DNA of 64,000 nucleotides from Akkermansia muciniphila (GCA_945901795.1 CAMDLP010000002.1:21325-85324); one strand, 5' to 3'. Counted from the first letter of the stretch, positions 1 through 64,000 are shown. Notes: a model not told the origin generated them from the letters alone. A program made the numbers and translations.

Positions 1-372
1 TTCGAAATCGTCGGTTGGAACTCCATCGGACATGAGGAACACCATCGGGCGCCAGTCAGCTTTCTGTGTGGCGCTTGCCTTGACGACGTCCCGTTTCGCG
101 CATTCGGCGACAAGGGAAAGCGCTTCACCCATTGCTGTCACGCCGGTCGCGGCAATATTTGGTGCTTGGAATGACGGGAGATCTGTCAGCGGCACTAGCT
201 CGTGGGCGGATGAATCAAAGGTGATCACGCTGAGATAGGCGGTTTCCAATGCTTGTGGATCCTGACGGAGTGATGAAACAAGCATCTGAACACCGTTCTT
301 AACGGCCTGAATGGGCTCACCGGACATGGAACCGGAGGTATCGAGTACGAGATAGACGGGGAGGCGACGCAT
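1..372 (-). CDS. terY: vWA-domain protein, TerY-like; N-terminal part only, gene runs off the window start
   Basis: Reverse complement from 372 reads MRRLPVYLVLDTSGSMSGEPIQAVKNG...; DxSxS MIDAS motif (DTSGS); directly upstream of TerD paralogs and TerC on the same strand. Not in the ORF track because it has no stop inside the window. Confidence 0.75.
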   Translation of the reverse strand, partial: MRRLPVYLVLDTSGSMSGEPIQAVKNGVQMLVSSLRQDPQALETAYLSVITFDSSAHELVPLTDLPSFQAPNIAATGVTAMGEALSLVAECAKRDVVKASATQKADWRPMVFLMSDGVPTDDFE

Positions 373-384
373 GGTTCTGTGAGG

Positions 385-1023
385 TTAATGTTGGACGTGG
401 GATTTGAGGAGCGGGACGAAACTGTCGAAAGGATGTGCGTCCCCGATGGCGCGGAATTTCCATCCACCGTCCCGGCGATAAACCTCGCCGAAGACCATGG
501 TGCATTGGCCGTCGTAGGCGGATTCCGAACTGAGGGAGTAGCGGGCCATTTCCTTGCCCTTACCATCGACCGCCCGGATATAGGCACTTTCCACCTGGCC
601 GAAGTGCTGTTTTAGCTCGATCCCCTTGTAGATGCAGACTACGAAGAGAATCCGGTGATACTTCGCGGGCATGGTGTTGAGCTTTACGACGATCTGCTCG
701 TCGTCGTTCGCTCCGGTTCCACCCTTGCGTTCATCCCCGCTGTGGGTGACGGCCCCGGTAGGATGCTTCATGCTATTGAAGAAAACAATGTCACCCCCAA
801 CGAGCTTCTCCTTGCCTAGGTCGCGGACTTGCCCGTTTTCATCCAATAGGAAGGCGATGGCATCGAGATCAAATTCCGCGTCATCCTTGGCTCCGAAAAG
901 CCCGCCCAGCAGGCTCTTCTTTTTTTCCCGGACCTTCCAGCCGAGACCAATGGTGATCTGGTCGAGATCGTTGGTGTCCTTGCGCAGATCGATCGTCTGT
1001 CCCTTGGTGAGGTTGATGGCCAT
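385..1023 (-). CDS. TerD-family stress protein (212 aa, longer paralog)
   Basis: MAINLTKGQTIDL start typical of the TerD family; acidic Ca-binding-type motif HSGDERKGGTGANDDEQ; tandem with two other TerD paralogs. Confidence 0.85.
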   Translation of the reverse strand: MAINLTKGQTIDLRKDTNDLDQITIGLGWKVREKKKSLLGGLFGAKDDAEFDLDAIAFLLDENGQVRDLGKEKLVGGDIVFFNSMKHPTGAVTHSGDERKGGTGANDDEQIVVKLNTMPAKYHRILFVVCIYKGIELKQHFGQVESAYIRAVDGKGKEMARYSLSSESAYDGQCTMVFGEVYRRDGGWKFRAIGDAHPFDSFVPLLKSHVQH

Positions 1024-1034
1024 GGCGACTGGTT

Positions 1035-1628
1035 TCAGTTGAACGCCTTGGCGTATTTTTTCACAAATGCATCAAGACCGCCCTGATAGCCGGCACCAAC
1101 CGCTTCGAAGCGCCATGCTTGTCCACGCTTGTAAAGGCGTCCGAACTCGACAGCAGTCTCAACCGAGAAGTCCTCGGCGAGTTCATATTTGCAAATCTCG
1201 TGGTTGTTCGTGGCATCATAGATCCGGATGAACGAGTTCCTCACCTGCCCAAAATTCTGGCGGCGTTCCTCATAATCATGAATCGTCACGGTGAAGATGA
1301 TTTCCTCGACGCGAGGGTCAACGCGGGAAAGATCCACTTCCAAGGTTTCATCATCGCCATCGGAACTTCCACCCGTGCGGTCATCTTCTGCACCGAGAAC
1401 GGCTTTGTCAGGCGAAACGGGCCTGTTGCTAACCGTGTCTTTAGCACTCCCGTAAAAGACGAAGAATCCCTCAGAGAGAATCTGGCCATTCAACCCAAGC
1501 ATGAAAGCGGACGCGTCTAGGTCGAAGTCCTCCCCAGACGGGGTTTCATTCGGATCCCAGCCGAGACCGATTCCAATTTTCTGAAGTCCGATATCGATCC
1601 TTTGCCCCTTGCTTAGATTGATGGCCAT
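1035..1628 (-). CDS. terD: TerD-family tellurium-resistance/stress protein
   Basis: MAINLSKGQRIDI..., GLGWDPNE, GAEDDRTGGSSDGDDETLEVDL, WRFEAVG: canonical TerD signatures. Confidence 0.9.
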   Translation of the reverse strand: MAINLSKGQRIDIGLQKIGIGLGWDPNETPSGEDFDLDASAFMLGLNGQILSEGFFVFYGSAKDTVSNRPVSPDKAVLGAEDDRTGGSSDGDDETLEVDLSRVDPRVEEIIFTVTIHDYEERRQNFGQVRNSFIRIYDATNNHEICKYELAEDFSVETAVEFGRLYKRGQAWRFEAVGAGYQGGLDAFVKKYAKAFN

Positions 1629-1666
1629 AGCTTGTGTTTAGGTGAGTTGCAAATGTGCGATGTAGT

Positions 1667-2221
1667 TTAAGAAAAGCGATCTACCATGGCTTGCAGCCCA
1701 CCTTGATGCCCGCGACCGACCGCCTCGAATTTCCATTGGCCATTCCGACGATAGAGGCGTCCGAATTCGACAACCGATTCAGAGGAGAAGTCTTCGTCAA
1801 GTTCGTACTTGCAGATCTCTTCGTTGGTCGCGGCATTGTAAATGCGAATGAACGATTCGCGGACCTGGCCGAAGTTCTGTTTTCTCTCTGCCGCTTCATG
1901 GATCGTCACCACAACGACAATTTCTGAGATTCTTGAGTCTACTTTGCTCAAATCCGCCATCAGCGTCTCGTCGTCTCCGTCTCCTTCACCAGTCCGGTTG
2001 TCGCCTGTGCTCGAGACCGAAGAATCCATCGACAACGGGTTGTTATAGTACACAATAAAGCCGTTATCTGGAATTCTCCCGTTTTCGGCGAGGAGGAACG
2101 CGCTGGCGTCGAGATCGAATTCATCCCCGGAAGCCTGTTCATTGGGGTTCCAGCCGAGACCAATTCCAACTCGTTGAAGCCCGATATCAATCCGCTGCCC
2201 TTTTGTGAGGTTAATAGCCAT
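1667..2221 (-). CDS. terD: TerD-family tellurium-resistance/stress protein
   Basis: MAINLTKGQRIDIGLQRVGIGLGWNPNE, TGDNRTGEGDGDDETLMADL, WKFEAVG; close paralog of 1035-1628. Confidence 0.9.
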   Translation of the reverse strand: MAINLTKGQRIDIGLQRVGIGLGWNPNEQASGDEFDLDASAFLLAENGRIPDNGFIVYYNNPLSMDSSVSSTGDNRTGEGDGDDETLMADLSKVDSRISEIVVVVTIHEAAERKQNFGQVRESFIRIYNAATNEEICKYELDEDFSSESVVEFGRLYRRNGQWKFEAVGRGHQGGLQAMVDRFS

Positions 2222-2260
2222 GATGGTTTATGTTGGAGTTTGAGGAGATGGTGAAATTGA

Positions 2261-3211
2261 TTAGGCCTCTTCGGGGCTGGGGAATGCCAGCGACCAGAAT
2301 ATGCCGGTGGCAAGTATGGTCGCCACGATCGCCAGGCTCATCACATTCGGAAGGTGAAAGCCGAAGGCGCTTCCGATCAGCTTGCCTGAGACGAAAATGA
2401 GCAGAAAGAGAACTGCTTTCTCCAGCGCCCAGAATTTGTTTTGCGCTGCAATTAAGATGAAATAGAGGCTACGTAACCCAGCTGCCGCCCATAGGCTGGA
2501 AGTAATCATCAGGAATGGATCGCGAACGACGGCGACAATCACAGGCATCGAATCGAATGCAAAAATAACATCGCAGACTTCGATACAGACGAGGCAGAGA
2601 AAGAGCGGCGTGACTCCATTTGAAAAGAATCGCCCGGAACTGATTGAGGGATTCACCCTTGAGAACCGCCGGACGAGATTTACGGACCAGTGCTTGGAGT
2701 AGTCCACTTCGTCATCTTCATCCCCGCTCTTCCACATCTTGAAGACCGTCCAAAGGACCACCATCGCGAATAGGACGAGAACATAAGGACTGAGGTTGAC
2801 GATGAACGCGCCCGCCCCAAGAAAGACGATGCGAAAAAGGATCGCCCCGAGGATTCCCCAGTAGAGAATCCGATGCTGGAGTGGTTGATTGTGCTCAAGG
2901 GTTAGCCCGAAGGATTTGAAAATCAGAAAGAAGGCGAAAAGATTATCGACCGCGAGCGCCTTTTCCAAAACGTATCCTGTGATGTAGAGGCTGGCGGCTT
3001 CCGGGCCACGATCCCAAAAGACAAAGCCCCCAAAAGACAGGGCACACAATATCCAGATTACCGACCAGAGCGCAGCATCGCCCATGCTCACGGCTTTGCC
3101 GCCTCGATGGGCGCGCAGATCGATCCAAATCGCGATGATAAACGGGATCAGGAATGCAAGAATTTGCAGAAGGGTGATTCCGGCGAATGAGTCAAGGGCC
3201 TGTTGGAACAT
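2261..3211 (-). CDS. terC: TerC-family integral membrane protein
   Basis: 316 aa, polytopic; motifs EKALAVDNLFAFFLIF and AFDSMPVIVAV typical of the TerC/Alx family; last gene of the Ter run. Confidence 0.85.
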   Translation of the reverse strand: MFQQALDSFAGITLLQILAFLIPFIIAIWIDLRAHRGGKAVSMGDAALWSVIWILCALSFGGFVFWDRGPEAASLYITGYVLEKALAVDNLFAFFLIFKSFGLTLEHNQPLQHRILYWGILGAILFRIVFLGAGAFIVNLSPYVLVLFAMVVLWTVFKMWKSGDEDDEVDYSKHWSVNLVRRFSRVNPSISSGRFFSNGVTPLFLCLVCIEVCDVIFAFDSMPVIVAVVRDPFLMITSSLWAAAGLRSLYFILIAAQNKFWALEKAVLFLLIFVSGKLIGSAFGFHLPNVMSLAIVATILATGIFWSLAFPSPEEA

Positions 3212-3324
3212 GATTTATGGGATGTTTGATCGAGCGGTTCGGCAAGCTGGACGGCCAGCCGTTGGCTGTTTTCAACTAACTGAGGAAAACGCTAGTCTGT
3301 TGTTTTTAGACAACAAGCTAAAAA

Positions 3325-3645
3325 TTGCTCCAAGCGAGGGACAGCATCTCCCACCTTGGCGGGATGCCTCCTTTTCCCGGATTATCGACACCTGATGGAT
3401 CTCCATCAGGTGATCCGGACTTGGATGTACTCTTGAGATTTGTAGGAATTCTCCGCGAGGCCCGTCGTCAGCAAGGACTAACGCTACGCGACTTAAATGC
3501 AAAAATGGGGATTAATTTCGCACATCTTTCCAGGGCGGAGCGCGGATTGACTCAACCGGGTGTCGTGGTCCTATCACGGTGGTGCCGGGCGTTGGGCCTG
3601 AAATTTGGGGAGGTTTGGCAGCAAGCTTCGGGCGAGGTCGAATAG
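3325..3645 (+). CDS. XRE-family helix-turn-helix transcriptional regulator (true start uncertain; possibly TTG at 3421)
   Basis: [50 protein letters not shown] is a classic HTH_XRE core; divergent from terC. Confidence 0.6.
3389..3412. promoter_or_regulatory. Perfect 11-bp inverted repeat with 2-nt spacer (CACCTGATGGA tc TCCATCAGGTG); candidate operator
   Basis: Read directly; lies just upstream of the conserved HTH core of the XRE ORF, in the terC/XRE divergent region. Confidence 0.35.
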
Positions 3646-3992
3646 CGGCCCGCATCGTCGGCCCGAAAAAAGCCCGCGAGATCTGGTATCTCTGCCGCCA
3701 ATACGACGCCCAGCAGGCGCTCGACATGGGGTTGGTGAACACCGTCGTCCCGCTCGCCGATCTCGAAAAGGAAACCCTCCAGTGGTGCCGTGAAATGCTC
3801 GCGCACTCGCCGCTCGCCCTGCGTTGTTTGAAGTCCGCCCTCAACGCCGACTGCGACGGCCAGATAGGCCTGCTCGACCTAGCGGGAAACGCCACCCTCC
3901 TCTACTACATGAGCGAGGAAGGCCGCGAAGGGAAACAAGCCTTCCTCGAAAAACGTCCACCGGATTTCACGAAATTCCCGCGCGTGCCGTGA
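3645..3992 (+). pseudogene. menB: menB (1,4-dihydroxy-2-naphthoyl-CoA synthase) 3' remnant, about the last 115 codons only
   Basis: [106 protein letters not shown] matches the MenB C-terminus nearly residue for residue. Similarity stops abruptly at about 3645, where the XRE stop codon (3643-3645) sits. Confidence 0.8.
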
Positions 3993-4076
3993 ACAGACCG
4001 GGCTCTATCTTTGCGGGTTTGCGATCCATCGCCGCGCGATTAAGCTCCCACGTGGAAATCCCCGCCCGACTGAAGC

Positions 4077-4649
4077 TTGAACTGCGCGACGGCACGCCCG
4101 TCATCGTTCCGGCCGTTGATTCCGGAAGACCGGCCCGAGCTGGCGGAGGCATACCGGCGCTTGTCACCGGACGCCCGTTACAACCGGTTCTGGAGCCACA
4201 CCGGCGAAGTCGTCGGGGACAAGATGCTCGACCGGGTGCTCCGGCAGAATCCCGAAAATCACGTGACGTGGACCGTGCTCGATCCCAGCCGTGAATTCAG
4301 TCCGCTCGGTGGCGCGAGCTGGTGGCGCGACATGAATCATCCCGCCGAAGTGGAAATCTCCTTCATCGTTCTCGACGAGGAACAGGGCCGCAGCATCGGC
4401 ACCCTGCTGCTCGCGCTCATGTGGCTCACCGCCTTCCGCGCCGGCGCGGAATCCATCGTCGGCTACGTGCTCGCGGAAAACCGCCAGGCCGCGGGCTGGA
4501 TGCGCGACTGCGGCGCCACCGGCGAGTGGGATGGCTACAAGCTGATCTACCGCTGGAATCTGAGCGACCTCGACGCCCTTCCCGAAACCCGCGCCGCCGC
4601 CGAACTCCCGGTCTGGCTGGCCAAGCTGGGCCCGAAACTTCTCGGTTGA
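4077..4649 (+). CDS. GNAT-family N-acetyltransferase (Pat-like GNAT domain); N-terminus possibly frameshifted
   Basis: RPLIPEDRPELAEAYRRLSPDARYNRFWS... and SIGTLLLALM are GNAT-like; the expected preceding LRDGTPVIV motif is in the -1 neighbouring frame (see findings). Confidence 0.7.
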   Translation: MNCATARPSSFRPLIPEDRPELAEAYRRLSPDARYNRFWSHTGEVVGDKMLDRVLRQNPENHVTWTVLDPSREFSPLGGASWWRDMNHPAEVEISFIVLDEEQGRSIGTLLLALMWLTAFRAGAESIVGYVLAENRQAAGWMRDCGATGEWDGYKLIYRWNLSDLDALPETRAAAELPVWLAKLGPKLLG

Positions 4650-4852
4650 AATCTCATGATACCGTCCGTCTTCCCGGTGCTCTTTCGCATAGACCAGCGC
4701 AAGACAGACGATGCAACTAACCGCCACTCCCGGCTGAGACGGCCGGGAAAGCATTCCGTCGCCCGCCGAGCTTGCGCCGACGCAGGCAAGCTGAGAGATT
4801 CCCCGCATTGGAAACGGTTTGGAAAAACGATTTGCCCGAGGGCTTCGACCCG

Positions 4853-5746
4853 ATGACGGCCAAGGAGCTGCGGCAGAGCTTGCGACGCGGCAGCTTCGTC
4901 TATCCGTTTCTGGGCATCCAGTTGTTCGCCGTGGTCGCGATGGCTGCGGAATTTCAACTCGGCCACGCCGCGGAGAGCTCGGAATACACCGGCGCGCTCA
5001 ACCTCTGGCTGCTCGCGAGCTCCGGCCCGTTCTGGATGGTCGTTGCCGCGATCTGTCTTCTCATCATACCGATGAGCGGCGTGATCCTGATGGGCCAGGA
5101 GCTTGAGGAGGGAAATCACGAACTGCTCCTGCTCACCAAACTGGACCGCTGGAAAATCGTGACCGGGAAATTCATCACGCTGTGGGGGCTGTGCGCGCTG
5201 ACCTTCGTTTCCCTGCTGCCTTACGTGGTCGTGCGCTACATGGTCGGCGGGATCGAGTGGTGGCATGAGGCGGCTTGCGCGGGAACAGTGTTAGGCGGCT
5301 CCGCCATGATCAGCGCGGGCGCCATCGGCGCGTCGGCATTCAAAAGAACCGGCGTGCGGGTGGCGGTGCTGGCGCTTTTTCTCGCCTCAATGGTGGCGGG
5401 CTGCGCCGCGCCGCTGCTAGGGATCGGCGCGCAAAGCGGCCGCTGCGGCTGGATCTATCATTTCACCGCGCTCGCGGCGGTGGTCTGCTACACGCTGATG
5501 GGACTTGCGCTTGCCCGCTCGCGCCTGCGGTTGGCGATCATGGCTTACGAGGTGCAGCCTAGCGGAATGATCATCGGCCTGCTGGTGTTCGCGCCGTTCG
5601 TCATCGGACTGGTGACGGCGGTCACGGTCGGCTGGGGCGGAGCCCTCGGCCTGATCGGCACGGCCATCGTCGCCGTGCGGATGGACGTGACGCCGAAAGC
5701 GCCGCAATGGATGCCGCCGCCACCACCGGACCTGCCGGCTGGTTAG
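4853..5746 (+). CDS. ABC-2-type permease-like membrane protein, orphan (no ATPase partner)
   Basis: MTAKELRQSLRRGSF..., ELEEGNHELLLLTKLDRWKIVTGKFITLWG resembles the E-x-E-x-GT-x-ELL/GKF signature of ABC-2 permeases; at least 6 hydrophobic segments. Confidence 0.55.
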   Translation: MTAKELRQSLRRGSFVYPFLGIQLFAVVAMAAEFQLGHAAESSEYTGALNLWLLASSGPFWMVVAAICLLIIPMSGVILMGQELEEGNHELLLLTKLDRWKIVTGKFITLWGLCALTFVSLLPYVVVRYMVGGIEWWHEAACAGTVLGGSAMISAGAIGASAFKRTGVRVAVLALFLASMVAGCAAPLLGIGAQSGRCGWIYHFTALAAVVCYTLMGLALARSRLRLAIMAYEVQPSGMIIGLLVFAPFVIGLVTAVTVGWGGALGLIGTAIVAVRMDVTPKAPQWMPPPPPDLPAG

Positions 5747-5801
5747 AGCTTGTCTGCGAAATTGGGGTTCGTTGGATGCGTCCGATTCGTGGCGGCCCTG
5801 G

Positions 5802-6146
5802 TCATAGGCCCGAGGGAAATAGTTTCCGGCATTGGGCTAAAGCCAGTTGCTGGTCTTCCAGCCAGCGTGAGTCGCAGAAGCAGTTGAAAAACCGGCCCGC
5901 GCGCTGGCGGGCGTCGCGGAGGGACGCGCCCTCGTCATCGTCGAGCACGATGTCCGGGTGGGCGGCGAGGATTTCCCGGATCAGCGCGACCGCCTCGGCA
6001 TGGGGAATCCGCCCGGCCCCGCCCGCGACGTCGGCCAGTCGTTCCGCGCAATCGACGTATATGGCAGCCGATGGCCGGGTCAGTGGGCGGAAAAAATCCC
6101 GTGAGACGGAGGCAAGGAGCTTTTCACTGAGATTCGGCGGGGACAT
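5802..6146 (-). CDS. Hypothetical protein, 114 aa, possibly the 5' fragment of a longer gene
   Basis: ORF with GC-rich third positions; divergent from the AEP-helicase gene (134-bp spacer); no family recognised. Confidence 0.4.
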   Translation of the reverse strand: MSPPNLSEKLLASVSRDFFRPLTRPSAAIYVDCAERLADVAGGAGRIPHAEAVALIREILAAHPDIVLDDDEGASLRDARQRAGRFFNCFCDSRWLEDQQLALAQCRKLFPSGL

Positions 6147-6280
6147 GCGGTGGGCGGCGGTCTAGGGTTCCTGCTTGCGGCAACCCAAGCGCGAAATCCC
6201 CAGCCGGCCGGAAATTGAAGTGGCATTCCGCTCCCGGCACCACGCCTCGACATGCCGTGATCGAGATGGGAAGCTAGCGC

Positions 6281-9109
6281 ATGAGCGGCGTTTTCGATAG
6301 ACCACTCACGTTGGCCGATGCCGCCGGCGTGCATGCGCGCAGCCCGTCAGAGGAAAAGGTCGCGCTGTTCCGCTCGTTGTTTCGCGGGCGTGAGGATGTC
6401 TATCCGCGCCGTTTCGTAAGCAAGAAAACCGGGAAACCAGGATATGCCCCGGTCTGTGCCAACGAATGGGTCCGCGGCATCTGTGAGAAACCCCGGATCA
6501 AATGCGGGGATTGCCCGCACCGCGCATTCCTGCCGGTGACCGATGAAGTCATCTGCTGGCATCTGTCAGGAAAAGACAGGGCCGGGCAGGAGTTCATCGC
6601 CGGAGTCTATCCGATGTTCGCCGACGAGACCTGCTATTTCCTGGCCATGGATTTCGATAAGGAATTCTGGCGGGATGACGTGCTCGCGGTGATGGAAACC
6701 TGCCGCATCCTGCAAATTCCAGCCGCGCTCGAACGCTCGCGCTCCGGCAATGGCGGCCATGTCTGGTTATTTTTCACCGACGCGGTTCCCGCGACGATGG
6801 CGCGCAAGCTCGGGTCGTTCATCCTGACGGAAACCATGGAGCGCAGGCCCGAACTTGGCCTCGCATCCTACGACCGGCTGTTTCCCAACCAAGACACGCT
6901 GCCCAAGGGCGGCTTTGGCAACCTGATCGCCCTGCCGATGCAGAAAGGCCCGCGGGAGAATGGCAACAGCGTGTTCGTCGATGAAACCCTCACTCCCCAT
7001 CCGGATCCGTGGGCGTTTCTTTCCTCTATCCAGAGGCTATCACGCGAACGCGTGGAATCCATCACGCAGGACGCGGAAAGCCGTGGCCGCGTGGTCGGCG
7101 TGCGCTTCGCTCTATCCACCGATGACGAACCGGAACCATGGAACGCCCTCCCATCGCGGCGTCATCGCGAGCCTTCTATCAGTGGTCCGTTGCTGAAAGA
7201 AATCGAGGTGGTGCTCGGTGATTTGGTTTACATCACCAAAAAGGGAATTTCGCCTGCCTTACAAAACCGCGTGCTGCGTCTCGCCGCTTTTCAAAATCCG
7301 GAGTTTTACCGCGCCCAAGCCATGCGCCTCTCGACCCACGACAAACCTCGTGTCATCGCCTGCGGGGAAGATCACCCCGCACACCTTGCTCTGCCGCGCG
7401 GTTGCCTGGAGGAAATTCTCGCGCTCTTCGCTGAGTTGAAAATCAAACCCTTGATCCATGACCAGCGCGTGACCGGAACACCGCTCGATCTCGATTTCAC
7501 CGGCACACTCCGCCCGGAACAGGAAACCGCCGCCACCGCGATGCTCGCGCACGACACCGGCGTGCTGTCCGCCACCACCGCCTTCGGCAAAACCGTGCTT
7601 GCCGCCCACCTCATCGCCGCCCGCGGGGTGAACACGTTGATTCTGGTCCATCGTCAGCAGCTGCTAGAGCAATGGATCGAGCGCCTCTCGTCCTTTCTCG
7701 GTTTGCCCGCCAAATCCATCGGCCGCCTCGGCGGCGGGCACAAGAAACTTACCGGTGGAATTGACGTCGCCCTCATCCAAAGCCTCGTCCGCAAGGGCGT
7801 CGTCGATGACCGGGTGGCGGACTACGGTCATCTAATCATTGATGAATGCCATCACCTATCCGCCCAAAGTTTCGAGCTGGTCGCCCGCCGTGCCAAAGCC
7901 CGTTTCGTGCTCGGACTTTCCGCCACCGTGGCGCGCAAGGACGGCCGTCACCCGATCATCTTTATGCAGTGCGGCCCCGTCCGCCACCGGGTGGATGCCA
8001 AGCAACAGGCGGATGCCCGACCGTTCACCCATCATGTCATCGTCCGTCCGACCGGCCTCCGCTCCGCCTCCGAACCGGATCCCGACCGACGCCTTGAATA
8101 CCAGAATCTGTGCGCGGAAATCATCCGCTCCGAGCAGCGCAACCACATGATCCGCGACGACGTCGCCGCCGCCCTGCGCGAAGGCCGCTCGCCGCTGGTC
8201 CTAACCGAACGCACCGAACATGTGGCGGTCCTCGCCGAATTGATCCGTCCGCACGCCCCGCACCTGATCATCCTCCAAGGCGGCATGGGCCGGAAATCCC
8301 TGCGTGAGGCGACCGCCCAACTCGCCGCCGTTCCGGAAAGCGAATCCCGCGTGGTCATCGCCACCGGCAAGTTCGTCGGCGAAGGCTTCGATGACTCACG
8401 GCTCGACACGCTTTTTCTAACCATGCCCGTTTCCTGGCGCGGCATCATCGCCCAATACGCCGGACGCCTCCACCGCCTCCACGACGGCAAACGCGAAGTC
8501 AGAGTCCACGACTACGCCGACCTCGATATCCCGATGCTCTCCCGGATGTTCGATAAGCGTTGCGCGGGATATGAAGCAGTCGGCTACACCATTCTACTAC
8601 CTGCCAGTGCGCTTCCCGGTTGGCCCACCGAGGTTCCGCTTCCCATCGATCCCGAATGGAAAAGGGACTACGCCGCCAGCGTCCGCCGCTTGATCCGCGA
8701 TGGCGTGGATGTTCCTCTCGGAAATCTGTTTGTCACCGCCACTTGCTCTAACAACTACCACGAACGAGCCCGCAGCGCCAGCGAAGCTTTCCTTTTCCAA
8801 CGCCTCGAATCCCTACCGGAAACCGCCGGACTGTTCCGGCTCAATGCCAAGCTGCCGATCCCCTTCGATGGTTGGAGCGAGATGGAAATCGACCTGTATT
8901 GCGCCGGACTCAAGCTCGCCATCGAGATCGACGGACCACAACATCTATCCAATCCCGCCGCCTATCGCAGCGACCGCCGCAAGGACGCCTTGCTTCAGGA
9001 AAACGGCTGCCATGTCTTGCGTTTCCTCGCCGAAGACCTCGGCAAACATCTGGATGCTACGCTCGATGCCATCTTACGCGCCATTACGCACCTTCGGAGG
9101 AACCGATAG
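6281..9109 (+). CDS. AEP primase-polymerase / Cys4 knuckle / DEAH-box SF2 helicase / DUF559 (Vsr-like endonuclease) fusion protein, 942 aa
   Basis: AEP motifs: LAMDFD (D124,D126; nt 6650-6658), SRSGNGGHVWLFF (H160), FGNLIALP. Cys cluster CANEW..GICEKPRIKCGDCPH. Helicase: AFGKT (K437, nt 7589-7591), DECH (nt 7841-7852), LSAT, QYAGRLHR. C-terminus: EMEIDLYCAGLKLAIEIDGPQH...RRKDALLQENGCHVLRF is DUF559-like. Confidence 0.85.
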   Translation: MSGVFDRPLTLADAAGVHARSPSEEKVALFRSLFRGREDVYPRRFVSKKTGKPGYAPVCANEWVRGICEKPRIKCGDCPHRAFLPVTDEVICWHLSGKDRAGQEFIAGVYPMFADETCYFLAMDFDKEFWRDDVLAVMETCRILQIPAALERSRSGNGGHVWLFFTDAVPATMARKLGSFILTETMERRPELGLASYDRLFPNQDTLPKGGFGNLIALPMQKGPRENGNSVFVDETLTPHPDPWAFLSSIQRLSRERVESITQDAESRGRVVGVRFALSTDDEPEPWNALPSRRHREPSISGPLLKEIEVVLGDLVYITKKGISPALQNRVLRLAAFQNPEFYRAQAMRLSTHDKPRVIACGEDHPAHLALPRGCLEEILALFAELKIKPLIHDQRVTGTPLDLDFTGTLRPEQETAATAMLAHDTGVLSATTAFGKTVLAAHLIAARGVNTLILVHRQQLLEQWIERLSSFLGLPAKSIGRLGGGHKKLTGGIDVALIQSLVRKGVVDDRVADYGHLIIDECHHLSAQSFELVARRAKARFVLGLSATVARKDGRHPIIFMQCGPVRHRVDAKQQADARPFTHHVIVRPTGLRSASEPDPDRRLEYQNLCAEIIRSEQRNHMIRDDVAAALREGRSPLVLTERTEHVAVLAELIRPHAPHLIILQGGMGRKSLREATAQLAAVPESESRVVIATGKFVGEGFDDSRLDTLFLTMPVSWRGIIAQYAGRLHRLHDGKREVRVHDYADLDIPMLSRMFDKRCAGYEAVGYTILLPASALPGWPTEVPLPIDPEWKRDYAASVRRLIRDGVDVPLGNLFVTATCSNNYHERARSASEAFLFQRLESLPETAGLFRLNAKLPIPFDGWSEMEIDLYCAGLKLAIEIDGPQHLSNPAAYRSDRRKDALLQENGCHVLRFLAEDLGKHLDATLDAILRAITHLRRNR

Positions 9110-9168
9110 AAAGCCGGGACACATTTGTTGGAATTTCCTGTCCACGACATGCATCGGCAGAAACGCGC

Positions 9169-9579
9169 TCACGACCAGCGCCGCACCCATTCGGCCGGTA
9201 GGCGCATGGGTTTGCCGGCGGGCATTTGGACGAGGGCGAGGGCTTGGCGGGCGGTGACGAGGAGCGCACCGTCGGACTCGCGGACCATTTCGAAGGCGCA
9301 CCAAAACCGGGCGCGCGACATCTCGTCGAGCCGGCCGCGGATGACGAGCCAGTCGCCGAGCTTGGCGGGGAGCTTGTAATCGACCTCGGTGCGGGTGACC
9401 ACGGGGTAAATCTGGGTGCCGGACATCGTCGGCAAGTCCATGCCCATTTGCGCGGCGAGGCGGGTGCGGCAGGTTTCGATCATCCGCAGGTAGGCGAGGT
9501 TGTGGACGACTCCGCCGCAGTCGGTGTCGAAAAACATGACTTCTTCACGGGTTTCCAGGCTCGGGACGCGGTCGGACAT
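9169..9579 (-). CDS. Hotdog-fold acyl-CoA thioesterase (YbgC/4HBT family; possible DHNA-CoA thioesterase)
   Basis: 136 aa; MFFDTDCGGVVHNLAYLRMIE is the typical 4HBT catalytic-Asp region. Confidence 0.75.
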   Translation of the reverse strand: MSDRVPSLETREEVMFFDTDCGGVVHNLAYLRMIETCRTRLAAQMGMDLPTMSGTQIYPVVTRTEVDYKLPAKLGDWLVIRGRLDEMSRARFWCAFEMVRESDGALLVTARQALALVQMPAGKPMRLPAEWVRRWS

Positions 9580-9659
9580 GCGGCGATTTAGGCCCAGCCG
9601 GGCGGAATCTGCAATGTTCGCTTGTGAGGCGGCGCAGGGATTTGCTTAAACCAAGCAGG

Positions 9660-11432
9660 ATGCGTCCGGGAAAATTCCATGTGTTGCGAGTCGCGGGGTT
9701 GTCGCTGGCAGCGGCGACCTGCCTTTTCGCGCAAAAGTTCGCGCCGCCCGCAGAAGGCCCGGTGGCGTTCCGGCGCGACCGAATCCCGCTGGATGCCGAG
9801 GCGATGGCGGGTCTTTCCCGGCAGCTCGCGACGCTGGCCGAGGGACTGGATTTCAAAACGGCGGCAAACCGCCGTGCCGCAGCACAGATGCTCGCGCTCG
9901 CGGTAACCCTTGATCCAGCTAACAGCAAGACGAGGGAGCTCATCGCCCGATTCCAAGCAGAAAAACACCTGCCACCAGCCGATCCGCAGGAGGCCGGGAG
10001 AGCCAGAGAGCAAATCTGGCAGCATCTAACCTGGCTGGAGACGCCGGAGTCCGGGACCCCCGGCCAGGCGCTGGCCGCGTGCCTGACGGACGTCATGCTC
10101 GTTTCCGATCCGGCCCATCCGCGGGCGGAGGCCTTGCGCGCCGCCGGGGAGCGCGGCGCATGGCAGGGCTGGATTCCCGAACTCGGTGCCTACGAAACCG
10201 TGGCCGCCGTAAAACCCAAGCCACCCGAGGAAGTGGTGGCCGCGGTGCCCGCCAAGCCCGGCATCCTCCTTTCCAAGGCGCGGGTTTTCACGCCGCTTTG
10301 GAAAAATGTCGGTAACGACGAGTCCATGAAATGGGTTCTCTGCCGCGCTCCGCTCCAAATGTCCGCCGCAATAATCCCGGCCGGGGAGGGTGAATCGAGT
10401 CCCTTTTCCGTGACCATCGGCGCCACGAATGACGATCACCGGCTCTCGCGGCTGCACATCGCGCTCCGCGCAATCCTCAAGCAACAACACGGCAGCCTGC
10501 CTGCGGGCGGGCGCGTCACCATCACCAGCAGCGCCTTGGAAACGTCGCTCAAGTCTAATAAAAGCCATGCGATCAGCGCCGCCGCCGCCGTGCTCGCGAG
10601 CTCCGCGATTTCCGGCCGCGAGCCGGATGCCACGATCATCGGCCTGATCGATGAAAGCGGGGCTTTCAAGCTGCCGCAGCGATTCTGGGAGCAGCTCAAG
10701 TCGCTAGGCCCCGGCCAAGGCGGCCGCCTAGTCCTCCCCGCCGCCGCCGCCGCTTACCTGCCCTCGATGTTGGCCCTGGAAAATCCCGGATTTTTCCTCG
10801 AATACGAAGTCTTGCTCGCCTCGAACTTCCGGGAACTCCTCGACCTAACGGAAAAATCGCCCAGTGAGAACCTTGAGAAAACCTCCGCACAGTTCCGGGA
10901 AATCCGCGAAAAAGCCACCTCCCAAGTAATCGGCAACTACCTTTCCAACAGCTTTGTCCGCCGCCGCCTGGAGGAGCTCGCCCAGCAAGCCCCCTACCAT
11001 TACTCGGCGAAAATGCTCGCCCTCCAAGGCTCGGGAAATCGCCCCGCCTATATTTCCCGGGCGGTTCTCGCTGCCGAACTCCGCCGCGTCATCGAGCCTC
11101 TCGACTGGCTCGCGCAACGGGATTATTACAGTCTTTCCAAGGCCAAATCGGATCAGCTGAGATCCGCCCAAGACACCTTCCGGAGCGAGGCCGATCGCCT
11201 TTTCCGCTGTACGGAAAAGGGCGATCGCCAACTGCTGGCCCGTGCGCAGGAAATAGCCACCGCCATCCGGACTCTGGAGCGGACCCTCAAAACGCGCGAT
11301 GAGTTTAACGCCGAGGGCTCCGAGGGCTCTGGGGGCTTTTCCGCCTATTCGGCGCTGGCCCGCGTTCACGCCGAAATCACCGCGGAGCTCGCCACCGCGA
11401 TCGGAAATCCCGAGGCCGCCTCGGCCCGCTAA
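9660..11432 (+). CDS. Secreted hypothetical protein (about 590 aa)
   Basis: MRPGKFHVLRVAGLSLAAATCLFAQ signal peptide; long ORF with coding-like composition; no confident family. Confidence 0.6.
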   Translation: MRPGKFHVLRVAGLSLAAATCLFAQKFAPPAEGPVAFRRDRIPLDAEAMAGLSRQLATLAEGLDFKTAANRRAAAQMLALAVTLDPANSKTRELIARFQAEKHLPPADPQEAGRAREQIWQHLTWLETPESGTPGQALAACLTDVMLVSDPAHPRAEALRAAGERGAWQGWIPELGAYETVAAVKPKPPEEVVAAVPAKPGILLSKARVFTPLWKNVGNDESMKWVLCRAPLQMSAAIIPAGEGESSPFSVTIGATNDDHRLSRLHIALRAILKQQHGSLPAGGRVTITSSALETSLKSNKSHAISAAAAVLASSAISGREPDATIIGLIDESGAFKLPQRFWEQLKSLGPGQGGRLVLPAAAAAYLPSMLALENPGFFLEYEVLLASNFRELLDLTEKSPSENLEKTSAQFREIREKATSQVIGNYLSNSFVRRRLEELAQQAPYHYSAKMLALQGSGNRPAYISRAVLAAELRRVIEPLDWLAQRDYYSLSKAKSDQLRSAQDTFRSEADRLFRCTEKGDRQLLARAQEIATAIRTLERTLKTRDEFNAEGSEGSGGFSAYSALARVHAEITAELATAIGNPEAASAR

Positions 11433-11530
11433 ATGGTCTCGCCGCTTGCGTCAGCCAGTCAAGAATTGGCCGAATCTGGCTGGAAATTTCCGCTGGGTAA
11501 TCACACCGGACCGTCTATTTTCCCGGGCAA

Positions 11531-11749
11531 ATGAACTTCAGCCTCGATCCCTACAACCTGCTCGCGGGATTCATCTTTGGGACGATCGGCTGGGGCGCGT
11601 TCCGGTATGGGAAGCGGCTGGATTTGTGGCAACCGCAGGCCATCGGGGTGGCGTTGATGGTTTATCCCTACTTGTTTACCAATAACTGGCTGCTGTGGGG
11701 GATCGGCGTGGGGCTGATGGTCCTGCTGTGGTTTTTCCATCACGAGTGA
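11531..11749 (+). CDS. Small membrane protein (72 aa, 2-3 TM)
   Basis: Hydrophobic, Trp/Gly-rich segments; no long competing ORF on the opposite strand before 11676. Confidence 0.45.
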   Translation: MNFSLDPYNLLAGFIFGTIGWGAFRYGKRLDLWQPQAIGVALMVYPYLFTNNWLLWGIGVGLMVLLWFFHHE

Positions 11750-11807
11750 GATGGCACCGGATTTCCCTTGGCAGAAGGGCGGTTTTTCCCGCTAGTTTCC
11801 CCCGCCC

Positions 11808-12770
11808 ATGCCAACCGAAGCGATCCTTTCCACCGTCCGCCAGTTCCTCGGCGTGGACCCGACCGTGCGCATCACGCTCGAGCCGATCAAACGCGGCGCC
11901 TCGGGCCGCACGATCGTCCGGGTGAAAACGCCGGGCCACGAGCCGTTCATCGGCGTGCATTGGACCGAGGAGCGCGAGGACAACTCGCAGTTCATCCCGG
12001 TCGCGCAGTTCCTGAAACAGGCGAAATTGCGCGTGCCGACGATCATTCACGACCGGGCGAGGTATCGGGTGGCGTTGGTCGAGGATCTGGGCGACGTGGA
12101 TCTGCTGTCGCTGAAAGACCGGCCGTTTGCGGAGCGGCTGCCGCTTTACCGCTCGGCGTTCGAGCAGGTGGACAAGTTGTTTTATGCGAAGCCGGCGAAG
12201 GATTTCCACCTGATGCCGCCGTTCGACGCCGCGCTCTATCGTTGGGAGCAGGAGTATTTTTTCGAATACATGGTCGAGGATTTCCTCGGGCTGGATGCCG
12301 GCGGACTGCGTAAAAACGAGGCGTTCATCGACCTCTCGCAGCGCCTCGGCACGGTCGCGCGGCACCTGGTGCACCGGGATTTCCAGTCGCAAAATCTGAT
12401 GATCAAGGACGACAAGGTCTGGCTCATCGACTTCCAAGGCCTCCGCCGCGGCCGTCAGGAATACGATCTCGCGTCGTTGATTTTCGACCCCTACCTCGAC
12501 CACTCCGCCGAGGAGCGCGAGCAGCTTCTCAAGCTCTGGGAGGAAATCGCCGACGAGCGGCCGCTGGAAAAGCTGTTCCACGAATGCGCCGCCCAACGCC
12601 TGATGCAGGCGCTCGGGGCGTATGGAAACATCGTGAAAAACCGCGGCGACGAGTGGTATCGGCCGCACATCGCGACGGCCGCGCGGCTGCTCGGCGAGGT
12701 GACCGCCGGCACGCCGCTGGAAACTCCGCTCGCGCCGGTGCTCACGGCGATCCGCCAATCGGAAAAGTGA
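11808..12770 (+). CDS. Aminoglycoside-phosphotransferase-fold kinase, AmgK-like (anomeric MurNAc/GlcNAc kinase family)
   Basis: HRDFQSQNLMI, WLIDFQGLRRGRQEYDLASLIFDPY: catalytic loop and DFQ motif of the APH/AmgK family. Confidence 0.75.
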   Translation: MPTEAILSTVRQFLGVDPTVRITLEPIKRGASGRTIVRVKTPGHEPFIGVHWTEEREDNSQFIPVAQFLKQAKLRVPTIIHDRARYRVALVEDLGDVDLLSLKDRPFAERLPLYRSAFEQVDKLFYAKPAKDFHLMPPFDAALYRWEQEYFFEYMVEDFLGLDAGGLRKNEAFIDLSQRLGTVARHLVHRDFQSQNLMIKDDKVWLIDFQGLRRGRQEYDLASLIFDPYLDHSAEEREQLLKLWEEIADERPLEKLFHECAAQRLMQALGAYGNIVKNRGDEWYRPHIATAARLLGEVTAGTPLETPLAPVLTAIRQSEK

Positions 12771-14203
12771 CCAGCTCGTTCCATCGCCGGCTGCGTGCGC
12801 TGCTCATTTCGGCGGCGGCCCTCGCTGTGTGGCTGGCGGTGCCGGGCACGGGAGTGGACCGCGCGGCGTTCACGACGGTGGCTAGCAGCTTCGTCAATCC
12901 GCCGCTGTTCGTCAGCGGACACGGCACCCGCGCCAATCCGTGGAAGCTGCGAGCGTTTTCCTCTGAGTCGAAGTTAGATCGGCGCAACGCTCCGGTGATC
13001 GTCGCGCTGGAGGACGATCCGGAGGGCTTCTTCCAATCGTCGCCGCCTGCGCCCATCGACCTGGCGGTGATCTTCACGAACTTCCACCGGCTCGGCGCGA
13101 AAAAGGCGGCTACGGCGGCGGTGCTGGCTTGGGAAACGCCGGACCCGATCGGGCTGGCGGCCTTGGAGAAATCGCTGGCGCGTTTCGATTCGCTGGTGAT
13201 GGCTGCACCGCTTTCCCGCGGCGCCGTGGCCTCGGCGATGCCTCGGGCTTTCCGCCGTGCTTCGATCCCGCTGGCGGCCGTTAGGGGCGACACCTCGTCG
13301 CTGCCGGTGGTCAACCGGGTTCCGATTCCGGGCGTGATCTTGGGCGGACCCAATGCGTTGGCGGGATTTTCCGTGCTCGAAGCTGCAGCGGCGGATCGCT
13401 TTCCCCCGCTGTTGGCGCGCTGGGAAGACCGCGTCGTTTTCGGCTTTCCGCTGCTCACCGTGCTCCAGCGGCTTGATCTCCCGACCGACGGCGTGGAAGT
13501 GCGTCTCGGCGAATATCTGAAACTCAGCCCGGCCGGGCCGACCATTCCGATCGACGACTACGGCCGCCTCGCCGTGCCACTCAAACCGATCCGCGGCCTC
13601 GCCGAAATTTCCGCCGAGGCGTTGATCGACGGCGGCGACGATTTGTTCCCAAAGCAAGCGCCCGATCCGGTGATCCTGCGAGACGACCGCAGCGCCGTAG
13701 AACCCGCGACCCGGGCCTTCTCGCAGAATCTATCCGCCACGATCGCCGCCATCGCGTCCGACGAGGGACTGGCCGAAGTCCGCGAATATCCGCGGCTGGC
13801 ACCGGTCTGGGAAATCGAGTTTCTGGCGGTGTTCGTCATCGTGCTCACGCTGCTTTCCAAGGCGTCGGACTTCACGCGGCGGCTGGGTTTCCTGGTGGTC
13901 GCCGGTGTCTGTCTATCCGCGCAATGGATCGCGCTGGGCATGGCGTCCGTCTGGCTGCCGGGCTTGGCGGCGCTCGCGACGATTCTGGCGGCGCTGGTTG
14001 CTTCACGGCTGATCCTTGAAAGGACTCCGAAGCCGGTTTCCGAGAACGAAATTCTGCGGGTGCCGAAACCCGCGCCACCGACGAAGAAAGCTCGCGCCCC
14101 TTCGGAAAAAGCTCCCGTCGAAAAACCGGCAGAAAAAACCTCCCCGAAAAAAGCCGCGACACCTCGCAAGCCGCGCACTAAAAAGCCCCCCGCCGACACC
14201 TGA
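12767..14203 (+). CDS. Membrane protein with a large extracytoplasmic domain (CHASE2-like topology) and a Lys/Pro/Ala-rich C-terminal tail
   Basis: GTG start overlapping the upstream stop (GTGA); N-terminal TM, about 380-aa domain, three TM segments, then PKPAPPTKKARAPSEKAPVEKPAEKTSPKKAATPRKPRTKKPP. Confidence 0.6.
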   Translation: MTSSFHRRLRALLISAAALAVWLAVPGTGVDRAAFTTVASSFVNPPLFVSGHGTRANPWKLRAFSSESKLDRRNAPVIVALEDDPEGFFQSSPPAPIDLAVIFTNFHRLGAKKAATAAVLAWETPDPIGLAALEKSLARFDSLVMAAPLSRGAVASAMPRAFRRASIPLAAVRGDTSSLPVVNRVPIPGVILGGPNALAGFSVLEAAAADRFPPLLARWEDRVVFGFPLLTVLQRLDLPTDGVEVRLGEYLKLSPAGPTIPIDDYGRLAVPLKPIRGLAEISAEALIDGGDDLFPKQAPDPVILRDDRSAVEPATRAFSQNLSATIAAIASDEGLAEVREYPRLAPVWEIEFLAVFVIVLTLLSKASDFTRRLGFLVVAGVCLSAQWIALGMASVWLPGLAALATILAALVASRLILERTPKPVSENEILRVPKPAPPTKKARAPSEKAPVEKPAEKTSPKKAATPRKPRTKKPPADT

Positions 14204-14210
14204 CTCGCCC

Positions 14211-15080
14211 ATGGACCCCATCGAAAAAGCCAACGTTCTCATCGAAGCCCTGCCTTACCTGCAAGCGTTTCGCGGGATGACCTTCGTCATCAAAATGGGC
14301 GGTTCCGCGATGGAAGACCCGGATCTGGTCGCCCGCGTCATGCGCGACATCGTTTTCCTCGAAGTCGCCGGCATCAATCCGATCGTCGTCCACGGCGGCG
14401 GCAAGGCGATCTCTGCGGCGATGGAAGCCGCCGGTCTTGAGGCGAAATTCGTCGGCGGTTTCCGCGTCACGACGGACGAGGCGATCGACATCGTCGCCCG
14501 TGTGTTGTCGGAGGAAATCAATCCCGGCCTCGTCCGGATGATCCGCGATTTCGGCGGCAAGGCGGTGGGCATTCCGGGAAACGATGTTTTCCTCGGCGAG
14601 AAAATCAAAGGCACCGACGCGGACGGAAACCGCGTCGATCTCGGCCGCGTCGGCGAAGTCGTCGGCTGCCAGCTCGCGCACATGGACGCCGCGCACCAAG
14701 CCGGGATCGTCCCGGTCATTTCCCCGCTCGCCGCCGAGCTCGCCACCGGCAAGCCGCTCAACATCAACGCCGACCTCGCCGCCGCCGCGCTCGCGAAGGA
14801 GCTCCGCGTCGCGAAACTGGTCTATCTCTCGGATGTTCCCGGCCTGCTGTCCGATCCCAAGGATCCGTCCTCGCTGGTCAAATCCGTCACCCGCAAGGAG
14901 GCCGATGCGATGATCGCCGACGGCACGATTTCCGGCGGCATGATCCCTAAAATCCGCAGCGCTGTGGACGCCCTCAACGCCGGCGTCCGCAAAGTCCACT
15001 TCGTCGATGGCCGCCTGCCTCACGCGCTGCTGTTGGAGATTTTCACCGACGGCGGCATCGGCACCGAAGTCGTGCGCTAA
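14211..15080 (+). CDS. argB: Acetylglutamate kinase
   Basis: MDPIEKANVLIEALPYLQAFRGMTFVIKMGGSAM, VVHGGG, NINADLAA: canonical ArgB. Confidence 0.9.
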   Translation: MDPIEKANVLIEALPYLQAFRGMTFVIKMGGSAMEDPDLVARVMRDIVFLEVAGINPIVVHGGGKAISAAMEAAGLEAKFVGGFRVTTDEAIDIVARVLSEEINPGLVRMIRDFGGKAVGIPGNDVFLGEKIKGTDADGNRVDLGRVGEVVGCQLAHMDAAHQAGIVPVISPLAAELATGKPLNINADLAAAALAKELRVAKLVYLSDVPGLLSDPKDPSSLVKSVTRKEADAMIADGTISGGMIPKIRSAVDALNAGVRKVHFVDGRLPHALLLEIFTDGGIGTEVVR

Positions 15081-15191
15081 CCGATCCGTGCCGCACTCCG
15101 GAGTGCTCGATGCTCTGCTCGCGCCCACGGCGGCATGATCGGAGAATACCGGCGATTTTTTTGGCAAGCCACGCTAACCGATCCGCGCCGC
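15075..15191. repeat. 20-nt direct repeat (19/20 identical) flanking a 77-bp spacer between argB and menA
   Basis: CGCTAACCGATCCGTGCCGC at 15075-15094 and CGCTAACCGATCCGCGCCGC at 15172-15191. Copy 1 contains the argB stop; copy 2 contains the menA stop on the other strand. Confidence 0.6.
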
Positions 15192-16136
15192 GATGTGGAA
15201 CGCGGCGGCGAAGAAGACCAGTTGCACGCCGCCGAGCGCGAGCAGGCGGTTGAACGCCGGGCCCGGCGGAATCGTCAGCACGCCCCAGATGATCCGCAGG
15301 CCGATGAGAAATACCGGAGCTCCCGCGATCGCCAGCGCCGGGTGGCCGAAGGCGATCCAGCCGAGGCCGGCGAACACCGCGATTTTCACCTCCAGCCAGA
15401 TCACCGCCACCGCGACTTTCGGCCCGCAGCGGACGGCCAGCGTGCGCTTGCCGGTTGTCGCGTCTTCTTCCCGGTCGCGCAGGTTGTTGATGGAAATGAG
15501 GACGGAGGAAAGCATGCCGATTTGCAGTCCTAGCAGCAGCGCCTCGCGCGGCCATCCGCCCGTCTGGATGAACACCGTGCCGGTCACCGCCACCAGCCCG
15601 AAGAAACAGATCACGAACAGCTCGCCCATCCCGCGGTAGGCCAGCGGAAACGGCCCGCCGGTGTAGCCGTAGGCGAGAAACAGCGAGGGAATCCCGATGG
15701 CGATGATCGGCCAGCCGTGAGCCTGATAGAGCACCACGCCGCAAACCACCGCGATGCCGAGAAACAGCGTTGCGAGCCGCATGACTGTTTGCGGTTTCAT
15801 CATCCCGGAGGCGGTGACCCGCGTCGGGCCGAGCCGGCGCTCGGTGTCCGCGCCTTTGCGGGCGTCGATCGCGTCGTTGAAAAAGTTCGTCGCGATCTGG
15901 ATCGCCACCGCGCCTCCCAGCGTGCAAAGCGCGAGCAGGAAATCGAAAGAGCCGCTGAGTTTCCATGCCAGCACGCAGCCCGCCCACACCGGCACGATGG
16001 CGGCGGGTAAGGTTTTTGGACGCGCCGCGAGGACACAGGCTTGGAGGGTGGAAGCGGTCACGGGCGGAGTGAAACCCGGAGAGCGCGCCGAATCGACATC
16101 ATTTCCCAATTTCAGACATCCTGATCCCGCTCTCAA
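15174..16136 (-). CDS. menA: 1,4-dihydroxy-2-naphthoate polyprenyltransferase (UbiA family); start probably internal
   Basis: ARPKTLPAAIVPV, NFFNDAIDARKGAD (NDxxD), polytopic; MenA-like throughout. Confidence 0.85.
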   Translation of the reverse strand: MRAGSGCLKLGNDVDSARSPGFTPPVTASTLQACVLAARPKTLPAAIVPVWAGCVLAWKLSGSFDFLLALCTLGGAVAIQIATNFFNDAIDARKGADTERRLGPTRVTASGMMKPQTVMRLATLFLGIAVVCGVVLYQAHGWPIIAIGIPSLFLAYGYTGGPFPLAYRGMGELFVICFFGLVAVTGTVFIQTGGWPREALLLGLQIGMLSSVLISINNLRDREEDATTGKRTLAVRCGPKVAVAVIWLEVKIAVFAGLGWIAFGHPALAIAGAPVFLIGLRIIWGVLTIPPGPAFNRLLALGGVQLVFFAAAFHIAARIG

Positions 16137-16197
16137 GACCCTCGGAGATTTGATGATCCAATCGAAAAATGATTTGGCTCATACTCGCACAAGCCAT

Positions 16198-16233
16198 CCA
16201 CAATGAATGTCGCGGCCGCGACATTCATTGTGG
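16198..16233. repeat. 36-bp perfect palindrome CCACAATGAATGTCGCGG|CCGCGACATTCATTGTGG
   Basis: Verified base by base; the centre is GCGGCCGC; no U-tract follows on either strand. Confidence 0.9.
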
Positions 16234-16295
16234 CGCGTTGTCACATCGGCTGCGTGTTTCACGTGCTGAATGCGCCAAATCATTTTCCGCCCGGA

Positions 16296-16465
16296 TCAGG
16301 ATATCTGAATTTGCGCTTCCCTTCCGACCCGCGAGAGATGCAGGACCGCGTCCGGGGTGCCAAGGGATTCGGCGAGTCCCTGCACCAGACCCTCCACTCG
16401 GTCGAGTGGTCGATGAGCGAGAATTTCAGCGAGGAGCTGCCGCTGTTGATGACGAGCACCTCGTT
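16296..16465 (-). pseudogene. ackA: Acetate kinase N-terminal remnant (about 55 codons, with a frameshift)
   Basis: EVLVINSGSSSLKFSLIDHSTE (frame of ORF 16280-16492) continues as ...VEGLVQGLAESLGTPDAVLHLSRVGREAQ in the frame of ORF 16296-16547. This matches the AckA N-terminus pattern VLVINxGSSSLKFxLID....GLVERIG; nothing further follows. Confidence 0.6.
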
Positions 16466-16579
16466 CTGTGAGTGGGACGAATGGGAAAGCATAACAGGTC
16501 AACGATACCGCAGCACCATGGAGATTCCCGATGGGCTTGCAACGCATTATCCGCCATTCAGGCGGCAGGATCGATCACC

Positions 16580-17410
16580 CTACTGCGGCATCATGTAGGC
16601 CAACAACGTGCCGAGGCGCTCGCGCAGTTTGGAGCGCGGGACGATGGCGTCGATCAAGCCGTGCTCGAGCATGAACTCGGCGGTTTGGAAGCCGGGCGGC
16701 AGGTTCTGATGGGTCGTTTCCTTGACCACGCGCGGGCCGGCGAAGCCGATCATGCACTTGGGCTCGGCCAGGTTGATGTCGCCGATGGTGGCGAAGGAGG
16801 CGGTCACGCCGCCGGTCGTCGGATGGGTGAGCAGGGAGATATAGGGCAGTTTCGCCTCGGAAAGCCGGGCGAGTGCGCCGCAGGTTTTGGCCATTTGCAT
16901 CAGCGAGAGCATGCCTTCCTGCATCCGCGCGCCGGAGGACGCGGAGACGATGATCACGCCGCGTTTTTCGGCGATCGCCATCTCGATGGCGCGGGTGATT
17001 TTCTCGCCGACGACCGAGCCCATCGAGCCGGCGAAGAATTTGAAATCCATCACCGCGATCATCGCGCGCTGGCCGTTGATGGTGAGGCGGCCGGAAATCA
17101 CGGCGTCGTCGAGGCCGGTCTTTTCGCGGAGAGCCGCGGTTTTCTCGTCATAGCCGGAGAAGCCGAGCGGGTTGGCGGAGATCAGGCCGATTTCCGTTTC
17201 CTCGAAGGAATCCGGGTCGGCGAGCATCGTGATGCGCTCGCGGGAATCGACCAGAAAGTGGTGGCTGCAATGCTGGCAGACGTGGAGGTTTTGCTTGAGT
17301 TCCAGCGTGTGGATCATGGCGCCGCAATCCGGACACTTGACCCAGAGGCCTTCCGGCATGTCTTCACGTCGATCGAGGCTGCGCAGGCGGGGTTTGCTGA
17401 AAATGCCCAT
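16580..17410 (-). CDS. accD: Acetyl-CoA carboxylase carboxyltransferase beta subunit
   Basis: Zn-ribbon CPDCGAMIH...CQHC, then the carboxyltransferase domain (GGARMQEG, SLMQMAKT). Confidence 0.92.
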   Translation of the reverse strand: MGIFSKPRLRSLDRREDMPEGLWVKCPDCGAMIHTLELKQNLHVCQHCSHHFLVDSRERITMLADPDSFEETEIGLISANPLGFSGYDEKTAALREKTGLDDAVISGRLTINGQRAMIAVMDFKFFAGSMGSVVGEKITRAIEMAIAEKRGVIIVSASSGARMQEGMLSLMQMAKTCGALARLSEAKLPYISLLTHPTTGGVTASFATIGDINLAEPKCMIGFAGPRVVKETTHQNLPPGFQTAEFMLEHGLIDAIVPRSKLRERLGTLLAYMMPQ

Positions 17411-17589
17411 GGGAGTGGAAAGTTGCTAGATGACACGAGCCGCCGCGGCGACCTCTCGTGGGCGCGAAGCTAGCGGCGGGGACGGCTGGCGACAATCCCC
17501 TTTTGAGAGATCTGCGCTTTCCCGCTTGTAAAGCCACTCGACTCTTGAAGAATTCCGGGTAGCTTCGCGTTTTCAAAACTACCTCCAGC

Positions 17590-18753
17590 GTGCGAAGCCT
17601 CTCCTATTCATTTTTTTTCCTAGCCCTCGCCCATGCGGCGGACGTCCGCTCATGGACCGATATCCAGAATCGGAAGATCGAGGCGGCCCTCCTGCGGGTT
17701 GAAGACAAAACTGTCATTCTCAAACTCAAGGATGGCCGCGAGGTCTCCTACCCGCTCGCGAAGCTCTCGTTGGCCGACTGCAAATACGTCGAGGAATTCC
17801 GCCGCCTGCCCGGTTCCGAGAAGCCCGGCGAGGGGCTGAATTTCAACCTCCCGTGGCCCGAGCGCGTCAAGTTTGGCGAAGATCCGGAGGTCAACACGGT
17901 GGAGGAGGACGCGGAGAAAAAACGCTTCATTTACGAGAGCGCCAATTACCGCTACGTCTGCGATGTCCGGCTCTCCAAATCCGTGGTCAAGGGTTTCGCG
18001 GTCATGTTCGAGGCCACTCACCTTTACTGCCGGTCTCTGCCGCTGGGGATCAATGGCGGCAAAGCCGTGGATGACAAACACCAGATCCTCCTTTTCGAGA
18101 AGTTCGATGATTACGTGAAAGCCGGCGGCCCGCCTTCCAGTGCCGGCGTTTTCATCGGCGGAAAAGGCGTGGTGATGGTGCCTTTGACCAGCCTCGGAGT
18201 GAGGCCCGTCGGCAGCGGTTACATGCTGGACCGGGATAAAAGCAGCAAGACCCTGCCCCACGAGCTCGCCCACCAACTAACACCCGAGAGTTATTTCGCA
18301 AAGGGCGCGATGGGTTGGTTTACGGAGGGCCTCGCCGAATATGTCGCGGTGACGCCCTACCGCTCCGGAGCATTCAGCGTGCGCGGAAATCAGAAAGACA
18401 TCTTCGACTACGTGACCGGCTTCGGCTCCAAGGACATGGGAGGCCGGGCGCTCGGCACCAAAATCGGTCTGCCCGCCCTCAGAACCTTCATGTTCCAGGA
18501 CTACGGGGAGTTTCTCGAACAGCCCCAGATCAACTACGGCTGCGGCCTGCTCATCACCACCTACTTCTTCCACATGGACGGCGAGGGCGACGGGAAGCGG
18601 ATCAAGGCCTTCCTCAAGGCTCTGCACGAGGACGTGGCCGGGGAGAAAGCGGTCGATCTGTTATTGGACGGCCGCAGCTTCGACCAGCTTGAGGAGGACA
18701 TCGTGAAAGCCTGGAGCCGCAAGGGCGTGGATTTCATCTTCGCGAAAGGATAG
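17590..18753 (+). CDS. Secreted protein with an SHD1-like domain and an HExxH motif (putative metallopeptidase)
   Basis: GTG start, signal peptide; RSWTDIQNRKIEAALLRVEDKTVILKLKDGREVSYPLAKLSLADCKYV is SHD1-like; LPHELAHQL is an HExxH motif. Confidence 0.6.
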   Translation: MRSLSYSFFFLALAHAADVRSWTDIQNRKIEAALLRVEDKTVILKLKDGREVSYPLAKLSLADCKYVEEFRRLPGSEKPGEGLNFNLPWPERVKFGEDPEVNTVEEDAEKKRFIYESANYRYVCDVRLSKSVVKGFAVMFEATHLYCRSLPLGINGGKAVDDKHQILLFEKFDDYVKAGGPPSSAGVFIGGKGVVMVPLTSLGVRPVGSGYMLDRDKSSKTLPHELAHQLTPESYFAKGAMGWFTEGLAEYVAVTPYRSGAFSVRGNQKDIFDYVTGFGSKDMGGRALGTKIGLPALRTFMFQDYGEFLEQPQINYGCGLLITTYFFHMDGEGDGKRIKAFLKALHEDVAGEKAVDLLLDGRSFDQLEEDIVKAWSRKGVDFIFAKG

Positions 18754-18770
18754 TCACCCGCTCAAACGCC

Positions 18771-19865
18771 TCAGCCGACGCGTTGCAACAGCCAGAACGC
18801 GCCGGTTCCGGCGATCGCGAGGCAACCCACGAGGCGCGCCCGGCGGTAGGCCGGTGTTCCGTGCCAGCCTGCCGTCAGGCACCAAGCCGCGGCTAACAGC
18901 GATGCTTGCGCCGCTTCCACTCCGAGGTTCGCGCAGAGCAGGGCCGGGAGGAAATCGTGGCCGGGCTTGATCCAGACGGAAAGCGCGCCGGCGAAGCCGA
19001 GGCCATGAATCAGGCCGAATCCGAACACGATGCCGAGGCGCGTCGCTCCCATGGATTTCCCGACGGGCCGGAGGTTTTCGAGCGCCACCACCATCACGCT
19101 CAGCGCGATGATCGGCTCGACCCAGCTCCCCGGCACCCGCACGAATCCGGCGGCGGCAAGGCCCAGCGTCACGGTGTGCGCCAGCGTGAAAGCCAGCGAT
19201 TGCGAAAGCAGCGGCCGCCATGCCCGGCGATAGAAAAACAATCCCATCACGAACAACATGTGATCCATCCCTAACGGCAGGACGTGCAGGAATCCCTCGC
19301 GGAACGACTCGGTCCACGGCGCGCGTCCGGTCACGGTATTTTCCTCCACCGGCAAGAGCTGGGATTGGCCCGGAGCCAGCGTGAGGTAGCCGCCTTGCTT
19401 GCCGGGCAGCTTCAAAAGAAACGTCGGTCGCGTGCCTTCCCGCCATGCGATTTCCGCGCCGCTTTCCAAGGACTCCACCCCGGTGATCTTCATCCGGAAA
19501 TAAGCACCGTCGTTGAGCAGCTCGACGAAATTCGGCGGGCTCTTGGCGAAGTCGATGAAATCCACCCGCCATTCCGCAGGCTTTCCGCCGGACCTGACTT
19601 CCAGGCATTCGCGCAAATAACGTTCCGCCTCCTGTCTCAACGGAGCCCATCCGGTCTCGCCGAGTTCTAGCAGCCAGGCGCGTTGCTGAGCCGGAGCCTG
19701 GGCGTCACCCCGCGACTCGGGGATGGCGTATCCGGCGTCGAACAGGACCTCCATTTCCCACGGCCGGCCGCCTTTCCATTCGGCGGAAATCTGGGTGACC
19801 ACGTGACCGCACGCGGAAATCGCCAGCGCGATCCACAGTGCCAAGCATTGCCATTTTCCTCTCAC
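18771..19865 (-). CDS. HupE/UreJ-family membrane protein with an N-terminal periplasmic extension
   Basis: LGMDHMLFVMGLFF, HGLGFAG motifs and the C-terminal polytopic region are typical of HupE/UreJ_2. Confidence 0.7.
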   Translation of the reverse strand: MRGKWQCLALWIALAISACGHVVTQISAEWKGGRPWEMEVLFDAGYAIPESRGDAQAPAQQRAWLLELGETGWAPLRQEAERYLRECLEVRSGGKPAEWRVDFIDFAKSPPNFVELLNDGAYFRMKITGVESLESGAEIAWREGTRPTFLLKLPGKQGGYLTLAPGQSQLLPVEENTVTGRAPWTESFREGFLHVLPLGMDHMLFVMGLFFYRRAWRPLLSQSLAFTLAHTVTLGLAAAGFVRVPGSWVEPIIALSVMVVALENLRPVGKSMGATRLGIVFGFGLIHGLGFAGALSVWIKPGHDFLPALLCANLGVEAAQASLLAAAWCLTAGWHGTPAYRRARLVGCLAIAGTGAFWLLQRVG

Positions 19866-19957
19866 GCCTTTTTCTCGCAGATTGACTTCCGCCGGGAAAA
19901 CAAAAAGCGCCTGTCATCGCTGACAGGCGCTTTTGAAAATCAAATTTTTCCCGGTTC

Positions 19958-21055
19958 TCAGTTCGTCACGCGCATCGGCATGAGCACGTAGAGGAAGGAA
20001 CCTTCAATGCGCAGGACGCCGGGGCTCATCTCGTCGATGAGGTCGAGGTAAACGTCGTTGGTGTCCAAGGCGCGCAGCGGGGCTTGGAGGAACTCGGGGT
20101 TGAAGGCGATCTGCATCGGCGGACCTTGATAGATCACGTCCATCGATTCCTGAGCCTCACCGACGTCCGGCGAGTTGGCGGTGACTTCGATGTGGTTCTC
20201 GCTGAAGACGAGCTTCACCGAGTTCGACTTGTCCGAGGAGAGCAGCGAAACGCGGCGGACGGTTTCGAGCAGCGCCTCGCGGCCGATGACGACGCGCTCG
20301 TTGCTGTCGCCGGGGATGACCTGGCGGTAGTTCGGATAGTTGCCCTCGATGAGCTTACTGGCGAGCAGGCTGTCGCCGATGGCGAAGGAAATCTGGCTGT
20401 CGCTGAGCTTGACGATGACCTCACCGGCATCGCCTAGCAGGCGTTGGAGTTCCTGCACGGCCTTGGTCGGGATGATGACGTCGGTCTCGTGGGAAGCGGG
20501 GAATTCGAGGTCGGCATCGACCATCGCGAGGCGGCGGCCGTCGGTGGCGACGAGGGTCATTTTGCCGTCGCGGAACGAGGCGAAAATGCCGTTGAGGACG
20601 TAGCGGGTTTCGTCGTTGGAGATGGCGTAGGAGGTTTTCTTGAGGCCGTCGCGGAGGGTCGCTTGCGGGATTTTGAAAACCTTGGCTCCCTCGAAATCAG
20701 GCAGTGGCGGAAACTCGGCTTCACCGAGGCCGATGATTTTGAAAAACGACGGGCCGCTGCGGATGGACGCATGGTTTTTCGCGTCAACGGAGACTTCGAC
20801 CTCGCTGGAAGGAAGCTCGCGGATGATGCTCACGAGGCGCTTGGCGGGAAGCGTGGTGGCACCTTCCTTCTCGATCTGGGCTTCCACGGAGCCGGTGATT
20901 CCGACGTCGAGGTCCGTCGTGGTAAACTGGATGCGGCCGTCTTTGGCCACCAGCAGCACGTTGGAAAGAATCGGCAAAGTGGTGCGTGAGCTGACCACGT
21001 GTTGGACTTTTTGCAGGCCGTCGAGAAAGGCTTCCTTGGAGATGCGGAACTTCAT
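19958..21055 (-). CDS. dnaN: DNA polymerase III beta sliding clamp
   Basis: MKFRISKEAFLDGLQKVQHVVSSRTTLPILSNVLL...; full-length DnaN, immediately downstream of dnaA. Confidence 0.95.
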   Translation of the reverse strand: MKFRISKEAFLDGLQKVQHVVSSRTTLPILSNVLLVAKDGRIQFTTTDLDVGITGSVEAQIEKEGATTLPAKRLVSIIRELPSSEVEVSVDAKNHASIRSGPSFFKIIGLGEAEFPPLPDFEGAKVFKIPQATLRDGLKKTSYAISNDETRYVLNGIFASFRDGKMTLVATDGRRLAMVDADLEFPASHETDVIIPTKAVQELQRLLGDAGEVIVKLSDSQISFAIGDSLLASKLIEGNYPNYRQVIPGDSNERVVIGREALLETVRRVSLLSSDKSNSVKLVFSENHIEVTANSPDVGEAQESMDVIYQGPPMQIAFNPEFLQAPLRALDTNDVYLDLIDEMSPGVLRIEGSFLYVLMPMRVTN

Positions 21056-21145
21056 AAATTAGAGACTGGGGAGTTGTTGGCACGCAGTTTCCGTTTTAGC
21101 CGCCCCTTGGCAAGCCTTCTGTGAATAATCCCGAAAGTCGAAGGT

Positions 21146-22579
21146 TTAACGGCGGAGTTGGGACTCGATGCGGGCGATACTTTCCTTCAATCCCGGCTCG
21201 CCATCGACCAGTCCGGCGACCTTTTTGCAGGCGTGGATGACGGTCCCGTGGTCGCGTCCGCCGAAGGCTTCGCCGATTTCCATCAGCGAGCCCTTGGTCA
21301 GCGAGCGGCTCAAATACATGGCCACTTGGCGGGGAAACGCGATGCTGGCGGGGCGGCGGCGGCTGGTCATGTCGGCCAGACGGACGTCGAAATGCTCGGC
21401 GACGGCCTTTTGGATGGCGTCGATGCTCACCTGGCGGCTGGCCTCCTCGCGGATGAGGTCGCGCAGCAGGTGCTCGACTTTTTCCACGGTCACGCTTTCG
21501 CCGGCGAGCGAGGCATAGGTGGCGACACGCATCAGCGCGCCTTCGAGGCGGCGGACGTTGGTGCGGATTTTCTCGGCCAGGAAACGCAGGACCGATTCGT
21601 CCACGCGGACTTTCCAGTCGATGGATTTCTTCTTGAGGATGGCCATCCGCGTCTCCATTTGCGGCGGCTGCATCTCGACGGTGAGGCCGCACTCAAAGCG
21701 GGAAATCAGGCGCGGCTCGAGGCTCTTGATCTCGCAGGCCGGGCGGTCACAGGTGAGGACGACCTGGTTGCGGCCGTCGAGCAGGGTGTTGAAAGTGTGG
21801 AAAAACTCCTCCTGCGAGCGCTCCTTGCCGGCGAGGAACTGGACGTCGTCGATGAGCAAAACATCCGAGCTGCGGTAGCGGCGGCGGAATTTCTCGATGT
21901 CGCCGCGGCGGATCGCGTCGATGAACTCGTTGGTGAATTTCTCGCAGGTCAGATAGATCACCCGCGAGCCCGGCTGGCGGCGGAGCAGTTCCTGGCCGAT
22001 CGCCTGCATGAGGTGGGTTTTCCCGAGGCCCGGGCCGCCGTAAATGAACAGTGGATTGTAACCGACGCCGGATTTTTTAGCGACCGCCTCGCAAGCGGCG
22101 TGGGCGAACTGGCTGTTCGCGCCGACCACGAAGCTGGCGAAGGTGTGGGCCGGATTGAGGCCCGCCGCCTTGATGCGCTTGTCGAGCGCCTCGCCTTCGA
22201 GAGCAGCCGCCTTGGTCGGGCGGGATGGGAATGGCGAGTGTTTCGGGTGGCCGGTTCCCAAATCGTTAGGGCTGGCGATGTCCTCGCCGACGACGACCCG
22301 GACTTCCCGGACCTCGTCGAAAATCCCGGTCACCGCCATCGTGAGCTCGGGCAGGTAATTCGTCTCGATCCAGACTTGGTGGATTTCCCCGGGCACGGCG
22401 ATCGAGGCGACGTCGTCCTCCACGCCTAACCAACGCGCGGCGCGGAACCAGCGTTGGAAGGCGTCGTTGCTGACCATCACCCGCAGGGCTTCGCAGACTT
22501 CATCCCATCCTCCGTTTTTTGAAAAAACTTCTTCAAAACTCCTCGCCGCTTCCTCAATCGCCACTTCAGCTGGTTCCAT
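21146..22579 (-). CDS. dnaA: Chromosomal replication initiator protein
   Basis: GGPGLGKTHLMQAIG Walker A, LLIDDVQFLAGKERSQEEFFHTFN, C-terminal DNA-binding domain with FGGRDHGTVIHACKKV. Confidence 0.95.
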   Translation of the reverse strand: MEPAEVAIEEAARSFEEVFSKNGGWDEVCEALRVMVSNDAFQRWFRAARWLGVEDDVASIAVPGEIHQVWIETNYLPELTMAVTGIFDEVREVRVVVGEDIASPNDLGTGHPKHSPFPSRPTKAAALEGEALDKRIKAAGLNPAHTFASFVVGANSQFAHAACEAVAKKSGVGYNPLFIYGGPGLGKTHLMQAIGQELLRRQPGSRVIYLTCEKFTNEFIDAIRRGDIEKFRRRYRSSDVLLIDDVQFLAGKERSQEEFFHTFNTLLDGRNQVVLTCDRPACEIKSLEPRLISRFECGLTVEMQPPQMETRMAILKKKSIDWKVRVDESVLRFLAEKIRTNVRRLEGALMRVATYASLAGESVTVEKVEHLLRDLIREEASRQVSIDAIQKAVAEHFDVRLADMTSRRRPASIAFPRQVAMYLSRSLTKGSLMEIGEAFGGRDHGTVIHACKKVAGLVDGEPGLKESIARIESQLRR

Positions 22580-22924
22580 TATTAACGAGTCTTTTTAAAA
22601 ATTACAGGGGGTCTCGTGATGCGCGGTCCAGAGTGGCCCGGCGCGGCGAGGTGCAAAAGATGAGCAGCTCAATCCGCTCGTGGGAAAGTTTTTTGCGGCC
22701 GTCTAACCAATGCTCGCGACGGGCCCTATTCCACAAGGGTTCCACAGATCATTTTTTTAAAAACTTGACCTCGATTTTGCTTCGGACTTCCGAAGCATCA
22801 GGACCGGTATTTCCCGGGAATCGACGCATCCGCTTAAAATCAAAGCACTCGCGGCGCTCTGGTTCTGTTACAATTTCGTCACGTCCGGCACCGGTCGATC
22901 CGGCGGATTCCAAGGCCGCCAAAA
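22580..22924. other. Candidate oriC / dnaA promoter region
   Basis: Two TTCCACA cores 11 bp apart (TATTCCACA 22727-22735, GGTTCCACA 22738-22746) followed by GATC and the AT-rich tract ATTTTTTTAAAAA; a second AT tract at 22591-22603. A TGTGAATAA box lies at 21119-21127 in the dnaA-dnaN spacer. Confidence 0.4.
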
Positions 22925-24586
22925 TCAGGGAGATACACCGGCGGGAGCCTTGTGACTCTTGAAACATAGGGCCACGGCGACGGTCGCCAAGGTGCCGGCC
23001 ATGATGCGCCAAGGGAATTCAATCACCGGCATCCATGCGAAATTTTTGTAGAGCGGGCCCCCTGAGACCATCTTCCAGACGTCGTTCGGCAGATTGCTGA
23101 GAATGGCGACGACGATGATCCCCGCAGCCATCGCGATCAGGTTGCCGGTCTCGCTGCCGCGCGTTTTCGTGAACAGCGCGACCATGAAAATCCCGAGCAG
23201 CGAGCCGTAGGTGTAGCCGAAGCTTCCGAGAATGATCACGATGATGCTGAGGCCGGGGTTGTGTGCCTTGACGAAGGCGGTCGCCAGTCCCACCAAAATG
23301 AGCACCAGCGCGAAGCCCACGGTGCTGAGCTTGATGATGCGCACCCGCACGCGGTCGTCATCGGGCGTCTTGAACCAGCGGAAATGGAAGTCGCGCGAGT
23401 AACTGGTAGCCAGCGAGTTCATCGCCGTGCCGAGCGAGCCCATCGTCGTCGCCAGCACCCCGGCGACGACCAGGCCGCGCAGCCCGCCGGGCATCACATC
23501 GACGACGAAATACGGGAAGATCCGCGTGTTGTCCGGCTTGCCCGCCGCCATCGGCAGCGCCGGGTCGTTGACGACGTGGCCGTAGTAAACGGAGAGCAGG
23601 ATGCCGATCGTTAGAACGGCGTAAGTCACCGGGATGTCGGCCAGTCCGGAGAGGATCGTGGCCACCGCGCTCTGGCGTTTGTTCTTTGCGGTGAGCATGC
23701 GCTGCACCATGTCCTGGTCGGTGCCATGCGTCGCGAGCGTCACAAACAGCGAGCCGAAGAGCGCGGCCCAAACGGTGAACTCGCTTTCCAGCACGCTCTT
23801 AATCGCGCCCCAAGTGGAGCCGTAGTTTTTCACGAATTCCGGATCCGCCGGGACATCGCCGTTCCATTCCCAGAGCTTCAAATCATGCGGCCCGGTGAGA
23901 AAACTTTTCGCGCCCTCCCAGCCGCCGGGGATGTGGCCGAGCAGATACCAGACCGAGAACCCGAGCGCGCCGAAGAGCACCGCGATTTGCAACACATCCG
24001 TCCAGATCACCGCCTTGATTCCGCCCACCGCCGTGTAGGCTGCCGTGAGAATAGTGATGAGAACCAGCGCCCCGCCGGTGGCCCAGAATTGCTCCCAAGT
24101 GCCGAGCGGCCGTTCCGGATTCAGTTGATTCCAAATCACGATCATCAGCAGCGTCGGCACCCACAGCCGGGAGCCGCTGGCCAGCGAGCGGGTCACCAGG
24201 AAAATCACGCTCGCCACGCTGCGGGTGCGCGGGCCGAAGCGGATTTCGAGGAACTCGTAAATGCTCACCACGTTGTGTTTGTAAAACGCCGGGATGAATA
24301 CCGCACTCACCACCAACCTCGCCAGCAAATAGCCCACCATCAGCTGGGCATACGTGTAGTTCTGCAACCGGAATCCCTCGCCCGGCGTGCCGAAAAACGT
24401 CCCCGCGCTGATCTCGGACGCGAGGATCGACGCCAGCACCGCCCACCACGGGATGGACCGGCCACCGAGCGCGAAATCCGAGACGTTTCCGCTCCGGCGG
24501 CTGAAATGCCAGCCGATGCCGATGATGATGGCGAAATAAATTCCAACGATGAAGAGATCCAACCACAAAGCCGACATGCGGCGCAT
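22925..24586 (-). CDS. Sodium:solute symporter (SSF) family transporter
   Basis: From MRRMSALWLDLFIVGIYFAIIIGIGWHFSRR; about 13 TM; SSF-like throughout. The ORF-track 5' extension was rejected. Confidence 0.8.
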   Translation of the reverse strand: MRRMSALWLDLFIVGIYFAIIIGIGWHFSRRSGNVSDFALGGRSIPWWAVLASILASEISAGTFFGTPGEGFRLQNYTYAQLMVGYLLARLVVSAVFIPAFYKHNVVSIYEFLEIRFGPRTRSVASVIFLVTRSLASGSRLWVPTLLMIVIWNQLNPERPLGTWEQFWATGGALVLITILTAAYTAVGGIKAVIWTDVLQIAVLFGALGFSVWYLLGHIPGGWEGAKSFLTGPHDLKLWEWNGDVPADPEFVKNYGSTWGAIKSVLESEFTVWAALFGSLFVTLATHGTDQDMVQRMLTAKNKRQSAVATILSGLADIPVTYAVLTIGILLSVYYGHVVNDPALPMAAGKPDNTRIFPYFVVDVMPGGLRGLVVAGVLATTMGSLGTAMNSLATSYSRDFHFRWFKTPDDDRVRVRIIKLSTVGFALVLILVGLATAFVKAHNPGLSIIVIILGSFGYTYGSLLGIFMVALFTKTRGSETGNLIAMAAGIIVVAILSNLPNDVWKMVSGGPLYKNFAWMPVIEFPWRIMAGTLATVAVALCFKSHKAPAGVSP

Positions 24587-24906
24587 GCTAGGGGGGCGGT
24601 CCGGCGATCCAAGTCCCAAGTTTCCGCCGCCGTTTCGCGGCGGCGCGAGGGTGCAGGACAAAAAAGTTATCCTAGACACGAATAGGACCGTGATAGACAC
24701 CCACGGAGGGGCGGAACGTGTCCGCCCTGGCGGATAATGAGTCAATGCCTGGTCCGAAGGGCTTTTCCATTGGCGTTCCATCCTCACGGCGAACACGTTT
24801 CGCCGCTCCTTGAACTTTTTTGTCCCGCACCCGCGGCGCGATGCCGGGTAATTTTTCCCTTCCCAAACCGGAAGTCATGGATTACCCCTTCCGCCCCGCC
24901 TGAAAT

Positions 24907-24983
24907 GGTGGTCGTAGCTCAGTTGGTAGAGCCCCGGATTGTGATTCCGGTTGTCGCGGGTTCGAGTCCCGTCGATCACCCCA
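24907..24983 (+). tRNA. tRNA-His (anticodon GTG), with encoded G-1 and CCA
   Basis: Folded by hand: G-1 pairs with C73; acceptor GTGGTCG/CGATCAC; D stem GCTC/GAGC; anticodon stem CCGGA/TCCGG with loop TTGTGAT; T stem GCGGG/CCCGT with TTCGAGT loop. Confidence 0.92.
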
Positions 24984-25047
24984 TCTTTCCCATCGGAATT
25001 TCAAGTGAGGTTCGGAAGGGAGGGGAGGAAACGTAGGAAAACGACTG

Positions 25048-25731
25048 ATGCAGCCGCTGGAGAGCCGGATTCATTATAAATTTCGCAATTCGCTGTTACT
25101 GGCGGAGGCGCTGACGCATCCCAGCCTGGCATACGAGTCGCAGAAGCCGCACTTTGACAACCAGCGGATGGAATTCCTCGGCGATGCCGTCTTGCAGTTG
25201 GTCGTCACGGAAGAGCTTTTCAAAATGTTTCCGGATTTCACCGAAGGCCGGCTGACCAAGCTGCGCTCGCGGGTGGTTTCCCGCAGGGCGCTGGCCCGGT
25301 TCGCGATGGCGATCCATCTGGGCGACTACGTCTTGCTCGGCAAGGGTGAGGAAGCCACGGGCGGACGGCGGCGCCTGTCCACGCTGGCGGACGCGTTCGA
25401 GTCGCTGATCGGCGCGGTCTTTCTGGATACCGGGCTGATCCCCGCGCGGGACCTGATCCTGCGCCTTTTCGAAGCGGAGATCGGCAACATGATCACCAGT
25501 CCGGAAGAGCGGAACCCGAAGGGCGAGCTCCAGGAATTTTTACAAGCGATCCACCCGCAAGCGCCCGTTTACCGGGTGATCAGCGAGAGCGGCCCCGACC
25601 ATCGGCGGGTTTTCCAATCCGAGGTTTCCTGGCAGGAAAAGATCCTCGCGACCGGGAAAGGGAAGAGCAAAAAGGAAGCGGAAGCCCGCGCCGCCGCGGA
25701 AGCCTTGCGCGCGCGATTGTGGGAGAAATAG
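25048..25731 (+). CDS. rnc: Ribonuclease III
   Basis: NQRMEFLGDAVLQLVVTE signature, C-terminal dsRBD (GKGKSKKEAEARAAAEAL). Confidence 0.92.
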   Translation: MQPLESRIHYKFRNSLLLAEALTHPSLAYESQKPHFDNQRMEFLGDAVLQLVVTEELFKMFPDFTEGRLTKLRSRVVSRRALARFAMAIHLGDYVLLGKGEEATGGRRRLSTLADAFESLIGAVFLDTGLIPARDLILRLFEAEIGNMITSPEERNPKGELQEFLQAIHPQAPVYRVISESGPDHRRVFQSEVSWQEKILATGKGKSKKEAEARAAAEALRARLWEK

Positions 25732-25752
25732 CGGTGGCAAGCGGGCTCTCTA

Positions 25753-26631
25753 TCAAGAAAGCTGCCTCGCGGCTTGCAGCGTGTTTTTCATCAACATGGC
25801 GATGGTCATCGGGCCGACGCCGCCGGGCACGGGGGTGATGGCGGAACAGAGCGGGGCGACTTCCTGATAGGCGACGTCGCCGGTGAGGCGGTAGCCGGAT
25901 TTTTTGGTGGCGTCCGGGACGCGGTTGATGCCCACGTCGATGACGACGGCGCCGGGTTTCACCCAGTCGGCCTTGACCATTTCCGGGCGGCCGACGGCGG
26001 CGACGAGGATGTCCGCGCGGCGGCAGATGGCGGGCAGATCCTTGGAGCGCGAGTGGGCGATGGTGACGGTGGCGTTGGAAATCTTCGAGACTAACAAAAG
26101 CGCCATCGGCTTGCCGACGATCATGCTGCGGCCGATGACGACGGCCTCCGCGCCGTGGGTGTTGATACCGGAAACTTCGAGCAGTTTCATGCAGCCGGCG
26201 GGAGTGCAGGGGACGAAACCGCTCGGGTCTTCGAGCACGAGCTTGGCGACGTTTTCCGGGTGGAAGCCATCGACGTCCTTGCGCGGGTCGATCTCGCGGA
26301 TGACGGCTTCCTCGTCGATGTGCTTGGGCGGCGGCGACTGGACGAGGATGCCGTGGATGGCGGGGTCGGCATTGAGATCGCGGACGACCCGGAGCAGCTC
26401 CTCCTGCGTGGTTTCCGCCGGAAGTTCGATTTTGAGCGAGTGGAATCCGAGCTCGGCGCAGGTGCGGGCTTTCGAGCCGACATAGACTTGCGAGGCGGGA
26501 TCGCTGCCGACGAGCACCACGGCGAGGCCGGGCTGGATGCCTTTGGCTAACAGCGCGGCGGTTTCCGCGCGGCACTCGTCGAGCACGGCGGCGGCTACGG
26601 ATTTTCCATCGAGGATTTTCGGGGAGTTCAT
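25753..26631 (-). CDS. folD: Bifunctional methylenetetrahydrofolate dehydrogenase/cyclohydrolase
   Basis: ILDGKSVAA..., [31 protein letters not shown]: canonical FolD. Confidence 0.92.
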
Positions 26632-26645
26632 TGGGAGAAAAAATT

Positions 26646-27317
26646 TCAGGCGTCGTCGGTGCCCGCGAGCAGGATCGCCTGGACCCGCTTGCGGTAAGTT
26701 TCGAAGGCAGCTTCATCGAGCTTGGGCGGAACGACAAGCATCTCGTCGAAAATGACGGTGACGCGGCTGAACGGCTTGGGGATCACCAGGCGGTCCCAGG
26801 TTTTCAAGCGCCAGGCGGAAGAATACACCGCGTGGATCGGGATGATGGGCGCGCCGGAGGATTCTGCTAGCTTGATGACGCCGGCATGAAATCCATAGCG
26901 CGGGCCGCGCGGGCCGTCGGGCGTGATGCAGACGTCGAGCCCGTCCTTGAGCGCGCGCTTCATGCCGATCAACGCCGCGACCGCCCGCCGCGAGGACGAG
27001 CCGCGCACCGCGCCGATGCCAAACACGGCCATCGCCCGCGCCAGGATCGCCCCGTCCTTGCTCGCGCTGGTTAGAACGACCGATTGCCGGAAGTTCCCGC
27101 CGGTCCGCCACCAGATCGGCGGGATGGTGAAAATCCGGTTGTGCCAGAGGGCGAAAATGACCGGGCCTAGCGGGTTTTCCGGAGTGGTCACGCCGCAGCG
27201 GTCATCGACTTCGTAGCGCAGGGTCTTGGCCCAGCAACGCATGAACCAGCCCGTGAGCGAGCCGAGGATTTCCGCCTTGCGGTCTCCACGGATCTCGGTG
27301 CTTTTGGCCCTGCTCAT
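26646..27317 (-). CDS. DUF374 / lysophospholipid acyltransferase-like protein
   Basis: [37 protein letters not shown] are typical DUF374 blocks. Confidence 0.7.
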
Positions 27318-27325
27318 CAGTTAGG

Positions 27326-28825
27326 TTAAAGGAATCCGGCGGGGTGAAGGGTGTCCACGAGGTATTGCTGGCGGGACATCAGCTCCTGATACATCTCGTG
27401 CGCCTGCGGGTCCGGATCGCAGCGCGATTCGGAATCGCCGGCCACCAGGTAGCTGGCGATTTCCTCGAATCCTAACGACTCGCCGCTTTGATGGAAAAAC
27501 GCGACCGCCGCCTGCATCGCAGCGCCCACTGCCGCTCCCTGGCGACTGGAAACAGGCACCACCGGCGCGCCGAAAACATCCGCCAGCATCTGCCGCGTCA
27601 CCGGACTCACCACGCCCGGTCCTAGCAGACGGATTTCCGGTGGGTCGAAGCCGAGATCGCGCAACCGGCTCATCGCGTAGCCGAGGCCGAGCGCGACGCC
27701 CTCCGCCGCAGCGCGCGCCATGTGGGCGGGCGTGAAATTTCCCGGCGTGATGCCGTGCAGCACGCCCGTGCCGTCGGGCAGCCGGGGAATGGATTCTCCC
27801 GTGAAATAAGGCAACAGCAACAGCCCGTCCGCACCCGGAGAGACACTCGCCACCATCGCTTCGAATTGCTCCATACTCCATCCGTAGTGACGCCGCATGA
27901 CTTCCGGCGCCACCGCGGTGTTCGTCGTGGTGCCGAGTCCGAGCCAGCTGCCGGTCGCGTTGCAAAGCGGCGTGATTTCCCCCCGATAGTCGATCACCGG
28001 CGAGTCACCCACGCCGACGATCACGCCCGCCGAGCCGAGCTCCACCGCCACCGTGCCATTCGTGACGCAGCCTGCGGCGAGCGCGGCTAACATCGGCGCG
28101 GCGCTGCCAGCTCCCACCTGCACCCTGTCGGAAACTCCCCACTCGCGGGCGAGCGCGGGCCGCAGCAAGCCGCGCGGCTGGTCCGACGCGCCGACCGGCG
28201 GCAGCAGCGAGGCGAGCTGCGGGTCGATGAAATCCAACAGCTCCGCCGACCACTTCCGCGTCCGGATGTCGAGCAAGCCGGTGCCCGAAGCGCTGCCCGC
28301 CTCGGTCGCCCGCTCGCCGGTGAGCCAGTAAGCGATGAAATCCTGCGCGGTCAGCAAGCTCGCCGCCCTTTGAAAATGATAGGGCTCGTGCTGTTTCAGC
28401 CACAAGCATTCCGCCGCCGCGGATTCCACGCCCGGTGCTTGCCCCGCGATTTCTATCAGTCCCGGCGCGCCGCCAAACGCGCGGGCGATTTCATTCGCCT
28501 GGCGCTTCACCGAAATATCGCCCGCCAATTTTGTCGGGCGGATGATTCGGTTTGCCTCGTCTAGCAGGACCAAGCCGCGTTGCGGGCCCGCGATACCGAT
28601 CGCCGCGAGGAGCTCTTTCTGACCTTCCAGCGCCGCCAGACATTGCCGCACCGCACGGTCCACGGCGTCGATCCATTGCGCCGGGTTCTGCTCGCGGTAG
28701 CCAGCCGGCAGGCCTTCGATCCAATCGTGCGGGACCCACGCCTCGGCACGGATTACCGCGGATTCCAGATCCAAGACCACGGCGCGGGTGCCGCCGTGAC
28801 CGATTTCAATCCCCAGAAAGTGCAT
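27326..28825 (-). CDS. FGGY-family carbohydrate kinase (xylulokinase-like)
   Basis: From MHFLGIEIGHGGTRAVVLD; FGGY N- and C-domains recognisable (GTGLLDIRTRKW, LLGPGVVSPVTRQMLADVFGAPV). Confidence 0.8.
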   Translation of the reverse strand: MHFLGIEIGHGGTRAVVLDLESAVIRAEAWVPHDWIEGLPAGYREQNPAQWIDAVDRAVRQCLAALEGQKELLAAIGIAGPQRGLVLLDEANRIIRPTKLAGDISVKRQANEIARAFGGAPGLIEIAGQAPGVESAAAECLWLKQHEPYHFQRAASLLTAQDFIAYWLTGERATEAGSASGTGLLDIRTRKWSAELLDFIDPQLASLLPPVGASDQPRGLLRPALAREWGVSDRVQVGAGSAAPMLAALAAGCVTNGTVAVELGSAGVIVGVGDSPVIDYRGEITPLCNATGSWLGLGTTTNTAVAPEVMRRHYGWSMEQFEAMVASVSPGADGLLLLPYFTGESIPRLPDGTGVLHGITPGNFTPAHMARAAAEGVALGLGYAMSRLRDLGFDPPEIRLLGPGVVSPVTRQMLADVFGAPVVPVSSRQGAAVGAAMQAAVAFFHQSGESLGFEEIASYLVAGDSESRCDPDPQAHEMYQELMSRQQYLVDTLHPAGFL

Positions 28826-28958
28826 GATCGTTGTGGCCGTCCGCCGGGCGGACGGCGTGAGTTTCGCCACACCAAGCGCTTTGACAAGCCCCGCCGTGCG
28901 GAAAACCCCAGACGAGCGGGCGTTTGACAGGTTTTCTGAATTCCGATAATTCATTTTT

Positions 28959-29717
28959 ATGAACGACACGCCGCAGGACGCCTGGTTTTACTCACGCGAA
29001 GGAGAACGCATCGGGCCGGTGACTTTCGCCGATCTTCAAATCAAAGCGTCCGAAGCCGCCCTCAATCCGCGCCTCGACATGGTCTGGACGCACGGCATGG
29101 CCGAGTGGAAATCGGCGGGCGAAATCGAGGGACTGTTCGAGCGGCGGAACGCACCCGCGCCAACGGAAAGCCTCGCACCCGCGGCCGATCCCTACTCGCC
29201 GCCGCAACAGGAATCGCCCGAGAATTTCATGGCCAAGGAGGGCGAATGGCCCGGTGCGCGGCGACGGAGCTTTCTCATCGCCACCTTGATTTTCCCGTTC
29301 GTGTGGGCCTTTGGATTCGCCGCCGCGGCACCTTTTCTGGGCGGCCGGTTCGGCCCGGAAATCATGGGATTCGCCGCTATCGGGATGAATTTCATCCCGT
29401 TCATCGTGGGCCTTTATTTCGGACTCCAGCGCCTCGTGAACCTCGGAATGAGCCGCTGGTGGTATCTCGGAAATTTCGTGCCGATCCTGAATTTCTGGGT
29501 CGGCTACCGTTGTTTCGCCTGCCCCGCCGGATACGCCTATCACAAGAAGCTCGACGGTGCCGGCGTCTTCCTCGCCATCGTTTACTGGCTGCTGATCGCC
29601 ATCGTCCTGCTGGCCGTCGCCGCAGTGGTCGCCTTGATGCTCGGAGCCATTGGATCGCCTGAAATCCAGGAACAAGTCCGTGAAGCCATCCGCGCCATGA
29701 ACGCGCCCAAACCGTGA
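28959..29717 (+). CDS. GYF_2 (DUF4339)-domain membrane protein
   Basis: WFYSREGERIGPVTFADLQIKA...WTHGMAEWKSAGEIEGLF, then four hydrophobic segments. Confidence 0.55.
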   Translation: MNDTPQDAWFYSREGERIGPVTFADLQIKASEAALNPRLDMVWTHGMAEWKSAGEIEGLFERRNAPAPTESLAPAADPYSPPQQESPENFMAKEGEWPGARRRSFLIATLIFPFVWAFGFAAAAPFLGGRFGPEIMGFAAIGMNFIPFIVGLYFGLQRLVNLGMSRWWYLGNFVPILNFWVGYRCFACPAGYAYHKKLDGAGVFLAIVYWLLIAIVLLAVAAVVALMLGAIGSPEIQEQVREAIRAMNAPKP

Positions 29718-29761
29718 TCCAGTATTCCAAACAAGCCGACGAGCGCCGCGAGGCCGGGCCG

Positions 29762-30496
29762 ATGGAATGCTGGTGCCTGCATGGCGCCGTCGGCATGGCG
29801 GCGGACTGGCGCGGCTTCGCGAAAAACCTGGCGGCCGCCGCGATCGGCTCGCGGGCGGTGGACTTGTGGCGCTTTCTCGAATGCTGCCCGCTGCAGCTTC
29901 CCGACTTCGCCAAGTCCCTCAACGCCGACGCCGGCGGCGAGGTCTTCCGCGGCAACGGCCGCGCCCTGCTAGGCTACTCGATGGGCGGCCGCCTGGCACT
30001 CCACGCGCTGCTAGAGAAGGAGCATCCGTGGCAGGCCGCCGTCATCATTTCCGCCCACCCCGGCCTTGAAACCGAGCCGGAGCGAGCTGCCAGACGGGCA
30101 GGCGACACCGAGTGGGCGACTCAGGCGCTGGCCGGAAACTGGCAGACATTTCTCGACGCGTGGAACGCCCAGACCGTCCTCGGCAACACGCCGCCGCGCG
30201 ACCCGCAAGCCTCCGGCAGCCTCGTCGCGCGCCGCCGCGAGATCGCCCGCAGCTTCGTCGATTGGTCGCTCGGCGCCCAGCAACCACTGTGGGAGCGGCT
30301 GCCTGAAATCAACGTCCCGGTGCTGTGGATCGCCGGGGAAAACGACGCGAAATTCCGCGCTCTGGCAGAGCGCGCGGTTGCGCAAATCCCCCGCGTCACG
30401 CTGGCAATCGCGCCCGGCTCCGGCCACCGCGTGCCGTGGGAAGCCGGAAATTGGCTCGCGCAACGAGTCGCGCATTTCCTGAAGGCCGGCCGCTGA
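29762..30496 (+). CDS. Alpha/beta hydrolase, MenH-like (SHCHC synthase candidate)
   Basis: LHGAVGMAADW, nucleophile elbow GYSMGGRLAL, C-terminal PGSGHRVPWE. Confidence 0.6.
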   Translation: MECWCLHGAVGMAADWRGFAKNLAAAAIGSRAVDLWRFLECCPLQLPDFAKSLNADAGGEVFRGNGRALLGYSMGGRLALHALLEKEHPWQAAVIISAHPGLETEPERAARRAGDTEWATQALAGNWQTFLDAWNAQTVLGNTPPRDPQASGSLVARRREIARSFVDWSLGAQQPLWERLPEINVPVLWIAGENDAKFRALAERAVAQIPRVTLAIAPGSGHRVPWEAGNWLAQRVAHFLKAGR

Positions 30497-30503
30497 ATGT
30501 CCC

Positions 30504-31274
30504 TTGAATGTTTCCCGGCCAATTCCCAGTATCCGCGCGATGCAGGTAGTACGGCCATCGAATCTTCCGATCCTCCTCGTGCTCGCCGCGCTGGCGGGGG
30601 CTGTTGGATTTCTAATCAAACATCAGGCGGCGGAGATCGATGCGGACTCGCCGTTAGCAATGCCGACCCACGGCGAGCCGGACCATCGCTTCCATTTTCT
30701 ATCTGCCTGGCAGACGGCGCAAATCCCGCGGGCGCTGCGGTTTGATCCGCCGATGGGATCGGACCACGCGGGGTTGGTTTATAACGCGCAGAAGTTTTGG
30801 GAAATGAACGAGCGGCGCGGCGGTCATCACACGGGCGACGATTTGAACGGCATCGGCGGGATGAACACCGATCTGGGAGACCCGGTGTTCTGCACCGCGG
30901 ACGGGCTGGTCGTTTACGCCGGCGAGCCGTCGCCCGGATGGGGGGAACTGGTCGTCATCGCGCACACCGCGGCGGACGGGCGGCCGTTGCATTCGATGTA
31001 CGCGCACTTGCACCGGATCGATGTCGCGCCCGGCGCGCTCGTCCCGCGCGGCGGGAAAGTGGGCACCGTGGGCACGGCGAACGGTTATTATCCGGCGCAC
31101 CTGCATTTCGAAATGCGGACCAGCGACGGCGTGGACATCGGCGCGGGTTACGCGATGTTTCCGCTCAACCGGCTCGATCCGGCGGCGACGATCGCGTCCT
31201 TGCGGAACGCCGGCGACGACGAACTCTCGCCCGCTCCGCTGGCCCGCATGCTCGCCGCCGACGGCATGCGATGA
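30504..31274 (+). CDS. M23-family metallopeptidase
   Basis: HHTGDDLNG, SMYAHLHRIDV, GYYPAHLHFEMR: the HxxxD and HxH motifs of M23. Confidence 0.8.
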   Translation: MNVSRPIPSIRAMQVVRPSNLPILLVLAALAGAVGFLIKHQAAEIDADSPLAMPTHGEPDHRFHFLSAWQTAQIPRALRFDPPMGSDHAGLVYNAQKFWEMNERRGGHHTGDDLNGIGGMNTDLGDPVFCTADGLVVYAGEPSPGWGELVVIAHTAADGRPLHSMYAHLHRIDVAPGALVPRGGKVGTVGTANGYYPAHLHFEMRTSDGVDIGAGYAMFPLNRLDPAATIASLRNAGDDELSPAPLARMLAADGMR

Positions 31275-31317
31275 GCTTGCTTTGCCCGGCGGCAGCGGCT
31301 ACCACGGCCGCGGATTC

Positions 31318-31737
31318 ATGAAAACTGCACCACTCTCCGCCTATCAGGAAACCCTCGGCATGATCTATTTCGCCCGGATGCTCGACAAGATCCGGCTGCA
31401 TGCGGCGGGCACGCTGCGGGAGGATTTTTGTGACAACCTCGGCTCGGGCTTCGACGGCCGCTGCGCGGATTTCCTGCGGGTGAAATACGACGATCTCGCG
31501 GCGCGCGTGCTGCAAGGCGGCAGCGACGAGGAGATCCTGAAATGGTGTTTCGAAACCGGTCGCGAGCTTACCGAGGGCGACATTTTCATCTGGAACAACT
31601 ACCTGAAAAAAGTCGGCTGGAAGGACGGCGTCAGCGAGATCCTGGGCCGCCGGAAAAAGGAGAGCGGTCTCGAAGCACGCGATGAGATCGAGACGATGCT
31701 CGAGTATTTCGAATACGACGAAGGCCGGAAATCCTGA
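31318..31737 (+). CDS. DUF5069-like protein
   Basis: MKTAPLSAYQETLGMIYFARMLDKIRLHAAG...EEILKWC...EYDEGRK; the ORF-track 5' extension overlaps the M23 gene and was rejected. Confidence 0.6.
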   Translation: MKTAPLSAYQETLGMIYFARMLDKIRLHAAGTLREDFCDNLGSGFDGRCADFLRVKYDDLAARVLQGGSDEEILKWCFETGRELTEGDIFIWNNYLKKVGWKDGVSEILGRRKKESGLEARDEIETMLEYFEYDEGRKS

Positions 31738-31794
31738 AGGCTTTACACCTAAGAGCGTGGGCCTTTGAATTTCCCCGCCAGCCAAGAAAAAGCC

Positions 31795-32892
31795 ATGTCA
31801 CTCACGATCAAACCGAAATCCGAATGCGCCTTCGACCAACTCTCGATGGGCGAAGTCATGCTCCGTCTCGATCCCGGCGAGGGCCGCATCCGTACCGCAC
31901 GCCAATTCCAAGCCTGGGAAGGCGGCGGCGAATATAACACCTCGCGCGGCCTGCGGAAATGCTTCGGCTACAAGACCGCCGTGGTCACCGCTTTCGTCGA
32001 TAACGAGGTCGGCCACCTGATCGAGGATTTCATCATGCAGGGCGGCGTGGCCACGGATTTCATCCAATGGCGCGAGGACGACGGCATCGGGCGCAAGGTG
32101 CGCAACGGCCTGAATTTCACCGAGCGCGGCTTCGGCATCCGCGGTGCGGTTGGAAATCCCGACCGCGGCAACACCGCCGCCTCCCAGCTCAAGCCGGGCG
32201 ACGTCGATTGGGATCACATCTTCGGCAAACTTGGCGTCCGTTGGTTCCACACCGGCGGCATCTTCGCCGCGCTGTCGGAATCCACCGCAGCCCTCACCGT
32301 GGAAGCCGTGAAGGCAGCTAACAAACACGGCACCGTCGTTTCCTACGATCTCAACTACCGCCCGTCGCTCTGGAAGACCATCGGCGGCCTGGGGAAAGCG
32401 CAGGAAGTGAACCGCGAAATCGCGAAATACGTCGATGTCATGATCGGCAACGAGGAGGATTTCACCGCCTCGCTCGGCTTCGAGGTCGAGGGCGTGGACC
32501 ACAACATTTCCGCCATCGAGCTCGACGCCTTCAAGGCGATGATTGAAACCGCGGTGAAGACCTTCCCGAACTTCAAGGTCGCCGCCACCACCCTGCGCGG
32601 CGTCATTTCCGCGACCGTCAATGACTGGTCCGCGATCCTCTGGCACGCCGGGAAATTCCACGAAAGCCGCAAATACCCCGGCTTGGAAATCATGGACCGC
32701 GTCGGCGGCGGTGACAGTTTCGCAAGCGGCCTGCAGTTCGGATTCCTCGAGTTCAACGACGCCCAGAAAGCCGTCGAATACGGCGCCGCCCACGGCGCGC
32801 TCGCTTCCACCACGCCCGGCGACACCTCGATGGTCACCCGCAAGGAAGTCGAAAAGCAAATCGGCGGCGGCGGCGCGCGGGTCGTGCGCTAA
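31795..32892 (+). CDS. PfkB-family sugar kinase (KdgK-like)
   Basis: DRVGGGDSFASG and GAAHGALASTTPGD are PfkB signatures. Confidence 0.8.
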   Translation: MSLTIKPKSECAFDQLSMGEVMLRLDPGEGRIRTARQFQAWEGGGEYNTSRGLRKCFGYKTAVVTAFVDNEVGHLIEDFIMQGGVATDFIQWREDDGIGRKVRNGLNFTERGFGIRGAVGNPDRGNTAASQLKPGDVDWDHIFGKLGVRWFHTGGIFAALSESTAALTVEAVKAANKHGTVVSYDLNYRPSLWKTIGGLGKAQEVNREIAKYVDVMIGNEEDFTASLGFEVEGVDHNISAIELDAFKAMIETAVKTFPNFKVAATTLRGVISATVNDWSAILWHAGKFHESRKYPGLEIMDRVGGGDSFASGLQFGFLEFNDAQKAVEYGAAHGALASTTPGDTSMVTRKEVEKQIGGGGARVVR

Positions 32893-32904
32893 AATGTGTT
32901 CCGG

Positions 32905-32965
32905 CTGTCTCAGCCGGATCCGGAGGCTCCGCTCCCGACTGAGACAGTCGGGACACTTTATTTCA
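32905..32965 (+). terminator. Possible intrinsic terminator after the PfkB kinase gene
   Basis: 9-bp arms CTGTCTCAG (32905-32913) / CTGAGACAG (32939-32947), extendable imperfectly, followed by CTTTATTTC. Confidence 0.35.
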
Positions 32966-33163
32966 GCCGCCGCCAATCTCCAACGTTTCCTCGGCAGCCC
33001 CCGCGTCTCCATTCTCCTGCCGGACGAGCAGACCACCCATCACTACGCGCAGCTTTACCAGCAGCTCCGCAAAAAAGGGGTCGCCATCCCGACCAACGAC
33101 CTCTGGATCGCCGCCCTCGTGGTCCAGCACAACCTCGTGCTCAAGGAAGTAACCGATGCTTGA
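32960..33163 (+). pseudogene. PIN-domain toxin (VapC-like) internal/C-terminal remnant
   Basis: ...ILLPDEQTTHHYAQLYQQLRKKGVAIPTNDLWIAALVVQHNLVL matches the distal half of VapC-type PIN domains; there is no N-terminal D-containing motif, start codon or antitoxin. Confidence 0.5.
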
Positions 33164-33432
33164 TTTCCACGAGGGTTGAATGGGAAGCGAGGAATTTTTC
33201 GGGGAAATCGTTAGGTGTTCGTTCCGTCAATGATCGGTTATCATCACCGATGATTGAGGATTTAGAGAGCGGAAGAATGTGCGGGGGGATTTGCTGAAAC
33301 CACATGATGAGCATCGGGCCGCCGGAACCGGAGAGCGCAAGGTCGAGCGCGTGTGCCTGGCCATCCGCCTGCCGGCGTAAGGGGATGGGAGGTCTCCTCC
33401 CATCTTTCCAATGGGCGGGACGTCCATTCCCC

Positions 33433-34698
33433 TTATTTTGAGGCGTTTCGCACTTCTTCGGCGATGATCTTGAGCCCGTCGCGGACCACGGCTTCGTCCA
33501 TGGCGTAGGAAACGCGGATGCACTCGTGGCGGTGCGGCCAGTTTGCGTCCTCGTGACCGAAGAAGAAGTGGTGGCCGGGGATGACGAGGACCTCGCGTTT
33601 TTTGAGGCGTTCGTAGAGTTCCTGCGAGGTGATCGGCAGGCCGGGAAACCAGAACCAGAGGAACAGCGCGCCCTCGCTGCGGTGCATGAACCAGTCGATG
33701 TCGTCGCCGAAGGCGTCCATCGCGGCCTGGCGGGCGAGCTGGCATTTTTCCTGGTAGAACGGACGCACCACCTCGCGGCTGAGGCGGAGGATCTCGCCGG
33801 ACTTGATCAGCGGCAGGGTGATTTGCTGGCCGATGTTAGGATTGGAGAGGCCGGCGATGGCGCTCATCGAGCCGAGCGCGCGGATGATTTCCGGCGGGCC
33901 GATGACGATGCCGGTGCGGGTGCCGGGCAGGCCGAGTTTCGAGAGGCTGAGCGTCAAGATCACGTGCGGCTCCCAGAACGGCGTGGCGTCGGCGAAGATG
34001 ATGCCGGGGAAGGGCGCGCCATACGCGTTGTCGATGATGAGCGGGATGTCGTGCTCCTTCGCGATGGCGGAGAGGCGGGCGATTTCCTCGTCGGTGAGGA
34101 CGTTGCCGGTGGGATTGGTCGGGCGCGAGGCGCAGATCGCGGCGATGTCGGGGGTGACTTCGAGGTGGTCGAAATCGACGCGGTATTTGAATTCGTGCGG
34201 GCCGGTTTTTTCAATGAGCGGGGGGACGGCGCGGAACAGGTCGCCGCTGGCGCCCTGGTTCGCGTAGCCGATGTATTCCGGGACCAGCGGGAGCAGGATT
34301 TTGCGGCGGGTGCCGTCGGGCATCGGTCCGGCGAGGAGATTGAAGAGGAAATAAAAGGCGGTCTGGCCGCCGCTGGTGACGCCGACGTTCTCCGGGCCGA
34401 GCTCCCAGCCGAAGGTCTCGCGGAAGAGCGTGGCGATGGCTTGGATGAAATGCGGGTTTCCGCCGGGCGGGTCGTAGGTGGTGAGCGCGCGCTCGAGGCC
34501 GCCCATTTCCTCCATCAGTTCGTGGAGCCGCCGCCGCCAGACGGCGTTGATCTCGGGAATGCGGGCGGGTTGGCCGCCGCCGAGCATTTTCAGGTCCGGG
34601 CCGCCGCTGGCGAGGGCGTGGCCAAGGTCGTCCATCAGCTCGCCGATTCCGCTGCCGCAGCCGAGGTGTTGGCCAAATTGTGAGAATTGGTATGACAT
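33433..34698 (-). CDS. avtA: Valine-pyruvate aminotransferase-like PLP enzyme
   Basis: From MSYQFSQFGQ; LGGGQPARIPE, PLVPEYIGYA, RPTNPTGNVLTDEE, IIDNAYGAPFPGIIF, SLSKLGLPG, EGALFLWFWF are colinear with AvtA. Confidence 0.85.
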   Translation of the reverse strand: MSYQFSQFGQHLGCGSGIGELMDDLGHALASGGPDLKMLGGGQPARIPEINAVWRRRLHELMEEMGGLERALTTYDPPGGNPHFIQAIATLFRETFGWELGPENVGVTSGGQTAFYFLFNLLAGPMPDGTRRKILLPLVPEYIGYANQGASGDLFRAVPPLIEKTGPHEFKYRVDFDHLEVTPDIAAICASRPTNPTGNVLTDEEIARLSAIAKEHDIPLIIDNAYGAPFPGIIFADATPFWEPHVILTLSLSKLGLPGTRTGIVIGPPEIIRALGSMSAIAGLSNPNIGQQITLPLIKSGEILRLSREVVRPFYQEKCQLARQAAMDAFGDDIDWFMHRSEGALFLWFWFPGLPITSQELYERLKKREVLVIPGHHFFFGHEDANWPHRHECIRVSYAMDEAVVRDGLKIIAEEVRNASK

Positions 34699-34753
34699 AT
34701 CCGGATGCCACGTTCTAGGATGCGCGCGAACTTCAAACAACCAACAAACCACC

Positions 34754-35245
34754 ATGTCCATCAAAGTCGGCGACCAAGCCCCAGATTTCACCCTCGTCAG
34801 CAAAACCGCCAACGGACCCGAGCTGGTCACGTTGAGCGAGCTTGTTGGAAAATCCAACATCGTCCTGCTGTTCGTGCCGATGGCCTTCACCGGCGGCTGC
34901 ACGACGGAGTTCTGCGAGATTTCCAAGGGGATTTCCGATTACGACGCGCTCGACGCGAAGGTGCTCGGGATTTCCGGCGACAATCCGTTCGCGCAGGAAG
35001 CCTGGGCGCAAAAGGAAGGCATCACGATCTCGCTGCTCAGCGACTACGAGCACAAGGTGACCGAGGCTTACGGCGTGGCTTACGACCAGTTCCTGCCCGC
35101 GAAGAACCTGATCATGGGCGGCGTTTCGAAGCGTTCCGCCTTCGTGGTGGATAAGGCCGGCGTCGTCCAATACGCCGAGGTGCTCGAAAATCCCGGCGAC
35201 ATGCCGAACTTCGAGGCGATCAAGGCGACCTTGCGCGCGCTCTGA
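34754..35245 (+). CDS. Peroxiredoxin (AhpC/TSA family)
   Basis: MSIKVGDQAPDFTL...LLFVPMAFTGGCTTEFC... Confidence 0.85.
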   Translation: MSIKVGDQAPDFTLVSKTANGPELVTLSELVGKSNIVLLFVPMAFTGGCTTEFCEISKGISDYDALDAKVLGISGDNPFAQEAWAQKEGITISLLSDYEHKVTEAYGVAYDQFLPAKNLIMGGVSKRSAFVVDKAGVVQYAEVLENPGDMPNFEAIKATLRAL

Positions 35246-35270
35246 GAAATCCGAGTTTCTCATTTCAAAC

Positions 35271-35301
35271 AAGCCGTCGAAAAATATCCCGGCGGCTTTT
35301 T
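35271..35301 (+). terminator. Possible weak intrinsic terminator after the peroxiredoxin gene
   Basis: AAGCCG (35271-35276) pairs with CGGCTT (35293-35298), followed by a T5 run. Confidence 0.35.
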
Positions 35302-35318
35302 CATGCTCCTCTGAACAA

Positions 35319-36323
35319 GTGGGTTGGCATTCTTCAAAATCATCTGACTTGAAGCGTTTTTTTCAATCCGAAGCTGGCACTGTCGTGCTGTGGGTCGTCT
35401 CCGCAGTCATCTTGGCTGCGGTGATCACGCCGTGGATCTATCGGGCGGGAGATGGGTTGGCGAACGCCGCTGCGGCCCGGGATTTGCCCGCCGCTCTTGA
35501 ATGGCTTGGCGCGGCGTGTGGCCGGGCGTGCCTCAGTCGGTATTTCAGCCGCGCACTGGTGATTTCGGCGCTGGCGTTGCTGCCGTTTTTATTTCGTAGA
35601 ATCCGCCGGATCCGCTCCGGCACAGGCGCGGACGGAGTGGCTACGCGGCGGGTTTCCTGGCAATCCATGCTGGTCCAGATCGCTGCGGGATGCGTCATCG
35701 CGGGCGGTCTGTTGTGGGCGACGGGTGCGGTCCTAGAGACGTTGGGAGCATACGTCCCGAAGAACAAAGTGCCCGGTATTGGAAAGCTGGTTAGGGGGAT
35801 TTTACCCGCAGCGATCGGAGCTTCATTGTTGGAGGAATGGCTGTTCCGCGGGCTTCTACTAGGACTCTGGCTGAAATTCGCCAAACCGCTCGCCGCCTGT
35901 CTCGGCTCCTCGCTTGTTTTCGCCTTCGTCCACTTCTTACGGCCGCCGGACGGGGCAATCATCGCCGCGCCCGGAGCTCCGCTGGCGGGCTTCGAACTGT
36001 TGGGGAAAATCCTGCTTCACTTCACGGACCCGCGGTTTTTCGTCACGGATTTCGCGACCTTGTTCGTCATCGGGATGATCCTTGCGAGAGCTCGCCTGCG
36101 GACCGGGGCATTGTGGTTTTCGATCGGCCTCCACGCCGGTTGGATCCTCGCGTTCAAGTCGTTCAACATGATTTATCAATCCGTGCCCGCTCATCCGCTG
36201 CGGCCGTGGGGCGTGGGCGACTCGCTGTATTCCGGGGTTTTGCCACTGCTCACGCTCGGGCTAACCGCAGTGATTTGCCACTTTGTTTTGAAGCGTTTTG
36301 AAACGACGCGGGCGCTCGGTTAG
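35319..36323 (+). CDS. CPBP-family intramembrane glutamic endopeptidase (CAAX protease-like)
   Basis: LEEWLFRGLLL and FAFVHFLRPP motifs; polytopic; GTG start. Confidence 0.75.
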   Translation: MGWHSSKSSDLKRFFQSEAGTVVLWVVSAVILAAVITPWIYRAGDGLANAAAARDLPAALEWLGAACGRACLSRYFSRALVISALALLPFLFRRIRRIRSGTGADGVATRRVSWQSMLVQIAAGCVIAGGLLWATGAVLETLGAYVPKNKVPGIGKLVRGILPAAIGASLLEEWLFRGLLLGLWLKFAKPLAACLGSSLVFAFVHFLRPPDGAIIAAPGAPLAGFELLGKILLHFTDPRFFVTDFATLFVIGMILARARLRTGALWFSIGLHAGWILAFKSFNMIYQSVPAHPLRPWGVGDSLYSGVLPLLTLGLTAVICHFVLKRFETTRALG

Positions 36324-37084
36324 CCGCGCATCACGGTGACGGCGACGACTTTTTGAAAGCCCGCGCGGCGGAGGATTTTCGCGCACTCGTCCACGGTCGA
36401 GCCGGTGGTCAGCACGTCATCGACGAGCACCACGCCCGCCGGGGATTGTTCCATCTGGCGGCGTCCGGCAGCGGTGATGACGAAGGCGCCGCGGAGGTTT
36501 TCCAAGCGCTGCGAGCGGGTGAGCGCGGTCTGGTGCTCAGTGGCGCGGATCCGTGACAGCACTCGGACGACGGGCAAGCCGGTATGCGCGGAGAGCACTC
36601 GGGAGATTTCCTCGGCCTGGTTGAAATGGCGGTGTTGGAAGCGCTTGCGGTGCAGCGGCACGGGCACTAACAGCCAGTTTCCTGCGAGCGCCGGGGCGAG
36701 CCGCGGATCGGCAAACGCCTCTGCGGCGAGACGGCCGAGGTCCTTCGCCAAGTGGAGTTCCCGGCCGTATTTCAAGCGGTGAATGATTTCCAGCGTGCGC
36801 TCATCGCGGACCATCGCCGGCCGCGCGAACTCGAAGGCGAACTTGAGTTTGCTGCAATTCGGGCAGGCGAACGGGCCATCGATTTCTCCCGGAAACGGCT
36901 CGCCGCAGCTTTGGCAAAACGGCTCGGCGAGCCGCGGCAAGTCCGCGTCGCATGCATCGCACAAAGCCCGGCCGTCGGATAGATTTTCCCGGCAGAGCAC
37001 GCAGGCCGGCGGATAGAGCAGGTCCAGGCCGCGGGACACCAGCTTGCGCCAGCCGCGGATTTCAAGCCGGGGTGTCGGTGTCAT
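36320..37084 (-). CDS. comF: ComF-family phosphoribosyltransferase-domain protein
   Basis: N-terminal Cys4 (CVLC...CDAC, CQSC...CPNC) and C-terminal PRT motif VVLVDDVLTTGST. Confidence 0.8.
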   Translation of the reverse strand: MTPTPRLEIRGWRKLVSRGLDLLYPPACVLCRENLSDGRALCDACDADLPRLAEPFCQSCGEPFPGEIDGPFACPNCSKLKFAFEFARPAMVRDERTLEIIHRLKYGRELHLAKDLGRLAAEAFADPRLAPALAGNWLLVPVPLHRKRFQHRHFNQAEEISRVLSAHTGLPVVRVLSRIRATEHQTALTRSQRLENLRGAFVITAAGRRQMEQSPAGVVLVDDVLTTGSTVDECAKILRRAGFQKVVAVTVMRG

Positions 37085-38087
37085 CGGCGGGCGCGGTGAG
37101 GTAGTTGACGAGGACTCCCGCGAGGAGAATGCCGTCGAGCGGAACCAAGCCTTGTTGCAGCGCCGCGCCGGAAATCACCCACGTGATAGAGTCCGGGCGA
37201 TTTGCCGCCATGGTCACGCTGCCGAGGATGGCGTTGGTGAAAATCCAGCCGGCATGAAGCCCGACGGGCAGCCACAGCGAGGCGGTCCGCCAGCGGGCGT
37301 AAGCGAGCACGCCGCCAAGGGCGAGCAGCGGCGTGAAGGTCCCCAGAACGACGCGCGGCTCGGAAAATTGCGCGGCGATTTTCCGCAACAACTCGAAGCC
37401 CACGCCAGCCGCGTCCGGATCCGCGACGTTCAGGCCCGGCGGCGGATTGAGGAAATGCACGAGCGCGAAAAGCACCGCCGCCAGGCCGAGCGCCGCCGCC
37501 GGCCGCATCGCCCGCAGGAAGATCCCCATCGCGATTCCGCGGAACAGGATTTCCTGCAAAACTGCCAGCCCGAGCGCGGTCGCGAACGCCCGCAGCACGA
37601 GCTTCGCCACGCCATCACCCGGAGTTTTCCACTCGAAAATCCCGGCCAGAACCATCACCCCGGCGATCAGGAGAAACAGCGCGGTGACGAGGAAAAACCC
37701 GGTCACGCCTTGCCGCAGCCCGTGCGGATTCCTCACCAGCCGTTGTCCGCCAGCACTCGACCTCGCGCTTTCCGGCAAGCGAAACGACCAGGGATTCCCG
37801 CCCGCCGCCGCCCGTCCGCCGCGCAGCCCATGCATGAACGGCAGGAACAGGATCGCCGCGAAAACCGCCACCCCCACCTTGAAAAACCCCGGGAAATCCG
37901 TCGTCCGGCAAATCTCCGCCAGCCACTCCAGCGGGCCGTTGGTTTGCTTGGTGGCGCAGATTTCCGCAATGGCTTTTCCGGCATCGTAAAGCAGCGGGGA
38001 AACCCACGTGCCCAACAGCACCGAAGCCATGGCATAGAGCCATACTTTGAAGACATCACTGGAAGCCTCGCTGCGCATGGGCGGCAT
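37062..38087 (-). CDS. CPBP-family intramembrane protease, second paralog
   Basis: From MPPMRSEASSDVFKVWLYA; QEILFRGIAMG and FALVHFLNPP motifs. The 215-aa ORF-track extension is antisense to the SMP-30 gene and was rejected. Confidence 0.7.
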   Translation of the reverse strand: MPPMRSEASSDVFKVWLYAMASVLLGTWVSPLLYDAGKAIAEICATKQTNGPLEWLAEICRTTDFPGFFKVGVAVFAAILFLPFMHGLRGGRAAAGGNPWSFRLPESARSSAGGQRLVRNPHGLRQGVTGFFLVTALFLLIAGVMVLAGIFEWKTPGDGVAKLVLRAFATALGLAVLQEILFRGIAMGIFLRAMRPAAALGLAAVLFALVHFLNPPPGLNVADPDAAGVGFELLRKIAAQFSEPRVVLGTFTPLLALGGVLAYARWRTASLWLPVGLHAGWIFTNAILGSVTMAANRPDSITWVISGAALQQGLVPLDGILLAGVLVNYLTAPADDTDTPA

Positions 38088-38171
38088 CTTGTCGTGGGTT
38101 AGATAAAATGAAAGCCTTGGATCGGTGATTTTACGATGGCGCGCGTTTCCCCACGCTTTTAGGCTCCCGTC

Positions 38172-39023
38172 ATGGTCAGCATCGAACCGGTCGGAAACAT
38201 CCTCAGCCAATGGGGCGAAGGCCCTGTCTGGTGGCGCGGCGCGCTCTATTTCGTGGATATCGAGGGCCACCGCGTCCATCGATTCGACCCGGCGGATGGC
38301 AGCGAGAAATCCTGGGACGTCGGCTGGCGCGTGGGCACCGTGGTCCCCCGCGAGAGCGGCGGACTGGTCATCGCGGGCGATCACGGGTTGTTTTTTCTCG
38401 ATGAGGAAAGCGGCCAGATCACCCCGATCGCCGACCCGGAACCGGACAAGCCGGACAACCGTTTCAACGACGGCAAGTGCTCCCCCGACGGCCGGTTTTT
38501 CGCCGGAACCATCAGCCTGGTGAAGAAAACCGGCGATGCCCGGCTCTACCGGCTCGACCCGGATCTCACGCTCCACGAAGCCTTCGGCCCGGTCACTAAT
38601 TCCAACGGCATCGTCTGGTCGGCCGACGGGAAAACGGTTTTTTACATCGATACGCCGCGCCAGGAAGTGCTCGCGTTCGACTACGAAGACGGCCACCTGC
38701 GGAACATGCGCGGCGTGGTTTCCACCTCGCATCTCGACTCCTCGCCGGACGGAATGACGATCGATGCGGACGGGAATTTATGGATCGCGTTTTGTCACGG
38801 CGCCTGCGTCGTTTGCTTCGATCCACAGTCGGGCGAGGAGCTGCGGCGCGTCGAACTGCCGTGTCTGGAAACGACCGCCTGCGCGTTCGGCGGGCCGGAT
38901 TTGGCGGATCTTTACGTGACCACCGGCGTCCACAAATCGGTCGTCGAGGAGCACGCCGGGCGCTTGTTCGTGATCCGCGGGCTGGGAGTCCGGGGACTGC
39001 CCGCAAATGCCTTCGCGGGTTGA
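38172..39023 (+). CDS. SMP-30/gluconolactonase/LRE-family protein
   Basis: GEGPVWWRGALYFVDIEG, NDGKCSPDGRFFAGT, PDGMTIDADGNLW. Confidence 0.8.
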   Translation: MVSIEPVGNILSQWGEGPVWWRGALYFVDIEGHRVHRFDPADGSEKSWDVGWRVGTVVPRESGGLVIAGDHGLFFLDEESGQITPIADPEPDKPDNRFNDGKCSPDGRFFAGTISLVKKTGDARLYRLDPDLTLHEAFGPVTNSNGIVWSADGKTVFYIDTPRQEVLAFDYEDGHLRNMRGVVSTSHLDSSPDGMTIDADGNLWIAFCHGACVVCFDPQSGEELRRVELPCLETTACAFGGPDLADLYVTTGVHKSVVEEHAGRLFVIRGLGVRGLPANAFAG

Positions 39024-39099
39024 GCGGCCGACGGTTTTTGGAAAAAACGGGAAGCGTGGATCGTTATCGTGATGTAAGAATGTCCGTCGCTCAAAATTC

Positions 39100-40341
39100 A
39101 TGAAAATCACGCCACTCACCGCCCTCGCCGCCCTTGTCCTCATCGGAGTTGGAGGCTTCATGGCGGGCCGCGTCTCATCTCCGGCCTCGTCGGAGAAAGA
39201 TCAATCCGGCCCGGCTGAAACCCGGTCAACCCGCGCGTCAGCGCGGGATTCTGCTGAAAATGGCGGGCAAACCAAAAATTCCTCACACCCCACCCGCCCG
39301 GAGCGCGACGCGAAATTAACCATTCAAGACCGCCTGGCGCGCTTAGAATCGATCATCCGTGGCGAAAATCCGCTGGACCGCAACCGCGCCTTGCTCGCTT
39401 TCATCGATCAGCTTGCACCCGGCGATTTCGAGCAAGCCGTCGCCCATTTCCGCAGTCTCGGCCTCACCGAAGGCCGCATGGGCGAATATTCCCTGCTGCT
39501 AACCGCATGGGCTCAGGCCGATCCTTTGTCAGCCCTTGCGTATGCCAAGGAAAACACCACGGGCGGATACGCCGCGGGCACCATTCTCACCTCCTGGGCC
39601 TCGAATGATCCGGAAGCCGCCATCCGTTGGGCAAAGGCAAATCACCCGGGAGAAGAGGCCAATCCCTACATGCCCGGAATCATCCGCGGCATCGCCGCAT
39701 CCGATCCCACGCGGGCCACCGAACTCCTCACCAGCATGCCCAAAAGCGTGGAACGCGGCAAAGCCCTCGATTTCATTTTACCGCATCTCCTCCAGCAAGG
39801 CACGGAAGCGACCCGCTCCTGGATCGCCGCCATCACCGATGACGCCCTCCGCAACGGCGCCATCATGCGCGCCGCGGAACCGCTCGCCGCCTCGGATCCC
39901 GCGGGGACCGCCTCCTGGCTTCTCGCCAACCCCGGCGAAGCCGCCCAGCGCCGCATGGATGATGTTTATAACGTCTGGTCGAAAAAAGACGAACAAGCCG
40001 CTTGGAGTTCCTTCAGCACCCTTCCCACCGGCGATGCGCGCAGCAACGCGCTCCGCGGCATCATCAACGGCGTGGCCGGAGACAATCCGAAGGCCGCAGT
40101 CTCCCTGATGGACCGCTTCCCGAACGACGTGAACGACCGGATGGTGCAGCATTTCGTCTGGCGCTCCTTTGACAGCGATCCTCTCACCTCCATCAATGCA
40201 ATCACCCGGATGGGCGACCAGCAGCGACGCGATGCCATGTATCGCCGCACTTTTGAAGCATGGCAAGAGCAGGACCCGACCTCCGCCGATACCTGGCTGC
40301 GCCAGAATTCCGGATCTTCCGCGGTGTTCGCCCCGCGTTGA
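39100..40341 (+). CDS. Membrane-anchored or secreted alpha-helical repeat protein, hypothetical
   Basis: N-terminal hydrophobic anchor; repeated W-x-x-x-DP-x-AA-x-W units (TAWAQADPLSAL, TSWASNDPEAAIRW, IAASDPTRA, AASDPAGTASWL). Confidence 0.55.
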   Translation: MKITPLTALAALVLIGVGGFMAGRVSSPASSEKDQSGPAETRSTRASARDSAENGGQTKNSSHPTRPERDAKLTIQDRLARLESIIRGENPLDRNRALLAFIDQLAPGDFEQAVAHFRSLGLTEGRMGEYSLLLTAWAQADPLSALAYAKENTTGGYAAGTILTSWASNDPEAAIRWAKANHPGEEANPYMPGIIRGIAASDPTRATELLTSMPKSVERGKALDFILPHLLQQGTEATRSWIAAITDDALRNGAIMRAAEPLAASDPAGTASWLLANPGEAAQRRMDDVYNVWSKKDEQAAWSSFSTLPTGDARSNALRGIINGVAGDNPKAAVSLMDRFPNDVNDRMVQHFVWRSFDSDPLTSINAITRMGDQQRRDAMYRRTFEAWQEQDPTSADTWLRQNSGSSAVFAPR

Positions 40342-40373
40342 CATCCGCTTCCGGTCCGTCCAACGTCCCGCCC

Positions 40374-41030
40374 ATGGACACGATGAAACTTCTTCTTGGC
40401 GCGACCATCGCGCTGCTGCTCGGCGCGCTGGCCGTCTCCTGGCAAAGCATGAAGCAGGGCGTGAAAAACACTCCGCAGGATGAAATCGCCCGCCTTCAAA
40501 AACAAGTGAAGGAGCTTCGCGCCGAGCAGGACAACCTCAAGATGCAGCGCGAGTTGCAACTGCTCCGCAGCCAACCCGTCCAAACGCCCGGCAGCCCCGA
40601 ACTCGAGGCGATGAAGCACCAGCTCGAGCAAAACAAGCGCGCCCTCGAAGAAATCGAGCTCCGCAAGGAAGCGGAAGCCCGTGACAAGAAAGTCGCCGAT
40701 CTCGAAGAGCTCGAGATGGACAAGCGCGGGCTCGAATCCAAGGACAGCGAGCTCCGCCGCGCCCGCATGATCAGCGACGCCCTGCTCATCGGCCGCATCA
40801 AGGAATACGTCGAAGACGCGCAATACGGCGGCTTCGTCACCTTTGAAGTTCTTATGCCGGAGCAGGTCCAGGCCGGCGTCACCGTCGCGATCCGCCGCAA
40901 GACCGGCATCCTCGGCCAGCTCAAGGTTTCCGACATCACCGCCGAGGGCGCCATCGCCAACCCGCTGCCAGGCTTCGGCCCGGTCAAGCCGCAGGTCGGC
41001 GACGAACTCATCCTGCCGCCACAGTATTAA
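40374..41030 (+). CDS. Membrane-anchored coiled-coil protein, hypothetical
   Basis: MDTMKLLLGATIALLLGALAV anchor followed by a heptad-like, E/K/L/Q-rich segment. Confidence 0.5.
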   Translation: MDTMKLLLGATIALLLGALAVSWQSMKQGVKNTPQDEIARLQKQVKELRAEQDNLKMQRELQLLRSQPVQTPGSPELEAMKHQLEQNKRALEEIELRKEAEARDKKVADLEELEMDKRGLESKDSELRRARMISDALLIGRIKEYVEDAQYGGFVTFEVLMPEQVQAGVTVAIRRKTGILGQLKVSDITAEGAIANPLPGFGPVKPQVGDELILPPQY

Positions 41031-41180
41031 GGTAAAAGCTGAGAAGCTGAAATTGCTTCGCCCGCCCCTTTCTCTTATCTCAGCGTTTCAGTTTTTCAGC
41101 ATTTGCCTCCGGCCATGCCAGCCAGGGCTTCGCCAAATTTTCCAAGTTCGCTACCGCTCACAACGCATTCAGAATTTATC

Positions 41181-42581
41181 ATGACAACTGTTGGTCTCAT
41201 CTCACTCGGCTGCGCCAAGAACCTCATCGACTCGGAAGTCATGATCGGCCACCTCGCCCAAGCCGGCATGTCTCTCACTCCGGATCCGGAACTCGCGGAT
41301 GTCCTCATCATCAACACCTGCTCGTTCATCGACATGGCGAAGCAGGAGTCCATCGACGCCATCTTCGGCGCAGTGAAGGACCGCGCCGATGATCCGGACC
41401 GCGCGCGCCAGAAAATCATCGTCGCCGGCTGCCTGTCACAACGCTTTGCCAAGGACCTGCCAGGCATCATGCCCGAGGTGGATGCCTTCATCGGCCTCGA
41501 TCAAATCACCAAGGTCGCCCCGATCATCGAGAACCTGCTAGGCAAGAAAAACGATTCGGAAGTTCAAAAAACCGAAGGTCCGTCCGCCACCGAAGATCCC
41601 CGGGATTTCGTCACGCTCAAGCCGCAATACGTCCCGGACTACTCGACGCCGCGCATCCGCCTCACGCCCGACCATTTCGCCTACGTGAAAATCGCCGAGG
41701 GCTGCAACCACACCTGCACCTTCTGCATCATCCCGACCATCCGCGGCAAACACCGCTCGCGGACGCAGGATTCAGTCGTTCGAGAAGTCCAAGCGCTCGT
41801 CGCATCCGGGGTGAAGGAAATCAATCTCATCTCTCAGGACACCACCTACTTCGGCATGGACCAGTGGGAAGGCAAACGCCCGACACCCAGCTCGCCCGTC
41901 GATTCTAGCAGAGGCGAATCACTCTCCACCCTGCTTCGCGAGATCAACAAGATCGAAGGCGATTTCTGGGTCCGCCTGCTCTACACCCACCCCGCGCATT
42001 GGTCGGACGAACTCATCACCACCATCGCCGAGTGCGACAAGGTCGCGAAATACGTCGACATCCCGCTCCAGCATATTTCCGACCGCATGCTCACCGCCAT
42101 GAAGCGCGTGACCAGCGGCGACTATATCCGCGACCTGCTGCGCCGCATGCGAGCCGGCATCCCCGGCCTCGGCATCCGCACCACCTTCATCGTCGGCTTC
42201 CCCGGCGAGACCGAAGAGGATTTCCAAGAGCTGTTGGAGTTCATCCGCGAGTTCCGCTTCGAGCGCGCCGGCGTTTTCCAATACTCCAAGGAAGAAGGCA
42301 CTCGAGCTCACAAGATGGACGGCCACCTCCACCACGCCACCCGCAAGAGCCGCTGGTCGCGCGCCATGGCCGAGCTCCAACGCATCGCCGGAGAAACCAA
42401 CCAAGCGCAAGTCGGCAAAGCCGTCCGCGTGTTAGTCGAGCAACCCGGCATCGCCCGCACCCAGTGGGACGCCCCTGAGATCGACGGCTCCGTCATGGTG
42501 GACGAGAGCATCCCCGTCGGCGAGTTCGCGGATATCACCATCGGCGACTGGCGCGGGTATGACCTTGTTGCCGCGAGGTGA
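41181..42581 (+). CDS. rimO: Ribosomal protein S12 methylthiotransferase (radical SAM)
   Basis: MTTVGLISLGCAKNLIDSE, radical-SAM CNHTCTFCIIP, C-terminal TRAM domain. Confidence 0.9.
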   Translation: MTTVGLISLGCAKNLIDSEVMIGHLAQAGMSLTPDPELADVLIINTCSFIDMAKQESIDAIFGAVKDRADDPDRARQKIIVAGCLSQRFAKDLPGIMPEVDAFIGLDQITKVAPIIENLLGKKNDSEVQKTEGPSATEDPRDFVTLKPQYVPDYSTPRIRLTPDHFAYVKIAEGCNHTCTFCIIPTIRGKHRSRTQDSVVREVQALVASGVKEINLISQDTTYFGMDQWEGKRPTPSSPVDSSRGESLSTLLREINKIEGDFWVRLLYTHPAHWSDELITTIAECDKVAKYVDIPLQHISDRMLTAMKRVTSGDYIRDLLRRMRAGIPGLGIRTTFIVGFPGETEEDFQELLEFIREFRFERAGVFQYSKEEGTRAHKMDGHLHHATRKSRWSRAMAELQRIAGETNQAQVGKAVRVLVEQPGIARTQWDAPEIDGSVMVDESIPVGEFADITIGDWRGYDLVAAR

Positions 42582-42626
42582 CGAGGAGCTGATAGATTTT
42601 CGTTCAGGCTTTGGGCGTCAATATTC

Positions 42627-43350
42627 ATGATAGCACTCTTCGCGATCATCCCACTGATTCCGTGCGCTGTGAATCTATCATTTCCGGTGTGGATCGCTTG
42701 TTGTTTCCGCCGTTATCCCCCCCCTCTGGAGCATCTTCTGTTTGCTGGTCCTCGGAATCGGGACGATTCGCCTGCTCTTCCTGGTTGGCATGTCACCCTT
42801 CAGCATTCTGGTATTCACCGTGCTGACCGCGATCTTGTGCGTCGTGCAGGCGCTCACCCTAATCTGCCAAAGGTGGTTGGGATCAAGTCGGCGAATGTCA
42901 TGGAGCATTGCGATGATGGTCGTTTTGCCGTTTGTGGTTTGGACGGACCTTCGTTTCCGGATCAGCGTGGTGGAAGCGGATGGCACACCGGTCGAGGTTG
43001 ATGTGAAAACATTCCATTTCCATCGACCGCCACGTAGCTACTTTCAAAGTTTCGACCACGGGTATGGAAATCGATTGAAAAAGGGAGTGGTCTATTTCGG
43101 GTTCTGCCAGTGGGTAAAGCACCGCGAATCCAATGCGCGGCTTCGATCTGGTGAAGCCGACAAGGTCCGCGATTCGGTTGCAATGATTCATTTGCATGCG
43201 TCCGCATACAAACCGGCTTCGCGGCCCGCTAGAAATACAAGGCCCTCCCCCTCTCCACGCAGGCGGCGGCGTAGAGATACATGGATGCGGACCAGGTCTG
43301 CCAGTCCTCGCCTGCGGGGCTGCCGTCTTGGGCGCGGAACCACTCGTTGA
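42627..43350 (+). pseudogene. Low-GC orphan membrane-protein ORF split by a +1 frame change at a C8 tract (or phase-variable)
   Basis: The frame from ATG 42627 (MIALFAIIPLIPCAVNLSFPVWIACCF...) and the frame of ORF 42742-43350 (...LWSIFCLLVLGIGTIRLLFLVGMSPFSILVF...) become one ORF if one C is removed from 42717-42724. Confidence 0.3.
42717..42724. repeat. C8 homopolymer tract
   Basis: Counted directly across the line break (cccc|cccc). Confidence 0.9.
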
Positions 43351-44344
43351 AGCCGAAGGATGCGGGCGGCAGCTTGCGGGAGATCCGCACGAGTTGGGTG
43401 AGGGATTGAAGCTTTGTTTCCGCCATGTCCTGCTCGCCGGCGGCCACCATCGCGGCGATGTGGAACCCGCAGACAAAGGGCCAGACGCCGCCGTTATGAT
43501 AGTGGCCGGGCAGGTTGTAAGTCTCATAGCGGGGGTGCCAGTCGGGGTCCGAGGGCTGCATGAAGGGAAAATAGCAAGGTGCCAAATCCACGGCCAGCTC
43601 GCCGCTGTCGCGCATCGCGTCGCAACGCGCTTCGATCCACGCGAGCATCTCGCAAGCCCGCTCGCGATCCGCCAGTCCGGTGAGGATGGCGAGGCTGTTT
43701 CCCAGCAAATCGCAGCGCTTGTCGCGCAGCACTTTGTAGAACCATGCGGCATAGGTGGCCAGGCCCCCGGTGACGAAGCCCTTGCCGTCCGCGCGGTTCG
43801 CGTCGATCCGCAGGGCTTCCGCGCGCGCGTCCATGCCGAGGACTTTCCGGTAGCCGTGGACGAGAGCGTTCACAAACAGTCCGTGGCCGAGGATCCATTG
43901 CTCGTCCCGCCAGTCGCTGGTCGGTTGCTGGCCGACCAGTTCCCGGTCGTCGATGGTCTGATAGTCCATCCACCGGAGCGCCTTTGTCGCGGCATCTTCC
44001 AGGAAATCCTCGTCTCCGGTGAAGCGCCGGAACATTCCTAACACCAGAAGGAACAGCGGTGTGGTGTCGCTGGCTCCGCGGTCCTCCGGATCATGCACGA
44101 GCGAGGAAATCATCCCGCGGGGGCTCTGGTTCAGGGCGAGTGTCGCCAGCACCCGGCGTAGCGAGTGGAGAAGCACCTCGTTTCCCGAGGCGAAGATGCC
44201 GAGGGCGGAAATGAGCAGGTCCCGGGTGTAAGGCTCGGGATAACCCCAGCCCGCCGTGCGCGGGAGTCCGTCATAGGGGCCGCAGGAATTGTGCAGCAGC
44301 ACTTCGAGGGCGGCGGATTTGGCTTCTTGAATTGACGCGTTCAT
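43229..44344 (-). CDS. (alpha/alpha)6-barrel glycoside hydrolase, GH100/GDE_C-like (neutral-invertase / amylo-alpha-1,6-glucosidase-like)
   Basis: PYTRDLLISALG, SDWRDEQW..GHGLFVNAL, YHNGGVWPF, FNEWF...DWQTWSASMYLYA resemble this fold. Confidence 0.7.
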   Translation of the reverse strand: MNASIQEAKSAALEVLLHNSCGPYDGLPRTAGWGYPEPYTRDLLISALGIFASGNEVLLHSLRRVLATLALNQSPRGMISSLVHDPEDRGASDTTPLFLLVLGMFRRFTGDEDFLEDAATKALRWMDYQTIDDRELVGQQPTSDWRDEQWILGHGLFVNALVHGYRKVLGMDARAEALRIDANRADGKGFVTGGLATYAAWFYKVLRDKRCDLLGNSLAILTGLADRERACEMLAWIEARCDAMRDSGELAVDLAPCYFPFMQPSDPDWHPRYETYNLPGHYHNGGVWPFVCGFHIAAMVAAGEQDMAETKLQSLTQLVRISRKLPPASFGFNEWFRAQDGSPAGEDWQTWSASMYLYAAACVERGRALYF

Positions 44345-44345
44345 T

Positions 44346-45482
44346 TCAGGAGGGATGTTCGTTAAGAATTTCTATCAAGCGCCGGGCGACGAACCGGTAA
44401 TCGAAGCGCTCCACCGCCCGCCGCCGTCCCGCCTCGCCCATCTGCTGCCGGAGGCCGGCGTCGTTGAGGAGTTGTTTCAAGCCTGCGGCGATGTCCTGCG
44501 AGCTGGCGCGATAGTCCGAGACGCGCGGCTTGTCGAAGACCACCCGGTGATTCGGCTCGAAGCCTGACTCGGGTCCTAACACGGCTTCCGTGATGCGGAT
44601 TTCCCGCTCCACGCCGGCGAGAAAAGCGGTTTCTCCGTGCACCAGCGTGTCGAGCATGGCCATCGCGCGGATGCCGATGACGGGCTTGCCACAAGCCCCC
44701 GCCTCCACCTGCGGCATTCCGAATCCTTCCAGCCGCGAGGGCGCGGCATAGACATCACACGCGGCGATCAGATAGGGCATGAGATTCCTCGAAACCAAAT
44801 GAGTTTCGAAACTCACCCGGCCCCCGATCCCGAGGCTGCTAGCCAATTGGGCATCAAGATCATTCTGCACGCTCGTCCGATCTTGCGGCCAGACCTTGCA
44901 AACATAGCGCCACGGCGGCACGTCGTCGCCCAAGCTGGCGAGTGCACGCATCACCTCGCGCCCGCCCTTGGAGGCGGCGTCGCCACCGACCGTTAGGATC
45001 AGGAGTTCCTCCGGGGAAACTCCGAGGGCTTCTCGGACGGCAATGACCTTTGAATCATCCGCTATCCGGGGAATGAAGCTGTCCGTGTCGCAGCCGACAG
45101 GCAAGGTCACCGCGTGGTCGCCCCGGATGCCGTCCCGGACAAAGGTTTCCCGGACCCAGTCCGACGGCACGAGGATGAGCGGCATGGCGTCGAGGACGTC
45201 GCGGTAGTTCGCGACATAACCGTCTGCCAGAATCCACGGCACCGCGCGGATGCCGAAGCGTTGGGGATGGAGAACAATGTCCGGCACATCGCCCCAGAAA
45301 CCCACGCCCACCACCACGTCCGGCTTGAACGAACGGTAATACCATTCCTTTTCGAGATCCGACTGCAGGTGGGCGGGCCGCGCGTCCACGCCGATCTCGA
45401 GCAGCCCCTTGTAGAGGAGATCCCCCTGGGTCGCCAGTCCGCCGGGGGCGGGGGGATAGTGATAGAGAACCAGGATTTTCAT
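44346..45482 (-). CDS. GT4-family glycosyltransferase
   Basis: From MKILVLYHYPPAPGGLATQ; C-terminal PSRLEGFGMPQVEAGACGKPVI (E-x7-E). Confidence 0.85.
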   Translation of the reverse strand: MKILVLYHYPPAPGGLATQGDLLYKGLLEIGVDARPAHLQSDLEKEWYYRSFKPDVVVGVGFWGDVPDIVLHPQRFGIRAVPWILADGYVANYRDVLDAMPLILVPSDWVRETFVRDGIRGDHAVTLPVGCDTDSFIPRIADDSKVIAVREALGVSPEELLILTVGGDAASKGGREVMRALASLGDDVPPWRYVCKVWPQDRTSVQNDLDAQLASSLGIGGRVSFETHLVSRNLMPYLIAACDVYAAPSRLEGFGMPQVEAGACGKPVIGIRAMAMLDTLVHGETAFLAGVEREIRITEAVLGPESGFEPNHRVVFDKPRVSDYRASSQDIAAGLKQLLNDAGLRQQMGEAGRRRAVERFDYRFVARRLIEILNEHPS

Positions 45483-45508
45483 GAGGGGAGGTATCCGCGA
45501 ACAGGTTC

Positions 45509-46150
45509 CTACTCGCTGAAACAATGGAACGCCTCGGCGCGCGTCACCGCGCGGGCTTCCCAACTGTCCGTGCCGAATCCATAGACATCGGTGATGATAG
45601 CGAGCTTCCGATTCCATAACTCCTCTGATAGCGGGAGCTGTAGATCGGCGTTCTCGATCGCCCGGGGAGGGCCGGTTCCGCCCTCGTCCTTGTAAGCGAA
45701 CTGCCAGAGTTTTCCGGCGCGGAGATCGCCCCTCTTCCATAACACCCGGACCGCCCGCGAAACCTCCTCGTGCCGCCGGTGCCGGGTGTATTCGCCGCGC
45801 GGGGCGTGGGTGATGAGAAGGTCGAAATCGCGCCCCGGCAGAAGTGACAGGATGGTATCCCGCACCAGCGTGGCGGCGAGCGGAGCCTGATCGGGACTGT
45901 CATCCAGATCGCCCATGGTTCCCTGCGCGTTGAGCCGCTCGACGGCGGAAAGAAATTTCGGCGCCCGGTCCGGATCGCTCCCGCGGCAGAGCGTCACGAC
46001 GAATGGCGACCACTCGGGATGACTCAGGAGAAGCCCCCCCGCCCACAGCGTTTCATCATCCGGATGGGCCACCACGACCGCGACCCGACGGATCTCTCCA
46101 AGATCCGAATCTTGTTCCATTTGTGTGTTCATAGCGTCTTCCTGCTTCAC
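45509..46150 (-). CDS. PIG-L/LmbE-family deacetylase
   Basis: VAVVVAHPDDETLWAGG and THAPRGEYTRHRRHEE. Confidence 0.8.
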   Translation of the reverse strand: MKQEDAMNTQMEQDSDLGEIRRVAVVVAHPDDETLWAGGLLLSHPEWSPFVVTLCRGSDPDRAPKFLSAVERLNAQGTMGDLDDSPDQAPLAATLVRDTILSLLPGRDFDLLITHAPRGEYTRHRRHEEVSRAVRVLWKRGDLRAGKLWQFAYKDEGGTGPPRAIENADLQLPLSEELWNRKLAIITDVYGFGTDSWEARAVTRAEAFHCFSE

Positions 46151-46262
46151 AGGGAGTCGGATCGCACGTGATTCGCGCCATTCGACGATTTGAACACAAT
46201 CTCATGAAAATCTATTTCAGACAACTTCTATCGTGCATCCAGCCCGCACGGTTTTGTCAGAT

Positions 46263-46793
46263 TCATTTGCCGGGACGGATGGCCTGCGCGTTGACGATCA
46301 GCAGATCCGGCGAGGAACCTTCGGCGACCTTGCCGGTGACGGTGACGGTGGCGAGTTTTTCTAACCCGCCGACGCCCTCGACGGACTCTTTGAGGACGCG
46401 TCCCTCGGCATCGATGATCTGGATGGTGGCGATGCCACGCTTCTTGTCTTCCGGCGAATCGCAACAGGCGTCCCACGGGGTTTCGCATTTGTCGCCTGGC
46501 GTCTCATTGCATGCGGTTAGAACCTTGGGATCGCCAAGGATGAAAGCGGCGCGCCCATCTACAAATGGCTTGGCATTACCCATGATCCGGCCGCTCAGGG
46601 TGATCACGTCGCCGGGCATGGCGGACGAGCGGATGAGGTGGATGGATTGCGGTTCGCCCGTGGGAGGAGTGGCGAGCACGGCGCTTAGGGCGGCGCTGGC
46701 CTCCTTGGCGGGTGCGGCGGTGGCTTGGGTTGGCTTTTCTTTGCACGAGGCGAGAAGGGCGGCGGTGGCGATGAGCAGACAGGTGGTTTTCAT
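46263..46793 (-). CDS. Lipoprotein with a Cys-rich motif, hypothetical
   Basis: MKTTCLLIATAALLASC lipobox; TACNETPGDKCETPWDACCDSPEDKK. Confidence 0.6.
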   Translation of the reverse strand: MKTTCLLIATAALLASCKEKPTQATAAPAKEASAALSAVLATPPTGEPQSIHLIRSSAMPGDVITLSGRIMGNAKPFVDGRAAFILGDPKVLTACNETPGDKCETPWDACCDSPEDKKRGIATIQIIDAEGRVLKESVEGVGGLEKLATVTVTGKVAEGSSPDLLIVNAQAIRPGK

Positions 46794-46810
46794 GTGGTGT
46801 TTTGTTGATG

Positions 46811-47962
46811 TTAGGACATTCGGAGAGCGGTGGGAAGCGGTGGTTTGAGGCAACGGAAGGCAGGCGGAAGGGCGCCGAGCAGGCCGAGAAGGAGCCCGGT
46901 TAAAATGCCGGTGATGGCGACGACGGGAGTGATTTCCAAGGTGAACGCCCCAATGGAAAATGGAAGGGTCCTGCCGTCAAGCAAGGTGACGGCGAAGACG
47001 GAGGAGAGCAGCGCGCCGGTCAGACAGGCGAGCGTGCTTTCCTGGATCAGACTCACTAACAGAGCGCCGCGTCCAAAGCCGATGGCTTGCAAGGTTGCCA
47101 TCTCACGGACGCGCGAGGCGAAAGCCGCATACAGCGTGTTGATGCCGCCGAACAAAGCACCTGCGGCGATCAGCCCGGCGGTGATCCAAGTCATGGCGCG
47201 CAGCGGTTTGAAGAAGGCGCTGAGACGGTCATAGTAATCGCTTTCCCGCAGGGCGCTGAGTTCGAGATCGAGCCGTTGTTTGGCGAAAAGATCGGCTTCC
47301 GCGAAATCGGCGGGATCATCGAGACGGATCACCACGCACGAGAGCGTTTCCCGTTTCGCGAGCACCCGCAGATCGCCGAGGTTGGCCCAGATTTCCGACT
47401 CGAGGACGGTTCCGGGAGCGGCGAAGGTGCCGGAGATCTTGAGTGATTGGTTGTCGAGAGTGAGGGTTGCGCCAAGCTTGAGGTCGCTTTCCTTCCAACC
47501 GAGTTTTCGCCATGCGAGACGTCCGGTCATCACCTCGCCCGCGCCGGGGAAAGCTCCTTCTATCAAACGAACCTCCGGATGCACCCGCAGCGCCTGCGGT
47601 GTGACGCCGCGGAGCACTCCCTGGCTGCGACGACCGTCTGGCAGATTGAGGAAATTCATGTAATGGATCTCGCTGGAAACAGCGCGCACTCCGAGGGATT
47701 CCGAGATGCCGATGATCCCGGACTCGGCAATTCCGGCGGTCCGCTCGGCGACCTCGCTGCGCTGGATGCTTTCTTCGGAACCCGCACCGACGAGGATGAT
47801 ATTCCGGTCCGATCCGGATGCGGAAAGCACTCGCTTCATGCCATGGTTGATGGCGACCGAGGCCATGACCAACAGCACCACCACCGCGCTGCCGCCGATG
47901 GTTTGCAGCAACCGGGTCTTGGAGCGGAACAGGTTCCGCACGGCATAGGTAAATGGGAGCAT
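46811..47962 (-). CDS. ABC transporter permease, FtsX/MacB-like
   Basis: N-terminal TM, large periplasmic domain, C-terminal 3-TM FtsX block. Confidence 0.8.
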   Translation of the reverse strand: MLPFTYAVRNLFRSKTRLLQTIGGSAVVVLLVMASVAINHGMKRVLSASGSDRNIILVGAGSEESIQRSEVAERTAGIAESGIIGISESLGVRAVSSEIHYMNFLNLPDGRRSQGVLRGVTPQALRVHPEVRLIEGAFPGAGEVMTGRLAWRKLGWKESDLKLGATLTLDNQSLKISGTFAAPGTVLESEIWANLGDLRVLAKRETLSCVVIRLDDPADFAEADLFAKQRLDLELSALRESDYYDRLSAFFKPLRAMTWITAGLIAAGALFGGINTLYAAFASRVREMATLQAIGFGRGALLVSLIQESTLACLTGALLSSVFAVTLLDGRTLPFSIGAFTLEITPVVAITGILTGLLLGLLGALPPAFRCLKPPLPTALRMS

Positions 47963-47963
47963 G

Positions 47964-49112
47964 TTAGCTGCGGAGGTTTTTGACGATCGGTTGAGTCATC
48001 GCTTGGAAGGCGGGCCATAAGGACGCGAAAATCCCTAATAATAATGCAGCACCCACCCCGATTGCGATGACGGTGGCGTCCGGCTGGATGGCAAGAGTTT
48101 GTCCTTCATTGCCCATGGTAAAACTCTGCCAACGAAGGAATACGGCGGCCAGTCCGACGCCGACCACGCCGCCGGCGAGGCCGAGCATTCCACCTTCGCT
48201 GAGGACGAGCCATGCGATGGCGCAGCTAGGAAATCCGAGGGTCCGCAAGACCGCGTTTTCCTTCACCCGGCCGCGCACGACTAACAGCAGCGCGTTGGCA
48301 ACCAAGCCGCCCACGGCGAGCACTGCGCCGACACCCAGCCAGCGGGTGAAGCCAATCAACTCGATGAGCTCGGATGCGGTTTCGGCGAAAAAGGCTTTCT
48401 CCGGGCGGGTGTCGGTAGGTTCGTGGCCGGAACGAAACAATTCATCAATCGCCTTGGAGACGGGTTCGAGTTGCTTCGAGTCGTTCACCCGCACGTTGAA
48501 CTGGGTGACCACGCCGAGACCGGCGCGCGACGCTTGTTGGAGAAATGGGAGTTTCACGTAGGCGACGTTGTTGTCCTGCGCGAAAGGCGAGCGGATGATG
48601 CCGGAAACCGTGACCGTCACGCCCGCCGCATCGAAGCGGTCACCCGGCTTGAGTCCGCGACGACGGGCAAAAATCTCTCCTAACAAAGCGCCATCGTCGC
48701 GGCGTTGCCAGGCTTCCTCACTGCCATCGATGATGGTGATTTCAGGGGCGAATTTCCGCAGCAGGTCGCCGGGGACGCCGCGGAAGGTGACAACATCGAG
48801 CGACGCACCACAGTTATTGACGACGATCTGAACTGGCACGACTTCGCGGACGCCGTCGATGCGCCGGATTTCATCGGCGTAATGTTCGGGCAGGCGGCTT
48901 GTGGATGGGCAGAAGCGGTTCTGCCGATAGACCACCAGCGTGGTATCAGCGGCGGATGCGGCAGTGGCCTTTGCCAAGGATCGCTGGAGGGTTTCCACGG
49001 CGGTGAAGAGGAACATCCCGGATGCGACGCCGAGGATCGTCAGCAGCGAACGCACACGATGGCGGACGAGCTGGATCCAAGCGAGCTTGAGCAGATTGAG
49101 CGCGGGATTCAT
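47964..49112 (-). CDS. ABC transporter permease, FtsX/MacB-like (second copy)
   Basis: Same architecture as 46811-47962; 4-nt overlap with the ATPase gene. Confidence 0.8.
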   Translation of the reverse strand: MNPALNLLKLAWIQLVRHRVRSLLTILGVASGMFLFTAVETLQRSLAKATAASAADTTLVVYRQNRFCPSTSRLPEHYADEIRRIDGVREVVPVQIVVNNCGASLDVVTFRGVPGDLLRKFAPEITIIDGSEEAWQRRDDGALLGEIFARRRGLKPGDRFDAAGVTVTVSGIIRSPFAQDNNVAYVKLPFLQQASRAGLGVVTQFNVRVNDSKQLEPVSKAIDELFRSGHEPTDTRPEKAFFAETASELIELIGFTRWLGVGAVLAVGGLVANALLLVVRGRVKENAVLRTLGFPSCAIAWLVLSEGGMLGLAGGVVGVGLAAVFLRWQSFTMGNEGQTLAIQPDATVIAIGVGAALLLGIFASLWPAFQAMTQPIVKNLRS

Positions 49113-49792
49113 GCGTTTTCGAGAAGCTGGCCTTTTTCCAGATACAGAATGCGGTCGGCGGCGGCGGCGGCTTTGGCATCGTGCGTGACCATGACGATGG
49201 TCTTGCCAAACTCTGCGGCGAGTTGGCGGAGCAGGTCGAGAATCCGGGTGGCGGACTCGCGGTCGAGGTCGCCGGTGGGTTCGTCCGCGACGAGCAGCGG
49301 AGGATCCGCGACCATAGCGCGGGCAATGGCGACGCGTTGTTCCTGGCCACCGGATAGCTCGGATGGCGTGTGATGGATGCGGTCGCCGAGGCCGACGAGT
49401 GCCAACGCGGTCTCCACCCGGTCGTGGCGCTCGCTTTTTGATAGATTGGAAAGCAACAAGGGCAGCTCCACGTTTTCAAAAGCCGTGAGCACCGGCACGA
49501 GATGATAGAGTTGGAAAATATAGCCGACGTGGTGGGCTCGCCATTTCGTGAGGTCGCGACGGGAGAGCTTGGCGAGCTCGGTGCCGGCAATCACCAACGA
49601 GCCCGCAGTGGGCGAGTCGATGCCGGAAAGCAGGTTCAGCAGCGTGGTTTTTCCCGAGCCGGATGGTCCCATCAGTGCGAGGAATTCGCCCTTCGGCACA
49701 TCGAGGTCGAGGGCTTCGAGAGGCGTCACGATGGTGCTGCCCTTGTGATAGCTTTTCGAAACGCCACGGCATTGGATCATCGGGAGATTCAT
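49109..49792 (-). CDS. ABC transporter ATP-binding protein (LolD/MacB-type)
   Basis: From MNLPMIQCRGVSKSY; GPSGSGKTT, LSGGQEQRVAIARA, LLVADEPTGDLD. Confidence 0.9.
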   Translation of the reverse strand: MNLPMIQCRGVSKSYHKGSTIVTPLEALDLDVPKGEFLALMGPSGSGKTTLLNLLSGIDSPTAGSLVIAGTELAKLSRRDLTKWRAHHVGYIFQLYHLVPVLTAFENVELPLLLSNLSKSERHDRVETALALVGLGDRIHHTPSELSGGQEQRVAIARAMVADPPLLVADEPTGDLDRESATRILDLLRQLAAEFGKTIVMVTHDAKAAAAADRILYLEKGQLLENA

Positions 49793-51177
49793 GGTTGTTT
49801 GAGTGTGGAATTGACGCGCTGACCGTCGCGCAGGCTCTTGGGGGAAAGGACGACCTGCTCGCCGGGGCGCAGGCCTTGGGAAATGCGGATGAAGCCGTCG
49901 CGTTGTTGGGTCGTTGAACTCACGGAACGTTTTGTCACCCGATGAGATTCGGGATCGCAAACCCACACGGCACCGTCTGCCAGTGCTGCTTGAGGAATCC
50001 ACAACGCGAGTGAGGCGGTGGATGAACCGGATGCAGATCCGGCGGCGGTGCCGAGAAACTCGACGCGGCAAAGCATTTCCGGGCGAAGCATTTCGATCGG
50101 ATCGAGGATGCGGACTTTCGCCTGCAGGGTGTTGCGCTGCACGTCCGCCTCGCCGGTGATGCGCGTGACCTCGCCGATGAACACCTTGTCTGGAAGCAGG
50201 CTGCAGCGGATTTTCGCCTCCTGGCCGACGCTTAATCCGGCTGCATCGGCGAGTGGAACATCGACACGGACCTGGAGATTGTCCGGCTGATAGACGATGG
50301 CGATGGTCGAGCTGTCGGGATCGTCCATGCCGAGTCTCTTCTTCTGCCCCGGAGCGGCGAGCAGGCGCAACACGCGACCATCGACGGGAGAAACGATGCG
50401 GGTGCGGGTGAGCGAGAGTTTCGCTTGATCGACCTCTACGGCGGCGGCGGCCACCTCGGCCTCGCGGACTTTCGTTTCGAGTTCCATGCGGGTGATTTCC
50501 GCCCCGGCGGCCGCGCTATCGGCTTCGGCGGCGGTGCTTTGCAAGCGCTCGCGATCGAGGCGCAGGCGGGCGGAGACGACGTCGGATTCCGACACGGTGC
50601 CTTGCCGCATGCCGGACATGCGCGAGTGCTGGTCCGCCGCTTCCTCCTTGAGTGTTAGGGCGGCCTGCTCGGTCGCGCGGGCGGATTCGAGTTTCTTGCG
50701 CGCCGCTGCAATGGAGGCGATCTGGGCCGCGCGCGTGGCAATCAATATCTGGTGCTTTTGCTCGGCGGCAGCAAGGGTGAGGCGGGCGTCGGCGTCAACC
50801 AGCGTGGCTAACAGCTCATCTTTATCGACCGCCTGGCCTTCCAGCACGTGCACGATATCCACGACGCCGTCGATGAGCGCGGTCGCCTTGATCGGCAGCG
50901 GGTCGGGCTCGATCCAACCGCTGGCTTGGAACAGCAGGTGGCCCGCGGCAGCCGCTACGGGCGCAGCGCTTACAGCAGTCGGGTCCGGAGAAGTGGCCAT
51001 CACCAAGGCGACATCCACGTCCGGAGCGGGTAGCAAGCGGTCGCGGAAAAGTGCTAGAAAGAGGACGGCGAATCCCGCGGCGATGGCCAGCGGGATGGCC
51101 CACGCGGGAACGCGGCGCGCGGAAGGAACCGCTGCGGCGGGGCGGGAAAGGGAATCGAGTGAAGGAACGGGGTTCAT
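49789..51177 (-). CDS. HlyD/MacA-family periplasmic adaptor
   Basis: N-terminal anchor, long coiled-coil hairpin, beta-barrel region; ATGA overlap with the ATPase gene. Confidence 0.8.
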   Translation of the reverse strand: MNPVPSLDSLSRPAAAVPSARRVPAWAIPLAIAAGFAVLFLALFRDRLLPAPDVDVALVMATSPDPTAVSAAPVAAAAGHLLFQASGWIEPDPLPIKATALIDGVVDIVHVLEGQAVDKDELLATLVDADARLTLAAAEQKHQILIATRAAQIASIAAARKKLESARATEQAALTLKEEAADQHSRMSGMRQGTVSESDVVSARLRLDRERLQSTAAEADSAAAGAEITRMELETKVREAEVAAAAVEVDQAKLSLTRTRIVSPVDGRVLRLLAAPGQKKRLGMDDPDSSTIAIVYQPDNLQVRVDVPLADAAGLSVGQEAKIRCSLLPDKVFIGEVTRITGEADVQRNTLQAKVRILDPIEMLRPEMLCRVEFLGTAAGSASGSSTASLALWIPQAALADGAVWVCDPESHRVTKRSVSSTTQQRDGFIRISQGLRPGEQVVLSPKSLRDGQRVNSTLKQP

Positions 51178-51275
51178 GGGAATCGGAAATTTTGGAGACG
51201 GCAAGGCCCTGACACGGGCATGCGATACGACCCCGCCGGACGAGCGGGATCACGAGGGGCTGTTAGCTGCCGCTC

Positions 51276-51659
51276 TTAAAGTCTCCAAACTCCCAACACC
51301 GCTCGATGCGCCGCCGGAGAGGTCGGGCCCCGGATCCGTTCCGGCCGCGCGAAAACCTTGCGGTCGCGTGCGATTCTCAACGGCGCCAAAATGGGGTGTT
51401 CACAGATGAAGGTGTTGATTGCCGGTGGCAGTCCGATCGAAGGCTGGGGCGCGGGTGCGTCGGGCAGCGCCTCAAGATCCACGCAGCAGGGATCGTCCTC
51501 ATCGCTTTCCCGCGTGCAGTCCGGGCAGCACTCCGAATCCGGGCCACCCTCGGCCATGAGGATTTGTTGATCAAGGAAACAGACGCGAAAGGGCGACGCC
51601 GCTGTCGGGAGCATCATCCCGAGGCAGGCCAGCAAGAACGCTGCGATCACCCTTTGCAT
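51276..51659 (-). CDS. Small secreted Cys-doublet protein (127 aa)
   Basis: Signal peptide MQRVIAAFLLACLGMMLPTAAS; RVCF..., SECCPDC, DDPCCVD, LEALPDAPAP; immediately upstream of the ABC efflux module. Confidence 0.5.
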   Translation of the reverse strand: MQRVIAAFLLACLGMMLPTAASPFRVCFLDQQILMAEGGPDSECCPDCTRESDEDDPCCVDLEALPDAPAPQPSIGLPPAINTFICEHPILAPLRIARDRKVFARPERIRGPTSPAAHRAVLGVWRL

Positions 51660-51736
51660 AAGACTGAGGTCTCACGGATGAGAGGCCGGGGTCAAGGGAA
51701 GTATTCCGCCTGATCCGGCCTTTCGACCGTGCGCCT

Positions 51737-52171
51737 TCACTTCTTTTTGCCGCAGGCGCAGCGCCATTCTGGACTGCCGCAAGGGGCGCATTTTTTCTCG
51801 TTGTAGTGCAGGCGCGCGGTGATGGGCTTGGCTGAGGCGCTGTCTTTGTATTGTAAGATCAGCCACTCGCCTTCTTTGGGGGCGGGGACCGTGAAGCCGC
51901 TTTCGTTCTTGGTGACTTCGAGTTTGACGGGCTTCTCACGGGATCCCGCGGTGGCGGTCACCGACTGGGCCTCGATCTTCACGGGCTTCATGTCCTTGTC
52001 GAGTATGGCAATGAGGAGTTTGCCATCCTTGGCGGCAACTTCGCCGTGCATGGTTTCGTTGGTGCTGAATTCGAGGATGCGACCTTTGTTAGGACCGAGT
52101 TCCACACCTTCGTGGGCAAGGACGAGGGTGGCGGTTAGGGCAAGCAGGATGGTGGTCAGTTTGGTTTTCAT
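51737..52171 (-). CDS. Periplasmic protein with a C-terminal Cys cluster (putative metal-binding)
   Basis: Signal peptide MKTKLTTILLALTATLVLAHE; C-terminus KKCAPCGSPEWRCACGKKK; directly downstream of the RND pump gene. Confidence 0.6.
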   Translation of the reverse strand: MKTKLTTILLALTATLVLAHEGVELGPNKGRILEFSTNETMHGEVAAKDGKLLIAILDKDMKPVKIEAQSVTATAGSREKPVKLEVTKNESGFTVPAPKEGEWLILQYKDSASAKPITARLHYNEKKCAPCGSPEWRCACGKKK

Positions 52172-52189
52172 TTTTGGTTCGGTTGGTTT

Positions 52190-55100
52190 TTATCGGGCGG
52201 CTGGAGCGTCCAGCCTGAGAGCTTTCTCCGCCGCCCTCCTGCCGATCAGGAAGAAAACGGCCGGGGTGACGACGAGGTCGAGGAGGGTGGAGGAAATCAA
52301 TCCGCCGACGATGGCGACGGCGACGGGATGCAGGATTTCCTTGCCGGGCTCGCCTGGCGCGAGCACCAGCGGGATGAGCGCGATGCCGGCGGCTAGCGCG
52401 GTCATGAGCACGGGAACGAGCCGTTCCTGGGTGCCGCGAGTGATCAGTCGAATCCCGAAGACCTCCCCCTCATGGCGCATCAGGTGGAGGTAGTGGGAAA
52501 TCATCATGATGCCGTTTCTAGCAGCCACGCCGCCGACGGCGATGAAGCCGACCAGGGTGGCGATGCTGATATTGTCGATCTTCCACCAAGTAAAGGCGAG
52601 CGCGCCGGCGAGGGCGAGCGGGAGATTGAGCATGACCTGCAACGCGAGCGAAAGGCTGCGGAAATATCCGGTTAGAAGCACGGCGATGACTCCGGCGACG
52701 ATGGCGAAGAGGGTGAGAATCCGCTTCGACGCCTGCTCGCGGGCGAGGTATTCGCCCTCGAAACGCAGGGTGTAGCCGTCGGGAAGTTTTACCTGTTCGG
52801 AAACGGCGCGCTGCCAGTTTTTCACCAGTGATTCGAGGTCGCGCTCGCCGGTGTTCGCGCCGATGACGATGCGGCGCTGGCCATTCTCGCGGTTGATCAC
52901 ATTCGGGCCGTTGACTTCGTGCACGTCGGCGACGAGCGAAAGCGGGAGATGGCGGCCATCGGGTGTCTGGATCAGGAGATCGCCGATTTTCTCGGGCCAA
53001 GTGCGCCAGCTTTCGGGCAGGCGCATGACGAGGTCCACGGTGGCCTCGCCCTCGCGGAGCTCACCAAGCATGGAGCCGCCTAACAATCGCGAGACCTGGC
53101 TGTTGATGGCACCGGGCGCGAGTCCTTCGAGACGGGCACGGGCACGGTCCACTTCGATGCGGATCTGGGGAATGGGCACCTGGGCTTCGAGGTTCACGTC
53201 GGTGAGGCCGGGGATGCTTTTCCCGACATCTTTCACCTGGCTGCCGAGGCGGCGGAGTGTGTCGAGATCCGGGCCGTGGATCTTCACGGCGATTTTCGCG
53301 GAAACGCCGCTGAGCATGTGGCTGAGGCGGTGGCCGATGGGTTGGCCGACGTTGACGAAGGTGCCGGGGATGCCTTTGAGCTTGTCGCGGATCTCCTCGA
53401 AAACCTCCTCGCGATGGCGGCCGCCTTCGTGGAATTCGACGTCGAACTCGTTGACGGAAACCGGCATGACATGGTCGTCGCGCTCGGCACGTCCGGCGCG
53501 GCGGCCGACGGATTTGACTTCGGGGATTTCCAACAGCAGCTCGACGGCTTTTTGGCCGACTTCATTCGATTGTTTTAACGAGGTGCCGGGCGCACTGGCG
53601 AAGGAAATGGTGGCGCTGCCTTCGTTGAAGGTCGGCAGGAACTCCTTGCCCATGCCCGGATAGAGCATGGCGGCTCCGGCGACTAGCAGGATGACCACGC
53701 CAATGACAGCGAGCGGCGCACCAAACGCTACGCGAAGGAAAGTGGCGCGGGTGAAGGCTTTGAGCGCTCTGACCAAGGGTCCGTCACGATGTTTTTTACC
53801 TTCTTTCGGCTTCAAAAGGAACGAGCAAAGCACCGGGATCACGGTGAGTGAAACAACGAAGGATGCGCCCATGCTAACGATGGTCGCGATGGCGATGGGG
53901 TGGAACAAGCGCCCTTCAAGTCCTGCTAATCCAAGTAACGGGACGAAAACGAGGATGATGAGAATCGTCGCGTAGAGAATGCTGGACCGGACTTCACTCG
54001 ACGCGGCGGCGATGACCTCTAAGCGCGGCTTAGGCTCAGGCAACGATGCGTTTTCCCGCAGTCGGCGGAAGACGTTCTCCACATCGACAATGGCATCATC
54101 CACCACCATGCCGATGGCGACGGCGATGCCACCGAGCGTCATGCTGTTCACACTGATGTCGAACCATTTGAAGGTGAGAAGCGTGATCGCGAACGATAGC
54201 GGAATGGCGGTGAGCGTGATAAAGGTAGTACGGAAATTTAGCAGGAAAATGAAAAGAACGATGGTGACCATGATGGCACCGTCGCGGATGGCTTCCTTCA
54301 AATTTCCAACAGCGTGTTCGATGAAATCTCCCTGACGGAAAAGGATGCCGACTTCAACTCCTGCGGGTAGGCCGGGGCGGAGTTCTTCGAGGGCTTTTTC
54401 GATTTCGGCGGTTAGCTTCAGGGTGTCGAAACCGGGAGCCTTGTCGATGCTGAGCACGACACCGGCCGTTTCCTGTTTGTCACCCTCGAAGGCGATGGCC
54501 GCGTCGCCGCGCATGGTGGCGACGCCGAATTTCACGGTGGCGACGTCGGCGATGGTGACGATGCGGTCGCCGTCGCGCTTGATGATGGCGGCGGAGATGT
54601 CTTCAGGATCGGCGGTCATGGCGAGGTTGCGGACCATGATTTCACGCGGGCCGGACTGGAGGTAGCCGCTGGTGGCATTGCCCGCGGAGAGCGAGACGGC
54701 GGTTTCCAGTTCCTCTAACGATATGCCCTCGGCCTGCATTTTCATGGGGTCCGGCTCGACGTGGACTTCCTTGACGCCGCCGCCGATGGCGAGGACCTCG
54801 GCGACGCCGGGAATGCTTTGCAAACGGCGGGCGACGGTCCACTCGGCGAAGGTGCGGAGGTCCATCGGCGCGATGGTGTTGTCCTTCGAGCGCAGCCCGA
54901 CGAGCAGGATTTCCCCCATCAGCGAGGAGACCGGTGTCATGCCGGAGCGCGCGCCTTCGGGCAAGGGCGCGGCTTGCAAGCGTTCTTGGACGAGTTGGCG
55001 AGCCTTGTAAATATCGGTGCCCCAGCCGAACTCGACGAAGACCAGCGAGAGGCCGACGTCGGAATTCGAGCGCAGGCGGTCGAGTCCGCCGACGCCTAGC

Positions 55101-55318
55101 AGGGCGTTTTCCAGCGGGCGGGTAACGAGGGTTTCGACCTCCTCGGGGGCTAGGCCGGGAGCTTCCGTCAGCACGGTGACGGTGGGCTTGGTCATGTCCG
55201 GAAGGACTTCGACGGGAAGTTCCGTGGCGGCGCGAATACCTAACAATAAGACAAGCAGCGCGACGGCGATGACGAGCGCCCGGTTCTTGAGCGAAAAGCG
55301 GATCAGGTGATTGAGCAT
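52190..55318 (-). CDS. CusA/CzcA-family heavy-metal efflux RND transporter
   Basis: 1042 aa, 12-TM RND architecture, HME-type N-terminus MLNHLIRFSLKNRALVIAVALLVLLLG. Confidence 0.92.
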   Translation of the reverse strand: MLNHLIRFSLKNRALVIAVALLVLLLGIRAATELPVEVLPDMTKPTVTVLTEAPGLAPEEVETLVTRPLENALLGVGGLDRLRSNSDVGLSLVFVEFGWGTDIYKARQLVQERLQAAPLPEGARSGMTPVSSLMGEILLVGLRSKDNTIAPMDLRTFAEWTVARRLQSIPGVAEVLAIGGGVKEVHVEPDPMKMQAEGISLEELETAVSLSAGNATSGYLQSGPREIMVRNLAMTADPEDISAAIIKRDGDRIVTIADVATVKFGVATMRGDAAIAFEGDKQETAGVVLSIDKAPGFDTLKLTAEIEKALEELRPGLPAGVEVGILFRQGDFIEHAVGNLKEAIRDGAIMVTIVLFIFLLNFRTTFITLTAIPLSFAITLLTFKWFDISVNSMTLGGIAVAIGMVVDDAIVDVENVFRRLRENASLPEPKPRLEVIAAASSEVRSSILYATILIILVFVPLLGLAGLEGRLFHPIAIATIVSMGASFVVSLTVIPVLCSFLLKPKEGKKHRDGPLVRALKAFTRATFLRVAFGAPLAVIGVVILLVAGAAMLYPGMGKEFLPTFNEGSATISFASAPGTSLKQSNEVGQKAVELLLEIPEVKSVGRRAGRAERDDHVMPVSVNEFDVEFHEGGRHREEVFEEIRDKLKGIPGTFVNVGQPIGHRLSHMLSGVSAKIAVKIHGPDLDTLRRLGSQVKDVGKSIPGLTDVNLEAQVPIPQIRIEVDRARARLEGLAPGAINSQVSRLLGGSMLGELREGEATVDLVMRLPESWRTWPEKIGDLLIQTPDGRHLPLSLVADVHEVNGPNVINRENGQRRIVIGANTGERDLESLVKNWQRAVSEQVKLPDGYTLRFEGEYLAREQASKRILTLFAIVAGVIAVLLTGYFRSLSLALQVMLNLPLALAGALAFTWWKIDNISIATLVGFIAVGGVAARNGIMMISHYLHLMRHEGEVFGIRLITRGTQERLVPVLMTALAAGIALIPLVLAPGEPGKEILHPVAVAIVGGLISSTLLDLVVTPAVFFLIGRRAAEKALRLDAPAAR

Positions 55319-55324
55319 GATCGA

Positions 55325-56440
55325 TTAGGCTTTGGTGCGGGTGCGGAAAATGAAGGGCGAGGCGAGCAGCAGCAGGAAAAGCACGCCGCAGGCGATGGCG
55401 AGGAAGAGGACGAGTGGTCCTCCGCCGGCATGGGCATGATCGTGGTCTCCACCGCCAGATCCGGCGGCAGCGATTTCCTCCTTCGACATCTCGGTGCCAT
55501 CCTCGTTGTGAGGGTGGCCGTGGGCGGCATCGAGCGCTTCCTTGAGCGAGGCGCTGCCTTTTCCGGCGAAGGACAGGGCATAGGAACCTTTCAGGACCAC
55601 CTCGTCTCCGGGGAGGAGACCGGCGGTGATTTCCACGCGGTCGCCGCCGATTTCACCGACGGTGACGGGAACGCGGACGAAGGCGTTTGCCAGCTCGTAG
55701 TCCTTGATGAAGACGAAGCGGTTAGAGCGGTCTCCTTGTAGCGCATCGCGCGGGATGCTGAACACGCCTTCGCGTTTCGCAGCGATAAGGGAAAGCTCCA
55801 CGCGCATACCAGGGCGCAGCTTCAAGCCGGGATTTGGCAGCTCGAAAATGGCATCCACGGTGGATGGGCTGGATTCCTCGCCCGGAGCGAGCCGGAGGAA
55901 CGCCGACTCATGTTCTTCCTTGCCGAGCGCTGGGATGCGGACTCTAGCGGTGAGGCCTTCTTTCAGCAGCGCGGCCTGGTGCTGTGGCACGCGGGCGACG
56001 GCCCACACGTTTGTTAGGTCGAGAATTTCCATCAGCATCTTGTCGGGTTCGACGGGAGCGCCGAGGTGGCCGTCGGATCGGGTGACGAGGCCGTCGGCGG
56101 GAGCTTTCAGCTCGATGACCGGTGGTGGATCGCCGGGCTGGCGGCTTTCGATGCGGAGGAGGACGTCGCCCTTTTTGGCGAACTCGCCTTTGTGGATTCG
56201 CACCTCGATGATCTTGCCGGCGATGCGGCTGGAGAGCACGGAATGGTTTTCGCAGGTGTGTTCGATTTCGCCGAGCACCGGAATGGTGCGCTCGAAGGTG
56301 GATTCCTCGACGGCGACGGTTTCGATGCCGAGATTTTGCACGCCAGCTGCATCGAGCACGACGGTGTTTTCGTTGCGTGGCGGCGCTTCGGCCGCGAGGG
56401 CGGAGGTGATGAGCAGAGCTGAGAGTGATAGAAATTTCAT
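55325..56440 (-). CDS. RND periplasmic adaptor (CusB/CzcB-like) with a His-rich tail and a C-terminal hydrophobic helix
   Basis: Signal peptide; barrel-sandwich, beta-barrel and MP regions; C-terminus HGHPHNEDG...GGGDHDHAHAGGGPLVLFLAIACGVLFLLLLASPFIF. Confidence 0.85.
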   Translation of the reverse strand: MKFLSLSALLITSALAAEAPPRNENTVVLDAAGVQNLGIETVAVEESTFERTIPVLGEIEHTCENHSVLSSRIAGKIIEVRIHKGEFAKKGDVLLRIESRQPGDPPPVIELKAPADGLVTRSDGHLGAPVEPDKMLMEILDLTNVWAVARVPQHQAALLKEGLTARVRIPALGKEEHESAFLRLAPGEESSPSTVDAIFELPNPGLKLRPGMRVELSLIAAKREGVFSIPRDALQGDRSNRFVFIKDYELANAFVRVPVTVGEIGGDRVEITAGLLPGDEVVLKGSYALSFAGKGSASLKEALDAAHGHPHNEDGTEMSKEEIAAAGSGGGDHDHAHAGGGPLVLFLAIACGVLFLLLLASPFIFRTRTKA

Positions 56441-56452
56441 GGGTGAGATGAG

Positions 56453-57679
56453 TTAAGGTTTGCCGAGCGCGGTTTCGTGGCGCACGCGGGCGAGGTGGAA
56501 TTCGCGCAGCGCGTCGAGCCGGGCGGCGGCAAGTTGCAGGCGCTTCTCGCGGGAGCGGAGGACGGATTGAATTTCGCCTTGGCCGTTGCGGTAGGTGGTT
56601 TCGGCGAATGCGGATTGCTCGTCGGCGAGCGGGAGCAGGGTGTCATTGATCTCGGCGATCATTTTCGCCCACTCCTGCATCTCGTTGCGGGCGGCATCGG
56701 CTTCGAGGTGGATGTTGCGGCTGAGAGCGACGGCTTCCATTTCCTTGCGCTGTTGCCGCGCCTCGGCTTCCTGAATCGCGCCTTCGTTCTTGTTCCGCAG
56801 CGGCAGGGGGATTTTGAAACGCAGGCCGACGATGGCCTCGTTGTCATATCCGTTAGGCGCGTCTTCCGTGCGCTCGGCGGCGGCGAACAGCCCGCCTTCC
56901 ACGTCGTCGAAGCGGCGGGCTTGTTCGAGCGCGACGCCTTGCTTGGCGGCAAGCGCGGCGAGCTTGGCGGCTTGGAAATCCGGGCGGCGCGACGGGTCGG
57001 CTGCGGTGCCGGACAGAGTGGCCTCAGGCAGGGTTCCGCCGACGCTGAGCACTTCACCGGAACGCATTCCTAACAATGGCTTGAGCTCGCCGACGATGGC
57101 GGCTTCCCCGGCGTCGAGCTGGCGCATTTCCAGAGTGAGGCTGGCGGCTTCGAGTTTCGCCTGGCCGGCATCTAGCGGCGAGCCTTCGCCCTTCGCGGCG
57201 ATTTCGGATAGGAATTTGGCGAACTCGCCGGATACGCCGGATTGCTCGCGGAGGAGGGCGCGACGCTGGCGGTTGGCGAGGATTTTGACCACCGCCTCGC
57301 GCGCCTGGCCGGTGAGTTGGCGCTCGACTTCGCGGACTTCCGCCCCGGAGGCTTTGAGTTCGGTGAGCGAGACGTTCTTTTCCAACTGCAGCCTGCCGGT
57401 GACGGGGAAGCGCTGGGAAAGGCCGACTTCGAATCTTCCCTCGCGGAAGCGAGGGTTGTGTTCGAGCGAGGTTGCGAGCTCCGGATTCGCGAGGCGGCCG
57501 GACTGGTTCATGCGGCCGACGGCTTCTTGGATGCGGAGGCGTGCGGCAGCGAGATCGGGGTTCTGAGCGCGGATGCGGTCGCCGACACTCGCCAGCGAGA
57601 CGATCACGTTAGGTTCCGCGCGGAGCGGGAGGGTCATGCCGGCAAGAGCGAGCACGGCCAATGGATAGAATTTTGACAT
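56453..57679 (-). CDS. TolC-family outer-membrane factor (CzcC-like)
   Basis: From MSKFYPLAVLALAGMTLPLRAEP; two OEP repeats. Confidence 0.8.
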   Translation of the reverse strand: MSKFYPLAVLALAGMTLPLRAEPNVIVSLASVGDRIRAQNPDLAAARLRIQEAVGRMNQSGRLANPELATSLEHNPRFREGRFEVGLSQRFPVTGRLQLEKNVSLTELKASGAEVREVERQLTGQAREAVVKILANRQRRALLREQSGVSGEFAKFLSEIAAKGEGSPLDAGQAKLEAASLTLEMRQLDAGEAAIVGELKPLLGMRSGEVLSVGGTLPEATLSGTAADPSRRPDFQAAKLAALAAKQGVALEQARRFDDVEGGLFAAAERTEDAPNGYDNEAIVGLRFKIPLPLRNKNEGAIQEAEARQQRKEMEAVALSRNIHLEADAARNEMQEWAKMIAEINDTLLPLADEQSAFAETTYRNGQGEIQSVLRSREKRLQLAAARLDALREFHLARVRHETALGKP

Positions 57680-57804
57680 GTTTGTTGAAATGAAGGCCCG
57701 CATTGAAATTGCGGATTTGAAACGGGACCCGGGCCGGCGGAATGGTGCCAGGCGGGAAATGACGGCGAGCCTCATGGGCACGCCGGAGCGCAATCAAACG
57801 GCGC

Positions 57805-58158
57805 TCAGATCAACGGCGGCTTTTCCGAACCGAGAACCGGTGCCTCGGGCGGAACCTCGCTCTCATGAAGGATCTCTAACAAAGAAGACCCGGGGATCCC
57901 GAGCCTGCCGTTGAGATCGTTTTCAACGGTCAAAGGCTGCGCCTGCGAACAACAGCCGAAGTGATGGTGGTGATCCAACGGGCAGTCGTCGCCATCGTGG
58001 TGATGCTCCTCCGGCGCGGGCGCGCCGTGATGATCCTGGCAACAAGTGTCGGCCGATTTGGCGCAGACGGCGACCCGGCCGTCCTCGGCAGCGAGGACGC
58101 GGGCATTCAGCCCGGCCAGCGTGCAAATCACCATCAGCCATGTCAGTAGCGGTCTCAT
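57805..58158 (-). CDS. Small secreted Cys-doublet/His-rich protein (117 aa)
   Basis: MRPLLTWLMVICTLAGLNARVLA signal; RVAVC, DTCCQDHHG, EEHHHDGDDCPLDHHHHFGCC, SEVPPEAPVL; first gene of the RND module. Confidence 0.55.
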   Translation of the reverse strand: MRPLLTWLMVICTLAGLNARVLAAEDGRVAVCAKSADTCCQDHHGAPAPEEHHHDGDDCPLDHHHHFGCCSQAQPLTVENDLNGRLGIPGSSLLEILHESEVPPEAPVLGSEKPPLI

Positions 58159-58350
58159 CAACGGGCGCAGAATCAACGAGGTCCCGGGCGAACTCAAGGA
58201 AAAATGCAGGTGGCGGTGGCCTTCGGCCGGTGGCGGTTTGATCGGGAACGATATCGCTCTTTGCTTGTTAGGTCGGCGGGCTGGGCGCGTTTTTGCGGAC
58301 TCCGGATTCTTCCCGCTTGGCCTAGCGCGTTCTTGTGGCAGAATACCTTC

Positions 58351-59355
58351 ATGGAAGACGATGATCCAGCGGCCTTCGGCAAAGAGCTTGTTGTCAGGCA
58401 ATTTGGGAATCCCCGGGATGTCCTCAAATTCGAGGGTGAATGCCTGATTTCCCAAACACTTGATCCCGGCGATGTCCTCGTCCGCATCCTCGCAGCACCG
58501 GTGAATCCGGCCGATCTGAACACGATCGAGGGCACTTACGGGGTGAAACCGCCGCTGCCTGCGACGCCTGGCGTCGAAGGTTGCGGGGTGGTGGAGATGA
58601 GTAATTCCGCGGATTTCGAGGAGGGCGACCGCGTGATTTTCCTGCGCCGGGCATCGACCTGGGCGTCCCACACGACGGTTCCCGGCGAGAGTCTTTTCAA
58701 ATTGCCGGCGGGGCTCGATCCGCTCCAAGCGGCGATGCTCAAGGTGAATCCCGCGACAGCCTGGCAACTGCTTCACGGCTTCGGCGCGCTGGAAAAAGGC
58801 GGGTGGATCGTCCAGAACGCGGGCAACTCCGCGGTCTGCCGCTGCGTCATCCAGCTGGCGCGCGATCTCGGCATCCGCACGATTTCCTTCGTCCGGCGGC
58901 CCGAGGTGTTCGAGGAACTCTGCGGACTCGGAGCGGACCATGTTTTCATCGATGCCGAAGCCGGTCATGCCGCCGCCAAAGAAGTCCTCGGTGGCGCGAA
59001 CGCCGCGCTTGCCTTCAACGCCGTGGGCGGGGACAGCGCGCTGCGCCTAATGAAACTGCTGCGCGAAAGCGGCAGCCACATCACCTACGGCGCGATGGGC
59101 CGCAAGCCGGTGACGATTCCTAACGGGCTGCTGATTTTCCGCGACATCCAAGTGCGCGGCCTGTGGGTGAGCCGCTGGATCGAGAACGCGCCGCGTGACG
59201 AAGTGCATGGGGTTTATGCAAATCTAGCCGCCCGCGTGGCCGCCGGGACACTCTTGCAGCACGTGGATTCCACTTATCCGCTAGAAGCGTATCGCGACGC
59301 GCTTGCCCGGCTGGAAGCGCCCGAGCGCTCGGGGAAAGTGCTGTTCGTACCGTGA
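58351..59355 (+). CDS. MDR-superfamily NAD(P)H-dependent reductase (2-enoyl thioester reductase-like)
   Basis: LAAPVNPADLNTIEGTYGVKPPLPATPGVEGCG, NAGNSAVCRCVIQLA. Confidence 0.8.
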   Translation: MEDDDPAAFGKELVVRQFGNPRDVLKFEGECLISQTLDPGDVLVRILAAPVNPADLNTIEGTYGVKPPLPATPGVEGCGVVEMSNSADFEEGDRVIFLRRASTWASHTTVPGESLFKLPAGLDPLQAAMLKVNPATAWQLLHGFGALEKGGWIVQNAGNSAVCRCVIQLARDLGIRTISFVRRPEVFEELCGLGADHVFIDAEAGHAAAKEVLGGANAALAFNAVGGDSALRLMKLLRESGSHITYGAMGRKPVTIPNGLLIFRDIQVRGLWVSRWIENAPRDEVHGVYANLAARVAAGTLLQHVDSTYPLEAYRDALARLEAPERSGKVLFVP

Positions 59356-59361
59356 GCGGAT

Positions 59362-60246
59362 TCATTCCGCCAGAGTCCGCCGCCACGTGTCGGGCGCTTG
59401 GCCGTAAGCTTGCTTGAACGCGTTCGACAGGTGGAAGCCGGAGCTGAACCCGACGCGCGCCGCGATGTCGTCGAGCTTGGCATCGCTGGACGCGAGCAAC
59501 CGCCGGGCGCGGGTCAGGCGCAGGTGGATGACGTATTTCCACGGCGCGAATCCGGTCCGCGCGCGGAAGGCGCGGCGGAAGTGCGAGTAGGCCACGCCGA
59601 GTTTCACCGCGAGTTCCTCGACGTTGACTGGCTCGGCGTGGTGCTCGTTGAGAATCCGCTCCGCGTCGTTCACCGCGCGCTGGATGCGTGACGGTCGCAC
59701 GCCGCTCTTCGCGGCCCGCGCGCAGAGCGCGAGGACCCTCAGCGCGGCGGCGGATAGTTCGGGCTGGGAAACGGATTCTATCGAAACTTGGCGATGGATG
59801 GCGTCCAGAGCTTCCTCCAGTCCGGCATCGATCGCGCCCGGATAGAGAATGGAGGCCGGTGGAAATGTTCCGGCCGAAAGCAGTCCGTTCACCGCCGGGC
59901 CTTGGACCTCGATCCAGCTCTCCGTCCAACCCGTCTGCGGATCGGGACGGTAGCGATGCCATGTTTCCGGCAGGAGCAGAAACGCCATGCCCGCGCGGAC
60001 ACGGCGGCGGCCGGTCGCGCGAGTTTCCAACCAGCCTCCGCCCTTTGAAACGAGCACGATTTGGAGCGCGTCGAGCACTCTTCCGTGAGACCAATTCAGT
60101 TCATGATTTTCCGGGTGAAGAGCGAGCGGATAAGAGGTTCCCGCCTGGATGCGGGTATGCCCGGCGGCCGTCACGCCGAGGCCCCAGAGCGCGATGTCCG
60201 GAGTCGCGGGGAAGTAGCGGAAATAGTCGGTGGCGGATGAGGTCAT
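59362..60246 (-). CDS. AraC-family transcriptional regulator
   Basis: N-terminal cupin-like sensor, C-terminal double HTH (VEELAVKLGVAYSHFRRAFR, IAARVGFSSGFHLSNAFK). Confidence 0.85.
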   Translation of the reverse strand: MTSSATDYFRYFPATPDIALWGLGVTAAGHTRIQAGTSYPLALHPENHELNWSHGRVLDALQIVLVSKGGGWLETRATGRRRVRAGMAFLLLPETWHRYRPDPQTGWTESWIEVQGPAVNGLLSAGTFPPASILYPGAIDAGLEEALDAIHRQVSIESVSQPELSAAALRVLALCARAAKSGVRPSRIQRAVNDAERILNEHHAEPVNVEELAVKLGVAYSHFRRAFRARTGFAPWKYVIHLRLTRARRLLASSDAKLDDIAARVGFSSGFHLSNAFKQAYGQAPDTWRRTLAE

Positions 60247-60310
60247 TTTCTGTATGCAAATGATCATTACTCCCATTTCCAAAGCGCTGGCGATCCGATA
60301 GTTTCGCGAA

Positions 60311-61374
60311 ATGAAAAACACTCCGGTGCGCGTTGGGCTTTTTGGGATCGGCTTGGACACCTATTGGCCGCAGTTCGCCGGCTTGAAGGAGCGGCTGGAA
60401 GGCTATCTGGGAGAAGTCAGCGCGAAGCTCGACCGCCCGGGCGCCTCGGTTTGATGGGTCATTATTATAATGGCATGCTCGATATTTATTCCGACATCAC
60501 GCTCCAGTGCGCGACCTTCGGCGGGCACCTTGAAATCGTGGAGGTCGATGAGCTCGCGGCGAAGCGGCGTGATGTTAGCGATGTGGAAATCGCCGCGCGG
60601 GTTGCGCTTTTCCGGGAGCAGTTCGATGTGCAGGCGGACTGCTCGCAGGAGGAGCTGGAACGCGCGGCGCGCACCTCGGTCGCGCTGGAGCGGCTGGTCG
60701 CGGAGCACGATCTCGGCTCGCTGGCGTATTATTACATGGGCACCGGCAACGTGGACAACGAGGACGCCATCAGCTCGATCATTCTCGGAAATTCGCTGCT
60801 AACCGCCCGCGGCATCCCGGTCGCCGGCGAATACGAGGTGAAGAACGCGCAGGCGATGAAGATCATGGACAGCTTCGGCGCGGGTGGTTCTTTCACCGAG
60901 TATTATGCGATGGATTGGAAGGAGGATGTGGTTCTGATGGGCCACGACGGACCCGGCCACATCGCCATCGCGGAGGGGAAAACCAAGGTGCGGCCGCTCG
61001 ATGTCTATCACGGCAAGGTCGGCCGAGGATTGTCCGTCGAGATATCGGTGAAACACGGGCCGGTCACGCTGCTCTCGGTCGTCGAGACCGAGGACGGACG
61101 GCTCAAGCTGCTGGTCGCCGAGGGCGAGTCCGTCCCGGGTCCGGTGCTGGAAATCGGCAACACGAACAGCCGCTACAAGTTCAGCATCGGTGCCCGGCGA
61201 TTCACCAACGACTGGAAGGCGCAAGGCCCGGCGCACCACTGCGCGGTCGGGGTGGGGAATCTCGCCGGGAAAATCGAAAAGCTCGGGCGTCTGCTCGGGA
61301 TCGAGACGGTACAAATTTGCGGAGGTCCGGGAGGGGCCACCTCCGGCCTTGCGCGGTTGAGCTTTGACCGTTAA
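60311..61374 (+). pseudogene. L-arabinose/L-fucose-isomerase-family gene with an internal deletion of about 140-150 codons plus a frame change
   Basis: N-terminal 47 codons MKNTPVRVGLFGIGLDTYWPQFAGLKERLEGYLGEVSAKL... end at TGA 60452-60454. Another frame resumes at RLGLMGHYYNGMLDIYSD... and continues to the normal C-terminus; the central part of the family is absent. Confidence 0.75.
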
Positions 61375-61386
61375 ACGTTCGCCCGC

Positions 61387-62619
61387 ATGGCCACGATCAA
61401 TTCCAATTTCCTCAAGCTCAAAGCCGGTTACCTGTTTCCTGAAATCGCCCGCCGGGTGCGCGTTTACACCGAACAAACCCCCGACAAAGCCGCCCGCATC
61501 ATCCGTTGCGGCATCGGCGACGTGACCGAGCCGCTGCCCGCCGCCGTGGTGAAAGCGATGCACGAAGGCGTGGATGAAATGGCCAGCCGCGAGACCTTCA
61601 AGGGCTACGGTCCGGAGCAAGGCTACGAGTTTCTCCGCCAAGCGATCGTGGACAACCAGTTCGCCGATCTCGGCATTTCCGCCGACGAGGTTTTCATCTC
61701 GGACGGCTCGAAGTGCGACACCGGCAACATCCTCGACATCTTCGGCAAGGGCAACGTCATCGCCATCACCGATCCCGTCTATCCGGTCTATGTCGATACC
61801 AACGTGATGGCCGGCAACACCGGCGACGCGGATGAAAAGGGCGCCTACGCCGGCCTGCTCTATCTGCCGTGCAACGCGGCTAATAAATTCGTCGCCGACG
61901 TTCCGACCGAAAAGGCAGATCTCATTTACCTATGTTTCCCGAACAACCCGACCGGAGCCGTCGCTACCCGCACGCAGCTCGAAGCCTGGGTGAAATTCGC
62001 GAAAGCAAACGACGCGATCATCCTCTTCGACGCCGCCTACGAGGCCTTCATCCAGGACCCGGAAATCCCGCGCTCCATTTTCGAAATCGAAGGCGCGCGC
62101 GATTGCGCCATCGAGTTCCGCAGCTTCTCGAAAAACGGCGGCTTCACCGGCGTCCGTTGCGCCTACATCGTCATCCCGAAATCCGTTAGTGGCAAGTCCG
62201 ACACCGGCGAGCGCATCCCGCTCCATCAACTCTGGTCGCGCCGCCACAGCACCAAGTTCAACGGTGCCAGCTACCCGGTCCAGAAAGCCGCCGCCGCCGT
62301 TTTCTCTCCCGAAGGAAAACAACAGGTCAGCGCCCTCATCGAGCACTACATGGGGAACGCCAAACTCCTCCGCGAAGCCGCCGCCGCTGCCGGCCTCCCG
62401 GTCTTCGGCGGTGAAAACGCGCCTTATGTCTGGGTCGGCTGCCCGGCCGGGCTCAGCTCATGGGACATGTTTGATAAAATGTTAGGCGAGGCGCAGGTCG
62501 TCATCACTCCCGGCTCCGGCTTCGGCTCCGCGGGCGAAGGATACTTCCGGATCTCCGCTTTCAACTCGCGTGCGAATGTGGAAGAAGTCTGCCGCAGACT
62601 GAAAGCGCTGGTCGCGTGA
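61387..62619 (+). CDS. dapL: LL-diaminopimelate aminotransferase
   Basis: [82 protein letters not shown] are colinear with DapL. Confidence 0.9.
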
Positions 62620-62910
62620 TGCAAAAAAGTAGTCCATTACTACCATTGATTGTGATTCAGACAACGCAGGTGCAGCTCCCGTTCCCGCTGCCAAGGCGTC
62701 GGCGCATCGCGAGGCGTTCGTCGCGTGGTAACAGCCGGGACATCCGGAACATTACCCCGAAAATCTTCGTTTTGTGCTCGTTCCGTGAGGTTCTCAAACA
62801 ACGGGTGAAGCAAGGATGACTCTGTGGGGGAATGTGCAAATCTTCCGAAAGAAGAGAATGAGCGTATCTGTTTCCCTTCAGCAACCAACCGGGGTGATCG
62901 CGGCGGCGGT

Positions 62911-63340
62911 TTACTGGGCTTCTTGTGTTAGTTCGATGTTGCGGAAATAGATTTCCGCGCCATCGGATTGCAAGCCGATGGGGCCGGCCAGCACATGCGA
63001 CCAGCCGCTGAGGTCTGATCCATTTAAAAGCGTGGTGGTCGTTTTTGTGGTGGGTATCGGCGTGGTTTTCACCAAAGGATTTCACGAGGGCAAATCCGTA
63101 AACCAGCTCGGTCTCGTCGGTATCAAAGCCGTGTTCGACGCAGATCTGGGAGTTCAGGGAGAACCAGTTGCCGAGGTCTAACCAGGGTGCGATGCCCGGT
63201 GCGATGGCGGTGTCACCGCCGAAGGTGCTGCTGCCGGTGGGGATGACGGTTTCGACTTGGGCGGTGAGGAGGATGTTCATGTCGCGCTCATATTCGGGGG
63301 CCGTCTCGTTCCAGCGGTCGCACGTGAGACAGGATGAGGA
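62911..63340 (-). pseudogene. Decayed gene: 5'-truncated unknown domain, frameshift, then a DUF1080 domain reduced to its two ends
   Basis: Coding-like frame ...CDRWNETAPEYERDMNILLTAQVETVIPTGSS...FGENHAD. After a frame change it reads ...TTTTLLNGSDLSGWSHVLAGPIGLQSDGAEIYFRNIELTQEAQ*, that is, the DUF1080 N-terminal motif (LxNGxDLSGW) joined almost directly to its C-terminal motif (GPIGLQ..G..xxFRNI). Confidence 0.5.
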
Positions 63341-63366
63341 TGCGGAGTGAGGCGTCAAATCATTGG

Positions 63367-64000
63367 GATGAATCGAGGACATGGGTTACAACCTGACCGG
63401 GGCCATGGGTTACCCGAAACCGGTCTGCCGTATATGTTTCGCATCGAAGGCCTTGCCAACGGGCAGGGCGATAAGAAAATCCAAGCCTACAACTACCGTG
63501 TCTGCCTGACGACGGATCCCAAGCTCCGGATTCGGATTGAAAAGCCGGAGGGCTATCGTGAGCTCGATCACGAACTCCTGCTCCGCAACTTCGACGCAGG
63601 CGATGGACGGCTTCCCGCCCTGATAGAGCCATTGGAAGGATCCGGATCCAAAGTCGATTGGAACAACATGCACGCGGTGGGCTCCGACCATCCCGGTGCG
63701 AATTGGGACTACCCGCAAGCCAGCTATGAAAAGCGGCGTGAGATCGAAAAGGAACACGAGACTTACATCCGGGGTTTCCTGTGGACTCTCTCGAACAACC
63801 CACGTGTTCCCGAAGCGATCCGCCAGCAGGCCTCCGCTTACGGTTTGCCCAAGGATGAGTTCACCGACAACGGCGGCTGGCCATGGATGATCTACATCCG
63901 CGAGGCCCGGCGGATGGTTTCCGACTATGTGATGAATCAGCACGATTGCGAAGGAAAGCGCTCCACACCCGACCCGGTCGCGCTTGGATCATTCGGCATG
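63367..64000 (+). pseudogene. FAD-dependent oxidoreductase family, lacking the N-terminal FAD-binding region; continues past the window end
   Basis: GDKKIQAYNYRVCLT, KVDWNN, NWDYPQASYEKRREIEKEHETYIRGFLWTLSNNPRVPEAIR, DNGGWPWMIYIREARRM are mid-to-C-terminal blocks of this family. The ORF opens only at 63367, right after a stop; it is missing from the ORF track because it has no stop in the window. Confidence 0.55.

What the first reader, a model, noticed from the sequence alone, without database searches (positions are those of the whole stretch)
6281..9109. Single 942-aa protein fusing AEP primase-polymerase, Cys4 knuckle, DEAH SF2 helicase and a DUF559/Vsr-like nuclease: candidate stand-alone conflict system
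The sequence shows all catalytic signatures of four modules in one ORF. AEP: DxD in LAMDFD, sGxGxH in SRSGNGGH, FGNLIALP. Cys4: CANEW..GICEKPRIKCGDCPH. SF2 helicase: GKT, DECH, SAT, QxxGRxxR. DUF559: IEIDGPQH...RRKD...VLRF. Replicative primase-helicases of plasmids and phages do not normally carry a Vsr-fold nuclease. This gene also has no integrase, Rep, partition or structural phage genes around it. A priming or polymerising module coupled to a translocase and a nuclease effector in one solitary gene is the logic of an anti-MGE system, not of replication. From memory only, AEP+helicase proteins starting with the FRGREDVY-type motif are labelled 'TOTE conflict system' in some reference annotation. 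I know of no experimental characterisation, and the DUF559 fusion may be a distinct variant.
Basis: partly seen in the sequence, partly recalled or inferred. Interest (0 to 1): 0.85.

Follow-up and report, generated by a model that had tools for sequence, protein, structure and literature searches.

The report
Solitary primase-helicase-nuclease conflict gene
This is a real, intact gene fusing a DNA primase-polymerase, an XPB-type DNA motor and a Vsr-type nuclease; it belongs to a large, horizontally mobile family already catalogued as a predicted bacterial conflict (anti-invader) protein, but nobody has tested what it does.

Summary
ORF 6281..9109 (+) encodes 942 aa with Pfam AEP-TOTE (E=8e-98), an XPB/UvsW-like SF2 helicase and a C-terminal DUF559/Vsr-type nuclease. 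The Cys4 knuckle lies inside the AEP domain, so it is not a fourth module.

The gene is not new as a sequence. A 100% identical protein is public, and NCBI names an 87% identical one 'TOTE conflict system archaeo-eukaryotic primase domain-containing protein'. It is not a canonical TOTE system: no TPR-OB or TBP partner recurs in the neighbourhoods sampled.

The conserved core is AEP plus helicase. The C-terminus is DUF559, a PLD nuclease, or absent.

The DUF559 form:
- occurs at 60-68% identity across at least nine phyla;
- sits at different loci even at 95% identity;
- is under strong purifying selection (dN/dS about 0.1);
- is IS-disrupted in one genome;
- lies next to Wadjet or AbiE in some genomes.

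Tail-less relatives are found on conjugative plasmids, Tn7-like transposons and integrative elements.

My best reading is a stand-alone anti-invader enzyme (confidence about 0.5). A portable excision-repair enzyme or a mobile-element function remain live rivals. I rate it a new member of a computationally known kind, of moderate interest.

The parts
6281..9109 (+). Complete ORF, 942 aa plus stop: AEP primase-polymerase, XPB-like SF2 helicase and DUF559 nuclease in one polypeptide.
   Evidence: A 100% identical public protein exists (P0001). dN/dS is 0.07-0.11 against relatives of 89-95% identity.
6147..6280 (+). 134-bp upstream intergenic region; presumed promoter and 5' UTR of a monocistronic gene.
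   Evidence: The preceding ORF is on the opposite strand. No sigma-70 consensus site was found. The flanks are not conserved among homologous loci.
6353..7060 (+). AEP-TOTE primase-polymerase domain (aa 25-260). Catalytic residues are D124, D126, H160 and D198; the GGFGNLIALP motif is present.
   Evidence: Pfam PF22548, E=8.4e-98. PADLOC 'PrimPol' PDLC01465, 1e-89. Foldseek match to the CAPP Prim-Pol domain 7NQF, target-normalised TM 0.79. Residue conservation.
6455..6514 (+). Cys4 zinc knuckle (C59, C68, C75, C78), embedded in the AEP domain.
   Evidence: Invariant in 44 of 44 DUF559-class sequences and 42 of 43 family-wide. It lies inside the Pfam AEP-TOTE envelope.
7082..7195 (+). Low-confidence, probably flexible linker (aa ~268-305) between the AEP and the motor.
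   Evidence: pLDDT is 44-66 and no secondary structure is predicted in the model. This is the least conserved internal segment.
7196..7480 (+). Conserved pre-helicase domain (aa ~306-400; NPEFY..AQAMRLST..PR..LPRGC). It occupies the position of the N-terminal DNA-junction or damage-recognition domain of XPB and UvsW.
   Evidence: High pLDDT. Foldseek alignments to XPB and UvsW span about 490-520 columns, more than the two RecA lobes alone. The phage UvsW/D10-like helicase matches start at aa 287-393. The functional assignment is an inference.
7481..8593 (+). SF2 helicase/translocase core of XPB type (aa 401-771). Motifs: Walker A GKT 436-438, DECH 521-524, SAT 547-549, an RxD counterpart of the RED motif at R552-K553-D554, and QxxGRxxR 725-732.
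   Evidence: Pfam ResIII and DEAD. PDB XPBII 6P4F at 1e-16 and AfXPB 2FWR at 3e-13.
8594..8830 (+). Highly conserved helical region (aa 772-850) that joins the motor to the nuclease; function unknown.
   Evidence: Mean conservation 0.76 in the DUF559 class, with many invariant residues including P774, G780, W781, P782, W793 and R829-S832. Helices are predicted.
8831..9106 (+). DUF559 / Vsr-like (EDxHD-type PD-(D/E)xK) endonuclease core (aa 851-942). Conserved residues: E869, D871, E882, D884, Q887, H888, D898, R899, K901, D902.
   Evidence: Pfam DUF559, 1.8e-9, above its cutoff. PDB 3HRL at E=3.7e-9 and homing endonuclease 3R3P at 0.035. Residue conservation.

Best explanation
The gene encodes a self-contained, horizontally mobile nucleic-acid conflict enzyme, most likely an anti-phage or anti-plasmid defence protein.

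Shown here:
- One polypeptide carries an intact CAPP-like AEP primase-polymerase with a built-in Zn knuckle, an XPB/UvsW-type SF2 DNA translocase with its N-terminal accessory domain, and a Vsr/EDxHD-type endonuclease.
- All three modules are under strong purifying selection.
- AEP plus motor is the conserved core of a large family. The C-terminal nuclease is an exchangeable module: DUF559, PLD or none.

Inferred mechanism:
1. The XPB-like motor loads on branched or partly unwound DNA typical of replicating or newly entered foreign DNA, and uses ATP to open or translocate it.
2. The AEP domain binds the exposed single strand and starts DNA or RNA synthesis de novo. This either traps the invader's replication intermediate or creates the junction the nuclease needs.
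3. The tethered Vsr-type nuclease nicks or cleaves at that junction and inactivates the invader.

How it spares host DNA is unknown. No partner gene is required, because none is conserved.
For: - Domain identity and intact active sites.
- Purifying selection on every module: AEP 0.06-0.07, helicase 0.02-0.08, C-terminus 0.09-0.14.
- Horizontal transfer: the full DUF559 architecture occurs at 60-68% identity in Verrucomicrobiota, Acidobacteriota, Planctomycetota, Chlamydiota, Legionellales/Coxiella, Riflebacteria, Marinimicrobia and Deltaproteobacteria.
- No synteny: relatives of 95%, 92%, 89% and 79% identity each sit in a different neighbourhood. A related contig (neighbour proteins 87% and 55% identical) keeps the thioesterase + 590-aa pair but has no copy of this gene.
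- Dispensability: an IS3-family transposase is inserted in the gene in L057, and 7 of 46 loci carry stops or frameshifts.
- Modular effector swapping and N-terminal fusions (one representative each): PLD, PNP_UDP_1, FMN_red.
- Defence-type neighbours: a complete Wadjet JetABCD immediately upstream in L182. AbiEi or AbiEii in about 10 of 131 loci. VapBC/PIN. The PLD class lies beside RloB+AAA_15/21, a DUF4143 ATPase, a Schlafen-like protein and MazE. Type I R-M in L105/L106. CBASS on the Sulfitobacter plasmid.
- The same AEP family is a CRISPR-associated 'PrimPol' profile in PADLOC.
- No phage encodes the fusion.
- Precedent: YprA-family defence helicases with C-terminal Vsr nucleases (PMC12458937) and PrimPol-RT defence proteins (PMC12439943).
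Against: - There are no experimental data for any member.
- PADLOC recognises no complete system.
- In the window the near neighbours are metabolic or unknown genes.
- Among 148 flanking genes of DUF559-class loci, most are housekeeping. Only about 8% are toxin-antitoxin, Abi or SNF2 types, and I could not compute a background rate.
- Very high sequence conservation is unusual for fast-evolving defence genes.
- Tail-less relatives sit on plasmids and in transposons, where a function for the element itself is equally plausible.
- The role proposed for the primase is speculation.
Confidence: 0.5

Rival explanations
1. A portable one-protein excision-repair or damage-tolerance enzyme. The Vsr-type nuclease incises next to a lesion or mismatch, the XPB-like motor opens or displaces the damaged strand (as XPB-Bax1 does in archaeal NER), and the PrimPol refills the gap or re-primes a stalled fork.
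For: - All three modules have their closest solved relatives among repair enzymes: XPB and XPB-Bax1, TFIIH, UvsW and RadD, and the Vsr-like DUF559.
- Incision, unwinding and resynthesis together make up an excision-repair pathway lacking only ligation.
- The gene sits among housekeeping genes in most DUF559-class loci.
- Purifying selection is strong and conservation unusually high.
- A PrimPol-RT defence protein was reported to contribute to an oxidative-damage response as well (abstract of PMC12439943).
Against: - Distribution is patchy, with cross-phylum transfer and no synteny even at 95% identity.
- The nuclease is interchangeable or absent.
- One copy is IS-disrupted and others are pseudogene-like.
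- No LexA or SOS-type context or repair-gene neighbours were noticed.
- Relatives lie in transposon cargo, beside Wadjet, AbiE and R-M, and on plasmids.
Confidence: 0.2
2. A mobile-element function. The AEP-helicase core primes and unwinds DNA for the element that carries it, for example complementary-strand synthesis after conjugative entry or replication during transposition, or it acts as an anti-defence factor. On this reading the chromosomal DUF559 copy is a stranded or domesticated remnant.
For: - 56 plasmid records carry the AEP-helicase core at 55-59% identity.
- It lies in plasmid regions that also carry ParB, DUF932, ArdC, DUF736 or strawberry-notch genes.
- It lies immediately after TnsB-like, TniB and TniQ genes in Sphingobium pTB1, and after TniQ in S. 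meliloti pMl1.
- It lies beside three tandem tyrosine recombinases in several plasmids.
- It lies inside low-GC (0.40-0.48), largely gut-metagenome elements with integrases and a relaxase.
- Integrase is the commonest neighbour family of the tail-less class.
Against: - The window and most DUF559-class loci have no integrase, relaxase, Rep or Par genes.
- The motor is a monomeric-type XPB/UvsW SF2 translocase. From general knowledge, mobile-element primase-helicases use hexameric SF3, SF4 or MCM helicases.
- The gene is never inside a recognised replication module.
- Transposon and plasmid accessory regions are also where defence cargo sits (PMC8649781).
- A fused endonuclease under purifying selection is hard to reconcile with a pure priming role.
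Confidence: 0.15
3. A selfish, homing-like gene. The EDxHD-type nuclease cuts a target site and the gene spreads by repair-mediated copying, with the primase-helicase assisting its own propagation.
For: - The C-terminal profile weakly matches the homing endonuclease I-Bth0305I (3R3P, E=0.035).
- The solitary gene occurs at many different loci with no flanking recombinase, and has moved across phyla.
Against: - No intron or intein context was seen, and the homologous loci examined share no insertion context.
- There are no terminal repeats or target duplications.
- A 2.8-kb three-enzyme gene is far larger than known homing endonuclease genes.
- Many family members lack any nuclease.
Confidence: 0.05

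Closest known systems
TOTE (TPR, OB, TBP, Effector) conflict systems; Pfam PF22548 AEP-TOTE (Aravind, Iyer and Burroughs 2022, as cited in PMC12458937)
   Same: The N-terminal domain is a full-length, very strong member of the AEP-TOTE family (E=8e-98). NCBI already gives that name to an 87% identical protein.
   Different: The partners that define TOTE are a TPR-cold-shock/OB protein and a TBP-domain protein. Neither is in the window, and neither recurs in any neighbourhood sampled. I could not read the original description.
CRISPR-associated Prim-Pol (CAPP; PDB 7NQD/7NQE/7NQF; NCBIfam PrimPol_Msp)
   Same: It is the best structural match for the AEP domain (target-normalised TM 0.79, rmsd about 3 A). 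Sequence matches are sub-threshold. A PADLOC 'PrimPol' profile flagged as cas-associated hits at 1e-89.
   Different: There are no cas genes or CRISPR array in the window. The NCBIfam score is 68.7 against a cutoff of 200. Here the AEP is fused to an XPB-like motor and a nuclease rather than linked to Cas1/Cas2.
Archaeal XPB-Bax1 helicase-nuclease machine (PDB 6P4F, 6P4O, 6P66) and T4 UvsW
   Same: These are the top sequence and fold matches for aa ~300-770. The XPB RED motif aligns with R552-K553-D554, of which R552 and D554 are invariant. In both cases a motor is paired with a structure-specific nuclease.
   Different: Here the nuclease is covalently fused and has the Vsr/DUF559 fold, not the Bax1 fold. 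A primase-polymerase is added. Identity is only 13-20%. Distribution is patchy and horizontally spread.
Defence helicases with a fused nuclease: ARMADA/Druantia YprA helicases with a C-terminal Vsr nuclease (PMC12458937); single-protein helicase-nucleases Nhi and Hna (from my own knowledge)
   Same: They share the logic of an SF1 or SF2 motor fused to a nuclease, including a C-terminal Vsr-type nuclease in ARMADA. They can act with few or no partners.
   Different: The helicase family is different (XPB-like, not YprA, SF1 or Hna type). No PADLOC hit to those systems exceeds weak helicase-motif matches. None of them carries an AEP primase-polymerase.
PrimPol-reverse transcriptase defence proteins (UG10-type DRT, 'PPRT'; PMC12439943)
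   Same: This is a precedent for an AEP PrimPol domain inside a single-protein anti-phage factor. There is a weak PADLOC match of aa 137-236 to RT_UG10_large (E=0.019).
   Different: The polymerase partner there is a reverse transcriptase, with no SF2 motor and no Vsr nuclease. The similarity is marginal.
Primase-helicases of plasmids and phages (for example pRN1 ORF904 and P4 alpha; from my own knowledge)
   Same: An AEP-type primase is fused to a helicase, and relatives of this gene occur on plasmids and integrative elements.
   Different: Those use hexameric SF3-, DnaB- or MCM-type replicative helicases and sit in replication modules. This protein has an XPB-type SF2 translocase plus a nuclease. 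No phage record has the fusion.

Membership tests
Pfam AEP-TOTE domain family (PF22548) | Score above the gathering threshold over the whole profile. | tested here: met
   327 bits against a cutoff of 27, covering profile positions 1-229 of 230 at aa 25-260.
Pfam AEP-TOTE domain family (PF22548) | AEP catalytic residues intact (DxD, sGxGxH histidine, third acidic residue). | tested here: met
   D124, D126, H160 and D198 are present and conserved in 41-44 of 44 sequences.
TOTE conflict system (TPR, OB, TBP, Effector) | An adjacent gene for a TPR + OB/cold-shock-domain protein. | tested here: not met
   No TPR or CSD hit in window genes from 2261 to 16136. No recurrent hit among 265 flanking genes of 86 homologous loci, nor in the PLD-class or close-relative contexts. 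Caveat: the alignment-mode scans list only the 25 commonest families, so single occurrences could be hidden.
TOTE conflict system (TPR, OB, TBP, Effector) | An adjacent gene for a TBP (TATA-binding-protein-like) domain protein. | tested here: not met
   Same searches as the TPR-OB row: no TBP-domain neighbour in the window or recurrently elsewhere.
CRISPR-associated Prim-Pol (CAPP) | Prim-Pol fold similar to the solved CAPP domain. | tested here: met
   Foldseek match to 7NQF: E=2.8e-13, target-normalised TM 0.79, rmsd 3.1 A.
CRISPR-associated Prim-Pol (CAPP) | Genomic linkage to cas1/cas2 or a CRISPR array, and an equivalog-level sequence score. | tested here: not met
   No array-like repeats in the 64-kb window. 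No cas genes among the neighbours examined. NCBIfam PrimPol_Msp scores 68.7 bits against a cutoff of 200.
XPB/Rad25-type SF2 helicase | Helicase motifs I, II, III and VI plus the RED motif after motif III. | tested here: met
   GKT, DECH, SAT and QxxGRxxR are invariant. GLSATVARKDGRH aligns with GLTATPERDDGKH of StXPBII and GLTATFEREDGRH of AfXPB. The query has RKD, and R552 and D554 are invariant.
XPB/Rad25-type SF2 helicase | Orthology to repair XPB (equivalog score, N-terminal damage-recognition domain, thumb insertion). | tested here: inconclusive
   NCBIfam repair_heli_XPB scores 58.5 bits against a cutoff of 610, so it is XPB-like and not an XPB orthologue. A conserved pre-helicase domain exists, but I did not test its equivalence to the DRD residue by residue. 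The thumb insertion was not examined.
DUF559 / Vsr-like endonuclease | Pfam score above threshold and similarity to a solved DUF559 structure. | tested here: met
   PF04480 scores 37.9 bits against a cutoff of 20.6. A profile of 38 C-termini hits 3HRL at E=3.7e-9.
DUF559 / Vsr-like endonuclease | Acidic and histidine active-site residues conserved. | tested here: met
   E869, D871, E882, D884, Q887, H888, D898 and D902 are conserved in at least 41 of 44 sequences. Catalysis itself cannot be tested here.
Replicative primase-helicase of a plasmid, phage or integrative element | Location in a replication, partition or integration module of a mobile element. | tested here: not met
   The window has none. 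Flanks of DUF559-class loci show no integrase, Rep or Par among recurrent families. Tail-less relatives do lie on plasmids and integrative elements, but in accessory regions.
Replicative primase-helicase of a plasmid, phage or integrative element | A hexameric replicative helicase (SF3, SF4 or MCM) fused to the primase. | tested here: not met
   The helicase is SF2 and XPB/UvsW-like by sequence and fold. PHROGs gives only separate helicase and weak primase hits.
Anti-phage or anti-plasmid defence system (operational definition) | Enrichment next to known defence systems. | tested here: inconclusive
   Positive examples: Wadjet, AbiE, AbiL-like RloB+AAA, type I R-M, CBASS. However, most neighbours of the DUF559 class are housekeeping genes, and I computed no background rate.
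Anti-phage or anti-plasmid defence system (operational definition) | A protection phenotype on phage or plasmid challenge. | not testable with these tools
   This needs experiments. No report was found in the searchable literature.

The most novel reading that the evidence does not exclude
A one-protein immune mechanism in which de novo priming or polymerisation by an AEP is an integral step of invader recognition or killing. For example, the XPB-like motor opens foreign DNA, the AEP synthesises a strand on it, and the resulting primed junction licenses the fused Vsr-type (or, in relatives, PLD-type) nuclease. This would be a primase-dependent mode of innate immunity, distinct from CRISPR adaptation and from reverse-transcriptase-based defence, and it would be spread across many bacterial phyla.
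Probability: 0.3. Interest if true: 0.8.

Novelty: new member of a known kind. Interest (0 to 1): 0.5.

Why it matters
If the defence reading is right, this is a compact single-gene system of about 2.8 kb. It occurs in many phyla and would add a primase-polymerase to the list of immune enzymology. Its three catalytic modules can each be separated by clean point mutants.

The family is large: 3,575 representatives at 50% identity score E<=1e-30. It has natural variants with a DUF559 nuclease, a PLD nuclease or no nuclease, which amounts to a ready-made structure-function series.

If the repair reading is right instead, it would be a horizontally transferable mini excision-repair pathway. Either outcome would give a function to a protein currently annotated only as 'DEAD/DEAH box helicase' or by a domain name.

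It also shows that the 'TOTE' product name, transferred from a Pfam domain, does not mean a TOTE system is present.

Tried and rejected
- Mobile-unit boundaries. I aligned 270 bp upstream and downstream of the gene from four loci and searched for direct and inverted repeats around it. Neither gave conserved flanks, terminal repeats or target duplications.
- Empty-site test. A metagenome scan with the downstream 590-aa neighbour found only one distant relative (L095). It keeps the thioesterase + 590-aa pair without the gene, but the left flank is not syntenic, so the insertion boundaries could not be defined.
- Conserved partner genes. All-against-all clustering of ORFs from 86 loci and Pfam and PADLOC scans of 265 flanking genes found no universal partner. 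The only recurrent neighbours are minority ones: an SNF2 helicase in 12 of 131 loci, AbiE, and integrases. The window's own neighbours have no homologues near other copies.
- CRISPR association. There is no array in the window.
- Phage replication module. No phage record or PHROG family carries the fusion.
- Promoter scan. It found nothing.
- Original TOTE description. The paper is not held by DOI or by PubMed id, and no PMC id was available. The 2005 paper on the AEP superfamily is not held either. The TOTE definition therefore rests on its citation in PMC12458937.
- Link to the Ter cluster. I considered whether the tellurite-resistance-type genes 3 kb upstream are functionally linked. I dropped this because unrelated genes intervene and no other locus shows the pairing.
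- Not run: DefenseFinder, and a statistically controlled defence-island score.

Full report

- Window 6281..9109 (+) is an uninterrupted ATG-initiated ORF of 942 codons.
- Pfam places a full-length AEP-TOTE domain (PF22548) at aa 25-260 with E=8.4e-98. ResIII/DEAD helicase lobe 1 is at aa 409-552 (2e-20 and 2e-9). DUF559 is at aa 870-935 (1.8e-9, above its cutoff).
- NCBIfam gives only sub-threshold hits. The best are the CRISPR-associated primase-polymerase and repair helicase XPB.
- PADLOC finds no system. Its cas-associated 'PrimPol' profile does match aa 23-337 at 1e-89.
- An AlphaFold2 model built on a 43-sequence alignment is confident (mean pLDDT 88.3, pTM 0.75). The only disordered stretches are aa 1-13 and 281-294.
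- Foldseek against the PDB returns archaeal XPB (including XPB-Bax1 complexes), TFIIH XPB and T4 UvsW for the central part. For the N-terminus it returns the CAPP Prim-Pol domain (target-normalised TM 0.79).
- HMMER against PDB sequences agrees. It aligns the query's GLSATVARKDGRH with GLTATPERDDGKH and GLTATFEREDGRH of archaeal XPBs, so the XPB 'RED' motif is present as R552-K553-D554.
- A profile of 38 C-termini matches the solved DUF559 protein 3HRL (3.7e-9). It also matches, weakly, the EDxHD homing endonuclease 3R3P.

**The motifs are conserved, with one correction**

AEP residues D124, D126, H160 and D198 are in 41-44 of 44 DUF559-class sequences. The four cysteines are in 44 of 44.
- The helicase motifs are invariant across all 43 family representatives. 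The DUF559 acidic and histidine residues are at least 93% conserved.
- The Cys4 knuckle lies inside the AEP-TOTE profile, so it is a feature of that domain and not a separate module.
- Two further conserved segments were not in the finding. One is a pre-helicase domain (aa ~306-400). The other is a helical region (aa 772-850) between the motor and the nuclease core.

**Context in the window**

- The gene is monocistronic. The upstream 114-aa ORF and the downstream 4HBT thioesterase are on the opposite strand.
- Within about 10 kb there are TerD x3 and TerC (low GC, 51-56%), a truncated enoyl-CoA hydratase, a GNAT, an ABC-2 membrane protein, a probably secreted 590-aa protein (N-terminal hydrophobic leader) without Pfam hits, an APH-type kinase, an amino-acid kinase and a UbiA prenyltransferase.
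- There is no integrase, relaxase, Rep/Par, phage structural gene, cas gene, CRISPR array, TPR-OB protein or TBP protein.
- The gene's GC3 (0.72) is lower than that of most of its neighbours (0.74-0.86).
- No repeats flank it.

**It is already in the databases**

- A 100% identical protein (P0001) is in NCBI and ENA. The 120 best clusters (78-100% identity) all share the architecture and come from Verrucomicrobiota (Luteolibacter, Akkermansiaceae).
- One, at 87% identity, is named by NCBI 'TOTE conflict system archaeo-eukaryotic primase domain-containing protein'. JGI calls others 'superfamily II helicase/very-short-patch-repair endonuclease'.
- TOTE stands for TPR, OB, TBP, Effector (Aravind, Iyer and Burroughs 2022, as quoted in PMC12458937). 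I could not obtain the original paper.
- I found no paper that characterises this protein.

**Family structure**

- A full HMMER pass over 1.84 billion representatives gives 3,575 proteins at E<=1e-30.
- Among the best 150, the shared core is query aa ~20-771, that is AEP plus motor.
- About half end there, at roughly 780-820 aa. About a third carry a tail of about 150 aa. A handful align through the DUF559 domain.
- Four of the five ~150-aa tails scanned hit Pfam PLDc_2, two of them above threshold. Many tails carry an intact HxK..D motif.
- Single representatives have N-terminal PNP_UDP_1 (P0193) or FMN_red (P0144) domains.
- The nuclease is therefore an exchangeable appendage on a conserved AEP-helicase engine.

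**Distribution and mobility of the DUF559 form**

- One scan of 185,579 species genomes returned the full architecture at 60-68% identity in many lineages: Verrucomicrobiota, Acidobacteriota, Planctomycetota, Chlamydiota, Legionellales/Coxiella, other Gammaproteobacteria, Riflebacteria, Marinimicrobia and Deltaproteobacteria. This is far too similar for vertical descent.
- Neighbourhoods differ completely between the window and relatives of 95% (L181), 92% (L182), 89% (L005) and 79% identity (L006, L007).
- Flanking DNA is not conserved.
- None of the window's neighbours recurs beside other copies.
- A related contig (neighbour proteins 87% and 55% identical) keeps the thioesterase + 590-aa pair without the gene.
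- The gene is nevertheless strongly constrained. dN/dS is 0.07-0.11 overall, 0.06-0.07 for the AEP, 0.02-0.08 for the motor and 0.09-0.14 for the C-terminus.
- It is also dispensable. In L057 an IS3-family transposase sits inside it, and 7 of 46 loci show stops or frameshifts. Some of those may be MAG assembly errors.

**Neighbours across the family**

- For 46 DUF559-class loci, the 148 genes within two positions fall into 121 Pfam families, mostly housekeeping. The only recurrent ones are AbiEii (5), ResIII/SNF2 helicases (3-4), SEC-C (3), AbiEi (2) and PIN (2).
- PADLOC flags only the SNF2 helicases in its 25 commonest families.
- L182 is a striking single case. The gene lies 95 bp downstream of a complete Wadjet JetABCD operon.
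- For 40 other loci (mainly tail-less, plus a few truncated copies), the leading neighbour families are phage-type integrases (6), AbiEii and AbiEi (3 each), TniQ, DUF736 and SNF2 (2 each). There are also single MmeI R-M, IS66, resolvase and Cas_GSU0053 genes.
- PLD-class genes of Clostridia sit beside DUF4143 ATPases, an RloB + AAA_15/21 pair, MazE, Fic, a Schlafen-like protein and DUF3990/DUF3791.
- No TPR-OB or TBP partner appears anywhere. By its system definition, this is not a TOTE system. The label comes from the domain.

**Mobile-element carriage of the tail-less relatives**

- 56 plasmid records, mostly rhizobial and other alphaproteobacterial, carry the core at 55-59% identity.
- In Sphingobium pTB1 it follows a TnsB-like (rve + Mu-transposase C), TniB and TniQ operon, with overlapping stop and start. 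In S. meliloti pMl1 it follows TniQ.
- In Ochrobactrum, Rhizobium and Sulfitobacter plasmids it abuts three tandem tyrosine recombinases. The Ochrobactrum and Rhizobium copies also lie beside ParB with ArdC or DUF932 genes. DUF736 and strawberry-notch genes are near the Ochrobactrum and Sulfitobacter copies.
- In IMG/VR, a low-GC (0.40-0.48) element found largely in gut metagenomes carries it between integrases and a relaxase. A conserved HTH-like protein + DUF3307 pair lies immediately upstream.
- No phage genome has the fusion.
- Tn7-like and plasmid accessory regions are known sites of defence cargo (PMC8649781). This carriage therefore fits either a cargo defence gene or a function for the element itself.

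**Interpretation**

- The best-supported reading is a stand-alone, horizontally mobile conflict enzyme. An XPB/UvsW-type motor engages branched or unwound foreign DNA. A primase-polymerase acts on the exposed strand. An exchangeable nuclease then cuts.
- What is shown: the domain identities, intact active sites, selection, mobility, modularity and some defence-type neighbours. What is inferred: substrate choice, the role of priming, and self/non-self discrimination.
- Two rivals remain serious.
  - The first is a portable incision-unwinding-resynthesis repair enzyme. All three modules resemble repair enzymes, and most neighbours are housekeeping genes.
  - The second is a mobile-element priming, establishment or anti-defence function for the AEP-helicase core.
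- A homing-like selfish gene is unlikely.
- I put the defence reading at about 0.5.

**Novelty and interest**

- The protein is a new member of a family that is already catalogued computationally (Pfam, NCBI product names, a PADLOC profile) but is experimentally uncharacterised.
- The DUF559 fusion is one of three common C-terminal states and is itself widespread. It is therefore not a rare variant.
- The finding is a good, well-defined candidate for experiment, but not a surprise to specialists. I score interest at 0.5.

Noticed in passing
window 225-3211 (- strand), extending upstream in L001 1-6931: A low-GC (51-56% against about 62%) Ter-type cluster: three TerD paralogues and TerC. In the identical contig L001 it continues into two vWA proteins, a PP2C phosphatase and a Ser/Thr kinase. 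It looks like a horizontally acquired stress or phage-resistance island about 3 kb from the gene of interest.
   Followed up: partly
window 3579-3992 (+): A truncated enoyl-CoA hydratase. Only profile positions 125-249 of 251 are present (137-aa ORF; 88 aa as called in L001). It sits exactly where GC rises from about 52% to about 63%, so it is a possible scar of the Ter island insertion.
   Followed up: no
window 11808-12770 (+): An APH-type kinase with a sub-threshold match to TCAD9 (32.7 bits against a cutoff of 40), a domain described from NTP-dependent ternary conflict systems. It is followed by a 478-aa protein with no Pfam hit.
   Followed up: no
window 9169-11432; L095 5549-7803: A 4HBT thioesterase and a divergently transcribed 590-aa protein (probably secreted, from its N-terminal hydrophobic leader; no Pfam hit) form a pair. 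The pair is conserved in a related metagenomic contig that lacks the AEP-helicase gene.
   Followed up: partly
L010 2038-10307 (Sphingobium yanoikuyae pTB1); L009 6643-10280 (S. meliloti pMl1): The tail-less AEP-helicase is the gene directly after a TnsB-like (rve + Mu-transposase C), TniB and TniQ transposition operon, with overlapping stop and start. It is either the first cargo gene or a fourth core gene of a Tn7/Tn5053-like transposon. I found no description of this association.
   Followed up: partly
L008 11119-14287; L091 9346-12805; L094 9321-12744 (also L078, L087, L089): Three tandem tyrosine recombinases (a recombinase-in-trio element) lie 40-60 bp from the 3' end of the AEP-helicase gene in L091 and L094. 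In L008 they lie about 0.8 kb away, beyond a DUF736 gene. This may mark a preferred insertion site.
   Followed up: partly
L108-L118, L124, L125 (IMG/VR; many from gut samples; GC 0.40-0.48): A recurrent integrative mobilisable element carries the tail-less gene with a conserved upstream pair: a 223-237-aa HTH-like protein and a 229-233-aa DUF3307 protein. It is flanked by Bacteroides-type integrases and a MobA/VirD2 relaxase. The pair may be a partner in this subfamily.
   Followed up: partly
L182 1224-10829 (Akkermansiaceae bacterium GCA_040881795.1): A 92% identical copy lies 95 bp downstream of, and co-oriented with, a complete Wadjet JetA-JetB-JetC-JetD operon. This adjacency was not seen in any other of 131 loci.
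   Followed up: yes
L057 12208-13597: An IS3-family transposase (rve, HTH_21) is inserted in the gene and replaces aa ~757-828. Separately, L053, L051 and L037 show frameshifts and L011, L014, L031 and L034 show single in-frame stops, which may be real decay or MAG assembly errors.
   Followed up: yes
L012, L014, L049, L074, L088 (adjacent); L007, L009, L015, L020, L071, L098, L127 (within the locus held): An SNF2-family helicase of 800-1300 aa recurs beside the gene in both the DUF559 and tail-less classes. It is co-oriented and within 10-110 bp in four loci, and divergent at 262 bp in L012. A SWIM zinc-finger protein is adjacent to the AEP-helicase gene in three other loci (L055, L058, L076). 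This may be a two-gene variant.
   Followed up: partly
P0193, P0144 (family representatives): Rare N-terminal fusions of the AEP-helicase core: one to a PNP_UDP_1 nucleoside-phosphorylase-like domain and one to an FMN_red domain.
   Followed up: no
window 6228-6255; L006 and L007, about 30-60 bp upstream of the start: A short similar stretch (TCCCGG ... TCGACA) lies upstream of the start codon in three of four loci aligned. It may be a shared regulatory element or chance.
   Followed up: no
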